Part shown: one piece after another, positions 1 to 64,000 of the stretch | Layout: the number at the start of each line of letters is the position of its first letter | Numbering within the stretch: position 1 is the first letter of the stretch | Virus record (IMG/VR): IMGVR_UViG_2660238585_000005 | From: an uncultured virus (IMG/VR IMGVR_UViG_2660238585_000005) | Lineage: Duplodnaviria; Heunggongvirae; Uroviricota; Caudoviricetes | Direction: 5' to 3' (one strand) | DNA: 64,000 nt | Program-made: the position numbers and the translations under genes | The notes under the pieces: generated by a model | Databases searched by the model: none | Seen by the model: only the letters and a program-made list of their open reading frames with translations | What the model was told of the DNA's origin: nothing

Positions 1-1434
1 ATGGATATAACATCAATAATAAATGGTCTATTTCCATGGATTATAGTGGCACTAATCTTCTTTGTAATATCTATCTTTGCATATTTAATTTGTCAAAGAA
101 GAAAAGGGCCTTTACAACATCAAAAAATATCTTCAACTTTCATTTTACTATTATTATTTTGTTGGTTAATAATAGTATTTGGGATAACAACATTAAGTCG
201 AGCTGCTAATTATAAGAGTATGATAAATATTCATATGTTTAGTGGATATATTAATGCTTGGAATAAATGGTCATTATCAGAATTTCAACTTATTATTTTT
301 AATATAATAATGTTTATTCCTTTAGGTTTATTGCTACCTTTATATAATGATAAATTTAAAAGATTTATACCAACATTCTTAGTTTCACTAGGAATTACAT
401 TAGGAATTGAATGTATTCAACTAGTAACTAATATGGGTATATTTGAATTAGATGATATTTTTCATAATACCTTGGGTGGAGTTATTGGATTCTTTTTAAT
501 TAGTGGTATTTTAGATTGTATTGAGCATAAAAAGTTCATTTTAAAATCTATACTTAAATCTATAGCAATTCCTATGACTATATGTATTATATTTTTAATA
601 GCATTAACAATCTATTCTACTAAAGAGCTTGGTAATATGCCAATCTTACCTGCAGAAAAACAAAATATGAAGGATATAACGGTTAATTTAGAAACAAACT
701 TATCTGAAAAAACATCAAGTGCTGCTTTATATAAAAATAAGTCTGCTAATAATATAGAAAATGGAAAAAGAATAGCTGATATATTAATTAATGAATATCA
801 GTTAACTCAAGAAGGGAAAATATATATCGATGGTATTAATCGTCTATTTGAGTTTAAAGATTCAACTGGTCAAAAATATATGTTAACTTACGTTTTACCA
901 GATGGAACATGGACATTTACAAACTTATCCAACCCAGAAGAAAGAAAAGTTTCATCGAGTGATGAAAAATATCAAAAGCAATCACTTGAAAAATGGATGA
1001 AAAAAAATAATATATTACCTAATAATGTTAAATATTCTCTACAAGAAAAAAAATATCTTAGATGGGATGTTAAAACACCTAATTCTATAAAAACTTATAG
1101 TAAAAACTTTGGAGAAGGTCTTATTATGGTAACACCATCTGAAAAAAATATTCCGAGTTCAATTTTTTATTCAATCATTGAAAATACTTACATTAAAAAT
1201 ATAGACATTATTTCTCCTAAACAAGCATATGAAAAAATAAAAAATGGAGATTTTGACGTTTATCCAGGTTTTAATAAAGGTGATACTTTAAATATAAAAA
1301 GTGTTGATATTTCATATGTTTATGATACAAAAGGTTATTATCAGCCAGTATATCAATTTAAGGTTCAAGTAAATCAAGTAAATAAAGAAGATTACATTAT
1401 TGATATAAAAATACCAGCAATGAAAAATTTATAA
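1..1434 (+). CDS. VanZ-family membrane protein with long C-terminal soluble domain
   Basis: Motifs NIIMFIPLG, IECIQ and GIFELDDIFHNTLGG within several TM helices. Confidence 0.85.
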   Translation: MDITSIINGLFPWIIVALIFFVISIFAYLICQRRKGPLQHQKISSTFILLLLFCWLIIVFGITTLSRAANYKSMINIHMFSGYINAWNKWSLSEFQLIIFNIIMFIPLGLLLPLYNDKFKRFIPTFLVSLGITLGIECIQLVTNMGIFELDDIFHNTLGGVIGFFLISGILDCIEHKKFILKSILKSIAIPMTICIIFLIALTIYSTKELGNMPILPAEKQNMKDITVNLETNLSEKTSSAALYKNKSANNIENGKRIADILINEYQLTQEGKIYIDGINRLFEFKDSTGQKYMLTYVLPDGTWTFTNLSNPEERKVSSSDEKYQKQSLEKWMKKNNILPNNVKYSLQEKKYLRWDVKTPNSIKTYSKNFGEGLIMVTPSEKNIPSSIFYSIIENTYIKNIDIISPKQAYEKIKNGDFDVYPGFNKGDTLNIKSVDISYVYDTKGYYQPVYQFKVQVNQVNKEDYIIDIKIPAMKNL

Positions 1435-1604
1435 AGATTAAACTATTAATAGTCTATTGTAAATTTTAATACTATACTTTAAATACAAATTGAAAAGTAA
1501 TTAATTCAAGTGTATATAATAACATAAAAGTCTATGAATTTTTTCTTCATAAAATTTATATATAAATTGAATATCAAAAGATTAAAATATATATTTGAAA
1601 TACT

Positions 1605-1654
1605 AAAAAAGGCTAACTGAAATACTAGTTAATAGATTACAGTTAGCCTTTTTT
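1605..1654. terminator. Bidirectional intrinsic terminator
   Basis: A6-GGCTAACTG...CAGTTAGCC-T6. Confidence 0.75.
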
Positions 1655-1850
1655 ATTACTTTTGGTATACAAAAATTTCAAAAACATTTAATAATAGTAG
1701 GATTAATATAATTATACCAAAATCTAAATAAATTAATAATTTTACTTTTAAATAGTTATTATTAGTTATTTCTATAGGAAAGTAAAATTCCTATTATTAA
1801 GTTTTAAAAATTCTAACCTTTACAAAACAATATTTGATGAATTTCATAAA

Positions 1851-1894
1851 AAATAAAAAGAGCACCTCTAATCATGAGATACTCTTTTTATTTT
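1851..1894. terminator. Bidirectional terminator-like hairpin
   Basis: AAATAAAAAGAG...CTCTTTTTATTT. Confidence 0.65.
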
Positions 1895-2194
1895 TGACGT
1901 TGTAGAAGTACTATTTAACTCTAAAGTTCTAACCTCATACCAATTCTTTTTGATATGCTATTTATAGTTATGGCTTACAACTATATGTAATATATGTGAA
2001 ACTATCTAAATTGGTTACTGGTTAAATAAAACTAAGTATATTAAAACCAAAACCATATCTTTATTATACTCTATTTAGTAATCTTTTCCATAGTTTATAT
2101 CCATTTTTTTTGATATATAGAATTTTTTTATAGTTCATCTGTTTCCTATAGATTTAATTTATGATTAAATTTATATTCTATCTTATTTTAAAAG

Positions 2195-2225
2195 AAAAAA
2201 GTACCTCTATTGAGAGGTACTTTTG
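2195..2225. terminator. Bidirectional terminator
   Basis: A6-GTACCTCT-ATTG-AGAGGTAC-T5. Confidence 0.75.
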
Positions 2226-2485
2226 CAAAAAAATAATGTTAGGTTTATCTTAATATTAGTTACAATTATAACTAATTCGAGTTTAGCTATGTAATTTGAG
2301 GTTTAAAGAGCACTAAATACTAGTACTCTTTAAAATTGATACTTAATACATTAATCATTTGAATCATGAACGAGTATAACGATATAATTTATTATATCTA
2401 TATATATAATATAATTTTAAGCTTCTTAATACAAGTATTATATATCAATTTTATTTGATATATAATATAAAGTTTACGTAAAAAT

Positions 2486-2513
2486 AAAAAGCACTCATCT
2501 ATTTGAGTGCTTT
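2486..2513 (-). terminator. Terminator downstream of 32-aa peptide gene
   Basis: GCACTCA...TGAGTGC stem with T-tract on the minus strand. Confidence 0.65.
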
Positions 2514-2529
2514 ATCTATATAAAATTAA

Positions 2530-2628
2530 TTACTGTTCATTTGCTTCCTTTAGTTCTTCATTTAATACCCCTGCACAAGTAGCTAATATAAAAGGTACTA
2601 TCAATAATGTTCCTAATACGATTGTCAT
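2530..2628 (-). CDS. 32-aa hydrophobic peptide MTIVLGTLLIVPFILATCAGVLNEELKEANEQ
   Basis: Translated by hand; RBS GGGAGGG, upstream TATAAT, downstream terminator. Confidence 0.65.
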   Translation of the reverse strand: MTIVLGTLLIVPFILATCAGVLNEELKEANEQ

Positions 2629-2860
2629 ATATAACCCTCCCCTAGATTTATTTTACTTGATGAGTTTATTATACATGCTCAATCTTAAAAAAGCCTTTCA
2701 CCAACCTTAAACATTCCTTACATTTTTGATAGATATATCGAATAATTTATACATTATATTTTTTACCAAAATTTAACTATATATTAACATGCTCTTAACT
2801 CAATTTTTCCCAGTTTAGTTATAATAAGTGTAGACATTATACATAAAATGGAGGATACTT

Positions 2861-3382
2861 ATGAATTTTAAAAAACTTAAAAGCGGTATTGCATTATCAT
2901 TAATTATAGCTACAGTTTCAATACCTTTTTCAAACTCAATTTTCGCATTAGAAATTGCTAATTCTACTACACCAACTGAGTTTGTAGAAAATAAAAATAT
3001 AGGTATAGATGAAGTTTCTGAGTTCTTTGGGTTAACAAATAATGAAAAAAATGAATTTAGAAAATCAATTGATGAGTATAAAAAAGAAGAACAATTACGT
3101 CAAGAACATGAGTATAAAATCTATGGTAATCAATTTGGCAAATTAAGTTTATCAACGAAAGCGATGCGCAAAATATGGAGAAAGCTACCTTTTAAAGTAA
3201 GAAAAACAATAGTTCAACATACAGGTCTTACTGGTGCTGCAGCAATACAAAGTATTGTTTCAACAGTAGATCATTTTACAGGATCAGTAGAAGATGGTGT
3301 TTATAAAGCTTGTAAAAAACTAGGCATGAACAATCACTATTCTTGGTGGGTTACAAAAACAATAACCCTATTTTTATTATAA
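2861..3382 (+). CDS. Secreted protein with cationic, amphipathic C-terminal domain (bacteriocin-like?)
   Basis: GGAGG RBS, signal peptide, acidic spacer, basic helical C-terminus; function is inference. Confidence 0.6.
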   Translation: MNFKKLKSGIALSLIIATVSIPFSNSIFALEIANSTTPTEFVENKNIGIDEVSEFFGLTNNEKNEFRKSIDEYKKEEQLRQEHEYKIYGNQFGKLSLSTKAMRKIWRKLPFKVRKTIVQHTGLTGAAAIQSIVSTVDHFTGSVEDGVYKACKKLGMNNHYSWWVTKTITLFLL

Positions 3383-3540
3383 AATATATTATGATATTAT
3401 CTATACTTTTAATTATATTTTCATTGATCCAAATTTTTAGACCATGCAAAAACAAAAATATTATGTTTTATATAATATACATATTAATCATGGTTATAAA
3501 TATTATATCTATAATAGTTCATATATTACAATTTCTATAA
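3343..3540 (+). CDS. Small 2-TM membrane protein (possible immunity protein); start uncertain
   Basis: Two hydrophobic stretches, directly downstream of 2861-3382. Confidence 0.45.
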   Translation: MVGYKNNNPIFIIKYIMILSILLIIFSLIQIFRPCKNKNIMFYIIYILIMVINIISIIVHILQFL

Positions 3541-3749
3541 AAAAAGAAAACTAAATAAATCAAATCTAGATTTTGAAATGGCAATAGTTAATTAAGTGAG
3601 AGTGTTGATGCAAATGACGCTCAAACTTTTAATAGAGTATTTTTATCTCCTTAGGGAGCTATGTTTTAATCTTAGAGTTGATTTGTTTAGTTTTCTATAA
3701 TATATTTATACCTTATTTTTCATCTTGTAAACATTTTCTTGAAAATTTC

Positions 3750-3792
3750 AAGATAAAAAGAGTATCATTAAACTATATACTCTTTTTATCTT
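3750..3792. terminator. Terminator after endolysin
   Basis: AGATAAAAAGAGTAT...ATACTCTTTTTATCT. Confidence 0.7.
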
Positions 3793-3852
3793 AAAATTAA
3801 ACTGTATTTATTCTAAAGTATTACATGCAACAATGGTACCTATATCAACATA

Positions 3853-4635
3853 TTAAATTAATTTTAAATATTTAGAATTTACATATCCAAGACCTTTATT
3901 ACCTTTAAATCCTTCTATACTTACCCATCTATTTAGACAATATTGTAAATTCACTATATCTCCATATTTAACTTGTCCTATAATCTCATATTCTGTCCCT
4001 CTATCCCATCTAACATTTAATACATCTGCAATTACTTTAGCTTTTCTTCCAGAATAATCACCATTTGTAAATCCTTCAGTATTAGTTTCAGTGTCAGTGT
4101 CCTTCCATTCAACTGAATTAAATTTGCATATTCCTTTTGCTATAGCTTTAGCAAACTTATCTTTATTGTTCATTATTAAATTATAGTCTTCCTCATTAGT
4201 TATAAATCCTAACTCAACTAAACATGCATCCATATTAGTTTCTCTTATAACATGTAAGTTACCCTCTTTGACACCTCTATTTTTAGTGTATAGTCCTTCT
4301 TTAATAATTTCAGAATGTATAGCATCAGCCAAAGCTCTATATTTGAATTTATAACAATAAGTTTCTAAACCTTGAGCATTAGGATTGTCTACACTATTAC
4401 AATGTATAGATACAAATGAATTTACACCTAGGCTATTAGCTTTACTACTTCTTTCGCTTAGAGTTAAAAATATATCAGTATTTCTAGTATTTATATTTTT
4501 TATATCTTGTGTTTTTAAATAATCGCTTACTTTATTTGCAACTTCTAAAACTATATCTTTCTCTAAGCATCCAGCTACTCCTATAGCTCCTGAATCATGT
4601 CCTCCATGTCCTGCGTCTGTCATATTTGTTCTCAT
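3853..4635 (-). CDS. Endolysin: Amidase_3 N-acetylmuramoyl-L-alanine amidase + SH3b domain
   Basis: DAGHGGHD, EKD, SIHCN, LVELGFITN; C-terminal LNVR..G motif. Confidence 0.95.
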   Translation of the reverse strand: MRTNMTDAGHGGHDSGAIGVAGCLEKDIVLEVANKVSDYLKTQDIKNINTRNTDIFLTLSERSSKANSLGVNSFVSIHCNSVDNPNAQGLETYCYKFKYRALADAIHSEIIKEGLYTKNRGVKEGNLHVIRETNMDACLVELGFITNEEDYNLIMNNKDKFAKAIAKGICKFNSVEWKDTDTETNTEGFTNGDYSGRKAKVIADVLNVRWDRGTEYEIIGQVKYGDIVNLQYCLNRWVSIEGFKGNKGLGYVNSKYLKLI

Positions 4636-4849
4636 AATAAAATCCTCCTAAAGTTTATTTTCTTAATATGAAAGTAAAGAAAAAAATAAATTGTTACTAA
4701 TTTTTTACTTTTTTATTAATTATTTATTTTAAAAGACAATAAAAAAAGACTTCAAAGAGTCTAATTCACTGTATTTTATTTAACTTAATTTTAAATTACT
4801 TTTAATTTTCGAATAATTTTTTTAACATTGTTTTTAAATTTTATATAAA

Positions 4850-5068
4850 TTATTTATTATCTTTTAATCCTTTTGTAGATGGATCTACAACTACACCTAT
4901 AACTGCAGCTGCAACAGCAACAACTGCAACTGGATTAGCTAATATATCTAATAAGGCATTACCTAAAAGATTCCAACTTGTTAAAGTCTTAAAATCTACT
5001 CCAGCGGCACTAAATATAACACCACCCAATCCTAGCCAAAAATATGGATTTTTTATTCTATTTTTCAT
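4850..5068 (-). CDS. Holin (phi LC3-like)
   Basis: RIKNPYFW...GVVVDPSTKGLKD; upstream of the lysin. Confidence 0.85.
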   Translation of the reverse strand: MKNRIKNPYFWLGLGGVIFSAAGVDFKTLTSWNLLGNALLDILANPVAVVAVAAAVIGVVVDPSTKGLKDNK

Positions 5069-5354
5069 TTAAACCATCTCCTTTTATTTTTAATGAATCT
5101 AACCTATGGTGTGCTGATTTTGTACTCTCCTCTACCTTTATAAGTCTTTCTACAACAGTGTTTATTTTTGTATCTTGAGCTTTTATATCAAGCCTTATGT
5201 CATCAACTCCTTTACTTATATAATCTAACTTTGTAGCAACTACAGTTTTTTGAGATGCATCATTTTCTATGTCTTTTTCATTTTTCTTTTTATAGCTCAT
5301 ATAGCCTAACATGGCACCAGCTATAGTACAGAGTAAAGTAATCTCTATATTCAT
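5058..5354 (-). CDS. Lysis-module protein with N-terminal TM and coiled coil (XhlA/holin-associated)
   Basis: TM + VEESTKSAHHRLD; homolog at 40408-40704. Confidence 0.7.
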   Translation of the reverse strand: MNIEITLLCTIAGAMLGYMSYKKKNEKDIENDASQKTVVATKLDYISKGVDDIRLDIKAQDTKINTVVERLIKVEESTKSAHHRLDSLKIKGDGLNEK

Positions 5355-5387
5355 ATATCCTCCTAAATTTTATATAAAAAGTTAAAA

Positions 5388-8300
5388 TTAACTAGCTTTT
5401 AATTGTTGTATTTTTAATTTTAATTTTTCTATTTCATAAATAGCTTTTTGTAATGCTACTCCTAAAACTCCTACATAACTTTTTTCGTTGTATTGATACA
5501 TATTTGCTTTGTCCTTAAAAATAAATTCTTTACCTACTGGATGTTTTGCTATATCTTGCGCTATAAATCCAACATTGTGAAGTGATCTGTTTGAGTCATC
5601 AGCAGATATATAATCATAAGTATAGAAAGGCATTTCTTTTACAAAGTTATAATAATCAATTTTGGTAAGTACTTCACTTGGTGGTAACTGAACAAGCACA
5701 GGAAAATTATAAGGAACTATATTCACATCTTGTATAGGCTTTATATTTTTCTTCAATCGTGCATCTGAAGTATTTATAATTCCATTAGAAGCATATATAG
5801 TTCTAAATCGGCTTTCTGGAGTATCATATCCAAGGTCCATGGGGTTTATAGTCATCTTCCTAAGCATATATTCATCTTTACCCCAATATTGTTCTATACC
5901 AAATCCTTGTTTTAAGTCTTTTGTGTAAATTTGTCCATTCGTTAGGATATTTTTATTCAGAACTAAATTCCCGTCTATCTTAGCATCTGAAAAAGATTGA
6001 AAACCATTTTTGAATACTAAACCGGATTTACTTGCTTGAATCCATGTATTTTTATCAGCTATAAGCGAAAACTCTCCCATGCTTTTTATTCTAGTTCTAC
6101 CATCTTCATAAAAATTTAATTGAGTTTCATCCGCACGAGTTCTTGAACGATAATAAATACTATGGTAAGGTTTAGTCTTTTCTGGATTCTTATCATTGCC
6201 AAAAGTACTCATTCCAAAGTATGTTCCAGAGTATGGAGCTCCTTGTTGTTCAGAGTAAATAAAACCATCATGCCCCATTAAAAACTCGGGAACTCCCGTA
6301 TATCCTTGCCAAGTTCTGTAACCTAAGTGTATACAAGCTGTGTTTCCATTCTTAACTCTAAATGTTTCATTTTGGATTTCTACATATCTACCATTTACGG
6401 CATTACCTATTGTGGTAGCTCCAGCTATATCTATCTTAGATGCTTTTATTTTAATTGATTCTGAAGTTTGATTTATACTAGATATAACACCATCCACATC
6501 AATTTTTAAACTTATTTTATTATCTAATTGAGTGATTTGAGATTTACTAGCATACTTTGAATCAGTTTCTCCTTTTTTATAAAATTGAGAACTTACAGTA
6601 CTTATTATATAAGCATCTGTTATCTTTTGCTCTGCAACATTCATTCTTGTACTTAAATTAGACACTTGTCCATTTATATTAGCATTAGTTGTTTCCACAG
6701 AACTGACTCTACTGGTTATGCTAGATAAATTAGTTTCTATACTTGCTAACTTATTATTAGTAGTAGTTATTTCATTTTGATAATCTTCAGGAGCTGGATT
6801 CCAGTTATTTGATGTTTTATTACCACTAACTAATTTGATCCAATCTATAGATGAAGGAGCAGTAATATTTGAGCTAATTGCATATATCAATAAACCTAAA
6901 TTGGTTTTTTCTATATTACCAAACTTAGTTAACCATTTAAATGTTTTAATATATAGTCCATCTGAATTTCTATCTTTATGGGTTATTAAAGTTACATAGT
7001 TGCTATTACTATCAGTATTAAAAATACCAAAAGCTTCTTTTTTAGAATTAAGCTCACCTTTAATTACTAGGGTTACCACTTCATCATGTTTAGGTTTTTC
7101 ATATCCAAAGTCATATGCAGCCATATAATAGCTCGATGTATTTATTTTTATAGCTGAGTTTAATAATAAGTTTCTATCTCCTATTTGTATGTTGTTAACT
7201 TTATCATTTAATGAAGTTATACTAATTTCTGTATTACTAACTTTTTGAGTTATACCATTTAAATCTCTTTCAACTATATTCACTTTAGTTTCAACATTAT
7301 TAATTTTTCCAGTTTGTTCATTAATTTTAGTTGTATGACTTCCTATAGTAAATTTAAGAGAATCTATCGTCTCTATAGTTCGGTTATAATCATCTTTAAG
7401 TAAGACTGTTTTACCATCTTTAATTATTTTAGTATTATTTATAGCAGTATTAATTTGACCTTGCATAACACCTATAGTTGTACTGTGATTTTCTGTTAAA
7501 GTCGTATTATCATCAGATTGTTTTTTTAAGGAGTTAAAAGCTATATCTAAAGTTTGATTTTGATTGTTCAATTTTATCTTTGTAGCATTTAATGTATGTA
7601 TATTTGTATCTTTATTAAATCCTTCTGAGAAACTAGAATAATCTATTTGTTTTTCTCCTACTGAATTACTAGCAATCATATTAGACTTTATTAAATCATT
7701 AGCTATAGCTTTTTCTTTTACTCCAGTATGATCTATTAATACACTTTGTCCATCTTCACCTCTAATAATAAAATTAAAATTATCTTTAGTGTCTTTTCCC
7801 ATTTGGATTCTAACTTTATTACTTTTATCCTTAAATTGTAAAGTAGTTCCTATAATTTCAATTCCACCATCATCAGATTTAATTTTTACTTTGTTAGTGC
7901 TTATTTCTCCTGCATTAATTTTAGATGCATTTATACTAACTATATTTGCATCATCAACAAATATAGTTTTCATATTTAACCTATCCCCAGTAATACCGCT
8001 TACCTGTATATTTTCACTAGATAAATTTCCATTTACAAGAGTTCGTATATTACCGACATTAGCTTCTAATACTTGTATAGTTGCATTTGTTGCATTTAAA
8101 TCTGTTATACTGGCTTTATTTGCATTTAAATTAGTTATAGACGCATCATGTTTTACAACTAATTTATCTATAGTAGCAACATTAGTTGTAAGGCTTCCTA
8201 TTTGAGCGTTAACCGCAGTTAATTGGCCAGATATAGTAACATCTTGAGCTTCTAAATTAATTATTTTTGCATTTATAGCTTTAATGTTTGTAGCTTCTAT

Positions 8301-9392
8301 AACTTCTTTGTAGAAATCTTTTATTTGACTTGTCTCTATACCATCTATAGTAGAACCCTTTACAGTTCCATTATCAGTAGTTATATTTTCTACTGTGTCA
8401 GCTGCTTCTTGAAACTGTGTTTGAATATCTTCAAAGCATAAGGTAGTATTAGCAAGTTCTACACTATCTTTATCATGTTTATCTGGAAACTCTATTATTT
8501 TAACTATTCTTTGTTTATCTTTAAATTTATCTTCTTTAGATATAAGAGTTATTGTATCTCCTAACTTATAATCCAAAATATTTTTATATTTATCATTAAG
8601 TTTTGCTAAACTTAAAATTGCAGCAGAATAAGATCTAAAGGGTTTTGATATTTCATTTAATTTGGCTAGAGCATCATCTTTAAGATGCTCTTTAACGGTA
8701 TACCTATCATCTATCCAATATGCAGTTTTAATTTTATTAGAATACTGATAGTTTTCTACGTATTCTTTTTTATCATTTATATCAGTAATCTTTAAATCAT
8801 CTTTTCCGATAGGAATTAATCTTGTAAAGTAACCATAAGAACTACCTTGAATAGATAAAGATTTTAGATTTAAAGAATCTATAAAGTAAGTTCCTTTGTC
8901 TTCTCCTAGGTGTTCATATACATCTATGGTTTTAGATAGAGTGTTAAAAACTATATCACATCTATATATTTTTTTAATTTCTTGTACGATTTCCAAACTA
9001 GAGCAGTTAGTCATTCTAACAGTTCTCTTTTTCTTTAAATCGCACTTACCTACAACCCAACCAGTACCAGCTAAAGCAAGAGCTAAGGCTTTATTAATTG
9101 TTTGTTCTTTACTTTCAAACTTTGAAAAAGGCTTACCTTCTATATCCTCTAAATTTAAAATACATTTAAATTCAGTATATTCACTTTGGACAATTCTTTC
9201 TTTAACTATATATTCATTTTCTTTGGTCCTTATATAGCACTCTTCTACTATATCAAAATAGTAATTTGCTTTTTTAGGATAATAAAAACAGAGTGTCTTT
9301 TCCCCACTCTGCAACTCACTTTCTATAAATAAATCTTTATAATCTATTAAACCAGCTATTTTTTTCTTGTTTTTATCATGTAAATGTATCAA
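5388..9392 (-). CDS. Tail spike/Tal-type minor structural protein with C-terminal intramolecular chaperone (peptidase S74-like)
   Basis: N-terminal tail endopeptidase-like region (TRLIPIGKD); C-terminal TSDARLKKNI...GFIAQD. Confidence 0.85.
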   Translation of the reverse strand: MIHLHDKNKKKIAGLIDYKDLFIESELQSGEKTLCFYYPKKANYYFDIVEECYIRTKENEYIVKERIVQSEYTEFKCILNLEDIEGKPFSKFESKEQTINKALALALAGTGWVVGKCDLKKKRTVRMTNCSSLEIVQEIKKIYRCDIVFNTLSKTIDVYEHLGEDKGTYFIDSLNLKSLSIQGSSYGYFTRLIPIGKDDLKITDINDKKEYVENYQYSNKIKTAYWIDDRYTVKEHLKDDALAKLNEISKPFRSYSAAILSLAKLNDKYKNILDYKLGDTITLISKEDKFKDKQRIVKIIEFPDKHDKDSVELANTTLCFEDIQTQFQEAADTVENITTDNGTVKGSTIDGIETSQIKDFYKEVIEATNIKAINAKIINLEAQDVTISGQLTAVNAQIGSLTTNVATIDKLVVKHDASITNLNANKASITDLNATNATIQVLEANVGNIRTLVNGNLSSENIQVSGITGDRLNMKTIFVDDANIVSINASKINAGEISTNKVKIKSDDGGIEIIGTTLQFKDKSNKVRIQMGKDTKDNFNFIIRGEDGQSVLIDHTGVKEKAIANDLIKSNMIASNSVGEKQIDYSSFSEGFNKDTNIHTLNATKIKLNNQNQTLDIAFNSLKKQSDDNTTLTENHSTTIGVMQGQINTAINNTKIIKDGKTVLLKDDYNRTIETIDSLKFTIGSHTTKINEQTGKINNVETKVNIVERDLNGITQKVSNTEISITSLNDKVNNIQIGDRNLLLNSAIKINTSSYYMAAYDFGYEKPKHDEVVTLVIKGELNSKKEAFGIFNTDSNSNYVTLITHKDRNSDGLYIKTFKWLTKFGNIEKTNLGLLIYAISSNITAPSSIDWIKLVSGNKTSNNWNPAPEDYQNEITTTNNKLASIETNLSSITSRVSSVETTNANINGQVSNLSTRMNVAEQKITDAYIISTVSSQFYKKGETDSKYASKSQITQLDNKISLKIDVDGVISSINQTSESIKIKASKIDIAGATTIGNAVNGRYVEIQNETFRVKNGNTACIHLGYRTWQGYTGVPEFLMGHDGFIYSEQQGAPYSGTYFGMSTFGNDKNPEKTKPYHSIYYRSRTRADETQLNFYEDGRTRIKSMGEFSLIADKNTWIQASKSGLVFKNGFQSFSDAKIDGNLVLNKNILTNGQIYTKDLKQGFGIEQYWGKDEYMLRKMTINPMDLGYDTPESRFRTIYASNGIINTSDARLKKNIKPIQDVNIVPYNFPVLVQLPPSEVLTKIDYYNFVKEMPFYTYDYISADDSNRSLHNVGFIAQDIAKHPVGKEFIFKDKANMYQYNEKSYVGVLGVALQKAIYEIEKLKLKIQQLKAS

Positions 9393-9432
9393 AAGAGGCT
9401 CCCCTCCTTTCTTACTAAATCCAACTAATCAA

Positions 9433-9828
9433 TTACTCTTCTTCATCTATCATATAGTCTATAACCATTAATTCTGCTGGAGACATATCGCAATTACTGT
9501 TATATAAATCATTTATATTAAATTTATGAATATCTATATCAACTTCTATATCTAAAAGTGAATTTATTTCTTTATTGCATACATCTATAAATTCTTCTTT
9601 AATGTCATATGTATTATCTTTATTTAATTTCAATTTTCCATCTTCATCTTTAACACAGTATTTTTCTATTATTTTTTCTCTTTCAGAGTTATATATTTGT
9701 AACTCACTTTCTATCTTCTTTATATTTTTAGCTAGAGCATAAGATAATTTACAAGGTAAACCTTGTTTATATGCTATATTACTTAATTGTTGTGATCCAT
9801 TTACTAATTTTCTTAATGGTAATTTCAT
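9433..9828 (-). CDS. Phage tail-region hypothetical protein (DUF1617-like)
   Basis: KLSYALAKNIKKIESEL...EREKIIEKY; position in tail operon. Confidence 0.6.
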   Translation of the reverse strand: MKLPLRKLVNGSQQLSNIAYKQGLPCKLSYALAKNIKKIESELQIYNSEREKIIEKYCVKDEDGKLKLNKDNTYDIKEEFIDVCNKEINSLLDIEVDIDIHKFNINDLYNSNCDMSPAELMVIDYMIDEEE

Positions 9829-9857
9829 AATACTTCTCTCCCTTTTAAAATATATTT

Positions 9858-10097
9858 TTACTTAGCTTCTAACTTGTCTTGTTCTGCATATACTAAATCT
9901 TCAAAGTCTCTCATATCTTTTCTTATAGCTTCTTTATTTTTATTGTAGGCTTCTTGATTTTGTACAGTTTTGCTTAAGTTTTCTTGAGTAGTTCCATCTG
10001 TACTTAAACTAGCACTCATATATACAACTACTTGTCCATCTATTGATGATGTTCCAGATATATTTATTGTTTTATTTGTATTTAACATTTGTATCAT
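9858..10097 (-). CDS. Phage tail-region hypothetical protein
   Basis: Tightly packed in the tail operon. Confidence 0.65.
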   Translation of the reverse strand: MIQMLNTNKTINISGTSSIDGQVVVYMSASLSTDGTTQENLSKTVQNQEAYNKNKEAIRKDMRDFEDLVYAEQDKLEAK

Positions 10098-10102
10098 CCT
10101 TT

Positions 10103-10807
10103 CTATATAAATCTTGGATTGTATTTAATTTTTATATTGCAAGTGTTCTTACTTAATGTGATCAAATTATCTCCCGGAACTAAAAAAGGAAACTCCCACA
10201 TATCAGTATCATCAAATTTATTGATACCATCTTGTGTAACAGTTCCCTCTATTCCATTTATAACTATAGTTTTATTGCCCTTTAAGTTCTTTACAATAAA
10301 AGGATCTTCGCTTAATCCAGTTATTTTTAAATCAACCATATCTATAGTAGGAGTTATTTCTAAAATTACAGGTACTTTTGTATTACCTTGACCGTTTATA
10401 TTTTTACTTGAAACTCCATTTGTAATAGTTTCAGTTACTTCATTTTCTATATTATAACCTATAAAACTTAATTGTAATCTTCCTCTAATTTGCCTCAAAC
10501 TGGGTTGATCTGAGTTTCCATTTAAAATACATTTAAATCTTAAGTTTCTATCTTTAAAATAAACTTCAAATGGTTTTACCATATTACTTAATAAGTTACT
10601 TTTGTCTAAATAATACTGTCTTTTATCTAAAGAGTTTACTAAAAGAGTAACAGTAATTAAATTTAACTCTACTTTAGAATCAAAGAAAAGAGGTAACAAT
10701 GTGTTTTTTCCTTCAAAGTCTTTTAAATTATTAATGCTAGAGTTTTGAATATTAACTTCTAAAACTCTAGCATTAAACTTTTCTATATTTATATTGTTTA
10801 TAAGCAT
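10103..10807 (-). CDS. Distal tail protein (Dit)
   Basis: Follows tape measure; C-terminal WEFPFLVPGDN. Confidence 0.85.
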   Translation of the reverse strand: MLINNINIEKFNARVLEVNIQNSSINNLKDFEGKNTLLPLFFDSKVELNLITVTLLVNSLDKRQYYLDKSNLLSNMVKPFEVYFKDRNLRFKCILNGNSDQPSLRQIRGRLQLSFIGYNIENEVTETITNGVSSKNINGQGNTKVPVILEITPTIDMVDLKITGLSEDPFIVKNLKGNKTIVINGIEGTVTQDGINKFDDTDMWEFPFLVPGDNLITLSKNTCNIKIKYNPRFI

Positions 10808-10810
10808 TTG

Positions 10811-13800
10811 TTACCTCCTTCTTCTCATTGTATTTAAAGCAAGTCTATTTGAAACTCTTGGAACTACAACTCTATCTATTTCTTCTCCTTCAATACTAAT
10901 AGGTATTATAATATCTCCACTAGAATCACCTTTATTTTTCATCATAGAGTTTATAACCCCTTGAGCAGTTTGTCTTGCAGTTTCTAAAACCATTTGCTCA
11001 CTTGATTCATGATTATATACCTTCGTTCCACTTGGTAAATCATATAACTCATATCCTCTTTCATGAAGATATGTTAAACCACCTTCAAAGTGTGATGTAC
11101 CTGTCCAGTGTTCTCCAGGCTTTTTACCATGACTTTGGAAGAATGTATTTACAAAGAAGTTTTTAACTAGACTTCCCCATCCACTATTCCATGCATCTTT
11201 TAATTTATCCCATTTACTTTTAACTTTACCAGTTGTAGTATCTACATCTTTTGTAATATCTGAGTTCATAGAAGTTATTTCCTTAACTGCTTTATCTCTT
11301 GTTTCTTTAGCTGCACTTATAGTATCATCTCTTTGTTTCTTTGCATCTTCTATACATCTTTCAGCTTGTTCTTTAGTTAATGAATGGCTTTCATCTCGTT
11401 GTCTTATTAACTCAGCTATTCTGTCATCACATTCTTTATTAGCTGCCTCAATAGCTTTATCTCTAGAGTTATTTAATTCCTTTATATGCTTAGAAGCCAT
11501 ATCGGCAGTTATATTTTTATCATTATCTTTCATTCTTTCAAGAATTACCTTAGCTTCAACTTCATTATCAGATAAAGTTTTTATAGCAGTAGTTTTCATA
11601 TCTTCTTTAATTTGCTTAATATCTTGTAACTCTTGATTACTAACTTGTCTATGCTCTTCAGCTGCTTTAGCATAAATAGCATTAATTTTATTTTGAGCTT
11701 CATCAACTTGTTGCTTTTCTTTAGTCCAATAACTTTTTGTTTTTTCTAGTGCAACTTTCTTTTCTTCATCTGTAAGGGCATTAGTTTTAGCAAAGAAATC
11801 TTTTTGACTTTTTAAATCTGCATCTCTTTTTTTGTCCATACCATCTTTAATTTTATTAGCCATATCCGTATAAACTTTTTGCATTTCTTGAGATTGTTGT
11901 TTTGATAACCCTACACTTTTAGTTAATGTATCTTTAAAATCTTGTATAGTTTGATCCTTTTGTCTTTGAGTTAATCCTTTAGTCCCATTAACCATTGCAG
12001 TATATTGTTTTATTATCTCATTTTTATTTTTACTAGTTAAAACTCCAGTATCAGAAACTAATTTTTTAAAGTCTACAGTCATTCTTTCTCTTTGATCCTT
12101 AGATAAACTACTCGATTTTTTACTCATTTCTGTAAAGTTTTTAACTACAGTATCTTTTGCTTCTTTTGAGAATTTATTTGAGTTCATTCTTAAATTCATC
12201 ATTGACTCACTAGCTTTTTTATCTAAATCTAAGTAAGCTTGTACATTATCTTTTGTTGCTTTAGATATTTTAATTACATCTTTTTCTGTAGCTTGTGCAT
12301 AGTTTCCAAACTTATCTCTTGAAACTTCAACTTTATCTGCAAATAAATCTACCGCAGGTGTTGCACTTGAATTTAAGTGTTCTGCAACTTTATATCCTGC
12401 ATATCCAACGGCAGCTACTGCAGCTACACCTAATGCAATTGGTCCTAGTGAGGCTATAACTGTTGCACCAAATCCAGCCCCAGCAACTTCTGCTCCTGCT
12501 AATCCAGCTCCCGCAGCTTCTGCAGCTGGACCAAGTCCTAATAGTATTTTAGAAAAGTCTTTAAATGTAGCAGCGGCTTTTAATGCTTTAAACTTTCCAA
12601 CAGTTCCAATTAATCCACCTATACCACTAGATACATGACCTAAACCACTTGTTAAAGGCCCTATAGCAATAGCAGCTAATCCTGCCTTAACTATAAATTC
12701 TTGAGTATGTGGACTTAAATTGCTAAAGCTAGTTGCTAATTTAGTGATATCTTTAGCAACACTTGTTATAGCTGGAGCTAATGCTTGGAAAGTTTTTATT
12801 GCTGCACCTTCTAGAGCACTTTTCATTTCTGCTAAACTACCCTTTGCATTTTCACTCATAGTTTTAGCCATTTTAGCAGTAGCACCTTCACTGTTGTCTA
12901 TAGCATTTGCTAATTTATCAAAATCTCCTTCACTAGCATTTATAATTGAAAGCCATCCAGACATTGCTTCTTTACCAAAGATAGTTGCAACTGCACTAGC
13001 TTGAGTAGCTTCATCTAAACCACCCATTTTTTCTCTAAGGTCAGACATTACTGCTCTAAAGCTTTTCATCTTACCGTCACTATTTTCTACAGATATTCCA
13101 TACTTCTCCATCATATCAGCCATACTATCCGTAGGCTTTACTAAGTTAGTTAATCCTGCTCTTAAAGCAGTACCAGCTTGGCTTGCTTTAATACCACTAT
13201 TAGCCATTAATCCTATAGCTAAAGAAGTATCTTGAACACTATATCCTAAAGCACCGGCTACAGGAGCTGCATATTTAAAAGTTTCTCCCATCATACCAAC
13301 ATTAGTATTGGCATTAGATGAAGCAGCAGCTAAAACGTCACTAAACATACCAGCATCTTTAGCTTTTAATCCAAATCCTGTTAATGCATCTGTAACAATA
13401 TCAGAAGTTGACCCTAATTCTTCTCCAGAAGCAATTGCTAAATTTAGTATAGGTTCTATACCTTCGAGCATATCACCAGTTTTCCAACCAGCCATTGCCA
13501 TATACTCCATACCTTCTCCTGCTTCTGCAGCACTAAATTTAGTTTTAGCTCCCATTTCTTGAGCCTTATTTTCTAATTGTTTAAGGTCATCACCAGTAGC
13601 ACCAGAAATAGCTGCTACTTTATCCATTTGAGCCTCATATTCCATACCTACATGAGCGGCGGCTACCCCTATTCCTGTTAAAGGTAACGAAACATGAGTA
13701 GTAAGTTTTCCACCTATCTCTTGAGCTTTACTACCTACTTTTTTAAAGTTATTTCCTAAATCTTCAAGCTTTTTAGATGCATTACCTACACCATGAGTAT

Positions 13801-14335
13801 TTTCTACTTCTCTATTGAATTTATTTACCGCAGATTGAGCTTTATTTACTTCTTCCTCTGCTTTATTCATTTGAGTTTCATAGTTTTGTAAGGTTTTAGC
13901 ATTATTTTCTACTGTTCTATCTAGCTTATCATGTTCTTTTTGTAATTCTTCTAAAGCTTTTTCAGTTTCTTTAGCTTCTTTACTTTCTTTACCATAGTTT
14001 TTTATAGCATTTTCATGTGCTTTTTCAGCTTTAGAAAGAGAACTTGCTAATTTATCTCTTTCACTTATATTTTTTTGTAGTGTTTCAGTAGCATCGTGAA
14101 CACTTTTTTTATAAGTTTCTAATTTCTTATTTTGTAAATCTAATTGTTTTTGTAATGAGCTTTGAACCCTATTTACACCTTCTGTAGATTTACCAAATGC
14201 CTCTAAACCACTTTGAGCTGCTTTTAATTCATTTTTATTATTTTTAATTTCTGAATTTATACCTTTTAATGTACTGGAATATCCAGAATCATCAAGAATC
14301 ATTTTTGCGGTTATTCGTTTTTCTATATCACCCAT
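10811..14335 (-). CDS. Tail tape measure protein (TP901 family core)
   Basis: TKFSAAEAGEGMEYMAMAGW core; long helical protein. Confidence 0.95.
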   Translation of the reverse strand: MGDIEKRITAKMILDDSGYSSTLKGINSEIKNNKNELKAAQSGLEAFGKSTEGVNRVQSSLQKQLDLQNKKLETYKKSVHDATETLQKNISERDKLASSLSKAEKAHENAIKNYGKESKEAKETEKALEELQKEHDKLDRTVENNAKTLQNYETQMNKAEEEVNKAQSAVNKFNREVENTHGVGNASKKLEDLGNNFKKVGSKAQEIGGKLTTHVSLPLTGIGVAAAHVGMEYEAQMDKVAAISGATGDDLKQLENKAQEMGAKTKFSAAEAGEGMEYMAMAGWKTGDMLEGIEPILNLAIASGEELGSTSDIVTDALTGFGLKAKDAGMFSDVLAAASSNANTNVGMMGETFKYAAPVAGALGYSVQDTSLAIGLMANSGIKASQAGTALRAGLTNLVKPTDSMADMMEKYGISVENSDGKMKSFRAVMSDLREKMGGLDEATQASAVATIFGKEAMSGWLSIINASEGDFDKLANAIDNSEGATAKMAKTMSENAKGSLAEMKSALEGAAIKTFQALAPAITSVAKDITKLATSFSNLSPHTQEFIVKAGLAAIAIGPLTSGLGHVSSGIGGLIGTVGKFKALKAAATFKDFSKILLGLGPAAEAAGAGLAGAEVAGAGFGATVIASLGPIALGVAAVAAVGYAGYKVAEHLNSSATPAVDLFADKVEVSRDKFGNYAQATEKDVIKISKATKDNVQAYLDLDKKASESMMNLRMNSNKFSKEAKDTVVKNFTEMSKKSSSLSKDQRERMTVDFKKLVSDTGVLTSKNKNEIIKQYTAMVNGTKGLTQRQKDQTIQDFKDTLTKSVGLSKQQSQEMQKVYTDMANKIKDGMDKKRDADLKSQKDFFAKTNALTDEEKKVALEKTKSYWTKEKQQVDEAQNKINAIYAKAAEEHRQVSNQELQDIKQIKEDMKTTAIKTLSDNEVEAKVILERMKDNDKNITADMASKHIKELNNSRDKAIEAANKECDDRIAELIRQRDESHSLTKEQAERCIEDAKKQRDDTISAAKETRDKAVKEITSMNSDITKDVDTTTGKVKSKWDKLKDAWNSGWGSLVKNFFVNTFFQSHGKKPGEHWTGTSHFEGGLTYLHERGYELYDLPSGTKVYNHESSEQMVLETARQTAQGVINSMMKNKGDSSGDIIIPISIEGEEIDRVVVPRVSNRLALNTMRRRR

Positions 14336-14353
14336 TTACCCTCCTTTCTCTTT

Positions 14354-14572
14354 CTATAAGAAAGGTATTTCATCTATGCTAACAACTTTTTCAACATATC
14401 CATCATCTGAAACTTGTTGAGATTGCTCTTCATATGTTTTATTGAGTTCTCCGATTAACATAACAATTTCTTTGAATGTACTATCGAAGAACTCTTGTCT
14501 TGTGAAATTTAGTTGTGTTTTTGCAATAAAAAAAAGCCTATTTATATCGAATGGCTTTTCATTTAAATCTAT
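14354..14572 (-). CDS. Tail assembly chaperone -1 frameshift extension (gpGT-like)
   Basis: A9 run just before the TAG of 14569-14928; -1 frame open (IDLNEKPFDINRLFFIAKTQL...IPFL) up to the tape measure RBS. Confidence 0.8.
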   Translation of the reverse strand: MDLNEKPFDINRLFFIAKTQLNFTRQEFFDSTFKEIVMLIGELNKTYEEQSQQVSDDGYVEKVVSIDEIPFL

Positions 14573-14928
14573 TTTTTTTTATTATTTTCTGATTTATTTT
14601 CATCAGTGGTATCAGATGTTTTAACTCCTCTATAATCAAAATATAAATCTGTTGCAAAAGCTACTATTTCATTTACAACTTGATCTGGAGTTAATTTTTC
14701 TTTTAATTCATCTATAGTTAATGGGGTTTCATTTTGTTCTTTATCAAGTCTTTTTGATATACAAGAACATACCATAACTTTTAAAGCATTGTTATATAAG
14801 TTTTTACCATACATAACCCCGTTTATGACATCTCCAAAGTTATCAAATCTTTCATCTATATCAAATATAGTCTTATTTGTCATTTCAAAAGCTAAGTTTT
14901 CATTACCTACTTTAAATTTTCTTTTCAT
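14569..14928 (-). CDS. Tail assembly chaperone (gpG-like)
   Basis: Between major tail and tape measure; ends in slippery KKK codons. Confidence 0.85.
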   Translation of the reverse strand: MKRKFKVGNENLAFEMTNKTIFDIDERFDNFGDVINGVMYGKNLYNNALKVMVCSCISKRLDKEQNETPLTIDELKEKLTPDQVVNEIVAFATDLYFDYRGVKTSDTTDENKSENNKKK

Positions 14929-14953
14929 TTAACTTCACTCCCTATTATTTATA

Positions 14954-15562
14954 TTAATGTTCAGAACTAACTTCATCTGTTTTTTCTTCAGGTATAGTAA
15001 CTTTTTCAAAGAATTTACTTAAAAACTCTTTAGTTACATTAGGAGAATCACTACATACATTGTATTGCCATAATCCATTTATTAAAGGTCTAAAGCTTGC
15101 TTCTATTTTCTTGGCTTGGAAGTTTGCTTTACCTTCTTTAGCTTTTAAATCTTCATCTGATAATCCAAATGTTCCAGCATATAATATCCCATATTTATCT
15201 ATTCCTTGAGCCTTCTCTGCTTTATATAAAATAGCAAGTGTTGGAGCTATATCATTATCGTTTTTTATTACTCCGCCTGTTTTAGCTAACTTGTGCCCCA
15301 TAACGTAACAATCATCTTCATCTTGTAAATCTGTTACATTTAAAGTTACCTTTACATCTTGTAAAGTTTGTTCCTCTAAAACTTTTCTTCCTTCATGATA
15401 GTATGGATCACTATTTTGTTTTGGTTTTATTCCTATTTGTTTAACCCCTTCTAAGTATCTAGGAGTATCAAAAGTTATGTTCCCATCAGTTTCAGTTTTT
15501 AAATGAGCTACATATAACTTACTTACATTTACAACTGGTAATATTTTTTGTGGTGCTGACAT
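14954..15562 (-). CDS. Major tail protein (phi13-like)
   Basis: Size, position and NVSKLYVA motif. Confidence 0.85.
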   Translation of the reverse strand: MSAPQKILPVVNVSKLYVAHLKTETDGNITFDTPRYLEGVKQIGIKPKQNSDPYYHEGRKVLEEQTLQDVKVTLNVTDLQDEDDCYVMGHKLAKTGGVIKNDNDIAPTLAILYKAEKAQGIDKYGILYAGTFGLSDEDLKAKEGKANFQAKKIEASFRPLINGLWQYNVCSDSPNVTKEFLSKFFEKVTIPEEKTDEVSSEH

Positions 15563-15605
15563 TCTGCATCATTCCTTTCTTTTATAAATAAAAAACTAGC
15601 TTAGA

Positions 15606-15989
15606 TTAGCTAGTTGGTAAATCAATATTAAACCTCAAAGGTTTATGTTTTAATCCTGTTTTTTCTTCAAATAAATCTGGACTCCCTGCATTATATTCAA
15701 ATCCAGCTTTAATAAATTTATTAACTATAATTGTTTCTAGGTTTGTATAGTCTCCTAAACTAAAAATATCAATTTGGACTAAGTGATTTAAATAATCTAT
15801 ATTACCCTCACTATATTCACTTCCTCTAGATCTAATAACTTGATACTCTATATATGGAGGTTTAGGATTATTAGCATGAATAAAATATACTTTTTTATCA
15901 CTTGTTAAATCTAATATATCTTTATCATTTAAAACTTCTTTTAATTTCTTTTTTATAATCGAGGTATCTATTTTTATATTACGCTCCAA
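15606..15989 (-). CDS. Tail completion/terminator protein
   Basis: PYIEY...VQIDIFS...HKPLRF. Confidence 0.75.
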   Translation of the reverse strand: MERNIKIDTSIIKKKLKEVLNDKDILDLTSDKKVYFIHANNPKPPYIEYQVIRSRGSEYSEGNIDYLNHLVQIDIFSLGDYTNLETIIVNKFIKAGFEYNAGSPDLFEEKTGLKHKPLRFNIDLPTS

Positions 15990-15993
15990 AATA

Positions 15994-16368
15994 TCACCCC
16001 ATCTTTCTAAATATCGTTTGAGCTACTTTTGAAATAGCTTCCTCAGTATTTTCTTCAACACTTCTTTCAAAGTATCCTACATGAGTCTTTTGTTCACTTG
16101 TACCATACTCTTGAAATATGTCATAGAAGGCTTTACTTTTTGCAGTTCCTTCTGTTGCTAAAGCATTTTCGTTAACAGATACTTTAATCTCAGCAAGCTC
16201 TCCTGTTGGTCCTTTTGGAGTATCATTTTCTAATCCTTTTCCAATTACTTTTATACCTGACCTTATAGCTTGCCTTTTTATAACTGTATCTAAAGCCATA
16301 TTTTTTACATATTCCTCAAACTCTTCATATCCTTCAAGTTCTATAGTACTTGACATATACACCTCCAA
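15994..16368 (-). CDS. HK97 gp10-family tail component
   Basis: TPKGPTGEL, FQEYGTS. Confidence 0.8.
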   Translation of the reverse strand: MEVYMSSTIELEGYEEFEEYVKNMALDTVIKRQAIRSGIKVIGKGLENDTPKGPTGELAEIKVSVNENALATEGTAKSKAFYDIFQEYGTSEQKTHVGYFERSVEENTEEAISKVAQTIFRKMG

Positions 16369-16408
16369 ATAAAAAAAGAAAGCTATATAGCTTCCTTTTT
16401 ATCTTTTA

Positions 16409-17218
16409 TTATTTTATTAAATTACCACTTATTCTAGGCATTCCAGAATCATTTCTATCCATTACCTTCCCATACACCGTTATCGTTTTACCTTCTTCAA
16501 TATATTTTAACATTCCCTTATCTACTAATGAAATTTCATATACTTCATATCCATCGTCTTCTGGTACTTTTAAAGTAAATGTAGGGAAAACTGCATCTGG
16601 AATTATATTTGAAACTTCTCCAGTAGCAAAAACAGATTTACCATACATTTGATTATCATTGATTTTAATAAAATCAGCTTTAACTGCTTCTTTCGCAATT
16701 TTTTTATTTAATTCATCTTGAGAAATTGAATCTTCTTTAATTGGAATTTCAAATTCTACTTTTTGCCCATATTGATCACTCTCAAATAGTATTTTAACTT
16801 CATCACTTTTATTTTTTAATCCATAATAAGCATTTACTGTGCAATTTGCCCCCTTAGTTAGATCTTTTGGTTTTCCTTTTGAGAACATAGAGCTTGCATC
16901 AGCTACTGAATTTTTTGAATCTAATACAGTTAAGTCTTGTGAATGTATATACAAATTTTTATCTTTTTTATTTAAATTATCATATGTATATGTAACTTCA
17001 ATAATTTCTTGTGGATTATTAAAATCTTCTTTGTATTTAAAATCATTAACTTTTTTTACTGAATTAATAGTTAATGAATACATATCCGTACCATTTTTAT
17101 TCTTAACTATTGCCTTTTCTCCTTGCTTATATACTTTAAGTTCTTCTTTCTTATTTGAGCATCCTACTAAAGTTATAATTGATATAATTATTAACGCTGA
17201 AATAAATATTTTTTTCAT
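16409..17218 (-). CDS. Lipoprotein moron (Ig-like DUF4352/DUF5067-type domain plus second domain)
   Basis: Lipobox LVGC; own TATAAT and GGAGG; terminator-like hairpin at ~16371-16399. Confidence 0.75.
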   Translation of the reverse strand: MKKIFISALIIISIITLVGCSNKKEELKVYKQGEKAIVKNKNGTDMYSLTINSVKKVNDFKYKEDFNNPQEIIEVTYTYDNLNKKDKNLYIHSQDLTVLDSKNSVADASSMFSKGKPKDLTKGANCTVNAYYGLKNKSDEVKILFESDQYGQKVEFEIPIKEDSISQDELNKKIAKEAVKADFIKINDNQMYGKSVFATGEVSNIIPDAVFPTFTLKVPEDDGYEVYEISLVDKGMLKYIEEGKTITVYGKVMDRNDSGMPRISGNLIK

Positions 17219-17269
17219 GTCATAACACCTCCAAGCTATATTATAACCTAAAAGGTAATAATTGGAAAT

Positions 17270-17617
17270 TTAACAATTTATTTTAGCTTTAATATCTACA
17301 AATTCATGTCTATTTTCAAAGTCTAAAACATCTAAAATATCATAATAAAAACCTTTATATTCTATTCTAAATATTTTACTTGCTCCTGGCTCTAGTAACT
17401 CTTTTATCTTATTACAGTATCTAACCGTAAATGTAACTATATTTTCACTATTATTTGCTTTAGCGGCTATATATTCTTTTCCAGATACTCTTTTATAGCC
17501 ACTCCAACATTTATAATATTCTTTCCAAACTTCTTCATCAAATCCATTTTCATTAGTTTCATTTGAATCTGATAATTTTTCTATTTTTATTCTTTCTGTT
17601 AATCTACATTCAGCCAT
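17270..17617 (-). CDS. Head closure / head-tail adaptor protein
   Basis: RIKIEK...W...CW...FTVRY pattern. Confidence 0.85.
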   Translation of the reverse strand: MAECRLTERIKIEKLSDSNETNENGFDEEVWKEYYKCWSGYKRVSGKEYIAAKANNSENIVTFTVRYCNKIKELLEPGASKIFRIEYKGFYYDILDVLDFENRHEFVDIKAKINC

Positions 17618-17893
17618 TTAATCACCATACTTTAACTGAGTTATAATAGTTTGTAGTGAAAATCTCACTCTTTTTTTCCTTTTTTCTTCTTCCATTAGTC
17701 CTTTATCTTTGTACCATTCATTGACTAATATTTTACAATATCTTTTAGCTCTTTTATTTTCGCTAGTAAATTCTTTTCCAGTAGCATCTTTTAGATATTC
17801 CTCAGCTGCATCTATACAGTCTTGAATTTCTTCATCATCATCGTCAAAATCTACTTTTAAGAACTTTTTAGCCTCTTCTAAATTTAGAATCAT
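17618..17893 (-). CDS. Head-tail connector (gp6-like)
   Basis: LEEAKKFLKVDFDDDDEEI. Confidence 0.9.
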   Translation of the reverse strand: MILNLEEAKKFLKVDFDDDDEEIQDCIDAAEEYLKDATGKEFTSENKRAKRYCKILVNEWYKDKGLMEEEKRKKRVRFSLQTIITQLKYGD

Positions 17894-18036
17894 TTAATCC
17901 CTCATTTCTTAAAAAATAGCTAAAAAAACGACCTTTTTAAATCGATTCTAAGGTGTTTCAAAAACTTTAATAGACTAATAATACCTTGTAATTTCAACGT
18001 ATTATAGTCTAAAATATTTTTTACTTTAATTTTTTA

Positions 18037-19191
18037 TTAATGCTCTGAACTTACTACAGTTGTATCTATATATCCATTAACAATTGCAGCTTTATCTTTT
18101 ATTGTTACATCTTCTCTTTCTATAGCTCTAAATAAAGTTAAATCTTCTTCAAATGCATTTAATTCTCCTATAGCTGCTGTATCAGACATTTTTATATTCA
18201 TTAAAGCTCTATCCCAGAAAACTATACCTTCTTTTAAATCTCCTATTATAAAAGGTATTTTATTTCCTGTAGTAGATAAATCACTATTTGGACAAACTTC
18301 AACTGGTATAGTTAATGATCCAGCACATAATTTAAGTGCCATAGGTTCTTTTGGATCTGGTTGTAAAATATATTTTCCATCTGAATCTTTTAGTGTATCT
18401 AAATATTGTAATCCATCATCATTTGTAATTATTTTACTAGTTGGCTTAAAAGTAGCCCCTAAAGTAACATTTAAAGCCTTCTTAATATCATCTAATCCAT
18501 TTAATTTTGTCTCATCTATTGTTTTTATTTGTTCTAATATTAATTTATTTTGAGTTACTCTTGATTCATCACCTATCCATTCTATTAAAGTATTAACTAT
18601 ATTTTGGTCTGAATCTGCAAGTAATTCATTCGTTACAGTAAAATATCCTGCATATTTTTCAATTTCATATTTTAATCTCTCAAATTGAGGTGTATTTTTT
18701 TCACCTATTTTACCTCCTTCACCTACTTTAACAAATCCAGTTTGTTGAGATCTCTTTTTGAAAGTTCTTTGTCCTTTATCAGTAGTAACTTTTTCAACTG
18801 TTACTAAATCCTTTAAAGACTTTTTAGATTCTTTATATGTATTTATTTTAGTTAATATATCTTCTGGAACAGTATATCCACCCTCTGCTGGAGTTCCAAC
18901 TGACATTTTATTATCTATTTTAAATCCATTTCTTGCAGCATTAGCAAATTCAACAATTGAATCTTTGTTTTCTGGAGTAACTTTTATCCCTTCTCCATCT
19001 TTAATTTTATTTTTTGCTTCTTCATTTTCTCCAGCTTCTAAATCATAAAGAAGGTCAAATTTATCACTTAAATTTTTCAATTCTTCTTTAGCCGCTTTCG
19101 CTTCCTCTAGTTTATTTTCATTAGCTAAATTCTTTACTAATTCTTTTTGAGCTTTTATCTTATTCATTAATTCTAATAATTCTTTTGACAT
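18037..19191 (-). CDS. Major capsid protein, HK97 family
   Basis: Delta-domain coiled coil, GGYTVPE, LKDSDGKYILQ. Confidence 0.95.
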   Translation of the reverse strand: MSKELLELMNKIKAQKELVKNLANENKLEEAKAAKEELKNLSDKFDLLYDLEAGENEEAKNKIKDGEGIKVTPENKDSIVEFANAARNGFKIDNKMSVGTPAEGGYTVPEDILTKINTYKESKKSLKDLVTVEKVTTDKGQRTFKKRSQQTGFVKVGEGGKIGEKNTPQFERLKYEIEKYAGYFTVTNELLADSDQNIVNTLIEWIGDESRVTQNKLILEQIKTIDETKLNGLDDIKKALNVTLGATFKPTSKIITNDDGLQYLDTLKDSDGKYILQPDPKEPMALKLCAGSLTIPVEVCPNSDLSTTGNKIPFIIGDLKEGIVFWDRALMNIKMSDTAAIGELNAFEEDLTLFRAIEREDVTIKDKAAIVNGYIDTTVVSSEH

Positions 19192-19243
19192 TTTTATTCC
19201 TCACTTTTTTATATATTTTTGGATTTTGGCAATAAAAAAAGAT

Positions 19244-20089
19244 TTAGTATAAATCTAAATCATTTAATAAATCTTCCTTTTCTTTTTCAATTGTATTTTC
19301 TACTTTTTTATCATCTTCTTTTTGATTCTGTAGATGTAAAAGTACTTTATTTGCAATTTCTTCTATATCTAGGCTTTGATTTTCATCACTTTTTTTATTT
19401 TCTTTAAATAAGTTTTTAGGAGTATTTTTATATTTATCTAAAAACTCTGATGAACAAGCTACTAATTCAAATTCATCCTCAACTTTTATATTAAATAGTT
19501 CCGCTGCACTTTCTCCAGTAAACCACTTTTCTTCATCCATTAAGGCCGACAATTTTTCTTTAGTAACTCCTTCTTTTGCATTTTCCATATAAATATTTAG
19601 TATGCTTTCTTTGCAACTATCCAATGTACTAGCAATTTTCCTTAGGTCTGATGCATTATATGAGTTCCATAGCATACATAAAGGATTATGAATCATAAAG
19701 CTAGCATATTTAGGGACTATAACTTCATCTCCTGCAAGTGCTATTACACTAGCTATACTTGCTGCTAATCCATCAACATGAACAGTCTTTTTACCTTTAT
19801 GTCTCTTTAGCATACTATAAATTGCTATTCCCCCAAATACAGATCCACCGCCAGAATTGATATATATATCTACATTTTGTGAATTCTCTAATTCTTTTAG
19901 GAAGTCACTTACATCTTGAGGGCATTTATCTTCGTCTGCCCACCAGCTACTCCAACTGTCTGAAACTATATCTCCATAGAAATAAAGCTCTGCTTTTTCT
20001 TCTGTTTGATTTTTTATTTCTATCTTACCAACATTTTTTAATTCTCCAGTTTTAGTATCTTTATTTTGTAAATTTAATATTTTATTCAC
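19244..20089 (-). CDS. ClpP-like prohead protease
   Basis: INSGGGSVFGG, DGLAASIASVI, MIHNP. Confidence 0.95.
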   Translation of the reverse strand: MNKILNLQNKDTKTGELKNVGKIEIKNQTEEKAELYFYGDIVSDSWSSWWADEDKCPQDVSDFLKELENSQNVDIYINSGGGSVFGGIAIYSMLKRHKGKKTVHVDGLAASIASVIALAGDEVIVPKYASFMIHNPLCMLWNSYNASDLRKIASTLDSCKESILNIYMENAKEGVTKEKLSALMDEEKWFTGESAAELFNIKVEDEFELVACSSEFLDKYKNTPKNLFKENKKSDENQSLDIEEIANKVLLHLQNQKEDDKKVENTIEKEKEDLLNDLDLY

Positions 20090-21344
20090 TGTTTTCGCCT
20101 CCTTTCGAATATTGCTTTCCTACATCTGTGATAGGTATATAGTTACCATTACAAATTAATACGTCTCCACCTTCTATTGCTGGCATATCTAAAATATCTC
20201 TAGCATTATTTGGAGTGTATATAGCATTATTTACAAATGATGTTAAGCACTCTGCTTGTGTTTTTGCATCTGTTCGTAAAATAGCTTTTTCATTGAATTT
20301 ATAATACTTATTTTCATTTTTCTCTTCATTACTTAATAATTTATAGCAGATTTCCTCTTCATATTGTTTTAATATAAATTGTTCTGTATCTACATAAAAG
20401 CTAAGTTGTTGCATTTCTCCACTTGAATAACTAGATTTTTCATAGTTATTTATTTGATTTGGCTTTATTCCAAATGCTCCTGCTATTTGAAGTGATGAAA
20501 ATTTCTTTAATTCATAAAATTGGCTATCTGTTAGCTTTATATTTAAAGGTGTTATTTTCATACCTAATGGTATAGGAATTATTTTACCTGCATTATCTGA
20601 ACCATTAGCAAACCTCGAAATACCTTCTATTAATTTATCTTCTTTTGACTTATCTAAATCACCTGTATATTCTAGTGTAGCCTTTGCAGTAAGTCCTGTT
20701 TTATAAAGGTTATTAATAAAGTTTTGACTTTCAACTCCACCCTCAAGTGTATATTTTAAAATTTTACTAACTGGCTCACCTAGTATCCCATCAAAGGTAA
20801 ATGAAGTTTTAAAGTGTAGCACTTCTTCATTTTTAAATACAAATTGTTCGCCTGTGTATCTATCAGTATAGATATACCAAAGTGCATCTTTAATTCCAAA
20901 TATACCTTTATTGTCCATAATAACTTGTACATCATTACTTGGCATAATCCACAAATCTTTTATTTCATATGTAGCCCCATATTTTTCACGTTTAAACTCT
21001 TTTCTTATATAGACATAGGAATTTCCAAAGTGATTTCTATTGTTTTCTACAGTTGCCCAAAATATCGATGGTGTCATATAAGGGTTAGGTCTAACCTTTA
21101 ATAAATCATATACTTTATTGGGGGCTGCTCTTATTACCCCCTTTTCAGTTTCTTGATACATTTTAATAGGCATTTTACCTAATGTCTCAGATAACATTTT
21201 TAAGCAAGTAAAATAAGTAACTTCACTTAAGATATTTTTATTTCTAGTTGTTATCCCTAGCCACTCTAATAACTTTTCACTTCTCATATCAACAGTTTGT
21301 GGTTTAGGCATTATTAGATTTTTTAAACTTTTTATAAGGTTCAT
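20082..21344 (-). CDS. Portal protein, HK97 family
   Basis: RPNPYMT, EVLHFK, IAGAFGI. Confidence 0.95.
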   Translation of the reverse strand: MNLIKSLKNLIMPKPQTVDMRSEKLLEWLGITTRNKNILSEVTYFTCLKMLSETLGKMPIKMYQETEKGVIRAAPNKVYDLLKVRPNPYMTPSIFWATVENNRNHFGNSYVYIRKEFKREKYGATYEIKDLWIMPSNDVQVIMDNKGIFGIKDALWYIYTDRYTGEQFVFKNEEVLHFKTSFTFDGILGEPVSKILKYTLEGGVESQNFINNLYKTGLTAKATLEYTGDLDKSKEDKLIEGISRFANGSDNAGKIIPIPLGMKITPLNIKLTDSQFYELKKFSSLQIAGAFGIKPNQINNYEKSSYSSGEMQQLSFYVDTEQFILKQYEEEICYKLLSNEEKNENKYYKFNEKAILRTDAKTQAECLTSFVNNAIYTPNNARDILDMPAIEGGDVLICNGNYIPITDVGKQYSKGGENSE

Positions 21345-21359
21345 TTTTACACCTCCCTT

Positions 21360-23081
21360 CTAATTCCATCCCATCATATCTAGATACTTATCAACTGATT
21401 CATTTACATTTACTAATCTTTCTTCTTTAAATGCTAACTTATATGCATCTATAATAGCATCTATTGGGTCTATTCTTTTATTTCTTCTATCTTTATCTAT
21501 CTTAATTTCTCCATTTGGATTAGATACAATTTTTGCATTTAAGGCTGACCATGAAAGTAACTCATTTTCTTTGTTATACTCAATATTTTTCGCTCTAACC
21601 TCAAGTTCAAAGTCCTCAGTAGGATCATTAAGCCATTTGTGAGTTTGATAAATTTCTATACAATCGAATCCTAACTCTGATAAATCACTTAAAAAAGCAT
21701 CTGCATTATGTGGATCATAGCCTAACTGTTCAATTTTAAGGTCGTATTTTTCAATAAGATCATTTAAATATTTAATTATATATTTATAGTCAGTTTTAAT
21801 ACCTCCTAAAGTTTCTGTAACTGTCAATAATTCATCTTTAATCCATAAATTATATGGTGCATCGTCACTTTTGATATGTTCCTCTACTTTCATTTTTGGT
21901 ATAAAACTATGAGAATGAATATAATACTTCTTAACCCCATCAACATAATATACAAACACCAATGCTATTGAAGTTAAGTCTCCTCCGGAACTTAAGTCTA
22001 ATCCTGCATAACATTTTTGCCCCCTAAAATCTTCTAGAGTTCTTTCACTTTCACATTCCTTCCAAAACTTAGGCTTTATATATTGATCATCTGTAAATTG
22101 AATCCATATATTTAACGCCTTTGTTAGAAAATCTCTTAAATCATCTCCACCCATATCTCTTGCAGAATCTCCTACTCCTTTTAAATTTTCAAGATCTTCT
22201 GCATCTTTACATACTAGTGGATTAGCTTTTATCCAATTTTTAGAGTTCCAAATATCATCTTCTTCATCCATTTCAGCTATATACACAAATTGAGCATCAT
22301 TAGTAAATACATTTTCTAAAATGTTTTTACAGTATTCATACAGCTTAAAACAAGGACAGTTTAATTCAAATCCAGCAGTAGTTATTACTGAAATTAAACA
22401 CTGTTTCATTTTTCTTGTACCACCCTCAAGCAACTTATACATTTGATTGTTCTTATGGGCGTGATATTCATCGACTATACCAAGCAACGGTCTAAAACCA
22501 TCTATTGATTTTGTATCTCTTCCTAATGCTCTTATTATAGAATTAGTATTTAAAGCTATTATTGTATTATCATGTTCCTTAACCTTAAAAAACTCTGATA
22601 GATCTTCATCAGAGTTAATAAACTTAATCATTTCATTTAATACTATTTTAGCTTGATCTGATTTAGTAGCCGTACAATATAGTTGTCCATATTTATAACC
22701 ACTAAAAGCCCCATAATATGTACCTAAAATACCATTTAAAAATGATTTTCCATTTTGTCTACCAAGCTGAACATACGATGTTCTAAATCTCCTATAGCCA
22801 GTATCTTTTGTAACCCATCCATTTAGGCATCCTAATATGAATACTTGAAATCCTTCTAAATTTACAGGGATTTCTTCCTCACCCTCTGCTATTGTAAGTG
22901 TTTCTGCAAAATCTAAAATATCATTTGCCTTTTCTATATCAAACTCATACTTATATGCATTTAATTTAGACTTCTCTAAGTCATCTAAATGTCTTTTACA
23001 TGCTAGGATTGCAGGTCTTCCAGCTATAATTTTCCCTTCTACTACATCTACCGCATATTGAGTAACCCTATCTAAATTCAC
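21360..23081 (-). CDS. Terminase large subunit (cos-type)
   Basis: GRQNGKS Walker A, DEYH, GLDLS, RIDPIDA. Confidence 0.95.
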   Translation of the reverse strand: MNLDRVTQYAVDVVEGKIIAGRPAILACKRHLDDLEKSKLNAYKYEFDIEKANDILDFAETLTIAEGEEEIPVNLEGFQVFILGCLNGWVTKDTGYRRFRTSYVQLGRQNGKSFLNGILGTYYGAFSGYKYGQLYCTATKSDQAKIVLNEMIKFINSDEDLSEFFKVKEHDNTIIALNTNSIIRALGRDTKSIDGFRPLLGIVDEYHAHKNNQMYKLLEGGTRKMKQCLISVITTAGFELNCPCFKLYEYCKNILENVFTNDAQFVYIAEMDEEDDIWNSKNWIKANPLVCKDAEDLENLKGVGDSARDMGGDDLRDFLTKALNIWIQFTDDQYIKPKFWKECESERTLEDFRGQKCYAGLDLSSGGDLTSIALVFVYYVDGVKKYYIHSHSFIPKMKVEEHIKSDDAPYNLWIKDELLTVTETLGGIKTDYKYIIKYLNDLIEKYDLKIEQLGYDPHNADAFLSDLSELGFDCIEIYQTHKWLNDPTEDFELEVRAKNIEYNKENELLSWSALNAKIVSNPNGEIKIDKDRRNKRIDPIDAIIDAYKLAFKEERLVNVNESVDKYLDMMGWN

Positions 23082-23094
23082 ATAAAATCACCCC

Positions 23095-23583
23095 CTATTT
23101 TGCAAACTTAGAAAACTTGTTTTTCTTTTCATCTGTACTTGGTTTAGGTATAACCAATCTGCATCTGCTAGATATAGTTAACCCCATATCTGAAGCAAAG
23201 CTTCTGCATTGTTTAATATGTCTATCTTCAATTATTGATAGTTTATTATATTCTTCAAAATCTTCCTGTGGATCTAATGAGTCTAATTTAAGAGCTACCT
23301 TTACATATCTACTATAAGCTTTTATATATGTAGCTAATGAGTTGCAATCTGGATTGCCCATTATACCTATATCTATTAGCTCTTTTGATATCTTTTTAAA
23401 CTGTTTTTTCTCTTCTTTTGTTAAGTGAGTAGGAGGTTTTATATTATCTGAATTTGCTTTTACTTCTGTACTTTTTCTTTGTTCAATCTCAGCTTTTGTA
23501 AGGTGTTTCTTACCATTTGCCACTACTAATTCAATTGGTTGTTTTTTGCCTGCCACCTTATTTTCCCTCCTATCCCTGTTCAA
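23095..23583 (-). CDS. Terminase small subunit, P27 family (true start probably GTG ~23556)
   Basis: NGKKHLTKAEI, MGLTISSRCRL. Confidence 0.9.
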   Translation of the reverse strand: MNRDRRENKVAGKKQPIELVVANGKKHLTKAEIEQRKSTEVKANSDNIKPPTHLTKEEKKQFKKISKELIDIGIMGNPDCNSLATYIKAYSRYVKVALKLDSLDPQEDFEEYNKLSIIEDRHIKQCRSFASDMGLTISSRCRLVIPKPSTDEKKNKFSKFAK

Positions 23584-23584
23584 A

Positions 23585-23670
23585 TTTTTCAGTGGGGAGT
23601 TTCCGCGGAAAAAAACTGCAACCGTGGACTTACGTCAAAAGCCAAAAACTTTTTGACTCCCCCCCTATCC
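23585..23670 (-). other. Probable cos packaging-site region
   Basis: GC-rich island between HNH and terS with G7 run, TCAAAAAGTTTTT and TTTTTTCCGCGGAAACTCCCC; exact overhang not determinable. Confidence 0.65.
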
Positions 23671-23671
23671 T

Positions 23672-24094
23672 TTAATAATTTTCTTTTATCAATTCTTTTA
23701 GTTCATTTTGCATCTTAATTTTAGATACTTCTCCTTTATCGTACATTCTATGTACCTTCTTATGACACCTATCTCATAAACATATAAGGTTATTCATATT
23801 TAATCTCTTGCTCCAGCAATCTTTTAAAGTCTCTATATGATGTACTACATCACTTAAGTTATCATCACATAACTTACATATACCATCATCTCTTTGCCTT
23901 ACAGAATCTCTAGTAAACTTCCATTCTTTACTACAATAAAATTTCTGTTCTTTAAAATCTACTCTTCGCTTTCTATAATCCTTATATACTTTCTGTTGTC
24001 TATTATTAAATTTAGCTTCACATTCAGAACACATAAAAATTTCTTGGGGAATAATTTTCCCACATCTACAAAACTTCTTTAACAAATTTATCAT
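23672..24094 (-). pseudogene. Packaging HNH endonuclease interrupted by in-frame TGA at 23774-23776
   Basis: CKLC..VHHI..NLICL*DRCHKKVH...ENY; the frame stays open for 33 sense codons after the TGA. Confidence 0.8.
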
Positions 24095-24237
24095 CTCTTT
24101 TAATTAAGTTTTCAGTTTAATGAATATATATTTCATGTTACTACCCAACTTATTCCTAGTTTTAAAAATAAAAAAGAACCCTATTTCTAGAGTTCATCTA
24201 AATACTTTATATTTTAGTTTCTTTTTACACTTTTTAT

Positions 24238-24651
24238 TTACATATCTTCATATAGATGGTGATTATATTGAATAGGTCCTTTTACATACTTATCTTCTTT
24301 ACTATCATATTCATATGTTACTAAAACAGTATTGTCATTTACACCTGGCTTATCAATTGCATGCAATAAAAATGCCATTGCGTTATTTTCGAAAATAACC
24401 ATTGCAGATTTATTTGCTTCTAAATAGTCATTTTCATCTAAAGTATCAATAGTTTTTAAAGCTTCCTTTTTTGATCTAATGTAGAATTTTTCAAAATCTT
24501 TGTCTGTCATTGAAATAGACCCCTTGTTATCTATTTCATATTTACTTTTTGGTGGGTTTTTATTATCGTTTTTGGCTTCGTGCTTATATCCACATCCAAC
24601 TAGTAAAACAATCATAACAACAATCAAAAGTAAACCTGATATTTTCTTCAT
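24238..24651 (-). CDS. Lipoprotein moron, unknown function
   Basis: Lipobox LVGC; own TATTAT and GGAGG; flanked by terminator-like hairpins. Confidence 0.75.
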   Translation of the reverse strand: MKKISGLLLIVVMIVLLVGCGYKHEAKNDNKNPPKSKYEIDNKGSISMTDKDFEKFYIRSKKEALKTIDTLDENDYLEANKSAMVIFENNAMAFLLHAIDKPGVNDNTVLVTYEYDSKEDKYVKGPIQYNHHLYEDM

Positions 24652-24760
24652 TTTAATACACCTCCAAAGTATATAATACGGTTACCTTAAGTTTTAATCT
24701 ACCTATTTTTACCAATTCGTAATATTTAGTGAATTAAATAAGTATTATAAATCTTTAGCT

Positions 24761-24798
24761 AAATAAAAAAGAACCCTTTTAAAGAGTTCTTTTTTATT
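24761..24798. terminator. Terminator after Mn-catalase
   Basis: AAATAAAAAAGAAC...GTTCTTTTTTATTT. Confidence 0.75.
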
Positions 24799-24800
24799 TA

Positions 24801-25484
24801 CTATTTTTTTATTGGTTCATTGAAAGAAGGCGGATTAATATCTATCTTTGTATTATGATTGTTAGGTCCCGGACTAGATAAGTCAAAGTATAGTTTAGAG
24901 TCTTCAGTAACTCCAAAGTCTCTATTTGAACCTGTATCTTTAATCTTATTTAATGCATCTCTAAATAAAGCATTATGAGCTTCTTCTCTGTTAAGTAAGA
25001 AGTCTATTGTTTCTCTTACATATTTATCGTCAATTTGTCTATATAAATATTCATATACAACTTTTGCTCTTTGCTCTGATGCTATATTTGATAATAGATC
25101 TGCAACTAAGTCTCCTGTTACAGTAACATAATCAGCAGTCCAAGGTGCTCCTGAAGAGTTTATTAAAAATGGTGATAATCCACTTAATACATGAGTTTCT
25201 ATTTCTCCAGAATCAACTGCTTTATAATCAACATCATGTCCATTTAATAAATTTATTGTTTGAGCAACCATTTCCATATGGCTAAGTTCTTCCGCTGCTA
25301 TATCTAGAAATAAATCTTTTATCTCTTTATCTTTTATTCTAAAGCTTTGAGATAAATATTGCATTGCTGCTTTTAACTCTCCATTTCCTCCTCCTAATTG
25401 CTCTTGCATTAAAACTGCATATTGAGGATTTGGTCTTTCTACTTTTACTTCTCTTAACAATTTTTTATCATGTTTAAACATCAA
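24801..25484 (-). CDS. Manganese catalase family protein
   Basis: EQLGGGNGELKAAMQY, EELSHMEM, REEAH metal ligands. Confidence 0.92.
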   Translation of the reverse strand: MMFKHDKKLLREVKVERPNPQYAVLMQEQLGGGNGELKAAMQYLSQSFRIKDKEIKDLFLDIAAEELSHMEMVAQTINLLNGHDVDYKAVDSGEIETHVLSGLSPFLINSSGAPWTADYVTVTGDLVADLLSNIASEQRAKVVYEYLYRQIDDKYVRETIDFLLNREEAHNALFRDALNKIKDTGSNRDFGVTEDSKLYFDLSSPGPNNHNTKIDINPPSFNEPIKK

Positions 25485-25512
25485 CTATACCTCCAAAATC
25501 ATAATTAGTAAT

Positions 25513-25542
25513 TATAATTTCCCTTAAGCTTTAGTAATATAC
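25513..25542 (-). promoter_or_regulatory. sigmaF-like forespore promoter for the Mn-catalase
   Basis: GTATA-N15-GGAAATTATA versus B. subtilis sigmaF consensus GYWTA-N15-GGnnAnAnTW. Confidence 0.55.
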
Positions 25543-25748
25543 AAATTTTTCTATAATTTATTAGATGTTTAAATTGATTATAAATGCCTTATGAACGTAA
25601 CATATCTAATAGTGTGTTATATTCATTTTATCAACTTATATACCCACTGTAGGCTTAGTATTTACAATGATTTCAACCTTTATTTTTTCTATGTAAAATA
25701 AACCAATATAACATTCTCTTTTTATGTTATATTCTAGATAAAATTAAA

Positions 25749-26297
25749 TTAAAAATATCTAAAGCTAGTATAAGCTTTATTCATTCTGTCTTGGTCTATA
25801 CCTATATAATGTAAGGTTACAGCTGGAGATGAATGATTAAATATCTTCTGAAGTAATGCTATATCTTTGGTTTGCTTATAGTAATGATATCCCCATGTTT
25901 TTCTCATACTATGAGTTCCTAAACAAGGAACATCGAATAATTCTCCCAACTCTTTTAAAATTACATATGCCCTTTCTCTAGAGATAGGCCTATTATAGTT
26001 TTTACGTGATTTAATTAAAAAATCATCAGGATCCTTGTCCTCTACATAATCTTTAATTGCTCTTTTCAGTATTGGGTTTATCTCTATGAATTTTTGTTTC
26101 CCTGTTTTCTTTTCTCTTAAGACTATTTGCCTTTTATCTTTTACATCATATATCCTAAGCTTCAATATATCTGATACTCTAAGACCTGTATATATACCCA
26201 TCATAAATAGAAGGTAGTCTCTTTCATTTGTCTTTTTTAAATATGAACACATATTTTCTAATGTATCTAAATTTCTAATAGGTTCTACATAGTTCAT
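25749..26297 (-). CDS. Small tyrosine recombinase (catalytic domain only)
   Basis: TGLRVSD, HSMRKT, FNHSS, LHYIG. Confidence 0.92.
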   Translation of the reverse strand: MNYVEPIRNLDTLENMCSYLKKTNERDYLLFMMGIYTGLRVSDILKLRIYDVKDKRQIVLREKKTGKQKFIEINPILKRAIKDYVEDKDPDDFLIKSRKNYNRPISRERAYVILKELGELFDVPCLGTHSMRKTWGYHYYKQTKDIALLQKIFNHSSPAVTLHYIGIDQDRMNKAYTSFRYF

Positions 26298-26344
26298 ATC
26301 TCACCACCCTAGATTTTATTTACCCAAAATACTATAAATAAAAT

Positions 26345-26377
26345 AAAAAAGCCAGGTGAGAAAGTCCTGGCTTTTTT
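26345..26377. terminator. Intrinsic terminator in late leader of prophage 1
   Basis: A6-GCCAGG...CCTGGC-T6. Confidence 0.8.
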
Positions 26378-26419
26378 GAACGTAATAAGTTGTTGCTAAT
26401 AAATCTAATAAATGTAACT

Positions 26420-26546
26420 AGTTTATACTCCATACCGCTACAGAGTGCTCTTAAGAGCCGTAAAGTTATATTGGTGAGGGTTAAAGGGAATCGAACCTCT
26501 TATCTTCTAAATAAATAGCTATTTTGCCATTAAACTATATCCTCAC
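26420..26546 (-). ncRNA. Conserved late-leader RNA: tRNA-like cloverleaf + boxA-like motif + GCGG hairpin (copy 1)
   Basis: GAGGATA-TA-GTTTAATGG...GGTTCGATTCC...CCTCACCA then CGGCTCTT and ACTCTGTA-GCGG-TATGGAGT; homolog at 57050-57180. Confidence 0.65.
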
Positions 26547-26681
26547 GTTGCTAGGGTAAATTTATACCCTAGCCATTATATAAAGATGGGGGTTATTAGG
26601 AAATAAGCAATTGAGTTATTTTAAATTTCCTATACTACTATATTACCACCTCTGAATGTATAAAAAATCTTTACTTTGTCG

Positions 26682-27185
26682 CTAAAATGTAGCCAAAGTG
26701 TTGGCTTTGCTATTATTTTCATTAAATAATGGTAGTTCTTCATAGTTTGGATACAACATACCCATAATTTTATAAACTAATCGCTCTCTTACTGTGTAGC
26801 AATGACTGCGATCCATGTGTAGCTTAAGGCTTATATATTTCATATTATTTTTATTTTTGCTATTATAAAATAATTCAAAGAAATTAGTTTCATTAACATC
26901 TAAGCAACTTAATGAGTTTTCTATTTTCGCTTTCTCTATTTCTTTTTCTAGTTTACTTTGCATCAATTTATCTATTTTCTTCTCTTTATCTATAACCTCT
27001 TTTTCAACAATTCTAGAAATATTATAAGTTTCACTTGTTCTTTCATCATAATTTATAGCTCCACAACCTCTATATCTCATTTTCTCTTTCTTTATATCTA
27101 ATTCTATATTATTTATTTGAGCTTCTAGAAACTTATAATTATGCAATCTTACTTCTACTCTTTTAAATAATTCTTTTTTCTCCAT
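26682..27185 (-). CDS. ArpU/RinA-family late transcriptional activator
   Basis: VEVRLHNY N-terminus, coiled coil, C-terminal sigma4-like HTH; upstream of packaging genes. Confidence 0.8.
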   Translation of the reverse strand: MEKKELFKRVEVRLHNYKFLEAQINNIELDIKKEKMRYRGCGAINYDERTSETYNISRIVEKEVIDKEKKIDKLMQSKLEKEIEKAKIENSLSCLDVNETNFFELFYNSKNKNNMKYISLKLHMDRSHCYTVRERLVYKIMGMLYPNYEELPLFNENNSKANTLATF

Positions 27186-27209
27186 AGGCAGTCACTTCCC
27201 GTTTTTCTT

Positions 27210-27467
27210 TTAATCAATAATATCTTTCATTTCCTCTAGACATTTTTCACATATAAAAATGTTTTTGATGTTTTTTAAATTCTCTTTTGATCCACATAAA
27301 ATACACGAATTATTATGTTTTTTAAGCTTAATAGTTCCATTTTCACATAATATTTCAACTGGATCATTTTCATTTATATTTAACATTCTTCTAAATTCCT
27401 TTGGTATTACGATTCTTCCTAGTGAATCGATATTTCTTACAATGCCTTTATTATTTTTGCCATTCAT
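27210..27467 (-). CDS. abrB: AbrB-family transition-state regulator
   Basis: GIVRNIDSLGRIVIPKEFRRML plus clostridial C-terminal CxxC...CxxC. Confidence 0.9.
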   Translation of the reverse strand: MNGKNNKGIVRNIDSLGRIVIPKEFRRMLNINENDPVEILCENGTIKLKKHNNSCILCGSKENLKNIKNIFICEKCLEEMKDIID

Positions 27468-27798
27468 ACTATCACTCCTAACATATTTCTAACAATTTCT
27501 ATCAATAAAACTACCTATATAAATATATTTATCATCTAAGGTAACCCTTGTATATCTATATGATTAATTATTATATACCCTTATTCTTAATTTTTACTTA
27601 ATTAAAATAAAATTTATATAAACTTTCATAATAAATTTAAATTTTATATTTAAATTTACTGAGTTTTTGAATATTTTTCAATAAATAGACAAATAATAAA
27701 ATTGACATTTGAAGATATCAATATATTTTACCCTTTAACAGTTTAAATGCAGTTTATTTAGACTATTTTCAAATTTTAACTCTCAATATCCAATTCCC

Positions 27799-27827
27799 AA
27801 AAGGACTAGTTAACGCTAGTCCTTTTT
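27799..27827. terminator. Bidirectional terminator
   Basis: AAAAGGACTAG...CTAGTCCTTTTT. Confidence 0.8.
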
Positions 27828-27848
27828 AACTCTAAATAAAAAATATTC

Positions 27849-27947
27849 TCAACTTATACCTATACTAGCAAATAGCTTAAAACAAATTAAAATTATAATA
27901 GCTATAACTATAGCAATTAATATAAACAATTTGTCTCGATTTTTCAT
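27849..27947 (-). CDS. 32-aa single-TM peptide MKNRDKLFILIAIVIAIIILICFKLFASIGIS
   Basis: Translated by hand; RBS AGGTGG. Confidence 0.55.
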   Translation of the reverse strand: MKNRDKLFILIAIVIAIIILICFKLFASIGIS

Positions 27948-27990
27948 ATTTTCCACCACCTATAACTCATCTTTCTTTTAATCTATAAAT

Positions 27991-28221
27991 TTATTCATCC
28001 CTATTTCCACCTCTGATCCCCCAAGCACTCATTATTTTATCTGCACTTTCTGGAAACCTTAGTTTTCCATTAATCTCTTTACCACATATACATTGTGCTA
28101 GCGCCATATAATTTGGATATGTTTTATAGTCACTTGCTTTAAAGAATGTTTCTTTTACACTGGGTATACTAAGTCCTATTTCAACATACTTTAACTCTGT
28201 TGATTTACTCATTTTTATCAC
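27991..28221 (-). CDS. Conserved phage hypothetical protein (homolog of 58275-58508)
   Basis: TFFK.SD.KTYPNYMALAQCICGKEINGK shared by both prophages. Confidence 0.8.
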   Translation of the reverse strand: MIKMSKSTELKYVEIGLSIPSVKETFFKASDYKTYPNYMALAQCICGKEINGKLRFPESADKIMSAWGIRGGNRDE

Positions 28222-28750
28222 CCCTTATTTTATACTCAAGTTTATATCTCTTTCTAAAAAGTCTTTTAGCTTCTATTGCTTGATTTAAATTACCTCTGCT
28301 AGCATTTAAATAATCACATGCTTTATTAACACTCTCAAACTCTATAGTCTCATTTTTTAATTTGTCTATAACTATCAACGGCTTTCTTTCAACTTCTCTT
28401 ATAGTTTCTAAAGCTTGTATCCTAAACCTCTTTCTAAACAATCTATTGTGCTTTATATAAGTTGTTATATCTGCCCTTCTCATATCTAGAAATTTACAAC
28501 AATCATCTAATCCATCAAACTCCATTTCTTTCTCTTCTACTTCATCTACTACCTTAACTTTATAATTATAATTCTGTTTAGGTTTAATCTTTCTATAATG
28601 TCCTCCTTTATCATCTTTAGGATCATCAAGTACTATATGTTTAATAGCTTTTCCTATACTTAAACTTGGATTTAATATGCAAGCTAATAAAGCAAGATAG
28701 TTATCTGTAAAATCAAAATCACAAGAATTAGAATATTTCACTCTAATCAC
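28205..28750 (-). CDS. Putative DNA-binding protein with two NUMOD1-like HTH repeats (homolog of 58613-59152)
   Basis: EFDGLDDCCKFL and EFESVNKACDYL repeats. Confidence 0.7.
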   Translation of the reverse strand: MIRVKYSNSCDFDFTDNYLALLACILNPSLSIGKAIKHIVLDDPKDDKGGHYRKIKPKQNYNYKVKVVDEVEEKEMEFDGLDDCCKFLDMRRADITTYIKHNRLFRKRFRIQALETIREVERKPLIVIDKLKNETIEFESVNKACDYLNASRGNLNQAIEAKRLFRKRYKLEYKIRGDKNE

Positions 28751-28878
28751 CCCTATTTAATTTTTTGTTTTATATTTAAACCTATAAATAATAATCTAAT
28801 TTCTTTCTTATTATTTAAAATATGACATATTCTTAGTAATCCATTTTTTATTTTAGATAAATTTTTATTACATATCCT

Positions 28879-28908
28879 GAATTTATAATTTTTCCTCTAC
28901 ACATAATA
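28879..28908 (+). promoter_or_regulatory. sigmaG-like forespore promoter
   Basis: GAATT-N18-CATAATA versus GHATR-N17/18-CATAHTA. Confidence 0.45.
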
Positions 28909-28930
28909 GTTGTATAAAGGAGGTGAATAT

Positions 28931-29386
28931 ATGTTTATAAAAAAATTAAGCATTGTATTTTCAATTGTATTAATTCTATTTGCAATAAATATAAATACAA
29001 CCTATGCATTTAATTCTCTAACTCCTCCACCCATTAGCAACGAATATATTAAAGAGTTAGAAATAATAGATAATTATATGTATTTATTAGTAAAATCTGT
29101 TGCTACAAAAAGCATTGATCCAGATAAAGTCAATAAAGACATTAGATTTATAGAAACATTAATCAATAATTTAACTATTCATACTTCAAAGCTTTCTAAA
29201 GAAGATAATGATATTATTCTAGCTATGCAGTCCATATTAAACTATTACAAAATTTCTATAATAAATATAAGAGTTTATATAGAGAAGAATGATTCAGATA
29301 GATTAATAGATTCTATTGCTTCTTTTTCTTTAGGTTATAACTCTTCATCAACTTTAAGAAACATTATAGGAAAAGCGAAACAATAA
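28931..29386 (+). CDS. Secreted helical protein (moron, opposite strand)
   Basis: AAGGAGGTG RBS before ATG 28931; signal peptide ending TYA. Confidence 0.75.
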   Translation: MFIKKLSIVFSIVLILFAININTTYAFNSLTPPPISNEYIKELEIIDNYMYLLVKSVATKSIDPDKVNKDIRFIETLINNLTIHTSKLSKEDNDIILAMQSILNYYKISIINIRVYIEKNDSDRLIDSIASFSLGYNSSSTLRNIIGKAKQ

Positions 29387-29459
29387 GTTCTCGCTTTTCT
29401 TATATAAATTACAACCTTATCTCTACTAGGCATTTTTTATCTTAATCTTAGATGTAAAC

Positions 29460-29591
29460 TTACCAAACTCTATATTCTCTTTTGAATACCTCTAAAGCTT
29501 CTAACCATGCTTCTTGTTCTGTTATACCTCTATCTTTGGCAATCTGCTTTGCTATGTCTCTAAGAATCTTGGCTGCTTCTATTATTCCCAT
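29460..29591 (-). CDS. 43-aa phage protein MGIIEAAKILRDIAKQIAKDRGITEQEAWLEALEVFKREYRVW
   Basis: Translated by hand; AGGAGTG RBS directly after the initiator gene. Confidence 0.7.
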   Translation of the reverse strand: MGIIEAAKILRDIAKQIAKDRGITEQEAWLEALEVFKREYRVW

Positions 29592-29605
29592 AGTTTATAT
29601 CACTC

Positions 29606-30289
29606 CTAATTTCCTTTTTTTGAACTTAACTTGTCTTTGCATATTTTATGTATATACTTCCAATATCCCTCGCTGCCTTTTGGTGATTTAATTGTTCCAT
29701 CTTCAACAGATATATCTACTGCTAAAACTATACTTTTTAGTTCACTATCAGATAATTTATACATACCTTTTATACTATTCAAATCTGTGGATAAATTTAC
29801 ACTAGTTACTCTATCAATAGATATAGTATTAGGATATGGTAATAGGGTATTTTGTTCGGGATTTAAATCCGTACCGTAAGGATTTATATCCGTACCCTCG
29901 GGATTTATTTCCGATAGCTTCGGATTTAAATCCGATGTCCTATAGTTAGTATCTATTAATAATTTATAGTTTCTACCTAGAGCATAATAAGAATACGTCC
30001 CTACTATTTTTACTGTTTTATGTTTTAATATTCCTATTTTGCACATCTTCTTTAGTCTTCTATAGACTGTATCTTTTTTCATCTTCGTAATAGGTATATC
30101 CTCTGTTACACCATCATACTTAATCCAATAGTACTTATCATCTGAAATAATCTTTGATATCATTCTTTCACTATCTTTAAATTTTACAAACCATTTTAGT
30201 ATCAATAGATCTCTATCATCTAATTCAAGTTCTATTGCTTTTTCTTGGCTAAATCCATGTATGCTATACTCCAAGAAACTCACCCCCAC
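29606..30289 (-). CDS. Replication initiator (winged HTH) with internal iterons
   Basis: N-terminal wHTH (KDTVYRRLKKM); 21-bp-period repeats mid-gene. Confidence 0.8.
   Translation of the reverse strand: MGVSFLEYSIHGFSQEKAIELELDDRDLLILKWFVKFKDSERMISKIISDDKYYWIKYDGVTEDIPITKMKKDTVYRRLKKMCKIGILKHKTVKIVGTYSYYALGRNYKLLIDTNYRTSDLNPKLSEINPEGTDINPYGTDLNPEQNTLLPYPNTISIDRVTSVNLSTDLNSIKGMYKLSDSELKSIVLAVDISVEDGTIKSPKGSEGYWKYIHKICKDKLSSKKGN
29859..29933. repeat. Four palindromic iterons GGATTTAWWTCC at 21-bp period (probable origin)
   Basis: Copies start at 29859, 29880, 29901 and 29922. Confidence 0.85.
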
Positions 30290-30427
30290 TTTATTTAAAT
30301 CTATTAATTTATAAGTTTTACTTGTAGTTATATCTATCTACGTATATAATTAAATTGGAATTTTTTATTGGGTCCTTCTGGACTCTTTTTTTTATTTTCA
30401 TTAAATTAATGTTTTGAAATATTGTAT

Positions 30428-30550
30428 TTAACAATGTTGCTTGTCCTCTTTTTGCTTATTATAAGCTTTTAATTCATCAAATTTATTATCTAGTTCTTGT
30501 CCTAAATAGCTATATTTTTTCATAAAACTTTGAAGTATTTTTATACTCAT
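30428..30550 (-). CDS. 40-aa hypothetical protein MSIKILQSFMKKYSYLGQELDNKFDELKAYNKQKEDKQHC
   Basis: Translated by hand; AGGAGTG RBS. Confidence 0.55.
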   Translation of the reverse strand: MSIKILQSFMKKYSYLGQELDNKFDELKAYNKQKEDKQHC

Positions 30551-30589
30551 TTAACTCACTCCTTGTACAAATTTTCATTGCCAAAGAGC

Positions 30590-30856
30590 CTAAGCTCCTT
30601 GTTTATCGTTATATTCTTTAATCGCTATTTCTTTAGCTTCTTCATAACTCAAACCAGTTTCTTCTAACTCCTTTGTTCTAATCCATATTGGGTAAGCTAT
30701 ACTCAATGCTTCATCCCCATATTTTTCTCTTTGTCTATCAAGTATCCATTTAGCTTTTCTTCTTTCTATTTCCTCAATCCAATATGGATCTTCTGGGTAA
30801 ACTACCTCAACTTTTATTTCTCTGCTTTTTCTTGGTGCCATTGCAACCACCCCCAC
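30590..30856 (-). CDS. Small early protein, candidate recombination directionality factor (likely start ATG 30841)
   Basis: Beta strand-Pro-helix pattern, position after cro/antirepressor, sporulation-type promoter; function is inference. Confidence 0.55.
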   Translation of the reverse strand: MGVVAMAPRKSREIKVEVVYPEDPYWIEEIERRKAKWILDRQREKYGDEALSIAYPIWIRTKELEETGLSYEEAKEIAIKEYNDKQGA

Positions 30857-30859
30857 TAA

Positions 30860-30889
30860 ATTTTATGTTTATTAAAAATTGTCCTATGC
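30860..30889 (-). promoter_or_regulatory. sigmaE-like promoter with embedded SpoIIID-consensus site
   Basis: GCATA-N17-CATAAAAT; TAGGACAATT fits WWRRACARnY; same motif at 62886-62915. Confidence 0.65.
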
Positions 30890-30892
30890 AAT

Positions 30893-31453
30893 TTATCTTG
30901 ATTTACTAACTTCCAAATCTACTTTTACAGTAACTTTTGATTTTTCAAGCTCTTCTCTTTGTTCTGCTATTACAATTGTTTTAATATAATTTCTCAATCT
31001 TAAAACCTCTAATTCTTCTTCTTTTTGCTTTAAAAGAATCTCTTTGCTTTCTAGCGTTTTATTTAATATGTTTACAGCTTTTTCTAAGATTACTTTTTCA
31101 TCGTCTTCGGTGGATATTGGAATATATCCACCAGTAAGTCGTATCTGTTTTAATATTTTCTTAATTTCCTTTTTTAGCTTCTTAGCTATAGGTTTTCTAC
31201 TTTGCATTAAAACTTCATAAAGTCCATCTTCTGTTAAAAACCACATTTCTCTGACCTGACCACTATAATGTATCGGTGAGGTTTGTTTTTCATCTTGGTC
31301 AACTGACTTTAACAGTTGACCAACTTTATCACTAGAGTATCCTATCCATTCAGCTACATCCTTTGCTAAAAATAATGGATTTTCTAAAGTTCCAAATGTC
31401 GTTATTTCTTTTCCAAGAATTTTTCTACTGTCCAATATCTCAAAGTTATTCAT
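30893..31453 (-). CDS. BRO-N domain antirepressor-like protein
   Basis: PLFLAKDVAEWIGY, LTEDGLYEVLMQSRKPIAK, IRLTGGY. Confidence 0.9.
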   Translation of the reverse strand: MNNFEILDSRKILGKEITTFGTLENPLFLAKDVAEWIGYSSDKVGQLLKSVDQDEKQTSPIHYSGQVREMWFLTEDGLYEVLMQSRKPIAKKLKKEIKKILKQIRLTGGYIPISTEDDEKVILEKAVNILNKTLESKEILLKQKEEELEVLRLRNYIKTIVIAEQREELEKSKVTVKVDLEVSKSR

Positions 31454-31475
31454 TTCAATCCTCCTTTATATTTTA

Positions 31476-31853
31476 AGAACATTTTGTTCTTTTAGTTTTC
31501 AAAAAAAATTTCATCAATTGTAGAATTTAATACTAAAGCTATTCTTTTTGCTAAAAATATACCTGGATTTTTTTTACCTCTTTCTATCATAGATATATAG
31601 TCCTTTGTAACTCCTACTTGTTCTGCTAACTCTGATTGAGTTAAATTTTTATTTTTTCTATAGAACTTTAAATTACTTTTATACATATCTCACCTCTTTT
31701 AAGAACTTTTTGTTCTCTTTATATTATATATGTTATAGAACTTTTTGTTCTTAGTCAAGTATTTTTAGAATTTTTTGTTCCTTTCGTTTGTATTTGTTTT
31801 TATATCTGTAACAATGTGCTATATTTAACTTATAAAATAGAACAATTTGTTTG
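31476..31853. promoter_or_regulatory. Five operator palindromes AGAAC-N5-GTTCT around cro/repressor
   Basis: Exact copies at 31476, 31702 and 31737; degenerate copies at 31767 and 31839. Confidence 0.8.
31492..31686 (-). CDS. Cro-like XRE regulator
   Basis: LTQSELAEQVGVTKDYISMIERG. Confidence 0.92.
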   Translation of the reverse strand: MYKSNLKFYRKNKNLTQSELAEQVGVTKDYISMIERGKKNPGIFLAKRIALVLNSTIDEIFFEN

Positions 31854-31875
31854 TTTTTTATGGAGGTAGAATAAT

Positions 31876-32283
31876 ATGTTCGGAGAAAGATTAAAAGCAT
31901 TACGAAAATCACTAAATCTTACACAAAAAGAACTTGGAGAAAAATTAAACGTATCTGGAAGGGTTGTTGGCTACTATGAATCAAATGATCGTTTCCCCGA
32001 TAAAGATACTTTAACAAAAATAGCAGATTTTTTTGAAGTCTCTTTAGACTATTTACTTGGAAGAACAAATATTAAAAATAGCACTAATATAGATTCATTA
32101 AAGATAGATGAAAATGAAAAGGATGTGGAAGAATTATTAGAAGAAACTATGTCTCAAATATTAGATCAAAAAGGTCTTATGCTTAACGGACAAATAGTTG
32201 ATGATAATGACCTTGTTCTTTTAAGAAATGCAATTAGAAATGGAATTGAATTAGCTAAAACAATGCAAAAGTCTAAGAAATAA
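31876..32283 (+). CDS. ImmR/CI-like XRE repressor
   Basis: FGERLKALRK..LTQKELG..SLDYLLGRT; divergent from cro. Confidence 0.92.
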   Translation: MFGERLKALRKSLNLTQKELGEKLNVSGRVVGYYESNDRFPDKDTLTKIADFFEVSLDYLLGRTNIKNSTNIDSLKIDENEKDVEELLEETMSQILDQKGLMLNGQIVDDNDLVLLRNAIRNGIELAKTMQKSKK

Positions 32284-32295
32284 GGGGGGTTAAAT

Positions 32296-32745
32296 TTGAG
32301 TAGTATTAAAAATACAGTAAATAATTTAGTAACTAAGTTTAAAACAAGAAATCCATTTGAATTATGTGACTACTTAAACATCCCTATTCTTCATGAACCT
32401 TTAGGAAATATTAAAGGCTTCTTTCAAAATACACTTAATACTCCTATAATTCATTTAAATTCTAATTTAGATGAACATGAGATTAAGTGTGTTATTTCTC
32501 ATGAGCTTGGTCATGCAATTTTACATAAAAATCTTAATGTTTGCTTTTTAAAGCACTATACATTTTCAGTTACAGATAGATATGAAAATGAAGCAAATAA
32601 ATTCACAGCGGAGTTATTGATAGATGATAATATGCTTATCGATATTATGGAGGTAAATAATCTAATTACAATTGATGAATTAAGTAAATACTTTTCTGTT
32701 CCCACAGAGTTTATTTCTTATAAGTTTACAAATCTTAAGTTTTGA
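32296..32745 (+). CDS. ImmA/IrrE-family metallopeptidase
   Basis: HELGHAILH...ENEANKFTAELL. Confidence 0.92.
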   Translation: MSSIKNTVNNLVTKFKTRNPFELCDYLNIPILHEPLGNIKGFFQNTLNTPIIHLNSNLDEHEIKCVISHELGHAILHKNLNVCFLKHYTFSVTDRYENEANKFTAELLIDDNMLIDIMEVNNLITIDELSKYFSVPTEFISYKFTNLKF

Positions 32746-32950
32746 ATAAGTAATGTTTAATAATTTAAGAATTATAGATATAATAAAAAAATCTATAAAA
32801 TTTATATTTTACTTTGATAAATGGCATTCTTATGGTATATAATTAGATTGTTGTTATTTTAAGGAATTCTTTACAATATATAGTTTTACTTATTGTTAGT
32901 TATTAAATGACAATTTTAATATACACTATAATTATGAAGGGAGATAGAAA

Positions 32951-33637
32951 ATGTATCCTTATTACATTTTAAATACAAATAATTTTCATAGCTTAATAGA
33001 TGGCTATACTCTTCCTGTGCAATGCACTTTAGATCAAGTTATTCAAAAAGATCCCTCTGTATCGTTTTTTAAAAAAGATATTCAAAATATAACTAATCAC
33101 ATAAAGTACGACTTAATATGTGAATCAAAGAAAGTTCAAAAAGGACGTGCTTATAACTCAGATGAAATATTTGATTATTTTATATCTATAGATGAGAAAA
33201 ATGCTTATTTCAATACTATCAATAATACATTTATAATAGTTTCATCTAGAAATATATTTAATTATTTTTATAGAAGTTTCGCTAAAACAAGTAGCAATAT
33301 TAATAATATATTTAATAAAATTGATGTAAATTTTGTTAAAATTATAGATAATCAAAATCATCTAGGTCTACAAGGAGTTTGGCTTGGTGATTATGGTGAT
33401 AATAATATTGATGCTCTTTATTTAATAGGTAACAAAATAGAAGACTCTTCCCAATACCAACAACTCATAGCAAAAGGGGCTACAATATCCAATGTAACTA
33501 TAGCCTATAATTACATGAACACTTTATATAAAATTATGTTAACAAGAGATGGTGGAGTTATTTTATATAGTAAACTAGAGCCAAGTGATGCCTTACCATT
33601 AATACAAGATATTTACAATAAAATTTTATCCATATAA
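32951..33637 (+). CDS. Hypothetical soluble protein (accessory)
   Basis: GAAGGGAG RBS; no family recognised. Confidence 0.8.
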   Translation: MYPYYILNTNNFHSLIDGYTLPVQCTLDQVIQKDPSVSFFKKDIQNITNHIKYDLICESKKVQKGRAYNSDEIFDYFISIDEKNAYFNTINNTFIIVSSRNIFNYFYRSFAKTSSNINNIFNKIDVNFVKIIDNQNHLGLQGVWLGDYGDNNIDALYLIGNKIEDSSQYQQLIAKGATISNVTIAYNYMNTLYKIMLTRDGGVILYSKLEPSDALPLIQDIYNKILSI

Positions 33638-33640
33638 ATA

Positions 33641-33672
33641 AAAAAGTAACCTATTATATAGGCTACTTTTTT
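33641..33672. terminator. Shared bidirectional terminator of convergent accessory genes
   Basis: AAAAAGTAACCTAT...ATAGGCTACTTTTT. Confidence 0.7.
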
Positions 33673-34393
33673 ATTTATATACTTTAAACTCTTTATTTAA
33701 ATCCTCTTTTAATGAATCTATAGATTTATTACTAAACTCTATGCTATCATTCGTTATTTCTATTTGTGTATCCCTTTCAGTTTTATAAACAAAATTTAAC
33801 ATACAACTTTTTCCAAAATTCCCAAAAAATTTTTCTACAAATGGATTTTTTATTAATTTTTCACTATCAAATAAAATCTTTAAATTGATTTGACTTTTCT
33901 CAAATTCTACTTGATTAAAAGATTGGCTTAAGCAATCATTTATTCTACTTATTCTTTTTATTAAATTTTTATAATTCAATTCATCTTCTATCTCAATATA
34001 AAGTTTTGACATTAAGTTATTATATTCTATCTCCACAGGGGTAGTGTTAAGTGTTATTATCTTCTTATAAATGCCATCACCTTCTAATGTATTCATTTCT
34101 TTTATATATTTTTCACCATATTCTTTACACATACAAGTGTATATCCTGTAAAATCCACCATCTTCTATATTGCACCCTCTATATGCTATGGAATATTTGT
34201 AATGAATATTTAAATTTTTAAACCTTAATAGTTTAAAATAGTTTTTTGGGATATTATAAAACATCGCTATTGCTGGAGCTGCTATCGGAGATAGGACAAT
34301 TATTGCATTTAATATAGTGTTATCAATTTTAAAAATATATCCTGCTAAAGTCGCTACTATAATTACAATTAGTGCAATTGTAGCGTCTCTCAT
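33671..34393 (-). CDS. Hypothetical protein with two N-terminal TM helices (accessory)
   Basis: AAAGGAG RBS; two hydrophobic segments followed by a soluble domain. Confidence 0.8.
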   Translation of the reverse strand: MRDATIALIVIIVATLAGYIFKIDNTILNAIIVLSPIAAPAIAMFYNIPKNYFKLLRFKNLNIHYKYSIAYRGCNIEDGGFYRIYTCMCKEYGEKYIKEMNTLEGDGIYKKIITLNTTPVEIEYNNLMSKLYIEIEDELNYKNLIKRISRINDCLSQSFNQVEFEKSQINLKILFDSEKLIKNPFVEKFFGNFGKSCMLNFVYKTERDTQIEITNDSIEFSNKSIDSLKEDLNKEFKVYK

Positions 34394-34899
34394 AAAACCA
34401 ACTCCTTTACTATTAAGTAAATTTTATATTTTATATTATAACACAAACATAAGTTCTTAAAAATATTATTTTAATTATTGACATATGTTTTTATTGTTAA
34501 ACTTATATCTATAAATAAAGCATAGGTATTTTGCATTTATAGATATACTTTATTTATACTATTAAGTATATAATTTTATTACATTATTTTGAGTAATATT
34601 TTGTATATAATGTAATATATTTGAAATTTATACATATAAATAAGATCTTATAAGTTTCTTAACTGGAATTTTTACCCTATATACAAACTGCTATTCCTTT
34701 AGTTATATTTCCTTAAGAATGATAAATACCGTTTTGGCATCTAAACAAATCACGATATCTATATCATCAATCGGCCTTAGTTTATTTTTTTAGCAAAAGA
34801 TCTAAACTATACACAATATTACCTTACTATATAATTATGCCAAACTTTTCTTTTGATCTTATATTTTGATATAATTATTTTATAAGGAGGTTTTATTTT

Positions 34900-36492
34900 A
34901 TGGTTGCTGCTATATACTCAAGAAAATCAAAGTTCACAGGAAAGGGTGAATCTATAGAAAACCAAATACAGCTTTGCATGGACTATGCTAAGAACATAGG
35001 AATTAATGAATTTTTAGTATATGAAGATGAAGGTTTCTCTGGTAAATCTATGGATAGACCAAAGTTTAAAGAAATGCTTAAAGATGCTAAAGATAAAAAA
35101 TTTGATTATTTAATATGTTATAGATTAGATAGAATATCCCGTAATGTTTCTGACTTCTCTACTCTTATAGAAGATCTAAATAAGCTTAATATATCTTTCG
35201 TATCAATTAAAGAACAATTTGATACTAGTACTCCTATGGGACGTGCTATGATGTATATATCATCTGTATTTGCTCAGTTAGAACGAGAAACTATAGCTGA
35301 GCGTGTTAGAGATAACATGTATGAGTTAGCTAGAACAGGAAGATGGCTAGGAGGTATGCCTCCATATGGTTTTATTAGTACTCAAATTAACTACTATGAT
35401 GAAAATATGAACCAAAGAAAAATGTATAAACTTAAAGTTGATGAAGATACAATAGAAATTGTTAAATTGATATTTGATAAATATTTAGAGCTTAGATCAC
35501 TTTCAAAACTTTATAAATATATGTATGAGAATGGAATTAAAGGAACTCGTGGAGGTAACCTTGATCCTAGTGCCTTATCTTTAATCCTAAAAAATCCAGC
35601 ATATGTTAAAGCTGATAAAAGTGTAGTTGATTATCTAAGAAAGTCTAATATAGATGTTATGGGAGATATAGACAATATACATGGTATCCTAACTTATGCT
35701 AAAAATACAGATAGTCCTATAGCTGCTGTTGCTAAACATAAAGGTGTTATAGATTCTGATAAATGGATTGAAGCACAAAGGCTACTTAATGCAAATAAGG
35801 CTAAAGCTCCTAGAGCTGGAACTGGAAGTAAGGCATTATTATCAGGTCTTTTAAAATGTTCTAAGTGTAGCTCTAATATGAGAATTACTTATAAAAACTC
35901 TAAAAGCGGCACTATCTATTATTACATATGTGGAACAAAGAAATCTTTAGGAGTATCAGCTTGTGATTGTAAAAATATCAGATCTGATAAGGCTGAGTCT
36001 AAAGTTATAGATGAATTAAAAAATAAAAGTATTAAATCTATAATGTCAAGTTATAAAGATAGCAAGTTAGAAAACTCTAAGAATATTAAAAATATAAAAA
36101 CTGAGATAAACTCAATAAATAATCAAATTAAAGAAAAAGAAACATACATTGATAATTTAGTTATGCAATTAGCCAAGGTTACCGAAAGCTCTGCATCTAC
36201 TTTTATAATCAATAAGTTAGAATCTTTAAATAATGACTTATCTAATTTAAAATCACAATTAGAATCTTTAAATACTATGTCTATGGAAAATAAGCAAGTT
36301 GATATTAATATAAATATGCTTATAGATAATTTAAATAAATTTAATAAAGAAATTGATACCTCTGATATTAATAAGAAGAGACTGTTACTATCTACAGTAG
36401 TAGATTACATGACATGGGACTCTGATACAGACACAATAAAAGTAAACCTAATAGGTATCAATCCAAGCAATACTATAGCTTCAGATAAATAG
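34900..36492 (+). CDS. Large serine recombinase (integrase of prophage 1)
   Basis: YSRKS catalytic Ser, RLDRISRN, PPYGF, Zn ribbon CSKC..YYIC..C, coiled coil. Confidence 0.96.
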   Translation: MVAAIYSRKSKFTGKGESIENQIQLCMDYAKNIGINEFLVYEDEGFSGKSMDRPKFKEMLKDAKDKKFDYLICYRLDRISRNVSDFSTLIEDLNKLNISFVSIKEQFDTSTPMGRAMMYISSVFAQLERETIAERVRDNMYELARTGRWLGGMPPYGFISTQINYYDENMNQRKMYKLKVDEDTIEIVKLIFDKYLELRSLSKLYKYMYENGIKGTRGGNLDPSALSLILKNPAYVKADKSVVDYLRKSNIDVMGDIDNIHGILTYAKNTDSPIAAVAKHKGVIDSDKWIEAQRLLNANKAKAPRAGTGSKALLSGLLKCSKCSSNMRITYKNSKSGTIYYYICGTKKSLGVSACDCKNIRSDKAESKVIDELKNKSIKSIMSSYKDSKLENSKNIKNIKTEINSINNQIKEKETYIDNLVMQLAKVTESSASTFIINKLESLNNDLSNLKSQLESLNTMSMENKQVDININMLIDNLNKFNKEIDTSDINKKRLLLSTVVDYMTWDSDTDTIKVNLIGINPSNTIASDK

Positions 36493-36535
36493 GAACTTTA
36501 ATACATTTATCTGAAGCTATTTCTATGTCAGATAA
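36475..36535. other. Prophage 1 right junction (att) region
   Basis: Perfect 16-bp inverted repeat 36475-36490/36505-36520, third TCAGATAA at 36528; host ATPase frame resumes at ~36507. Confidence 0.75.
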
Positions 36536-36698
36536 GGTCGCAGTTTTATCCAAACGTCCTGCATCTATAAAAAGTATCTATACTATAGATTTAAAAATAT
36601 CAGAAACTAGAACTCCTATAATATCAAGAAGTGCTGAAAATTTTAAAGACTATTTTAATATCTTGTGGAAGGAGATTGATTCTAGTGAAACAAAATAA
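36507..36698 (+). pseudogene. 3' fragment of NitT/TauT-family ABC ATPase (YtlC-like), split by prophage 1
   Basis: Hand translation LSEAISMSDKVAVLSKRPASIKSIYTIDL...YFNILWKEIDSSETK*, the segment that follows the THD H-loop. Confidence 0.88.
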
Positions 36699-37488
36699 TG
36701 TATCACAAGGTCATAAACAATATTTAAAATCGCTAAAAAAAGAAAAGAATCTAATCTTTTTTTATCAAATATTTATATTGGTTGGATTTATAGCTCTTTG
36801 GGAATTACTTGCTAGACTTAATATAATAGATGTATTTCTATTTAGCAAACCTAGTGATATTTACAATCTTTTTATAAAATATATTCAAAATGGAGAATTA
36901 TTTAAGCATATATTAATATCTAGCTATGAGACAATAGTTGGATTAGCAGTTGGTACAATTCTTGGAATATTAGTAGCTATAATGCTTTGGTGGTCAGAAA
37001 GATTATCTAAAATACTTGATCCATTTTTGGTTGTACTAAATGCACTTCCTAAAACAGCATTAGCACCAATTTTAATAGTTTGGGCTGGAGCTGGTGTAAA
37101 TGGAATAATAGTTATAGCTATTACTATATCTGTTGTTGTTACTATATTATCCGCCTATAATTATTTTATAAGTGTTGATGAGGAAAAAGTCAAAATGCTT
37201 AAAAGTTTTGGAGCATCAAAACTTCAAATTCTTACAAAATTAATATTTCCTTCTAACATAGGAAATTTAATAAATTTAACTAAAATTAATATAGGTATGG
37301 CTTGGGTTGGCGTAATAGTAGGTGAATTCTTAGTATCTAGATATGGACTTGGGTACTTAATAGTTTATGGTGGCCAAGTTTTCAAATTAGATTTAGTAAT
37401 GATGGGAGTAATAGTATTAGCCCTTTGTGCTTTAATTATGTATCAAGTTTTAAATATAGCAGAAAAAATTTATAAAAGTAAAAGATAA
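36685..37488 (+). CDS. NitT/TauT-family ABC permease (YtlD-like); GTG start after GGAG
   Basis: LNALPKTALAPILIVW, AWVGVIVGEFL, GLGYLI. Confidence 0.92.
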   Translation: MKQNNVSQGHKQYLKSLKKEKNLIFFYQIFILVGFIALWELLARLNIIDVFLFSKPSDIYNLFIKYIQNGELFKHILISSYETIVGLAVGTILGILVAIMLWWSERLSKILDPFLVVLNALPKTALAPILIVWAGAGVNGIIVIAITISVVVTILSAYNYFISVDEEKVKMLKSFGASKLQILTKLIFPSNIGNLINLTKINIGMAWVGVIVGEFLVSRYGLGYLIVYGGQVFKLDLVMMGVIVLALCALIMYQVLNIAEKIYKSKR

Positions 37489-37505
37489 AATTTAATATAA
37501 AAACA

Positions 37506-37557
37506 AAATAACTGAGTTCAAGTTTATTATAAACAGGCTTGAGCTCAGTTATTTTTT
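37506..37557. terminator. Bidirectional terminator between permease and nitroreductase
   Basis: AAATAACTGAGTTCAAG...CTTGAGCTCAGTTATTT. Confidence 0.8.
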
Positions 37558-38368
37558 ATATATTACAATATCCTATTATTTCATAATCTGTTGGTACGTC
37601 ATAATTTCTATTACCGTTTTCTAAAGTCCATTTTAAATCAAACATAGTTGTATCAATTATTAATGAAAAGTATAGCATAACTATCCCTACATCAACTTTA
37701 CCTTCATACTCACTTGCAAATTCATCTTTTCTTACTGCAAGAATCACTTTGCCTCCATCAATTATAAATCTCCAAGGTTGTCTATTTAATGTAGATGGTG
37801 CCATTCTAGCAAAACTAAATGCATCTAATAATCCTCTTTCTTCTAATAATTCTATGGTTGCATTTTCTCCCCATTTATCTATATAAACTATCTTTTCTAC
37901 ACCTAATCTAGATGAATCACCAGTAGCTGATTTAGTTTTTACAGTATCTCCATAACCTAGTGCAATAATTGCTGTAACTTCCTTATCTGATAAAATTTCA
38001 AGCTTTTCTTTTATAAGCGAACTCTCTTTAAAGGTAACCCAACATGAGTCGATTCCTAAGTCCATGGCCTTTAGAGTTAAGTTTTCTCCTATATATCCTG
38101 AATTTTCTATGTATCCTTTATCTGTATCAGATAAAATGATTACATAGTTTGGTGCTTCTATCATATGTCCATTATATCCTGCTATTTTATCAAGTTTTGG
38201 ATACAATTTATCTTTATTAAAAACTTTAATTTCAGTCCTTATTTCTGGTACAAGTTTTTTAGACATATTTATATATTCTTCTATTATTCTGAAATCTGAT
38301 TTTTTTATTTCTTGATTTTTAAATTTCCTTACTGACCTTTTATTGGATATAAGATATTTGTAATTCAT
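37556..38368 (-). CDS. Nitroreductase-family protein (host)
   Basis: KRSVRKF, GIDSCWV, APSTLNRQPWRF. Confidence 0.9.
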   Translation of the reverse strand: MNYKYLISNKRSVRKFKNQEIKKSDFRIIEEYINMSKKLVPEIRTEIKVFNKDKLYPKLDKIAGYNGHMIEAPNYVIILSDTDKGYIENSGYIGENLTLKAMDLGIDSCWVTFKESSLIKEKLEILSDKEVTAIIALGYGDTVKTKSATGDSSRLGVEKIVYIDKWGENATIELLEERGLLDAFSFARMAPSTLNRQPWRFIIDGGKVILAVRKDEFASEYEGKVDVGIVMLYFSLIIDTTMFDLKWTLENGNRNYDVPTDYEIIGYCNI

Positions 38369-38489
38369 AATTTCCCCTCCCTAAAGTTATATTAAATTTT
38401 ATTTTATATTTTTTATACCCAAAATCAACACAAAGCAAACATTTTCCTGATAACTATAGTATTTTTACAAATATCTAAAATGGTTTTAT

Positions 38490-38518
38490 CACCAATCAAT
38501 TTATTTTTTAATAATATA
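38490..38518 (+). promoter_or_regulatory. sigmaK-like mother-cell promoter of the substrate-binding gene
   Basis: CACC-N16-AATAATATA versus CACM-N16-CATAnnnTA. Confidence 0.5.
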
Positions 38519-38539
38519 CATTATCTTTAATTTTAAGGG

Positions 38540-39097
38540 GTGATTTTTTTGCTAAAAAAATTAATAATATTAATAACTTTAATTACTAGCCTATCTTTGC
38601 TTCTCATTGGATGTACTCCTAAATCTCAAAGTATTAAATCTAAAAATTTAAATAAGCTAACTGTTGCAGAGGTAACCCATTCAGTATTTTATGCTCCACA
38701 ATATGCAGCTATAACTCAAGGTTTTTTTGAGGAAGAGGGCATTGAGTTAGACCTTATAAATACTCAGGGAGCAGATAAAACAATGGCTGCACTTCTTTCT
38801 GGAGAAGCAGATATAGGCCTTATGGGACCAGAAGCATCTATTTATGTATATAATAAAGGGAATTCAAATTATGCAGTAAATTTTGCGCAATTAACTCAAA
38901 AAGATGGAAGCTTTTTAGTTGCTCGTGAAAATACTGATAGTTTTTCTTTTGAGGATTTAAAAGGTAAAGAGGTTTTAGGTGGTAGAAAAGGTGGGGTTCC
39001 TGAAATGACATTAGAGTATGTTATGAAAAAAAATGGTCTAACTATAGGAACTGGTACTCAAAACGGTAAAGTAAATGTTAGAACCGATATTCAATAA
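38540..39097 (+). pseudogene. 5' part of NMT1/SsuA-type ABC substrate-binding lipoprotein (YtlA-like), truncated by prophage 2
   Basis: Lipobox LIGC, EVTHSVFYAPQY, GGRKGGVPEM; stops at 185 aa, about half the family length, where phage DNA begins. Confidence 0.88.
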
Positions 39098-39117
39098 TCA
39101 GTTTTATTATAACAGTT
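39073..39117. other. Prophage 2 attL with serine-integrase geometry
   Basis: AACCGAT/ATCAGTT around central CA (39092-39093); outer AAATGTTA/TAACAGTT lie 11 and 16 bp from the centre. Confidence 0.7.
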
Positions 39118-39178
39118 AATTTTTAGAATAGTATTTTAGAAATATTAAGATAAAATTTTCATTAATACTATAAAAAAA

Positions 39179-39217
39179 ACAGAAATAAGATAGAGTTTTA
39201 GGATATCTTATTTCTGT
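39179..39217. terminator. Terminator after endolysin of prophage 2
   Basis: ACAGAAATAAGATA...TATCTTATTTCTGT. Confidence 0.7.
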
Positions 39218-39290
39218 CTTTATCATGAAACTTAGTATCTAATCAAAATTTAATTTAAAACAATATTTTATAGTAAAATTTTTACTAAGT

Positions 39291-40067
39291 TTATACTAAT
39301 TCAAGATACTTAGAGCTAACATATCCTAAACCCTTATTACCATCAAACCCTTCTATACTTATCCATCCATTTAAACAATACTGTAAATTCACTATATCTC
39401 CATATTTAACTTGTCCTATTACCTCATATTCTGTACCTCTATCCCATCTAACATTTAACACATCTGCAATTACCCTAGCTTTTCTTCCTGAGTAATCTCC
39501 ATTTGTAAATCCTTCGTCTACAATTCCAGTTTCCTTCCATTCAACTGAATTAAATTTACAAATTCCTTTTGCTATAGCTTTAGCAAATTTATCTTTATTG
39601 TTCATTATTAAATTATAGTCTTCCTCATTGGTTATGAATCCTAACTCAACTAAACAAGCATCCATCTTAGTCTCTCTAACTACGTGTAGGTTACCTTCCT
39701 TTACACCTCTATTTTTAGTGTAAAGACCTTCTTGTATTAACTCTGAGTGTATAGTGTCTGCTAAAGCTCTATATGCAAATTTATAGCAATAAGTTTCTAC
39801 CCCTTGAGCACTTGGATTGTCAGAGCTGTTACAGTGTATTGATACAAATGAGTTTACCCCTAATTTATTAGCTTCATTAGTTCTATCATTTAACGTCACA
39901 AATACATCTGTAGTTCTAGTATTTAAATTTTCTATATTTTGATTTTTTAAGTACTTAGCTACTCTATTAGATACATCTAATACTATATCCTTTTCTAAGC
40001 ATCCATGTACTCCTGGTGCTCCCGAATCATATCCTCCATGTCCTGGATCTGTCATATTTTTTCTCAT
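39291..40067 (-). CDS. Endolysin: Amidase_3 + SH3b (close paralog of 3853-4635)
   Basis: DPGHGGYD, SIHCN, LVELGFITN. Confidence 0.95.
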   Translation of the reverse strand: MRKNMTDPGHGGYDSGAPGVHGCLEKDIVLDVSNRVAKYLKNQNIENLNTRTTDVFVTLNDRTNEANKLGVNSFVSIHCNSSDNPSAQGVETYCYKFAYRALADTIHSELIQEGLYTKNRGVKEGNLHVVRETKMDACLVELGFITNEEDYNLIMNNKDKFAKAIAKGICKFNSVEWKETGIVDEGFTNGDYSGRKARVIADVLNVRWDRGTEYEVIGQVKYGDIVNLQYCLNGWISIEGFDGNKGLGYVSSKYLELV

Positions 40068-40172
40068 AATTAATTCCTCCTAATTATTTTTTATTGTATA
40101 TATTTTAAAAGATAACAAAAAAAGAACTGTCACCAGTCCTATTTATTACCTTTTCAATAAGCATTTAATTTA

Positions 40173-40433
40173 TTATTTATTTACCGTTTGTTTTACAAGT
40201 TGATTTGTAGCGATAGCTCCAAAACTACATATTATGCCTTGTAAAATACTTGTAGCATTAAATCCCATTATAGGTATACTAAAACTAATACCTAGAACTA
40301 GTAAAATCCACGGTATACTCCAATCTTTTATCTTAGGTGTTCTCTTTAGAAATATGCCTATAACATAAAGGGCAGCTACTAATATTAATAACTGTTCCGG
40401 TACAAAATTAATTATTGTTTCCAATCTTTTCAA
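40173..40433 (-). CDS. Holin (3-TM, clostridial type)
   Basis: LYVIGIFLK..IKDWSIPWILL..LQGII..NQLVKQ. Confidence 0.85.
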   Translation of the reverse strand: MKRLETIINFVPEQLLILVAALYVIGIFLKRTPKIKDWSIPWILLVLGISFSIPIMGFNATSILQGIICSFGAIATNQLVKQTVNK

Positions 40434-40704
40434 CTCCTTGTATATTATCTATTCTGTGATGAGCAGACTTTGTACTCTCCTCAACTTTTATAAGCCTCTC
40501 AATGGCATTGTTTAACTTAACATCCTGAGATTTTATATCAAGTCTTATGTCGTCTACACCCTTACTTATATAATCAAGTTTGGTTGATAGTAAAGTTCTT
40601 TGAGATGCATCATCTTTTATATCTTTTTGATTTTTCTTTTGGTAACTCATGTATCCAATTATAGCCCCTACAACCGTACATACAACCGTCACTTCTATGT
40701 TCAT
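40408..40704 (-). CDS. XhlA/holin-associated lysis protein
   Basis: Homolog of 5058-5354. Confidence 0.7.
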   Translation of the reverse strand: MNIEVTVVCTVVGAIIGYMSYQKKNQKDIKDDASQRTLLSTKLDYISKGVDDIRLDIKSQDVKLNNAIERLIKVEESTKSAHHRIDNIQGVEKIGNNN

Positions 40705-40716
40705 AACTCCTCCATA

Positions 40717-42462
40717 TTATGCTATTACTATTAAGGCTCCAGCTATCGGTTTATGCCTAATATCTCCAGTAGAATAATTTTTATCTGTTCTATACCCTCT
40801 AATTGGAACTCTTGCATTGGCATAATCAATATTTTCATCTTCAACTAAAACAACCATTCTCTGAATTACCCAGCACTTATCTATTTGCCAAGATTCGTCC
40901 GAAGAATCAGTAATAACTGCCATTGTTTTAAATTGTTTATTTTTATATCTCTCAGGAAGTTGAACCCAATGTAAACTATTCGGATCTCCTTTTGTATTAA
41001 ACCCTTTAACATCTACCATACTTCGATATGGATAGGTTTTACCATTTTCTTGATATCCAAATCCATTCCTATCAATCATACATTTTGTTCCATCTTCAAA
41101 CTCCATATCAAGCCTATCTTTTTGGATACTCAACGGAGTTGTTTTCCCTATTGTAAAATTAAATCTATCCATTTTTTGTTCAAATATCGTAGCAACATCT
41201 TTACTTCCGACTTTTTGGCTAATTTCATATGCAGTTTGATTTTTATATGTTTCAAATTCACCATTACTAACTCTCTCTTTAATTGATTTATCAGTTTGTT
41301 CTCTATAACTCATAAATTCTGAACTTGAAACTTTTTGTATTAGCCTACCATTTACTTGAAGTATTTCGAGTTTATTATTATTTGTTTCTTGAATTATATT
41401 ATTACTTGTACCAACTTGACTTGGCTCTGGGTTATTTAAAACAAAACTTGATGCATATGGTTTTTGTAAATCTAAATCAATTTTAACAATTCTATGTTTT
41501 TTTTCATATTCAAGGGGCTCACATACCACATTAATATTTTGAGATAACCTTAATCTTTCTAAATTATTATCTAAATAACTCAAATCTAATGCATTAATTG
41601 ACACAATGGAGTTACTTTCATTTATGAGCTTTAACTTTTCTTTAACTTTAGTATCTAAATTTTCCTGTATGGTTACATCTGACCATTCATAAACCTGTTC
41701 TATAATTCCATATTGTTTTATAAGTTCTAAATCTTCTGCAACAGAAGTTATCTTGCCTTCAGACCCCACACCAATTAACCTTGTGCAAATTGATTTCAAG
41801 CTATCTTCAACTTGAATGTCTTTAAGATTTACTCCTATTTCTACAGTACTTTCGTCTTTAACTGGGTTTTCTTTTAAATAATCTAAATAATATTTCCCAT
41901 CAACTTCTCTTAAATTAAGAAAACCTCCTTTGTTATTTACAAGCTTATCATAAATAACATTTAAGGAGGTTTCTCTATTAGTAATACAATATACACTATC
42001 AATCAAAGTTACATTTCCCAGATAAATTTTCTTTTTATCATCTACTTTAGAATTATGATTATCTAAAATTTTCTTTAAAAATTTTCTTGTGTCATAATTA
42101 GCTTCTGCATAAGCAGGACTATCTTTAGGAACTTCTGCAGGATGTAATTCCCATAACCCAACGGTACTATCAATTAAATAGTTTAGTAACCCTTCACAAA
42201 TAACGTCATTATAAAACATCCCGTCACTAGTCATTTCTTTTTTTACATCCAGTACTCTTCCATCAAATATTTTTTCATCATCTGCTTTATCATTTATTTT
42301 ATATATTTCTATTAGATCTATAAATTTTTTTAATTTATTAAAAAAGTTACTGTTTGGTAATAACTTAAAATTAACTATAGGAGCTTTATTTTCCTCATAA
42401 TTAATTTTACATTGTACTCCATCTATGATTTCATCGGAATTTTTCAATCTAATTTCAAACAA
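40717..42462 (-). CDS. Tal-like tail endopeptidase-domain protein
   Basis: IFDGRVL, CEGLLNYL, TRLIGVG. Confidence 0.8.
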   Translation of the reverse strand: MFEIRLKNSDEIIDGVQCKINYEENKAPIVNFKLLPNSNFFNKLKKFIDLIEIYKINDKADDEKIFDGRVLDVKKEMTSDGMFYNDVICEGLLNYLIDSTVGLWELHPAEVPKDSPAYAEANYDTRKFLKKILDNHNSKVDDKKKIYLGNVTLIDSVYCITNRETSLNVIYDKLVNNKGGFLNLREVDGKYYLDYLKENPVKDESTVEIGVNLKDIQVEDSLKSICTRLIGVGSEGKITSVAEDLELIKQYGIIEQVYEWSDVTIQENLDTKVKEKLKLINESNSIVSINALDLSYLDNNLERLRLSQNINVVCEPLEYEKKHRIVKIDLDLQKPYASSFVLNNPEPSQVGTSNNIIQETNNNKLEILQVNGRLIQKVSSSEFMSYREQTDKSIKERVSNGEFETYKNQTAYEISQKVGSKDVATIFEQKMDRFNFTIGKTTPLSIQKDRLDMEFEDGTKCMIDRNGFGYQENGKTYPYRSMVDVKGFNTKGDPNSLHWVQLPERYKNKQFKTMAVITDSSDESWQIDKCWVIQRMVVLVEDENIDYANARVPIRGYRTDKNYSTGDIRHKPIAGALIVIA

Positions 42463-42463
42463 A

Positions 42464-42661
42464 TTATATCACCTGATTGTTTTCAGTATTATTTTCAAGT
42501 ATAGATCCAATATCAAATGGTTCATTTGTTATTTCCTTAAACTGCTCTTTTGTAATTGCTCCCAGTTCAACAAACTTAGAAACTTTCTCTTTTGAGTACA
42601 TTCTTGTCCCATCTAATTTAATATAATTATAATACCTTTTAACTATTGGGTAGTAATCCAT
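42464..42661 (-). CDS. XkdX-family protein
   Basis: VKRYY...FVELGAITKEQFKEIT. Confidence 0.85.
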   Translation of the reverse strand: MDYYPIVKRYYNYIKLDGTRMYSKEKVSKFVELGAITKEQFKEITNEPFDIGSILENNTENNQVI

Positions 42662-42663
42662 AA

Positions 42664-43071
42664 TTATTTACCTCCTTGTAATTGTGCGACAGTTATCACT
42701 AAATCACTAACTGTTTGATTTAATTGTTCTATTTGGGAATCCTTTATAGCCATACTTAATGTTAAATTTGCATTTTGTTCTTCTAAAGCATCAACCTTTG
42801 TTAATTTATGCTTTTTCGACTTTATAGGTATAATTTCAAACAAAGTAAAATCTGAAATTGTATAAATTTCTTTTTTAATAAAATCTTTCTTAAGTTTAAT
42901 ATCACCTGTGACTTTTTGTAATGTCTCCCATAATTCTTTATCAATTAAAATATTAGGTTTTGGAATTTTATCAGAAAAGTCATCAAGGTAAAAACCATTA
43001 AATTCAAAGCTTTCTTCTTTGTAGTGTAAATATATTTTCACTTTCAGCACCTCCTTATTTTCCAATAGCAA
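42664..43071 (-). CDS. Tail fibre assembly/XkdW-like protein
   Basis: Between fibre and XkdX; C-terminal coiled coil. Confidence 0.6.
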   Translation of the reverse strand: MLLENKEVLKVKIYLHYKEESFEFNGFYLDDFSDKIPKPNILIDKELWETLQKVTGDIKLKKDFIKKEIYTISDFTLFEIIPIKSKKHKLTKVDALEEQNANLTLSMAIKDSQIEQLNQTVSDLVITVAQLQGGK

Positions 43072-45796
43072 TCCATTGGAATCTTACATTGTGTCCTTGT
43101 TTATTACCATTTCCCACATCTAATGCTTCTGCATAAGCACGTGATAATGTGTCCCCTACAACAGTTCCAGAAGTTTCACAGAACCCACCATAGTCATTAG
43201 ACGCTACATTTCCACAACAATGTACATATTCTTTAAAGGCTATAGGATAGTATAAATAACCATGTGCTCTATAACCGTCAAAAGGTATTACAGTACTTCC
43301 CCATTGTATAATTGTTCCGTTAGGGAATTTTTGATATCCTCCAGATTGTCCATTCTTGCATTCAAAATCTTCAACTGTAGGAGTTTTGACCCAATTAAAC
43401 CATTTGTGTTCAACGTTATAAATTCTAGTGTATACAGAACCTGGTCCACTAACTGTAAACTTTTGTATTATTTCTTTTTCATTTGACATGATAACATCTA
43501 AGTAGCCCCATATCCCACCACTATAAGGTGAATTAGGTATAGTATTGTAAGAATTTACAGTATATCTTCCTGGTTTTGTACATAAATTAAAATCTGTAGC
43601 CTGTCCTCTAGACGGTAAAAATGGTTTTGTTTCATAATCTACCCAGTTACTCCATTTTGAAGCACTACTATGATAATACCTAGAATATACTTCCCCTATT
43701 GGCGTGGTAAATCTCTGCATACAATCTCCTGGAACTGTAGCTTTTAGTACTTCAAGAGATCCCCATATACCTCCAGTAAACGGCGCGTTTGGTATAGATG
43801 TTCCACTCTCTACAAACCAAACCCCATAAGAGTCCTTACAATTATTGAAATCTGTAACCTTCCCTAGATAGTTTTGAGCATATCTGTCATCAGATTCAGA
43901 TTTAGTAATATAGGTACCATAGTGATCATGTTCTTTATTAGCTTTATTTGCAACATCTATAAGTAATTTAATAATACTTTCATCTACCCCTTCAAGTTTA
44001 TCTGAAATTCCCTTTAACGATGAAAGTATAGAATGAGGCATATAACACTCTATATCTGGTTTTATTGGCCCAGATTTAATATCTAGAATTGTATTCCCAT
44101 CATAAGTTCTAAGTAATGCACTTACACAGTTGAAATAATACTCTACTCCCATCTGATATAGAATCTCAAAACTAGAGGTCTTCATCCATTGAATAAATCC
44201 ATTTAGATCTGGAGTAGGTAATTTTGACTTAAGCACTTGAACATCTATACCATTAGATACTGATATTCCTTCTTCACTAGACTTTAAAGTTTTACTATAA
44301 TTAAGTAAATTGCATTGAGCTTTAGTATTAAAAGCTACAGTTCTATTCTTAGGCTTAAACCATACCCTTAAAATGGATTTATCTACAGATGTCCCACTAA
44401 TAGATAATTCAAATAATTCAGAATAATTCTTACTATTTAAAATATCACATTTTTGATTAAATATAGTTTTATCCTTTGTTCCAAATATAATATCCTTTGC
44501 TCCACCTGTTATCCCCCTAAGAATAACAGGTGACCATTCACCTGTAGGATAAAGGTATAATAGTTCTTTATTATTTTTTAGAGTAAAGTTATCTATGCTT
44601 ATTATTTGATTTAATCTAATTTTATTATTTTTAATAATCCATCCATTAGAAGGGTATATGGTGATAGTTCTAGCACTTAATCCATTTTCGACAGTGTAAG
44701 ATTCTCCTGGTTCTATGCTTATATCTTTTACCCATTTAGATTCGTTAGTATTATGTAGTACTAAATATATAACTTTGTCACTTATATTTTTGATAGATCT
44801 ATTCTCTTCTAATCTGTTTTTTAAAACATAATTGAATCTAGTTGATTCAATATTTGTTTCAGTACGATATTCATAATCCTTATTATAGCTTGAAAATACT
44901 ATATTTTGAGGTCTATCCCCCACAGACTTCATCCCTTCAAAATATTCGTTTAGATCATGTTCTCCTTCTACCAATAGAATTTTTACATCTTTAACCTCTT
45001 CTAAAGTGAATTTTTGACCTTCCTTAGGATATAAGTGTAAATATGATCGTCCGATATTCGAAATAGATGTAAAAGTTCCCTTTTTATCCTTTGTTGTAAG
45101 AGGCTCTAATAAATGAAACCAATGCGAGTCATACTTATCAGGTAAATTAAATAGTTTATAACTATACTTAGTATTAGGTTTAACGGGAAGAGAGTCTAGT
45201 CGAATATAGTTAAATGCATTAAGCCCATCTCCGTTAATTTTCCAGTCACTAGAATTCATTGGCATTATATTTATTAAAGTTTTACCTTTAAGTACCACAT
45301 CCGTAATAAAACCATTTGAACTAGGATGTACTCCTAATGAATTCACTTTATAACTAACTCCAGGTTGACCTTGAATATCTTTTACATTAGTAATTTCTTT
45401 AGCATATTCTTTTTCTAAATTATCATATTTTGATTTAAAACTTTTATTTAAATCAGTTAAACTACTATTATTAGTATTATATAAATTAGATAATTTCTTA
45501 TCCCACGTACTATTTTCATCAACTATTTTTTTAAATTCTTCTTTTCTAGTTTCTTCATTTATAACTCTAATTTTTTCATCTGAAATTCTTTTGTTTTCGG
45601 CTGAGACCCTTTGACTTTCAGCTAAATTTATATCATTTTTAAATTTTTCAATATCTTTTACTGTTTTATCAACATGAGTTGTATTTTTTTCTACTTCTGT
45701 ATTAATAACTTCTATACCGGTTGCAAGACTTTCTCTTACTTCTTTTCCATATATAGCCTTCCTAATATTATCTGTATATTGTTTTATATTTGCCAC
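43055..45796 (-). CDS. Tail fibre / receptor-binding protein with knob repeats
   Basis: AIYGKEVRESLA N-terminus, two TDFN..G..PN.P..GGIWG repeats, C-terminal GYQKFPNGTIIQWG...WIAIGK. Confidence 0.85.
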   Translation of the reverse strand: MANIKQYTDNIRKAIYGKEVRESLATGIEVINTEVEKNTTHVDKTVKDIEKFKNDINLAESQRVSAENKRISDEKIRVINEETRKEEFKKIVDENSTWDKKLSNLYNTNNSSLTDLNKSFKSKYDNLEKEYAKEITNVKDIQGQPGVSYKVNSLGVHPSSNGFITDVVLKGKTLINIMPMNSSDWKINGDGLNAFNYIRLDSLPVKPNTKYSYKLFNLPDKYDSHWFHLLEPLTTKDKKGTFTSISNIGRSYLHLYPKEGQKFTLEEVKDVKILLVEGEHDLNEYFEGMKSVGDRPQNIVFSSYNKDYEYRTETNIESTRFNYVLKNRLEENRSIKNISDKVIYLVLHNTNESKWVKDISIEPGESYTVENGLSARTITIYPSNGWIIKNNKIRLNQIISIDNFTLKNNKELLYLYPTGEWSPVILRGITGGAKDIIFGTKDKTIFNQKCDILNSKNYSELFELSISGTSVDKSILRVWFKPKNRTVAFNTKAQCNLLNYSKTLKSSEEGISVSNGIDVQVLKSKLPTPDLNGFIQWMKTSSFEILYQMGVEYYFNCVSALLRTYDGNTILDIKSGPIKPDIECYMPHSILSSLKGISDKLEGVDESIIKLLIDVANKANKEHDHYGTYITKSESDDRYAQNYLGKVTDFNNCKDSYGVWFVESGTSIPNAPFTGGIWGSLEVLKATVPGDCMQRFTTPIGEVYSRYYHSSASKWSNWVDYETKPFLPSRGQATDFNLCTKPGRYTVNSYNTIPNSPYSGGIWGYLDVIMSNEKEIIQKFTVSGPGSVYTRIYNVEHKWFNWVKTPTVEDFECKNGQSGGYQKFPNGTIIQWGSTVIPFDGYRAHGYLYYPIAFKEYVHCCGNVASNDYGGFCETSGTVVGDTLSRAYAEALDVGNGNKQGHNVRFQWIAIGK

Positions 45797-46476
45797 TATA
45801 GCAACTCCTTCCTATATATGAATTCTATTGATCCATTTCCAGTTACATAAATTTGATTAGTTCCATTTTTAAACCTTAATCTTCTTATTTTATTTACACC
45901 TTTTTTAAGATAAAACTTTTTATTATTTATATTTATTTCCATATCTGAATCAACGTTTATAATCGGTGAAATAGATACCCCTACATTTGTTAGCTTAAAA
46001 CTAAGTGAGTTTTCAACTTTATAATTTTTTATTTCAGTTACATCAAATTCAAAATTAAAATTATCCCATATATCATCACCAAACATATCATCTGAATATC
46101 TAAACGGCTTGGCATTTATTTTTATATTAAATTTCCCTAAATAATTTATTTCTTCGAAATCACTAAAATTGGTAACTTCACCTATCCAAAATCCTCTAAT
46201 ATCTTCAAATTTAACTCTCACTGTCGAATTTTCTAAAAATAAAGTCTGTAGATAATTATAAATATTGTTTACATAGGCTAACTTTTCATCCATAACTGTG
46301 TACTGTAAGTCTATAATTCTATCATCATAATTATAGGTTCCTGATATTTTACTGAAATCAAAAGACCCATTCATAAAAGGAATTGATTCTTTTATAATAA
46401 TAGGTTTTGCAGAACCAATATTTCTACTATTTAGAATCAATCCCTGTTTCTCTAATTCTTCAATTATATTTATCAT
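45796..46476 (-). CDS. Distal tail protein (Dit)
   Basis: Follows tape measure; SIPFMNGSFDFS, DIWDNFNFE. Confidence 0.8.
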   Translation of the reverse strand: MINIIEELEKQGLILNSRNIGSAKPIIIKESIPFMNGSFDFSKISGTYNYDDRIIDLQYTVMDEKLAYVNNIYNYLQTLFLENSTVRVKFEDIRGFWIGEVTNFSDFEEINYLGKFNIKINAKPFRYSDDMFGDDIWDNFNFEFDVTEIKNYKVENSLSFKLTNVGVSISPIINVDSDMEININNKKFYLKKGVNKIRRLRFKNGTNQIYVTGNGSIEFIYRKELL

Positions 46477-49400
46477 CTACCTACTAACCTCTTTTCTAAT
46501 GCTAAATTCTTTCCTTGTATTTTATCTACAACTTTAGCAATTACCCTATCTTCGAGGATTACAGGTATATTTATGTTTATATCTTGTGTTACAGTAGAGC
46601 CTGTCCTAACTTCTGAATATTTTCCATTTTCTTCTGCTGTTAAGACTCTTTCTCCTTTATGCAATCTCGCAATATATCCATCATAAGGTACATAATCTAA
46701 CCCATTATAATGAAATCCAGTTTTTGATGGACTTGGTTCTCTTGTTATCATATCGAACACTTTTTTTACAGGATGCCAATTTTCCCACCAATCTTTCATT
46801 TTATCCCAAGTACTCTTAACTTCTCCAGTTGTTGTATCAACATCCTTTTTTATGTTAGAATTCATAGATGTTATTTGTTCTACTGCTTGATTTCTAGTAT
46901 CTTTAGCAGCTTTAACCGTATCATCTCTTTGCTTCTTAGCATCTTCTATAAGCTTTTTAGCTTGATCTGCACTAATGACTTTACTCTCATCTCTCATTCT
47001 AATTATTTCAGAAATTCTTTGATCACACTCACTATTAGCAGCTTCAATGGATTTATCTCGAGATTTATTTAATTCTTTAATATGCTTAGAAGCCATTTCG
47101 GCAGTTATATTCTTATCATAATCTTTCATTCTTTCAAGAATAACTTTACTCTCAACTTCATTTGCAGACAATGTTTTAACTGCATTTTCTTTCATTTTTT
47201 TTTGAATTTCATCAATAGTTGAAGATTCTTTATCACTTATCTGTCTATGTTCTTCAGATGCTTTTTGAATTATATCATTTATTTTTTTCTGGTATCCATC
47301 TATTTTCACTTTTTTTTCATTCCAATGTTTTTCAGTATCACTTAAAATTTGAGCTTCTTCTTTAGTTGAAAGGGCATTAGACTTATCAAAAAAACCTTTT
47401 TGACTTTTTAGTTCAATATCTCTTTTTTTATCTAAACCATCCTTAATCTTAGTACTCATATCTGTATAAATTTTTTGTAAATCTTGAGATTGTTTTTTAG
47501 TTAATCCTGTACTTTGATTTAATGTATCTCTAAAATCTTTTATAGTCTGATCTTTTTGCTTTTTAGTCAATCCTTTAGTTCCATTAACCATTGAAGCATA
47601 TTGCCTTATTATTTCATCTTTATTTTTTTTAGTTAGATGTCCAGTATCTGTTACTAACTTTTTAAATTCTACAGTCATTTTCTCTTTTTGATCCTTAGAT
47701 AAATTACTAGACTTTTTACTCATTTCTGTAAAATTATTTATAACACTATCTTTAGTTGCTTTAGTAAATTTATTTGAATTTATTTTTAAACTCATCATTG
47801 ATTCACTTGCTTTTTTGTCTAAATCTAAATAAGATTTAACACTATCTTTAGTTGCTTTAGATATTTTAATCACATCTTTTTTAGTAGCTTGTGCATAATT
47901 CCCAAATTTGTCTTTACTAAATTCAACTTTATCTGCAAATAAATCTACAGCTGGCGTTGCGCTGGAATTTAAGTATTCAGCAGTTTTGTACCCTGCATAA
48001 CCTATAGCTGCTACACCAGCTGCTACACCAGCAACAGTTCCAACTAATGGTAGTGAAATTCCTCCTAATAATCCTAATCCAATAGAAGTCTTTGATATTA
48101 ATTCAATTCCTGTTCCTAATCCAGTTAAAACAGGTCCTGCTGCTACTGCAAATAGACCTAGTTTTAAGATTAAATTCCTAGTACCTTCATCCATAGAAGC
48201 AAAGCTCTTAACAATCTCTGTAGCCTTTTGAATCATTGGAGTTAACGTAGGAAGTAATCCAGTTCCAATTTCAGAACTAAGTTCTTTTGTTGCTTCAGAA
48301 AATATTTTTAATGAATTAGATGCTCCATCATTTCCACTTGCAAAATCATTTTGCATGTCCTTGGTTTTTGACATAACATAATTGTATCTAAGTTGCACTA
48401 ATTCAGCTTGTGTCATATTATTTATTTTCTTTTTTATGCCTTCATTAGATGCAAATTGCTGTAAATTAGCATCTGTCATAGTTATTCCTAGTTCTTTAAG
48501 CGCTTTTGTTTCTCCAGTGTATATACCTGTTAGTGCTTCGTTTGCTCTTTCTATAGTTATATTTTTATAAGAAGACATATCTGCCGCTAACTGTGCCAGA
48601 TTTATAGCATAATCTGTTGTATCTTTAGATGTTAGCTTCATACTTAACCCCATATCTCCAAATTTATTAGCTAACTCTAATGCACTTGACTGGCACATTC
48701 CCATAGATTCTAATGAATTGTTTGACCAATCCTTTACAGTTTCACTATTTTCTCTAAATATACTATCTGTTTTACCTAAGTTATCATCTAAATCCATAGC
48801 AGCTGTAAAACTAGCTTTTCCTACTTTTAATATTGGTAGAGTTACTTTAGATGTTAACGTTGATCCTAAATCCTTTAATTTTCCAGAAACCTTTTCTATC
48901 TTTTCATTTATATTAGAAAGCCTAGTTTTTTTAATCTCTTCATTTGTTTCATTTAAAGCATTTTGTGTTTCTAATAATTCCGTTTGCGTTTCATTTAGCT
49001 TAATATTATAATTATTCAAATTATTTTTAGCTTTGTCTACAGCTTCCTTATTTCTATCATACTCAACGTTTAATTTATTTATTTCTCTTTGTAAACTTTT
49101 AGCCTGTCGACTATTTTTTCCAAAACTATTTTCAACTCTTTCATGCTCTCTTGTTAAATCATTTAATTTTTCTTTTAGTCTTGTACTCTTATCAGTATAT
49201 GATGTTAAGCTTCTCTGCGCTTGATCATATCCATGCTTAGCTAAAGTAATGGCCCTTGATTGCAATTTAATTTTATCTGATAGCTCATTTTGTTTTGACG
49301 CTAAAATCCCAATTTTATCTCCCAATAAAGCTGCACTAGCTCCTGCTAACTTAAATCCCGATTCAGCTAATCTTGAATCATTGTTAAGTTGTTTAAACTG

Positions 49401-49511
49401 TTCTTCTAATCGAGAACTCCCTTGAGTTGCCTCATCTATACCTCTATTGAAATCATCTAAGTTTGCTCTTATTTCACAAACTAATGGTGCTAATTCTATT
49501 CCACTAGCCAT
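46473..49511 (-). CDS. Tail tape measure protein
   Basis: Long helical protein; C-terminal half closely similar to the prophage 1 TMP. Confidence 0.92.
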   Translation of the reverse strand: MASGIELAPLVCEIRANLDDFNRGIDEATQGSSRLEEQFKQLNNDSRLAESGFKLAGASAALLGDKIGILASKQNELSDKIKLQSRAITLAKHGYDQAQRSLTSYTDKSTRLKEKLNDLTREHERVENSFGKNSRQAKSLQREINKLNVEYDRNKEAVDKAKNNLNNYNIKLNETQTELLETQNALNETNEEIKKTRLSNINEKIEKVSGKLKDLGSTLTSKVTLPILKVGKASFTAAMDLDDNLGKTDSIFRENSETVKDWSNNSLESMGMCQSSALELANKFGDMGLSMKLTSKDTTDYAINLAQLAADMSSYKNITIERANEALTGIYTGETKALKELGITMTDANLQQFASNEGIKKKINNMTQAELVQLRYNYVMSKTKDMQNDFASGNDGASNSLKIFSEATKELSSEIGTGLLPTLTPMIQKATEIVKSFASMDEGTRNLILKLGLFAVAAGPVLTGLGTGIELISKTSIGLGLLGGISLPLVGTVAGVAAGVAAIGYAGYKTAEYLNSSATPAVDLFADKVEFSKDKFGNYAQATKKDVIKISKATKDSVKSYLDLDKKASESMMSLKINSNKFTKATKDSVINNFTEMSKKSSNLSKDQKEKMTVEFKKLVTDTGHLTKKNKDEIIRQYASMVNGTKGLTKKQKDQTIKDFRDTLNQSTGLTKKQSQDLQKIYTDMSTKIKDGLDKKRDIELKSQKGFFDKSNALSTKEEAQILSDTEKHWNEKKVKIDGYQKKINDIIQKASEEHRQISDKESSTIDEIQKKMKENAVKTLSANEVESKVILERMKDYDKNITAEMASKHIKELNKSRDKSIEAANSECDQRISEIIRMRDESKVISADQAKKLIEDAKKQRDDTVKAAKDTRNQAVEQITSMNSNIKKDVDTTTGEVKSTWDKMKDWWENWHPVKKVFDMITREPSPSKTGFHYNGLDYVPYDGYIARLHKGERVLTAEENGKYSEVRTGSTVTQDININIPVILEDRVIAKVVDKIQGKNLALEKRLVGR

Positions 49512-49832
49512 CTATTCGCCTCCTCTCTCACTAAAATTTTGTATCTTTTTATAATCAGCTTTAGTCTGAGTAAGTCCCCATAGTGTAGCTAGGAATTCTC
49601 TTCCCTTTTCAGATTGTTTTAGTCCATATATCCAAGCTTCTTTTCGATATAATAAAAAAAGCGAGTATGGAAGATTATAAATTTCATTAAAATTTAATCC
49701 AGTATACTCACTTATACTTTTTATATCTGCTGTTAAATTTATATAATCTTTCTCCCATTCTTCAGAAGGAAAATATTTATCTACTATAGCTTCTCCTATA
49801 GGTCCTTCAGGAATGGGATTTTTTAGTTTGGG
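49512..49832 (-). CDS. Tail assembly chaperone -1 frameshift extension
   Basis: Slippery C CCA AAC (49826-49832) before TAA; -1 frame open (LKNPIPEGPIGEAIVDKYFPSEEWE...ERGGE*) up to the TMP start. Confidence 0.82.
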   Translation of the reverse strand, partial: PKLKNPIPEGPIGEAIVDKYFPSEEWEKDYINLTADIKSISEYTGLNFNEIYNLPYSLFLLYRKEAWIYGLKQSEKGREFLATLWGLTQTKADYKKIQNFSERGGE

Positions 49833-50131
49833 TTTGTTTCGGCTCCCACTATTGCTTTTATTAATTCATTATATAAGGCCTTAATTGCACTAAAGGTTAA
49901 GCTTTCAATAAAGTCTTCCTTAAATACTTTCTTATCTAAATTATTGTTTAAAAATTCTAAAAGTATATTTGATTGATTTTTATATATTTCATCTTCATTC
50001 ATTTTTATAAAATCTCTTTCATATGCTCTAACTTTTTTTGCTAAAGCAAATGAAGGTTGATTAACCTTTATAATATTCTTATCTATTTTCATTTCTATAG
50101 CTTTTCCATTTATCAAATCTAAATCTAACAT
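49823..50131 (-). CDS. Tail assembly chaperone
   Basis: Position; ends NPN at the slippery site. Confidence 0.8.
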   Translation of the reverse strand: MLDLDLINGKAIEMKIDKNIIKVNQPSFALAKKVRAYERDFIKMNEDEIYKNQSNILLEFLNNNLDKKVFKEDFIESLTFSAIKALYNELIKAIVGAETNPN

Positions 50132-50140
50132 AATTTCCTC

Positions 50141-50668
50141 CTATAATTCTTGTTCAAACTCTGCTAAGAAGTTCTTTATTTTTTCTATTCCTTGTAATTC
50201 TGCATTTATTGAAGTTTCTTTATCTCCAAAATCTAATCCAAATCCATTTCCACCTTGTCCAATCATAGTAAATCTTAATTTTTTTCCATTTTCTTCATGT
50301 ACAAATCTTAATAAAACAGTTTTTAGTGATCCACCACCACCAAATGTAAGTTTCTTAGTTTTCTTTTCTTCATTATTTGTTATTTTAGCAGTAGATAAAA
50401 GCGCTAACTTATTTAAATCCCAAGTTATTATTCCAGTCTTAGCACTTATTTTTTCATCTGTTATAAAGCTTTTTACAACTCTACCATATTGATTTTTCAC
50501 ATCATATTTTTTAGGTTTATAATCTATTTTAAACCCACTATTACAATAACCTACGTTATTATCATCAGTTTCTATAGCATCATGTTCAGGTAAAGTATCT
50601 CCTTCAAATTCCATCATATATACTTCTCCAGAACCTAACATTATCTCATTTTTTTCCATTTTTATCAT
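50141..50668 (-). CDS. Major tail protein
   Basis: IMLGSGEVY, VGYCNSGFKIDYKP. Confidence 0.8.
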   Translation of the reverse strand: MIKMEKNEIMLGSGEVYMMEFEGDTLPEHDAIETDDNNVGYCNSGFKIDYKPKKYDVKNQYGRVVKSFITDEKISAKTGIITWDLNKLALLSTAKITNNEEKKTKKLTFGGGGSLKTVLLRFVHEENGKKLRFTMIGQGGNGFGLDFGDKETSINAELQGIEKIKNFLAEFEQEL

Positions 50669-51042
50669 CCCTTCTTGTATTTAATTATAAAAAAGACACT
50701 ATTTTCGAACATTTGTAAATCTTCGTTATATAGTATCCCTCCACCACTTTTAATAGCTTTAAAGTATAAATTTTTATAACTCTTAAATCTTTTATCACTT
50801 ATATTATTACTAAGTAATTTTTCTAAGCAATTCTCAATTTTTTTTACTTCATCATAATCATTCCAAATTATTTTTACTTCTAACTGAACTTGACTTATAT
50901 AGTCAGTTATAATAGGAGTATAATTATAAACTAATGATGGATTATTAATATCTGTTGTAAATATAGGAAATAATCTATTTTCTCCAATTAACTTTACTAA
51001 TTCTTCACTACTATTTATATAGTCTATAATTATATTTTCTAT
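50665..51042 (-). CDS. Tail completion protein with non-canonical ATA start (absent from ORF track)
   Basis: 125-codon open frame IENIIIDYINSSEELVKLIGENRLFPIFTTD...KYKKG* after GGGGAGGGG RBS; fills the gap exactly. Confidence 0.7.
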   Translation of the reverse strand: MENIIIDYINSSEELVKLIGENRLFPIFTTDINNPSLVYNYTPIITDYISQVQLEVKIIWNDYDEVKKIENCLEKLLSNNISDKRFKSYKNLYFKAIKSGGGILYNEDLQMFENSVFFIIKYKKG

Positions 51043-51443
51043 TTTAACCCCTCCCCTAATATGCCTGGAATTTGAGTTATAGTTGAAATTTTAGCATTTT
51101 CTAAAAATGGTTGTTTTTTATTATATCCATAACCCATCTCACTAAAATTTTTTTGGTTATTATATGATTTTATGATTTTATTCTCATCAGTTTTGCATAT
51201 TCCAGTTCCTTGATGAACTTTAACTGCTTTCTCACTTTTATTTCCAATTACTCCAACTATATAATTATCTTTAATAAATACATCGCAAAACATCTCGTCA
51301 ATTATATTCGATTCTATTGGTGATAACTCTTGCTTAGCTCTTTCCTCAACTAATTTACATACTTTACTCATATTTTGTAAAATTATTTCTTCTGTATCTT
51401 GCTTTATACAATCAAAGCTATCTCCAAATTTAATATTAGACAT
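51039..51443 (-). CDS. HK97 gp10-like neck/tail protein (diverged)
   Basis: VHQGTGI, QPFLENA. Confidence 0.7.
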   Translation of the reverse strand: MSNIKFGDSFDCIKQDTEEIILQNMSKVCKLVEERAKQELSPIESNIIDEMFCDVFIKDNYIVGVIGNKSEKAVKVHQGTGICKTDENKIIKSYNNQKNFSEMGYGYNKKQPFLENAKISTITQIPGILGEGLK

Positions 51444-51744
51444 TTTTTATCTCCTTTAAAAAAACCTGACTTATTCGTCCTTGTGAGATTACTCCATTTA
51501 TATTGTAAATTTTGTCTTTATCTTTTAATCTATTTCCTACCATTATTATTTTATTAAAAGTCAATCCGATATGAGAACTTTCATTGTATCTAATACTAGA
51601 TGTGTTTACTCTGCTATCAGTCTCATATATAGCTATAAAAACTTCACCTTTGTCACTCCATTTATTTTTTCTATATCCACTAGGAGTTATAATTTCTTTA
51701 TTTTCCTGTAAAATTAGCTTTTTCATACTACTATTAATACTCAT
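51436..51744 (-). CDS. Head closure protein
   Basis: Position and size. Confidence 0.7.
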   Translation of the reverse strand: MSINSSMKKLILQENKEIITPSGYRKNKWSDKGEVFIAIYETDSRVNTSSIRYNESSHIGLTFNKIIMVGNRLKDKDKIYNINGVISQGRISQVFLKEIKNV

Positions 51745-51752
51745 AAATTCTC

Positions 51753-52058
51753 CTATCTTGGAAGTTTCCTATATCTATTCAACTTTTTGGTAATATTTTT
51801 TGAAAATCCATCTATATAAGTAGTTGAAATTCCACTAAAACTTTCACTTTTTATTCCTTCTGATCCTAGCTTATTACATTTAGCAATAACTATCTCAATT
51901 AAAGAGCCTTCCAATCCAATTGGAATTTCTAATAAATTAGTATATTGAAGAATCTCATTTTGAGTTTCTTCAATTAGGTCATTTAAAAGTTCACAGTCTA
52001 TGTTATTTGCTGAATTACTTCTTCGCTTTATTTTTTCTACTAATAAATTATAATTCAT
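51753..52058 (-). CDS. Head-tail connector protein
   Basis: NKLGSEGIKSESFSGISTTY. Confidence 0.85.
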   Translation of the reverse strand: MNYNLLVEKIKRRSNSANNIDCELLNDLIEETQNEILQYTNLLEIPIGLEGSLIEIVIAKCNKLGSEGIKSESFSGISTTYIDGFSKNITKKLNRYRKLPR

Positions 52059-52084
52059 ATCAATACCCTACATAGCAACTGTGA

Positions 52085-52900
52085 TTATGCTTGTACATTA
52101 GATACAGTTACATTAGGATTTAATGTATATGGTTGAATTATAATAGCTTCATCTCTTAAAATAACACTATCATACACACATAATCCTCTAATTCCATCAG
52201 CAAATGATCCCTGTAATCTCATAGCTTCTGTTTCTGATAGTTGCTTGGCTGCTCCTATAGCACTTTTATGATGAGCTATTATAGTATTAGCAGGAAGTTC
52301 TTCGCTCGCCATTACCTGCATACCATTTATTTTTTGTCCTTCTACAAAGCCATTAGATAATACATTTGGATTTCTAGTAAATCTAGCGTCTTTAGACAAT
52401 AATCCTAGTATTTCTGCATCTACAGTTACAAATCTATCTGTTTTTGGTACTTTATTCTTGCTTAATTTAGTTCCCATATCTACTATTACATCATATACAT
52501 TTAATGGAGTTAATTCTTTACTAGTTAATGAGTTCTTTTTATTATTTGCAAGCTTAGCTAATACATATTTATCATATGTCTCTGCTAATACGGCCGCATG
52601 TTCAGCAGTTGTTGCTTTCATAATATCACCTTTTAATTGAACCTTATCTGCATCATCAAGACAAAAAGCAAAATATTTCTTCTGTTCAAAAGTCATCTCT
52701 ACAGGAGTTGTATTTATATCATCCCAAGATATTGATCCTTTATAATCTTTTATTGTACCTGCACCTATTCTATTAAATGTTACTTTATTACCTTTTACAT
52801 CTGTTGGTTTAGTTGTTATTGCATCTGCTATACTTATGTTGTGGAAATTAGCAAGTAATGCTCCTTCCCAAAGTTGTGGTTTAAAACTTTCTACTGACAT
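52085..52900 (-). CDS. Major capsid protein (P22-coat-like type)
   Basis: FKPQLWEGALL, FADGIRGLCVY. Confidence 0.88.
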   Translation of the reverse strand: MSVESFKPQLWEGALLANFHNISIADAITTKPTDVKGNKVTFNRIGAGTIKDYKGSISWDDINTTPVEMTFEQKKYFAFCLDDADKVQLKGDIMKATTAEHAAVLAETYDKYVLAKLANNKKNSLTSKELTPLNVYDVIVDMGTKLSKNKVPKTDRFVTVDAEILGLLSKDARFTRNPNVLSNGFVEGQKINGMQVMASEELPANTIIAHHKSAIGAAKQLSETEAMRLQGSFADGIRGLCVYDSVILRDEAIIIQPYTLNPNVTVSNVQA

Positions 52901-52916
52901 TAATCATCATCCTTCC

Positions 52917-53537
52917 TTATTTTATATTGTTATATGCATCTGCTATTTGTTCAGCAGTCATACTATCAGCATTACTCACAAGATCTTTCCAAGAATTTCC
53001 TATTATTATCTTGTTGTCTGGATTTTTTGGTGTTCCTCCAGATAAAGAAACTTCAAACATATCTTTATATGTTTTCTTTAAATCATTGAGTTGCTCATCT
53101 AGTCCTATTACATTTCCTTGATCATCTATTTCAATTTTTTCTCTATCAAACTTAGTAGCTAGTAAATCTGAATGTTTTGCTTTTGATTTAGTTAATAAAT
53201 TATTGATTGCACTGTCTATAGTTAAACTTCTTATTTTTTTCTGACTATCTTCCTTTAAAGTTTTTATAGTATCTTCATGCTTTTTTATAATTCGTTGTAA
53301 TTGTTCATCGTCAACATTATTTTTCTTGAGATTTTTAATAGTATTACTAGATGCCTTAATTTGATTTTCTAAATCATCTCTTTGACTTTTAAGCTTTTTA
53401 TATCTTTCATCTATATTTTCATGTGTTGTAATAAAAATTTTCTCTTTGCTCATAGCTTTAACAATTGATTTAATTTTGTTTTCATCTAGTTCATATTTTT
53501 TTAGTAGTTCTTCAAATTTCATTTTTATTACCTCCAT
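52917..53537 (-). CDS. Scaffolding protein (GP20-like)
   Basis: Coiled coil, GLDEQLNDLKK..MF; upstream of capsid. Confidence 0.85.
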   Translation of the reverse strand: MEVIKMKFEELLKKYELDENKIKSIVKAMSKEKIFITTHENIDERYKKLKSQRDDLENQIKASSNTIKNLKKNNVDDEQLQRIIKKHEDTIKTLKEDSQKKIRSLTIDSAINNLLTKSKAKHSDLLATKFDREKIEIDDQGNVIGLDEQLNDLKKTYKDMFEVSLSGGTPKNPDNKIIIGNSWKDLVSNADSMTAEQIADAYNNIK

Positions 53538-53634
53538 ATACGCTTTTTACAAGTGTTGCTCTTGTAATGTGGTTTTGCTAACTCTCTTTTACGTCTATAG
53601 ATAGCAATTGAAGACAATATAAAAAGCCTTAATA

Positions 53635-55020
53635 TTAAGGCTTTTTAATTTCTTTATTCAATTGTTCTTGTTCTTCTCTTAAATTTTTAACCCATGGGTG
53701 ATTTGCAATTATAGTTTTATCGCTTACTATTCCTTTAGATTTAATACAATTTTCTATAGTTTCAGCTTCATTTATTTTTATATTTTTATTAAAAATTAGT
53801 TCTATATCTTCATCTTGATATATCCCTTGGTTAGTTTCCCTAAGATATGTGTTTACAAAATATATTAGTTCCTCAAAAGCTCTAGTAAATAAAACTTCTA
53901 ATGAATTACACTTTAAGTCTATACCACTATATAAAAACTTTAGTGCTATACCACTGGGAGAACTTCCGAACTTATCTAAATCTTTATTTATACCTTGTCC
54001 ACACTCATTTATATCACGTTTTAATTGTTCATAATGTATTTTTATAGCATCTATATCCATATTAGGACTTAATGTTTCTACACTACCTTCAGATGCATCA
54101 TCTATAGCTATGGCTCTATAGAAATTTAATTTATCCATAAAATCCCCTAAATTTTCTCCTCCATAACCTTTTAAAACGAATATTAAATTTTTTACTTCAT
54201 CTATAAAATTTGCAACATCACTTCTGCTTAAATCATAATTGTCTATTAAGCTTTTCACAAATTTTATATCGGACTTTTCAATTCGATTATTTTTAAAAGG
54301 TATAAATGGTATTTTACCCCATACCTCCCAAAATCCATCTTTTATATAATGGCCTTTTTCACCTTCAATGTTAAGATACTCTTCACTATCTAACATTATC
54401 TTATCTCCATCTTTTATATAGTGTTCTAGTTTATCTTTAAACCATAGCTCTATTTTAGTTATAGTTTTCTTCTTTGTACCTTCATAAGTTATTACATCAT
54501 AGAATCTTATTAATCTATCTATCTCATTATGTTTTCTACTTTTCCAAATAGGAATTATTTGTTCACTAGGGATAACCATTGTATCAAATTTACCTTTTTC
54601 ATTTATATATATATGTAGCCATCCGATTCCTTTATTACTAGCTTCATACCCTAACTCATTAAAAGTGTCTTGAAAATATTTACCTAAAGTATCTTTTACT
54701 TTATCTATATAATCTTCATTTTTTGATTTTAAAGTGTATGGTTTAGTTAATAAATATCCAACTTTTTCATCCACTAAGTTTTTATAAAAACCATGTGCTA
54801 ATTTATTATTAGATTTATATTTTAATTCTTCTTCTCCTCCACTTTTTAACGGTCTAGTTATTTTTCTACTTAATATATCATTCTCTACTCCATAGTATCT
54901 TTCTCCTGTAAGCATGAGTTTTCTATTACTAGAATTTATAAATTCTTGAATTTCTTCCTCTAACCATTGTATAGTAGTCATTGATCCATCTGATTCTTCT
55001 GTCTTTCCAAACCAAAGCAT
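53635..55020 (-). CDS. Portal protein, SPP1 family
   Basis: LVDEKVGYLL, IPFIPFKNN, SGIALKFLY. Confidence 0.95.
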   Translation of the reverse strand: MLWFGKTEESDGSMTTIQWLEEEIQEFINSSNRKLMLTGERYYGVENDILSRKITRPLKSGGEEELKYKSNNKLAHGFYKNLVDEKVGYLLTKPYTLKSKNEDYIDKVKDTLGKYFQDTFNELGYEASNKGIGWLHIYINEKGKFDTMVIPSEQIIPIWKSRKHNEIDRLIRFYDVITYEGTKKKTITKIELWFKDKLEHYIKDGDKIMLDSEEYLNIEGEKGHYIKDGFWEVWGKIPFIPFKNNRIEKSDIKFVKSLIDNYDLSRSDVANFIDEVKNLIFVLKGYGGENLGDFMDKLNFYRAIAIDDASEGSVETLSPNMDIDAIKIHYEQLKRDINECGQGINKDLDKFGSSPSGIALKFLYSGIDLKCNSLEVLFTRAFEELIYFVNTYLRETNQGIYQDEDIELIFNKNIKINEAETIENCIKSKGIVSDKTIIANHPWVKNLREEQEQLNKEIKKP

Positions 55021-55034
55021 ATACTACCTCCTCA

Positions 55035-56249
55035 CTAAATCATTAACCTTAATCCACTACCTTTGCTCTCTGTATAAATTGCATATCTAAGTGCATCCAA
55101 TACATCATCCCACAGCTTAATAGGTTCTCCCGTTGTTTTATTCCAAGCATACATAAAAATTTCTTTTTTAAATAAATCAGTATGTTCCTTTACTACCTTT
55201 AATTTATTAGTCTTAAATCCTTTTGCTACTACTTCAATTCCACTTAATACTGATTTATCAGCATTTTTAGCTCTTAGACCTTCCTTTTTAAATCTTGCTA
55301 CATGTTCAGGTCTTGCACTATCACAATAAAAAATTATATTTCCATATTTACTTTTTATTGTTTTAGCTACATCTACCCAATAATCAATTTCTTCATATTG
55401 TCTTGCATACTCTCTTAATAAATATAAATTTTCATTATCATCTTTTCCTATAACAACTATAGAACCATGATGTTCATATCCCCAGTCAACACCTGCAAAA
55501 AATTTTACAAAATTTATATTTTTTAAATTACTTTCACTTATGTAATGAATATCTTTTCTAAAGTCTCTATAAACAATTCCTTCTGCAGATACCCATAATC
55601 CCTTTATATCTCTATCATAAAACATTCCAGATGGAGTTGATGCTTTAATATTGTTTCTATATCTCTCACTTAAAAATGTATTCTCATCTAACTCATAGTG
55701 ATAAGCTTGTATTATTTTTCCATCTGCTTTATCTATAAAATTTGATTTTAGCCAGTGTTCTGGTTGATCTGGATTTGTATCTATTAATATTCGTGCTCCT
55801 TCACCAGAACATCTTGCTTTAATTTCATTAAAAACTTCTTCATTTGCCATAGTTCCTTCGTTTATATATGCTCCAAATGAAGTCATCCCTCTTATTCTTC
55901 CTAAATCATTTTTTTTTGAATGTCCAAAACAGCATACTTGAACTCCAAATAAAATAAATCTATTGTGTTTGTCAAACTTAAACTCAATATCATATTTATT
56001 GGTAAGTTCATTTAAAACATTTCTTTGAACTGATCCTAAATCAGCACCTGCTAAAATATATTGAGGTAATGTAATATTTAATTCATCAGCTATCTTTCTA
56101 ACTCTTCTTAATTCATATATAAATAGATCATTATCTAAAATAGTTTTTCCTGTTCTTTTAGCACCATGATTAATTAACATAAAAAAATCGTTGGTCATTG
56201 CAAAGTTCATTACTTCTAATTGTTTTTTATGATATAAATCATTTAACAT
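55035..56249 (-). CDS. Terminase large subunit, PBSX family
   Basis: GAKRTGKT, DTNPDQPEHW, GVDWGY, DALRYA. Confidence 0.95.
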   Translation of the reverse strand: MLNDLYHKKQLEVMNFAMTNDFFMLINHGAKRTGKTILDNDLFIYELRRVRKIADELNITLPQYILAGADLGSVQRNVLNELTNKYDIEFKFDKHNRFILFGVQVCCFGHSKKNDLGRIRGMTSFGAYINEGTMANEEVFNEIKARCSGEGARILIDTNPDQPEHWLKSNFIDKADGKIIQAYHYELDENTFLSERYRNNIKASTPSGMFYDRDIKGLWVSAEGIVYRDFRKDIHYISESNLKNINFVKFFAGVDWGYEHHGSIVVIGKDDNENLYLLREYARQYEEIDYWVDVAKTIKSKYGNIIFYCDSARPEHVARFKKEGLRAKNADKSVLSGIEVVAKGFKTNKLKVVKEHTDLFKKEIFMYAWNKTTGEPIKLWDDVLDALRYAIYTESKGSGLRLMI

Positions 56250-56934
56250 TTATATGTTCCTCTAATTTCGTAAAATATTGATCTATTTTTTCTTCTCTAT
56301 TTTTTTCATTATTAACTATTCTAGACTTTAAGACTTCTATTCTAGCTTTTTGTTCTTCAGTAGCTAAATTAAAATTAGAATTAATCATATTGTCATATTG
56401 CTTAATTAAACTCCTTAATTCGCTCATTGCTCTACTTTGAGCATTAAGAAAAGAAGCTTGTCTATCCCATGCAAATTGAAGTTCATACTCTATCTTTTGA
56501 GATAACTCACTTTGTTCCTCTTTTTTTACTTCTCTTATTATTTCATCTTTTTCAGCAACATACATAATTTTTTGAGCTCTTATTATAGCCGCATACTGTA
56601 TTACAATTTGTTCCCAAAGTATATCTATCTGTTTTTTTTCAACTATAGAATCCATTAACTCTAAAGTTTCATCTGGTAAGTATTTAGAAAAAAAGCCAAA
56701 CTTTTCAGCATTTTTATTTCCTTTTGGGGCTCCATGTCCAACTGCATTTTTATTATTAAGAGGAGCTCCTCCAGTATTCTTAGGTATTCCCTTTCGCCGT
56801 TTTTCTTCAGCCCATTTATATCTACTTATCCATGATTTCAGTGTATTTATATTAATTCCATGATTTTTACATATTTGTTTTTGTTTTATTCCATTTAGAT
56901 AATCTATTTTAGCTAAATCCTTTAAATCTGCCAC
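56239..56934 (-). CDS. Terminase small subunit (YqaS-like)
   Basis: HTH with TLKSWISRYKW; GAP.GNKNA repeats. Confidence 0.9.
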   Translation of the reverse strand: MADLKDLAKIDYLNGIKQKQICKNHGININTLKSWISRYKWAEEKRRKGIPKNTGGAPLNNKNAVGHGAPKGNKNAEKFGFFSKYLPDETLELMDSIVEKKQIDILWEQIVIQYAAIIRAQKIMYVAEKDEIIREVKKEEQSELSQKIEYELQFAWDRQASFLNAQSRAMSELRSLIKQYDNMINSNFNLATEEQKARIEVLKSRIVNNEKNREEKIDQYFTKLEEHINVK

Positions 56935-56959
56935 ATCACCACCTCAATTCTTTGTTAAA

Positions 56960-57000
56960 TAAAAAAGCCACTAATCTTTTTAAGATTTAGTGACTTTTTT
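56960..57000. terminator. Intrinsic terminator in late leader of prophage 2
   Basis: A6-GCCACTAA...TTAGTGAC-T6. Confidence 0.75.
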
Positions 57001-57049
57001 ATTACTATGCATTTAAACATATGAAAACTTGTTGCAAAATAACAGTTTT

Positions 57050-57180
57050 AGTTTATACTCCATACCGCTATAGAGTTCTCAAAGAGCCGTAAAGTTATAA
57101 TATTTGATGAGAATATATGGTTTCGAACCATATTCTACTAATAAATTTAGCTGTTTTCCCATATTAAACTATATCCTCAT
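57050..57180 (-). ncRNA. Conserved late-leader RNA: tRNA-like cloverleaf + boxA-like motif + GCGG hairpin (copy 2)
   Basis: Acceptor GAGGATA/TATTCTC, D arm GTTT/AAAC, T arm TATGG-TTCGAAA-CCATA, 5-nt anticodon loop; then CGGCTCTTTG and ACTCTATA-GCGG-TATGGAGT. Confidence 0.65.
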
Positions 57181-57358
57181 ATATAGATTAAATACAAATC
57201 TATCTTAATTATTTTATATAAAATAATGTAATCGATAGTAAGTAGTTAATATTGTATAATTTCTTTATACTAATATAATATCATACTTACTATCAATTTA
57301 ATTCTTCACTTTTTCCGAAGTTTTTCTAAAAATATATACTCATTCAAGATTAAAATTT

Positions 57359-57844
57359 TTATCTACTATGATTTTCAAAATTATAAAGTGGAAAAATTAT
57401 AGGTATAGATTTTTTTATCATATTTTCTCTTATGGAGTAATACGTATCTTTTCCTACATTCATTTTTAATCCATATACTTGCCAATTTTTTATATTTTGT
57501 ATGTATCTAATATTAAACATTTCATTTTCTTCTTTATTAAAGTTATCTATAGCTCTCTCAACTCGTTTTATACTTACCTCTTTTTCATACTTTAATTGTT
57601 CTAATAACTGTAACTTCTTCTGTTTTTGAATAATTTCTATTTCAACAGGTGAATTTATATTATCACTTTTTTGAACTTTTTCTAAATACTCAGTTGACCT
57701 AAAACCATTGTAATCAAACTTTATAAATTCTATCTCTTCTTCTATACATATAACTTCTCTTTTTAAATCTTTAAATTGATAAAATAGACTTTCAACTTTA
57801 TTAAATAAGTTATGTTTTTTTGATACTTTTACTGTAGTACTCAT
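57359..57844 (-). CDS. ArpU/RinA-family late activator
   Basis: Same architecture and position as 26682-27185. Confidence 0.78.
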   Translation of the reverse strand: MSTTVKVSKKHNLFNKVESLFYQFKDLKREVICIEEEIEFIKFDYNGFRSTEYLEKVQKSDNINSPVEIEIIQKQKKLQLLEQLKYEKEVSIKRVERAIDNFNKEENEMFNIRYIQNIKNWQVYGLKMNVGKDTYYSIRENMIKKSIPIIFPLYNFENHSR

Positions 57845-57860
57845 AATATCACCTCTATTA

Positions 57861-58265
57861 TTATTCTAATTCTTCGATTATAACTTCAACTCTAGGATTA
57901 TTATCAAAGTATTTATTTGCAATTAATTCAACAATTTGTGTATCATCATTATAAGCAACTTTATTTAAAGCATCACATATTATTTTTACAACATTATCTA
58001 TGTCTGGCTTAATATTAAAAGGTCTTACTTTACCACTTAATTTTGATTCTTTTAGCTTTTTATTATCACTTTTAGCTATTTTATAATAGCAATTTATAGT
58101 TAGTTTTATAGCTTCAGAAAAATAAGGTTTATTTTCTGCTCTATATAATAGTTTTATATAATTTTCATAAATAATAGTTTCTTCTGGTGTTCTTATTTTT
58201 CCATAACTTAACCTTGGTCTATCCTTTCCTTTTGGTTTTCCATTTATAATAAATTTAGCTTTCAT
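57861..58265 (-). CDS. rusA: RusA Holliday junction resolvase
   Basis: PKGKDRPR, KPDIDNVVKIICDAL..AYNDDTQIV. Confidence 0.93.
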   Translation of the reverse strand: MKAKFIINGKPKGKDRPRLSYGKIRTPEETIIYENYIKLLYRAENKPYFSEAIKLTINCYYKIAKSDNKKLKESKLSGKVRPFNIKPDIDNVVKIICDALNKVAYNDDTQIVELIANKYFDNNPRVEVIIEELE

Positions 58266-58274
58266 ACTAATCTC

Positions 58275-58508
58275 CTAATAATTTTTCGAATTAAAATCAT
58301 CTTCATTTGATTCTCCACCTTTAATGCCCCATACACTCATTACCTTATCAGCACTTTGTGGATAATTTATTTTCCCATTTATCTCTTTACCACATATACA
58401 CTGAGCTAAAGCCATATAATTTGGATATGTTTTTGAGTCACTAGGCTTAAAAAATGTTTTTTGTACACTGGGTATGTACGCTTCTTTTTTCATAAATCTG
58501 CCCTCCAT
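58275..58508 (-). CDS. Conserved phage hypothetical protein (homolog of 27991-28221)
   Basis: YPNYMALAQCICGKEINGK. Confidence 0.8.
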   Translation of the reverse strand: MEGRFMKKEAYIPSVQKTFFKPSDSKTYPNYMALAQCICGKEINGKINYPQSADKVMSVWGIKGGESNEDDFNSKNY

Positions 58509-58612
58509 AAATTTTTAAATTAACACTTTATTTTAATTTATAAACTTGTTGTTTGTTTTTTATAAATATTTAATTTAATAATATTGTTTTTTCATATTTA
58601 TAAGTTATAATT

Positions 58613-59152
58613 TTAACAATTAAATTTCTTATTATCTTTAATTTCTATTTTATATCTTTGCCTAAATAACCTTTTAGCTTCTATAGCTTGTTTTAAATTT
58701 CCTCGGCTAGCATTTAAGTACTCACATGCTTTATTAATGCTTTTTATCTCAATAATTTCATTTTTCAAAGTATCTGTAATTCTAACTTCCTTACATTTTA
58801 TCCTTTCAATATTCTCTGGTACTTCAATCATATATCGTTTTTTGAATTTAATTTTATGTTTTATATATATAGTTATATCTGATCTTCTAATGTTTAAAAA
58901 TTTACAACAATCATTTAATGTATTAAACTCATAAACCTTATTTTCAACCTCATCTGTAACCCTCGCTCTATGATTATAACTTTTTTTAGGGCTTTTAATA
59001 TTCCTATATGCTCCACCCTCTCCATATCTAGCATCCTCTAAAATTATATGTTTAATTGCTTTTCCAATACTTAATTTAGGGTTTAGTATACAAGCTAGTA
59101 ATGCCATATAGTTTTCTGTAAAGTCAAAATCATATGTATTGCTATATTTCAT
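58613..59152 (-). CDS. Putative DNA-binding protein with NUMOD1-like repeats (homolog of 28205-28750)
   Basis: DFDFTENYMALLACILNP, NKACEYLNASRGNL. Confidence 0.72.
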   Translation of the reverse strand: MKYSNTYDFDFTENYMALLACILNPKLSIGKAIKHIILEDARYGEGGAYRNIKSPKKSYNHRARVTDEVENKVYEFNTLNDCCKFLNIRRSDITIYIKHKIKFKKRYMIEVPENIERIKCKEVRITDTLKNEIIEIKSINKACEYLNASRGNLKQAIEAKRLFRQRYKIEIKDNKKFNC

Positions 59153-59185
59153 ATCTGATAGCTTCTCCTTTTCTGCTTTTCACCT

Positions 59186-59989
59186 TTACTTAGCTTCATA
59201 AATTCTATAATTTAATTTTTTACCTTTCATTATAACTGTATAATTTTTGCATTTTTCATATAACCTAGACCCTATAGCTTCATCAATTTCTAATAAGTTA
59301 CTCAATGATTTTTCAGTAGTAATTATCATGGGAAGGTTTTTGAAGTATCTATAATCAATTATTTCATACATTATGTTTATATCAGATTCAGTAATTCTTC
59401 CCTTAAATAAATCATCTATAAATAAAATCTGAGCTTCCTTATATTTGATTATTTCTCTTTGATAATTTTCTTCATCAGTTATACACTGCTTAATTTTAGT
59501 TATGATGTTTCTATAAGGCATATATATAACGCCTTTACCATCATCTAATAGTATATTTGATATAGCCATAGCTAAATGTGTTTTACCACTTCCAACTTGT
59601 CCCATTAGCATTATTGAATTTTGCTTCTTATTAATAATAGATTTAAATTCTTTAGAGTAAGTCTTTGATGTTACATACGCTTCCATTGCCTCAATACTAC
59701 TTTCATACTTAAAATTTTCAAATCTCATTTTTCTAAATTCTTCACTTATCCCTGATAGTTTTAACTTATTCTCTGCTATTCTTAAGTTTCTACATTTACA
59801 TGGTGCAAAACTTCCATCATCTAGCTCTATAAAGAGCATATCTCTACATTTAGAACACTTATATTCATTTTTTGCTAAGCTCTTTGCACTTTTCAAGCAA
59901 TCTAATTTTTCTTGATTCTTCACTTTCTCTACTATCATTTGTACTCTTTTTTGTAGATTTATCTTTTCTTGTTCTAACATATAGATCAT
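59186..59989 (-). CDS. DnaC/IstB-like helicase loader ATPase
   Basis: CSKC..CKC Zn site, GQVGSGKTHL, LFIDDL. Confidence 0.92.
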   Translation of the reverse strand: MIYMLEQEKINLQKRVQMIVEKVKNQEKLDCLKSAKSLAKNEYKCSKCRDMLFIELDDGSFAPCKCRNLRIAENKLKLSGISEEFRKMRFENFKYESSIEAMEAYVTSKTYSKEFKSIINKKQNSIMLMGQVGSGKTHLAMAISNILLDDGKGVIYMPYRNIITKIKQCITDEENYQREIIKYKEAQILFIDDLFKGRITESDINIMYEIIDYRYFKNLPMIITTEKSLSNLLEIDEAIGSRLYEKCKNYTVIMKGKKLNYRIYEAK

Positions 59990-60758
59990 CTCCTTTATAC
60001 AATTTGGCTTCTATATTTTTTTCTATATTTGATCTGTATAGTTTTAATTTATCCACCGTAGTAATTCCAGCTTCTAACCACTTATTTATAATACCTTCTA
60101 TGTAGTATATAGATTTTATATTTGATTTTATAGATATTCTCATTGCTTCTATAAATAACTCATTTTGTATTTTTTTTGATAATTTAACTATCCTATCTTG
60201 TTCAATTGAATTTAATATATAATTACTAGCTATTTCTCTTTTATAAAAGTTTATTATATCTTCTATAGTAGTCTCTTTTGTTTTATCCAAATTATTTAAA
60301 CTTATATTTTTAATATTGTTATTATTAAAGCTTTTATTATTAGGGGGGTTAATTTGATTACTATCAAGTTGACTACTATCAAATTGACCATTGTCAATTT
60401 GACTAGTATCATATTCTTCTCTTGCAACTTTTATTTCTCTAGTATCCATTATTAATTCATATAAGTTGCTGTCATTTCTATTACCTTTTCGTCTCTTATA
60501 AACACGTATATATCCATGTTCTTTTAATTGTTTTATATTTTTATTAAATCTTCTCTCCGTTGTTGCTAGTTCAGCAAGCATTAATTCTTTTCCCGGAAAA
60601 CAACTACCATTACTTCCTGCAAAACTAGCTAAATATGCATATATAGCTTTTGCTTCTAAGCTTAACAATTTATCTCTAGTTATCTTTTTAGGAATTAAAC
60701 CATATCCTTCATTTAAAATACTGGTACTTTGAAAATATGGTTTATCTTTCACTTCCAC
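59865..60758 (-). CDS. Replication initiator (HTH + DnaD-like domain) with iterons
   Basis: AKAIYAYL..CFPG HTH; YIEGIINKW DnaD motif. Confidence 0.88.
   Translation of the reverse strand: MEVKDKPYFQSTSILNEGYGLIPKKITRDKLLSLEAKAIYAYLASFAGSNGSCFPGKELMLAELATTERRFNKNIKQLKEHGYIRVYKRRKGNRNDSNLYELIMDTREIKVAREEYDTSQIDNGQFDSSQLDSNQINPPNNKSFNNNNIKNISLNNLDKTKETTIEDIINFYKREIASNYILNSIEQDRIVKLSKKIQNELFIEAMRISIKSNIKSIYYIEGIINKWLEAGITTVDKLKLYRSNIEKNIEAKLYKGDDLYVRTRKDKSTKKSTNDSRESEESRKIRLLEKCKELSKK
60349..60402. repeat. Four palindromic iterons TCAANTTGA at 15-bp period (probable origin)
   Basis: Copies at 60349 (degenerate), 60364, 60379 and 60394. Confidence 0.8.
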
Positions 60759-60796
60759 TATATTTCACCTTCTTTTGTATTAAATAGCCATTATCA

Positions 60797-61621
60797 TTAT
60801 TGAGTAATATTTATTTCTTCACTTTCATCTTTTAATTCAAATCCAACCTCAATAGGTTCTATTTCATCTTCGATTAAACTCATATCTTCATCTATTTTAG
60901 ATTTAACAGTTTCATCTGAGTTAACTGCCTTTTGAATTTCTATACTTAGTGGAGCGTATTTTAAAAGTTGTTTTATAACAGTTTTCTTTGCCATTGCATT
61001 AAAATCAGTTTGCCAAGGTCCATTTTTAAAAGTCTTACTTTTACTTCTAGCATGATTTAACACTTCTTCTTTGGTCATGAATATAAAACTATATCCACCT
61101 GAAGTTAAATGGTAAACTGAGTAATAACCTATAACTTCTCCTCTTTCCCCAGTTATTACAGGCTCATGTATAATATCTTGATTTAGTCCATACTTTACTT
61201 CAAACTTATCATTTTCTCTAACCTCATGTGCATATAAACTCTTTATTTGTCCACTTCTTAATGCCAACTCCAGTAATCCCTTATATCCAATTTGAAATTG
61301 AACTTTATTACCATATGGAATTAGATAGGCTTGTCCTAGTGGTGTATTTGGTTCTAAACCTAGTTGAGCTGAATCCATCATAGCTGCTAAAAAACTCATA
61401 GGATCACAACTTAAAAATTTAGAATTACTTCCAAATGCTGTTAAAACTAGTCTTTGAAATCTCTCGCTTGATATATGTTCTGGTAAGGCTTTCTTTATTT
61501 GTCCTGACATTTGTCTCATTAATTGCTCCATAGCTTTATTTGGGCTAGATTTTTTGACATTTATTGTTTCTGATGCTTTATTTGCTAGTTTATTTTTTAA
61601 ATCTGTCATTTTATATACCAT
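60797..61621 (-). CDS. recT: RecT-family recombinase
   Basis: AQLGLEPNTPLGQAYLIPY, IGYKGLLELALRSG, AMAKKTVIK. Confidence 0.95.
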   Translation of the reverse strand: MVYKMTDLKNKLANKASETINVKKSSPNKAMEQLMRQMSGQIKKALPEHISSERFQRLVLTAFGSNSKFLSCDPMSFLAAMMDSAQLGLEPNTPLGQAYLIPYGNKVQFQIGYKGLLELALRSGQIKSLYAHEVRENDKFEVKYGLNQDIIHEPVITGERGEVIGYYSVYHLTSGGYSFIFMTKEEVLNHARSKSKTFKNGPWQTDFNAMAKKTVIKQLLKYAPLSIEIQKAVNSDETVKSKIDEDMSLIEDEIEPIEVGFELKDESEEINITQ

Positions 61622-61627
61622 CCTTCT

Positions 61628-62614
61628 TTATTTTTCTTTTCCAATCTTAAAAATTCTTGAAGTGCTAATTTTCATAAATTGTTCTGCTATATCTGGCATC
61701 TCAGCTTTTAATCTTTTACTATCTAAAGTTTTTCTAGAAGAATTTTTCCATGTTATTTTTCTAGTTCCTATTCTAGCTACTTCAAATTCTTTCATATGAG
61801 CTTGTATTTCTTGTTCTATTAATTTTTTCTCCTTCTCTAATTGTTTTATATCTGATAATATGTCATCATATCTTAAAAGCTTTTCTTTCCCATTTTCTAA
61901 AAAATGCAATTCTATTTCTTCATTATTAGAAAATTTATATTTCTCTTTTAAATACTCACTGTATGCATCTGATCCATCTGGTAAAGGTACAATATCTTTT
62001 AATATGTTTTCTTCCCAAAACCTTTTTTCTATTTGCATAAGATAGTTTATCGACTCTTCATCCCTAACTAATTTATGAAATAAGAATTCACTGTTCCCAA
62101 TTAACACAGCTATATAGCAATGTGTAGCACCTGTTATAGCCATATAATGTAAGCATTGAATTTCATAATGTATTGGAATCCCTTCTTGCCATTCTTTTAG
62201 TGAATATGAACCCGTTGTTTTACACTCTAAAAAAGCTTTTTCTCCTAAAATAGCTCTATCTATATTTCCTAGTGCAAAAGGATATTTATCATTTTTAAGT
62301 ATGCCATTAACATTTCTTACCTTTAATCCAGTTTTTTCTGTAAATAATTCAGCAACCAAGCCCTCTAATCTATTTCCTAATTCAAGTCTAAAAGATTTAA
62401 CTTCTTTTGGACTATCTGCTTTTTTTTCCATATAAAGTTGTATTGAACTCTTCCATGGATTAACTCCTATAACTGCAGATGCATCACTACCTCCTATTCC
62501 CGATTGTCTGTACTTTAGCCATTTATCCTTTTTTATATCTTTTGTATCAACTACTATGTATGAATCTAAATATTTTCTTTGCCTTTCACATTTATTTCTA
62601 TTCATAAAATCCAC
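61628..62614 (-). CDS. YqaJ-like viral exonuclease
   Basis: GIGGSDAS, LECKT, QCLHYMAITG. Confidence 0.95.
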   Translation of the reverse strand: MDFMNRNKCERQRKYLDSYIVVDTKDIKKDKWLKYRQSGIGGSDASAVIGVNPWKSSIQLYMEKKADSPKEVKSFRLELGNRLEGLVAELFTEKTGLKVRNVNGILKNDKYPFALGNIDRAILGEKAFLECKTTGSYSLKEWQEGIPIHYEIQCLHYMAITGATHCYIAVLIGNSEFLFHKLVRDEESINYLMQIEKRFWEENILKDIVPLPDGSDAYSEYLKEKYKFSNNEEIELHFLENGKEKLLRYDDILSDIKQLEKEKKLIEQEIQAHMKEFEVARIGTRKITWKNSSRKTLDSKRLKAEMPDIAEQFMKISTSRIFKIGKEK

Positions 62615-62684
62615 CCTTCTATTGGACTATTATATTTAATAATTTATTTAAAATTAAGCTTGTCCTAATTTGTATGTATAGCTA

Positions 62685-62864
62685 CTATTTTTTAGTAGCT
62701 AACTTACCTTCTTGGTATAACCTTTTTGCTATTCTATAATTAATCTTTGCTATTCTGTCAAGGATTGCCTGAATTTCTTCATCTGTTTGCTTTCTTCCAA
62801 GCCTCACTTCTGGAGAAATTATTTCTATTATCGCATTTTCAGTTTCTACCTTATAAATATCCAT
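62685..62864 (-). CDS. 59-aa protein MDIYKVETENAIIEIISPEVRLGRKQTDEEIQAILDRIAKINYRIAKRLYQEGKLATKK, candidate RDF
   Basis: Translated by hand; AAGGGGGG RBS; follows sigmaE/SpoIIID-like promoter. Confidence 0.65.
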   Translation of the reverse strand: MDIYKVETENAIIEIISPEVRLGRKQTDEEIQAILDRIAKINYRIAKRLYQEGKLATKK

Positions 62865-62885
62865 AATGTAATCCCCCCTTTATAA

Positions 62886-62915
62886 TTTATATGAATTATA
62901 AAAATTGTCCTATTC
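62886..62915 (-). promoter_or_regulatory. sigmaE-like promoter with embedded SpoIIID-consensus site
   Basis: GAATA-N17-CATATAAA with TAGGACAATT; matches 30860-30889. Confidence 0.62.
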
Positions 62916-62954
62916 AACACTATTTCTATGTAAATATGAAAAATATTGATATGT

Positions 62955-63155
62955 CTATATAGTTTTTTTAAATAGCATTTTTAAATCACACTCTGGAAAA
63001 AATTGTTCTTGTATTTTAAGAGCTTCATCATAAGTAAATGAATACTTACCTGATAGTTTTAAATTTAAAGTATTGTAAGTTTTGCCTATGTATTTGGCTA
63101 TAGATGCTTTTTTTATTTTTTTCCTAGCTATCTCAGCCTCTAAATTAAGATACAT
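62955..63155 (-). CDS. Cro-like regulator
   Basis: NLEAEIARKKI..LNLKLSGK..FTYDEA. Confidence 0.88.
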   Translation of the reverse strand: MYLNLEAEIARKKIKKASIAKYIGKTYNTLNLKLSGKYSFTYDEALKIQEQFFPECDLKMLFKKTI

Positions 63156-63173
63156 TTGATGCTTCCTCCTTTG

Positions 63174-63298
63174 AACGTTATTTCGTTTGTAATTTTATGT
63201 TATACTAAATTTCGTTTAAAATCAACATTTTTTTTATTTTTTTATAAAATTTAAATATTTTTAAATGAAATTTCGTTTATTATGATTGAATTTACGTT
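63174..63298. promoter_or_regulatory. Four operator-like sites, consensus AACGAAATTTCGTT
   Basis: Variants at 63174, 63203, 63264 and 63285 between cro and repressor. Confidence 0.72.
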
Positions 63299-63339
63299 TA
63301 TAAAATGCTAATATATACAATAGAAAGGAGGTTTTTATA

Positions 63340-63822
63340 TTGAATAAAACTAATAAATTAAAACAACTAATTTTAAATAAATATGGTAGTATAAGAGAAT
63401 TTTCTAGAATTGTACAAATACCTAGCACCACATTAACCAGTGCACTAGATAAAGGTATTGGCGGAATGGCTGTAGACCGAGTTATTAAAATTTGCGATAT
63501 ATTAAATATAGATATAAAAACATTTGATCCTCTAGATCAAGATAATGAAATTTTTTCTAAAAAAGATGATTTAGATAAAAATAAAGTTAATAGTTTTAAA
63601 TCTGTTAAGGAACAAAATTTATTAAGCAATTTCTATAAACTTAACGATTTAGGAAAAGATGAAGCAATTAAAAGGGTTTATGAATTAACTCAACTAAAAA
63701 ACTATACTGAAAAAAACACTAGCTTAAATATAAAAACTATAGCTGCCCACAATGACCATTTAACCGAGTATGGTGAAATGGATAGAATATTAGAAGATAT
63801 AAAAGATATGAATAATTGGTAA
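63340..63822 (+). CDS. ImmR/CI-like repressor
   Basis: KYGSIREFS..IPSTTL HTH; C-terminal TIAAH motif; divergent from cro. Confidence 0.85.
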   Translation: MNKTNKLKQLILNKYGSIREFSRIVQIPSTTLTSALDKGIGGMAVDRVIKICDILNIDIKTFDPLDQDNEIFSKKDDLDKNKVNSFKSVKEQNLLSNFYKLNDLGKDEAIKRVYELTQLKNYTEKNTSLNIKTIAAHNDHLTEYGEMDRILEDIKDMNNW

Positions 63823-63838
63823 AGTTTAGGTGATTTAT

Positions 63839-64000
63839 ATGAATATATATGAGGAATTACAACAAGAAGCACATGAAAATAATATAATAGTAAAAGAAGT
63901 TTCACTTAAGTCAAGCTCTGATGGTCTATATTATGATGGAAAAATTGCTATAAATAAAACTAGATTGACTACTAATAAAGAAAAGGCATGCGTTTTAGCA
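63839..64000 (+). CDS. ImmA/IrrE-family peptidase, 5' part (cut by window edge)
   Basis: MNIYEEL...DGLYYDGKIAINK...EKACVLA, the segment preceding the xELGH motif. Confidence 0.78.
   Translation, partial: MNIYEELQQEAHENNIIVKEVSLKSSSDGLYYDGKIAINKTRLTTNKEKACVLA

Follow-up and report, generated by a model that had tools for sequence, protein, structure and literature searches.

The 59-amino acid open reading frame (ORF) behind the cro-like gene of a Paraclostridium prophage is very probably a recombination directionality factor (RDF) that acts in the mother cell, excises this prophage (prophage 2), and rebuilds the host gene ytlA. The ORF lies near the right-hand end of a 64,000-nt stretch of DNA, referred to here as the window, which also carries a second prophage (prophage 1). 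A preliminary description of this DNA had proposed a developmental excision switch shared by the two prophages. The switch itself is well supported by a twin of its promoter at CD1884 of Clostridioides difficile, by homology of the ORF product to CD1234, and by the link with integrases and their targets; of this switch, the two prophages share the promoter alone.

Gene context and the split ytlA gene

Prophage 2 spans ~39092 to beyond the window and looks complete, and its left end cuts a host ABC substrate-binding gene after codon 185 (Table 1). The names ytlA, ytlC, and ytlD were assigned from domain matches, position, and C. difficile annotation; the three are reported as core sigma-K sporulation genes (PMC3416734). 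A candidate promoter ahead of ytlA is laid out like the sigma-K promoter mapped for CD1891 (PMC3789822). The host nitroreductase encoded between the two prophages falls in a cluster whose members are named Paraclostridium sordellii.

The right end of prophage 2 lies outside the window, and the right junction was taken from relatives. The 3′ part of ytlA follows the same integrase family in seven loci, three from Paraclostridium (L185, L208, and L217) and four from C. difficile (L196, L199, L221, and L225). Around CA 39092-39093, 25 of 30 bases of the left phage arm agree with the reverse-complemented right-junction arm of L185. Both halves of ytlA join within the same Gln codon, so excision would restore the reading frame. 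The serine integrase, which also lies past the window, was read from L001 (1-1539, minus strand), which is 99.5% identical over window positions 60001-64000; it has 512 residues with Resolvase, Recombinase, and Zn-ribbon domains. Prophage 2 has a split sporulation gene and a large serine recombinase with frame-restoring att sites, as gene-intervening elements do, and its putative excision factor stands, by sequence and through the twin promoter of CD1884 in C. difficile, under a mother-cell promoter. The prophage-2 cassette very probably joins the skin/SPbeta kind of sporulation gene-intervening elements.

Prophage 1 ends in a serine integrase gene followed by the 3′ remnant of an ABC ATPase gene, which we take to be ytlC-like from its position and from the family sequence; no 5′ part of ytlC was found among the ORFs of window positions 1-5500. 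Two different serine-integrase prophages cut the ytlC-like and ytlA-like genes 2.6 kb apart (36500-39097), and a third phage (L058) cuts a ytlD-like permease gene. The cargo of prophage 1 includes a manganese-catalase (CotJC-like) gene and an AbrB/MazE-fold regulator (24801-25484 and 27210-27467). To the left of the prophage-1 lysin lies a 477-residue protein with a VanZ-family domain (1-1434), which scores below the resistance-gene model cut-offs.

The two prophages and their flanking genes had been described as unrelated. This holds for cro, cI, and terminase, which give no meaningful match, and for the integrases, which are 24% identical; it does not hold for the amidase, a holin-like gene, a NUMOD protein, and a 77-residue ORF, which are 82%, 72%, 63%, and 66% identical, respectively. 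Judged from these comparisons, prophages 1 and 2 are mosaic relatives.

Table 1. Features of the window discussed in the text.
Feature	Position	Strand	Remarks
Same promoter, prophage 1	30860-30889	-	precedes an 83-88-aa ORF (30590-30856) of another family
Prophage-1 serine integrase and 3′ remnant of ytlC-like ABC ATPase gene	34900-36698	+	
ytlD-like permease	36631-37488	+	after the ytlC-like remnant
Candidate sigma-K-type ytlA promoter	38491-38517	+	AC, 17 nt, AATAATAT; by eye
Host ytlA-like ABC substrate-binding gene, 5′ part	38540-39097	+	cut by prophage 2
Left attachment site of prophage 2	39064-39123	+	probable crossover dinucleotide CA 39092-39093
YqaJ-like recombinase gene	61628-62614	-	then recT, DnaD-like, and DnaC-like genes
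Downstream TAGGACAAGC box	62658-62667	-	perfect SpoIIID consensus; intergenic, 53 nt before the yqaJ-like ATG
RNA hairpin over the ORF stop codon	62679-62701	-	no U tract; z -3.3, 0/200 shuffles
59-aa ORF, probable RDF, CD1234/CD1884 family	62685-62864	-	
Ribosome-binding site	62872-62880	-	from sequence
Sigma-E-type promoter	62886-62915	-	-35 GAATA (62915-62911), 17-nt spacer, -10 CATATAAA (62893-62886)
Candidate SpoIIID-type box TAGGACAATT	62903-62912	-	overlaps the -35; 8/10 to TAGGACAAGC; consensus that of B. subtilis
Cro-like gene	62955-63155	-	upstream; puts the ORF in the early lytic operon
CI-like repressor and start of ImmA-like gene	63340-64000	+	

A sigma-E-type promoter ahead of the ORF

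The minus strand from 62915 to 62886 reads GAATA GGACAATTTTTATAATT CATATAAA, which comprises ATA, a 17-nt spacer, and CATA. Its counterpart in prophage 1 (30889-30860, minus strand) reads GCATA GGACAATTTTTAATAAA CATAAAAT. The two copies agree in 23 of 30 bases, and the 17-nt spacer and identical core with which the pair was first described are confirmed, the core being 15 nt long. Each prophage has one copy of the pattern ATAGGACAA-N11-CATA, which makes two in the window against a mean of 0.00 and a maximum of 0 in 100 dinucleotide shuffles. The bare 9-mer, allowing one mismatch, is not enriched in the window (31 seen versus 28.7 expected), so the signal sits in the spaced pair.

The motif has the ATA -35, the 16-18 nt spacer, and the CATA-type -10 of the C. 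difficile sigma-E consensus and is a predicted sigma-E promoter, a type active in the mother cell alone. Among the 47 mapped sigma-E promoters of C. difficile inspected by eye in PMC3789822, those of CD1884 and of CD1234 stand alone in that ATA is directly followed by (A/G)GACAA. CD1884 of strain 630 has a mapped sigma-E start and a level of 0.11 in the sigE mutant according to that paper, and its promoter is identical to the 62886-62915 motif at 25 of 30 bases (by eye, Table S7 of PMC3789822). By analogy with this promoter, the transcript of the 59-residue ORF would start at about 62880.

Two further lines were set aside. A sigma-K reading of ACAA was dropped because its distance to CATA, 13 nt, is too short for a sigma-K -35 element. 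Contigs from four RNA runs include one of 318 nt over 62602-62919, which is not counted as evidence of a transcript because the neighboring genes are covered too and the source may be DNA.

SpoIIID-type boxes and the downstream hairpin

In B. subtilis, the consensus for SpoIIID is TAGGACAAGC (PMC11180830); it is matched at 8 of 10 positions by the candidate box over the -35 element and at 10 of 10 by the box behind the ORF, which does lie just ahead of the recombination and replication genes, as first described. The hairpin between the ORF and this box lacks the U tract of an intrinsic terminator and was not called by the terminator scan, and Rfam gave no matches at 62000-63500. Similar hairpins are present in relatives, in which the U-less hairpin usually lies 4-15 nt ahead of GGACAAG. 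This heptamer occurs within 70 nt of the stop codon in 30 of 57 distinct modules compared with 0.7% of random windows from the same loci. Upstream of yqaJ, it is found in 16 of 19 serine-integrase loci and in none of 18 tyrosine-integrase loci. In prophage 1, the box is 85 nt off and inside the next ORF.

The hairpin and box perhaps serve to end (or stabilize) a short mother-cell transcript, the likeliest role for them but one held at a little under even confidence. That SpoIIID is the roadblock that ends this transcript before the recombination and replication genes is a more doubtful proposition. The read-through block envisaged in the preliminary description gains from the conservation of the box and its linkage to the module; it loses from the retention of hairpin and box behind CD1234 and the CD1884-type gene, in phage-free elements where no replication or recombination genes follow, from the retention of the box in one promoter-less copy, and from the 27 of 57 modules that have no GGACAAG within 70 nt of the stop codon. 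A sigma-A promoter behind the box (TATAAT is present) was also considered and dropped; the scan called none, and the stretch is not kept in relatives.

The RDF assignment could be right and ACAA could belong to an extended sigma-E or sigma-E/K element or to another factor, with the downstream copy acting as an RNA 3′-end signal or persisting as a relic; this is rather unlikely, yet it is the likeliest of the competing explanations. It accommodates the sense-strand orientation of every box and the behavior of the relaxed pattern in five host genomes, which is not enriched (28 matches versus 37 for the reversed control) and has no recognizable sporulation gene within 120 nt downstream. It also accommodates a second perfect TAGGACAAGC within recT (61329-61338), which derives from Leu-Gly-Gln-Ala codons, recurs in tyrosine-integrase phages, and was set aside as a functional site, being a by-product of those codons. 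CD1884 is missing from the spoIIID microarray list, but so is CD1234, which proved SpoIIID-dependent by later qRT-PCR and is 40-fold lower in the spoIIID mutant (PMC5025042). The SpoIIID site of CD1234 is called further upstream in that paper than the ATA-adjacent GGACAA-type box. SpoIIID is favored by the identity of the downstream copy with the published consensus (PMC11180830), by the spacing of ACAA and CATA that speaks against sigma-K, and by the presence of the upstream motif before host sigK, a known target of sigma-E and SpoIIID, at five Oscillospiraceae/Ruminococcus loci.

The ORF product and its relation to CD1234 and CD1884

The 59-residue product is predicted to form a β-hairpin, a short helix, and a long helix at residues 28-51 (pLDDT 88). 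Pfam and NCBIfam return zero matches for it, the best PHROGs match has an E value of 0.098, and none of 24 relatives rises above a curated cut-off in domain scans. A PDB sequence search returned just designed coiled coils and unrelated enzymes. Three fold searches with the predicted model gave no clear match (best Foldseek E 4.0, best VIA Z 3.4), and the ESM Atlas gave unnamed clusters at 0.83-0.84. RDFs have no common fold. A named family considered for such small proteins was dropped, as the scans gave it no support. A search with the family profile yields 30 matches, of which 26 have 49-93 residues and four are long repetitive proteins.

The ORFs behind the two copies of the promoter had been likened to each other for a strand-Pro-helix layout. 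The likeness is visible by eye, but no homology is detectable: BLASTP finds none, HHalign returns just 0.2% and 0.6%, and with the family profile the prophage-1 ORF attains 1.2 bits, as do 176 of 982 shuffles. Homology between the two was rejected on these results, and the prophage-1 ORF is assigned to another family.

CD1234 is the proven RDF of skinCd and is governed by sigma-E and by SpoIIID (PMC5025042); that paper reports no database homologue. An integrase-profile search of 112 family genomes brought up skin elements inserted in sigK, and the comparison used an orthologue from related clades (loci L287/L288). The 72-residue skin ORF of these loci matches the CD1234 primers IMV720 and IMV678 (17/18 bases; first codons exact), the primers being those tabulated in PMC5025042, and is, by skin position, length, and primer match, the predicted CD1234 orthologue. 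A profile of 39 family sequences, built without this orthologue, aligns to it in HHalign at 75% (E 2.5e-5) and scores 14.6 and 12.0 bits on it; of the shuffles, 0 of 993 and 1 of 992, respectively, do as well. The alignment of the 59-residue ORF with CD1234 covers 37 columns at 22% identity, and the pI values are 9.05 and 4.95. Predicted models of both proteins end in strands plus a long helix. At the DNA level, the alignment with the CD1234 locus shows the same cassette from the promoter through the downstream box, and the integrase of L001 shares 49% identity with the skin integrase from a related clade. Together, these comparisons point to the 59-residue ORF as a remote homologue of CD1234.

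In the C. difficile loci L196, L221, and L225, the CD1884 promoter string precedes a 93-residue homologue of the ORF. This homologue is ~6.4 kb from the 5′ part of ytlA, and CD1884 is 6.5 kb from CD1891; because of the shared promoter string and the matching distance, the two are equated, on the basis of C. difficile loci other than strain 630. The annotation of CD1891 calls it part 1 of a fragmented substrate-binding protein, and the gene has a sigma-K promoter (0.08 in sigK); ytlC CD1927 likewise bears a fragment annotation, and CD1884 is listed merely as a conserved hypothetical protein (PMC3789822). On this equation, CD1884 is identified as a homologue of the 59-residue ORF and is the probable RDF of the ytlA element in C. 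difficile.

Co-occurrence with serine integrases and sporulation genes

Among the viral loci that carry the ORF, the promoter is kept in 19 of 19 while the neighboring genes vary, and the integrase is present in at least 16 (L006 ends before it). A protein-first search finds the exact promoter at 26 of 30 homologues and not at the other four; 24 of the 30 lie within 10 kb of an integrase match on the same contig. The same integrase family is found in 21 of 22 genomes with the ORF compared with 9 of 90 without it. In a control set chosen by yqaJ (59 loci: 19 with a serine integrase, 18 with a tyrosine integrase, and 22 without an integrase that were left out, three of them with the motif), the motif occurs in 18 of 19 serine-integrase and 0 of 18 tyrosine-integrase loci, counts that are inflated by kinship among loci that are not independent. 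Correction for kin by eye leaves ~6 of 7 serine groups with the motif versus 0 of 11 tyrosine groups.

The ORF is also retained in minimal, decayed elements. The 7-9 kb ytlA element of C. difficile (L196, L199, and L221) consists of integrase, promoter, ORF, and unrelated cargo, with no other phage gene. A reading in which the promoter does work in the mother cell while its product is some other sporulation-induced phage factor, such as a regulator that silences the prophage there, with excision driven otherwise, is improbable. A homologue sits in the tyrosine-integrase prophage L304, where it lacks the promoter and has the downstream box, and 4 of 11 predicted RDFs failed on testing in PMC12286644. 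A factor of another kind would nonetheless have to be homologous to the proven RDF CD1234 and sit in the same cassette, persist in minimal elements that have neither repressor nor lytic genes, and travel with one integrase family through changing neighborhoods in all 19 viral loci.

Several related loci show how varied the carriers are. The cargo of the C. difficile ytlA element (~7000-16400) comprises AraC, ECF sigma, and ABC genes. In Metaclostridioides mangenotii (L223, 1-16600), ytlA is cut by two elements, one of which carries a suf operon. Genomes G039 and G041 have elements in ytlA, cotJC-like, and cotE-like genes; G039 has six and G041 five integrases of the family. The Terrisporobacter phage TVCOM_ph1 carries promoter, ORF, hairpin, and box (L226:9585-9767, plus strand), and since it was recorded from culture supernatant, the full cassette occurs in a released phage.

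A pattern scan of viral sequences gave 106 matches, with a ribosome-binding-site-led ORF behind 60 of 68 that have the 17-nt spacer and behind 2 of the 38 whose spacer has another length. Among 46 such viral loci with flanks, a serine integrase is present in 36; the remaining 10 stop within 4.1 kb upstream. The corresponding genome scan gave 43 matches, namely 24 small ORFs, five host sigK promoters (one of the five checked with NCBIfam), 10 longer ORFs (chiefly from Bacillaceae), and four without an ORF. The longer ORFs, mostly of 160-315 residues, come from Bacillaceae and Gracilibacter (L183, L187, L188, L189, and L192, and also L203, L204, L206, L214, and L215); one of three tested has a weak ParB N-terminal match, and some are near recombinases.

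A serine recombinase is in the locus at 22 of the 24 small-ORF matches, and the targets of 19 of these 22 were resolved: ytlA in nine, feoB-like genes in three, sigK, cotJC-like, and yaaH-like genes in two each, and dpaA in one. Resolved targets across all sets are mother-cell genes, comprising ytlA, ytlD, sigK, cotJC, dpaA, cotE-like, yaaH-like, and feoB genes. The gene yaaH is a mother-cell gene. Mapped sigma-K promoters are reported for CD1891, feoA, dpaA, sigK, and cotE (PMC3789822). The correlation that the preliminary description proposed to look for, between the motif and both serine integrases and sporulation-gene targets, is present. Since the module tracks both, the contrary picture that it had allowed for, a motif equally common in phages of non-sporulation loci and inactive in sporulation, was not what emerged.

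The motif nevertheless marks many sporulation-linked elements and not all, because of exceptions. L304 has a homologue of the ORF without the promoter. Short relatives (43-44 residues) occur without the motif in phiCT453A and in PhiS63, whose integration site is sigK. In L294 and L301, two elements adjoin, and seemingly cut, a Lon-like protease gene for which we know of no mother-cell role. The relatives in the two phages, an unannotated 43-residue ORF of PhiS63 (L227:3873-4004, plus strand) and the 44-residue gene 10 of phiCT453A (L228:4584-4718, plus strand), each beat all shuffles on the family profile and are candidate RDFs.

A chance or merely inherited likeness of two related prophages, with no developmental function, is scarcely credible: the window has 27.5% GC, the prophages share several genes, and 44 of the 106 viral matches have no ribosome-binding-site-led ORF behind them, but the shuffles, the preference for the 17-nt spacer, the recurrence of the motif before unrelated small ORFs in several Bacillota families, and the mapped, sigE-dependent start in C. 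difficile (PMC3789822) contradict it.

Proposed mechanism and significance

If the 59-residue ORF encodes the RDF of the large serine integrase of prophage 2, the motif would be its second, developmental promoter. Upon lytic induction, the ORF would be read from the cro promoter within the early operon, as the gene order suggests. During sporulation, sigma-E RNA polymerase would transcribe it solely in the mother cell, probably assisted by SpoIIID bound over the -35 element. The RDF would then bind the integrase, and the prophage would be excised by attL × attR recombination. In this way, ytlA would be rejoined in frame in time for sigma-K expression, while the forespore would retain the prophage.

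A wider and distinctly speculative extension is that promoter, hairpin, and boxes form a portable, SpoIIID-gated cassette for excision without lysis that has been taken up by unrelated RDF families across Bacillota. SpoIIID would turn the RDF on from upstream and, bound a few bases behind the U-less hairpin, would stop polymerase before the recombination and replication genes. Termination would take place in the mother cell alone; in vegetative cells, which have no SpoIIID, lytic transcription from the cro promoter would pass through. If this is true, C. difficile would need several excisions (sigK, ytlA, and probably ytlC) to complete a spore.

The RDF assignment of the 59-residue ORF has consequences beyond prophage 2. 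CD1234, which was described as homologue-free, gains a family. For CD1884, an orphan among the sigma-E genes of C. difficile 630, a probable function emerges, which would mean that this much-studied pathogen has a second programmed rearrangement. With the 24-nt signature, candidate RDFs can be located despite the difficulty of finding such proteins by homology, and elements that interrupt sporulation genes are flagged. An idea of how a complete prophage might be excised in the mother cell without replication comes from the conserved hairpin and box. A search of the literature outside subscription papers found no paper on ytlA-splitting elements, CD1884 function, or the downstream element. Within the literature searched, the link of the ORF family to CD1234, the interpretation of CD1884, the signature of the promoter, and the element formed by hairpin and box are new; family members may already be predicted in the RDF table of PMC12286644.

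Comparison with known systems

Two gene-intervening elements split sporulation genes as prophage 2 does: (i) yin, in yabG of C. botulinum, which has a serine recombinase and a predicted 53-residue RDF with a putative sigma-K promoter (PMC10747680), and (ii) gin, in gerE of B. cereus, which has a serine recombinase and the 42-residue GirX (PMC5595907). PhiS63 in sigK of C. perfringens likewise splits a sporulation gene by means of a serine recombinase (PMC3442830). Its integrase is 44% identical, the motif is absent, and no RDF is named in the available part of that report.

SPbeta, which resides in spsM of B. subtilis (SprA and SprB; PMC4191935, PMC5499854), is an active prophage with a 58-residue RDF that has both lytic and mother-cell promoters, and its excision is confined to the mother cell. 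Its serine integrase shows 30% identity. PDB and fold searches gave no clear sequence or fold match between the 59-residue ORF and solved RDFs, SprB among them. The SprB promoter is described as sigma-E/K, with no SpoIIID box reported in the available parts of these papers.

The C. difficile ytlA element differs from prophage 2 in the length of its ORF, 93 residues for the CD1884 homologue compared with 59, and in being a 7-9 kb phage-free element. The skinCd element (CD1231 recombinase and CD1234 RDF; PMC5025042) has in common with prophage 2 the ATA-(A/G)GACAA-CATA promoter with its 17-nt spacer and the remotely homologous ORF. In the skinCd clade genomes L287/L288, a hairpin and GGACAAG lie behind the RDF gene as they do in prophage 2. 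Both elements split a mother-cell gene, but the target of skinCd is sigK and that of prophage 2 is ytlA. Unlike skinCd, as described in PMC5025042, prophage 2 looks complete and carries its probable RDF gene in the early lytic operon, directly before the recombination and replication genes.
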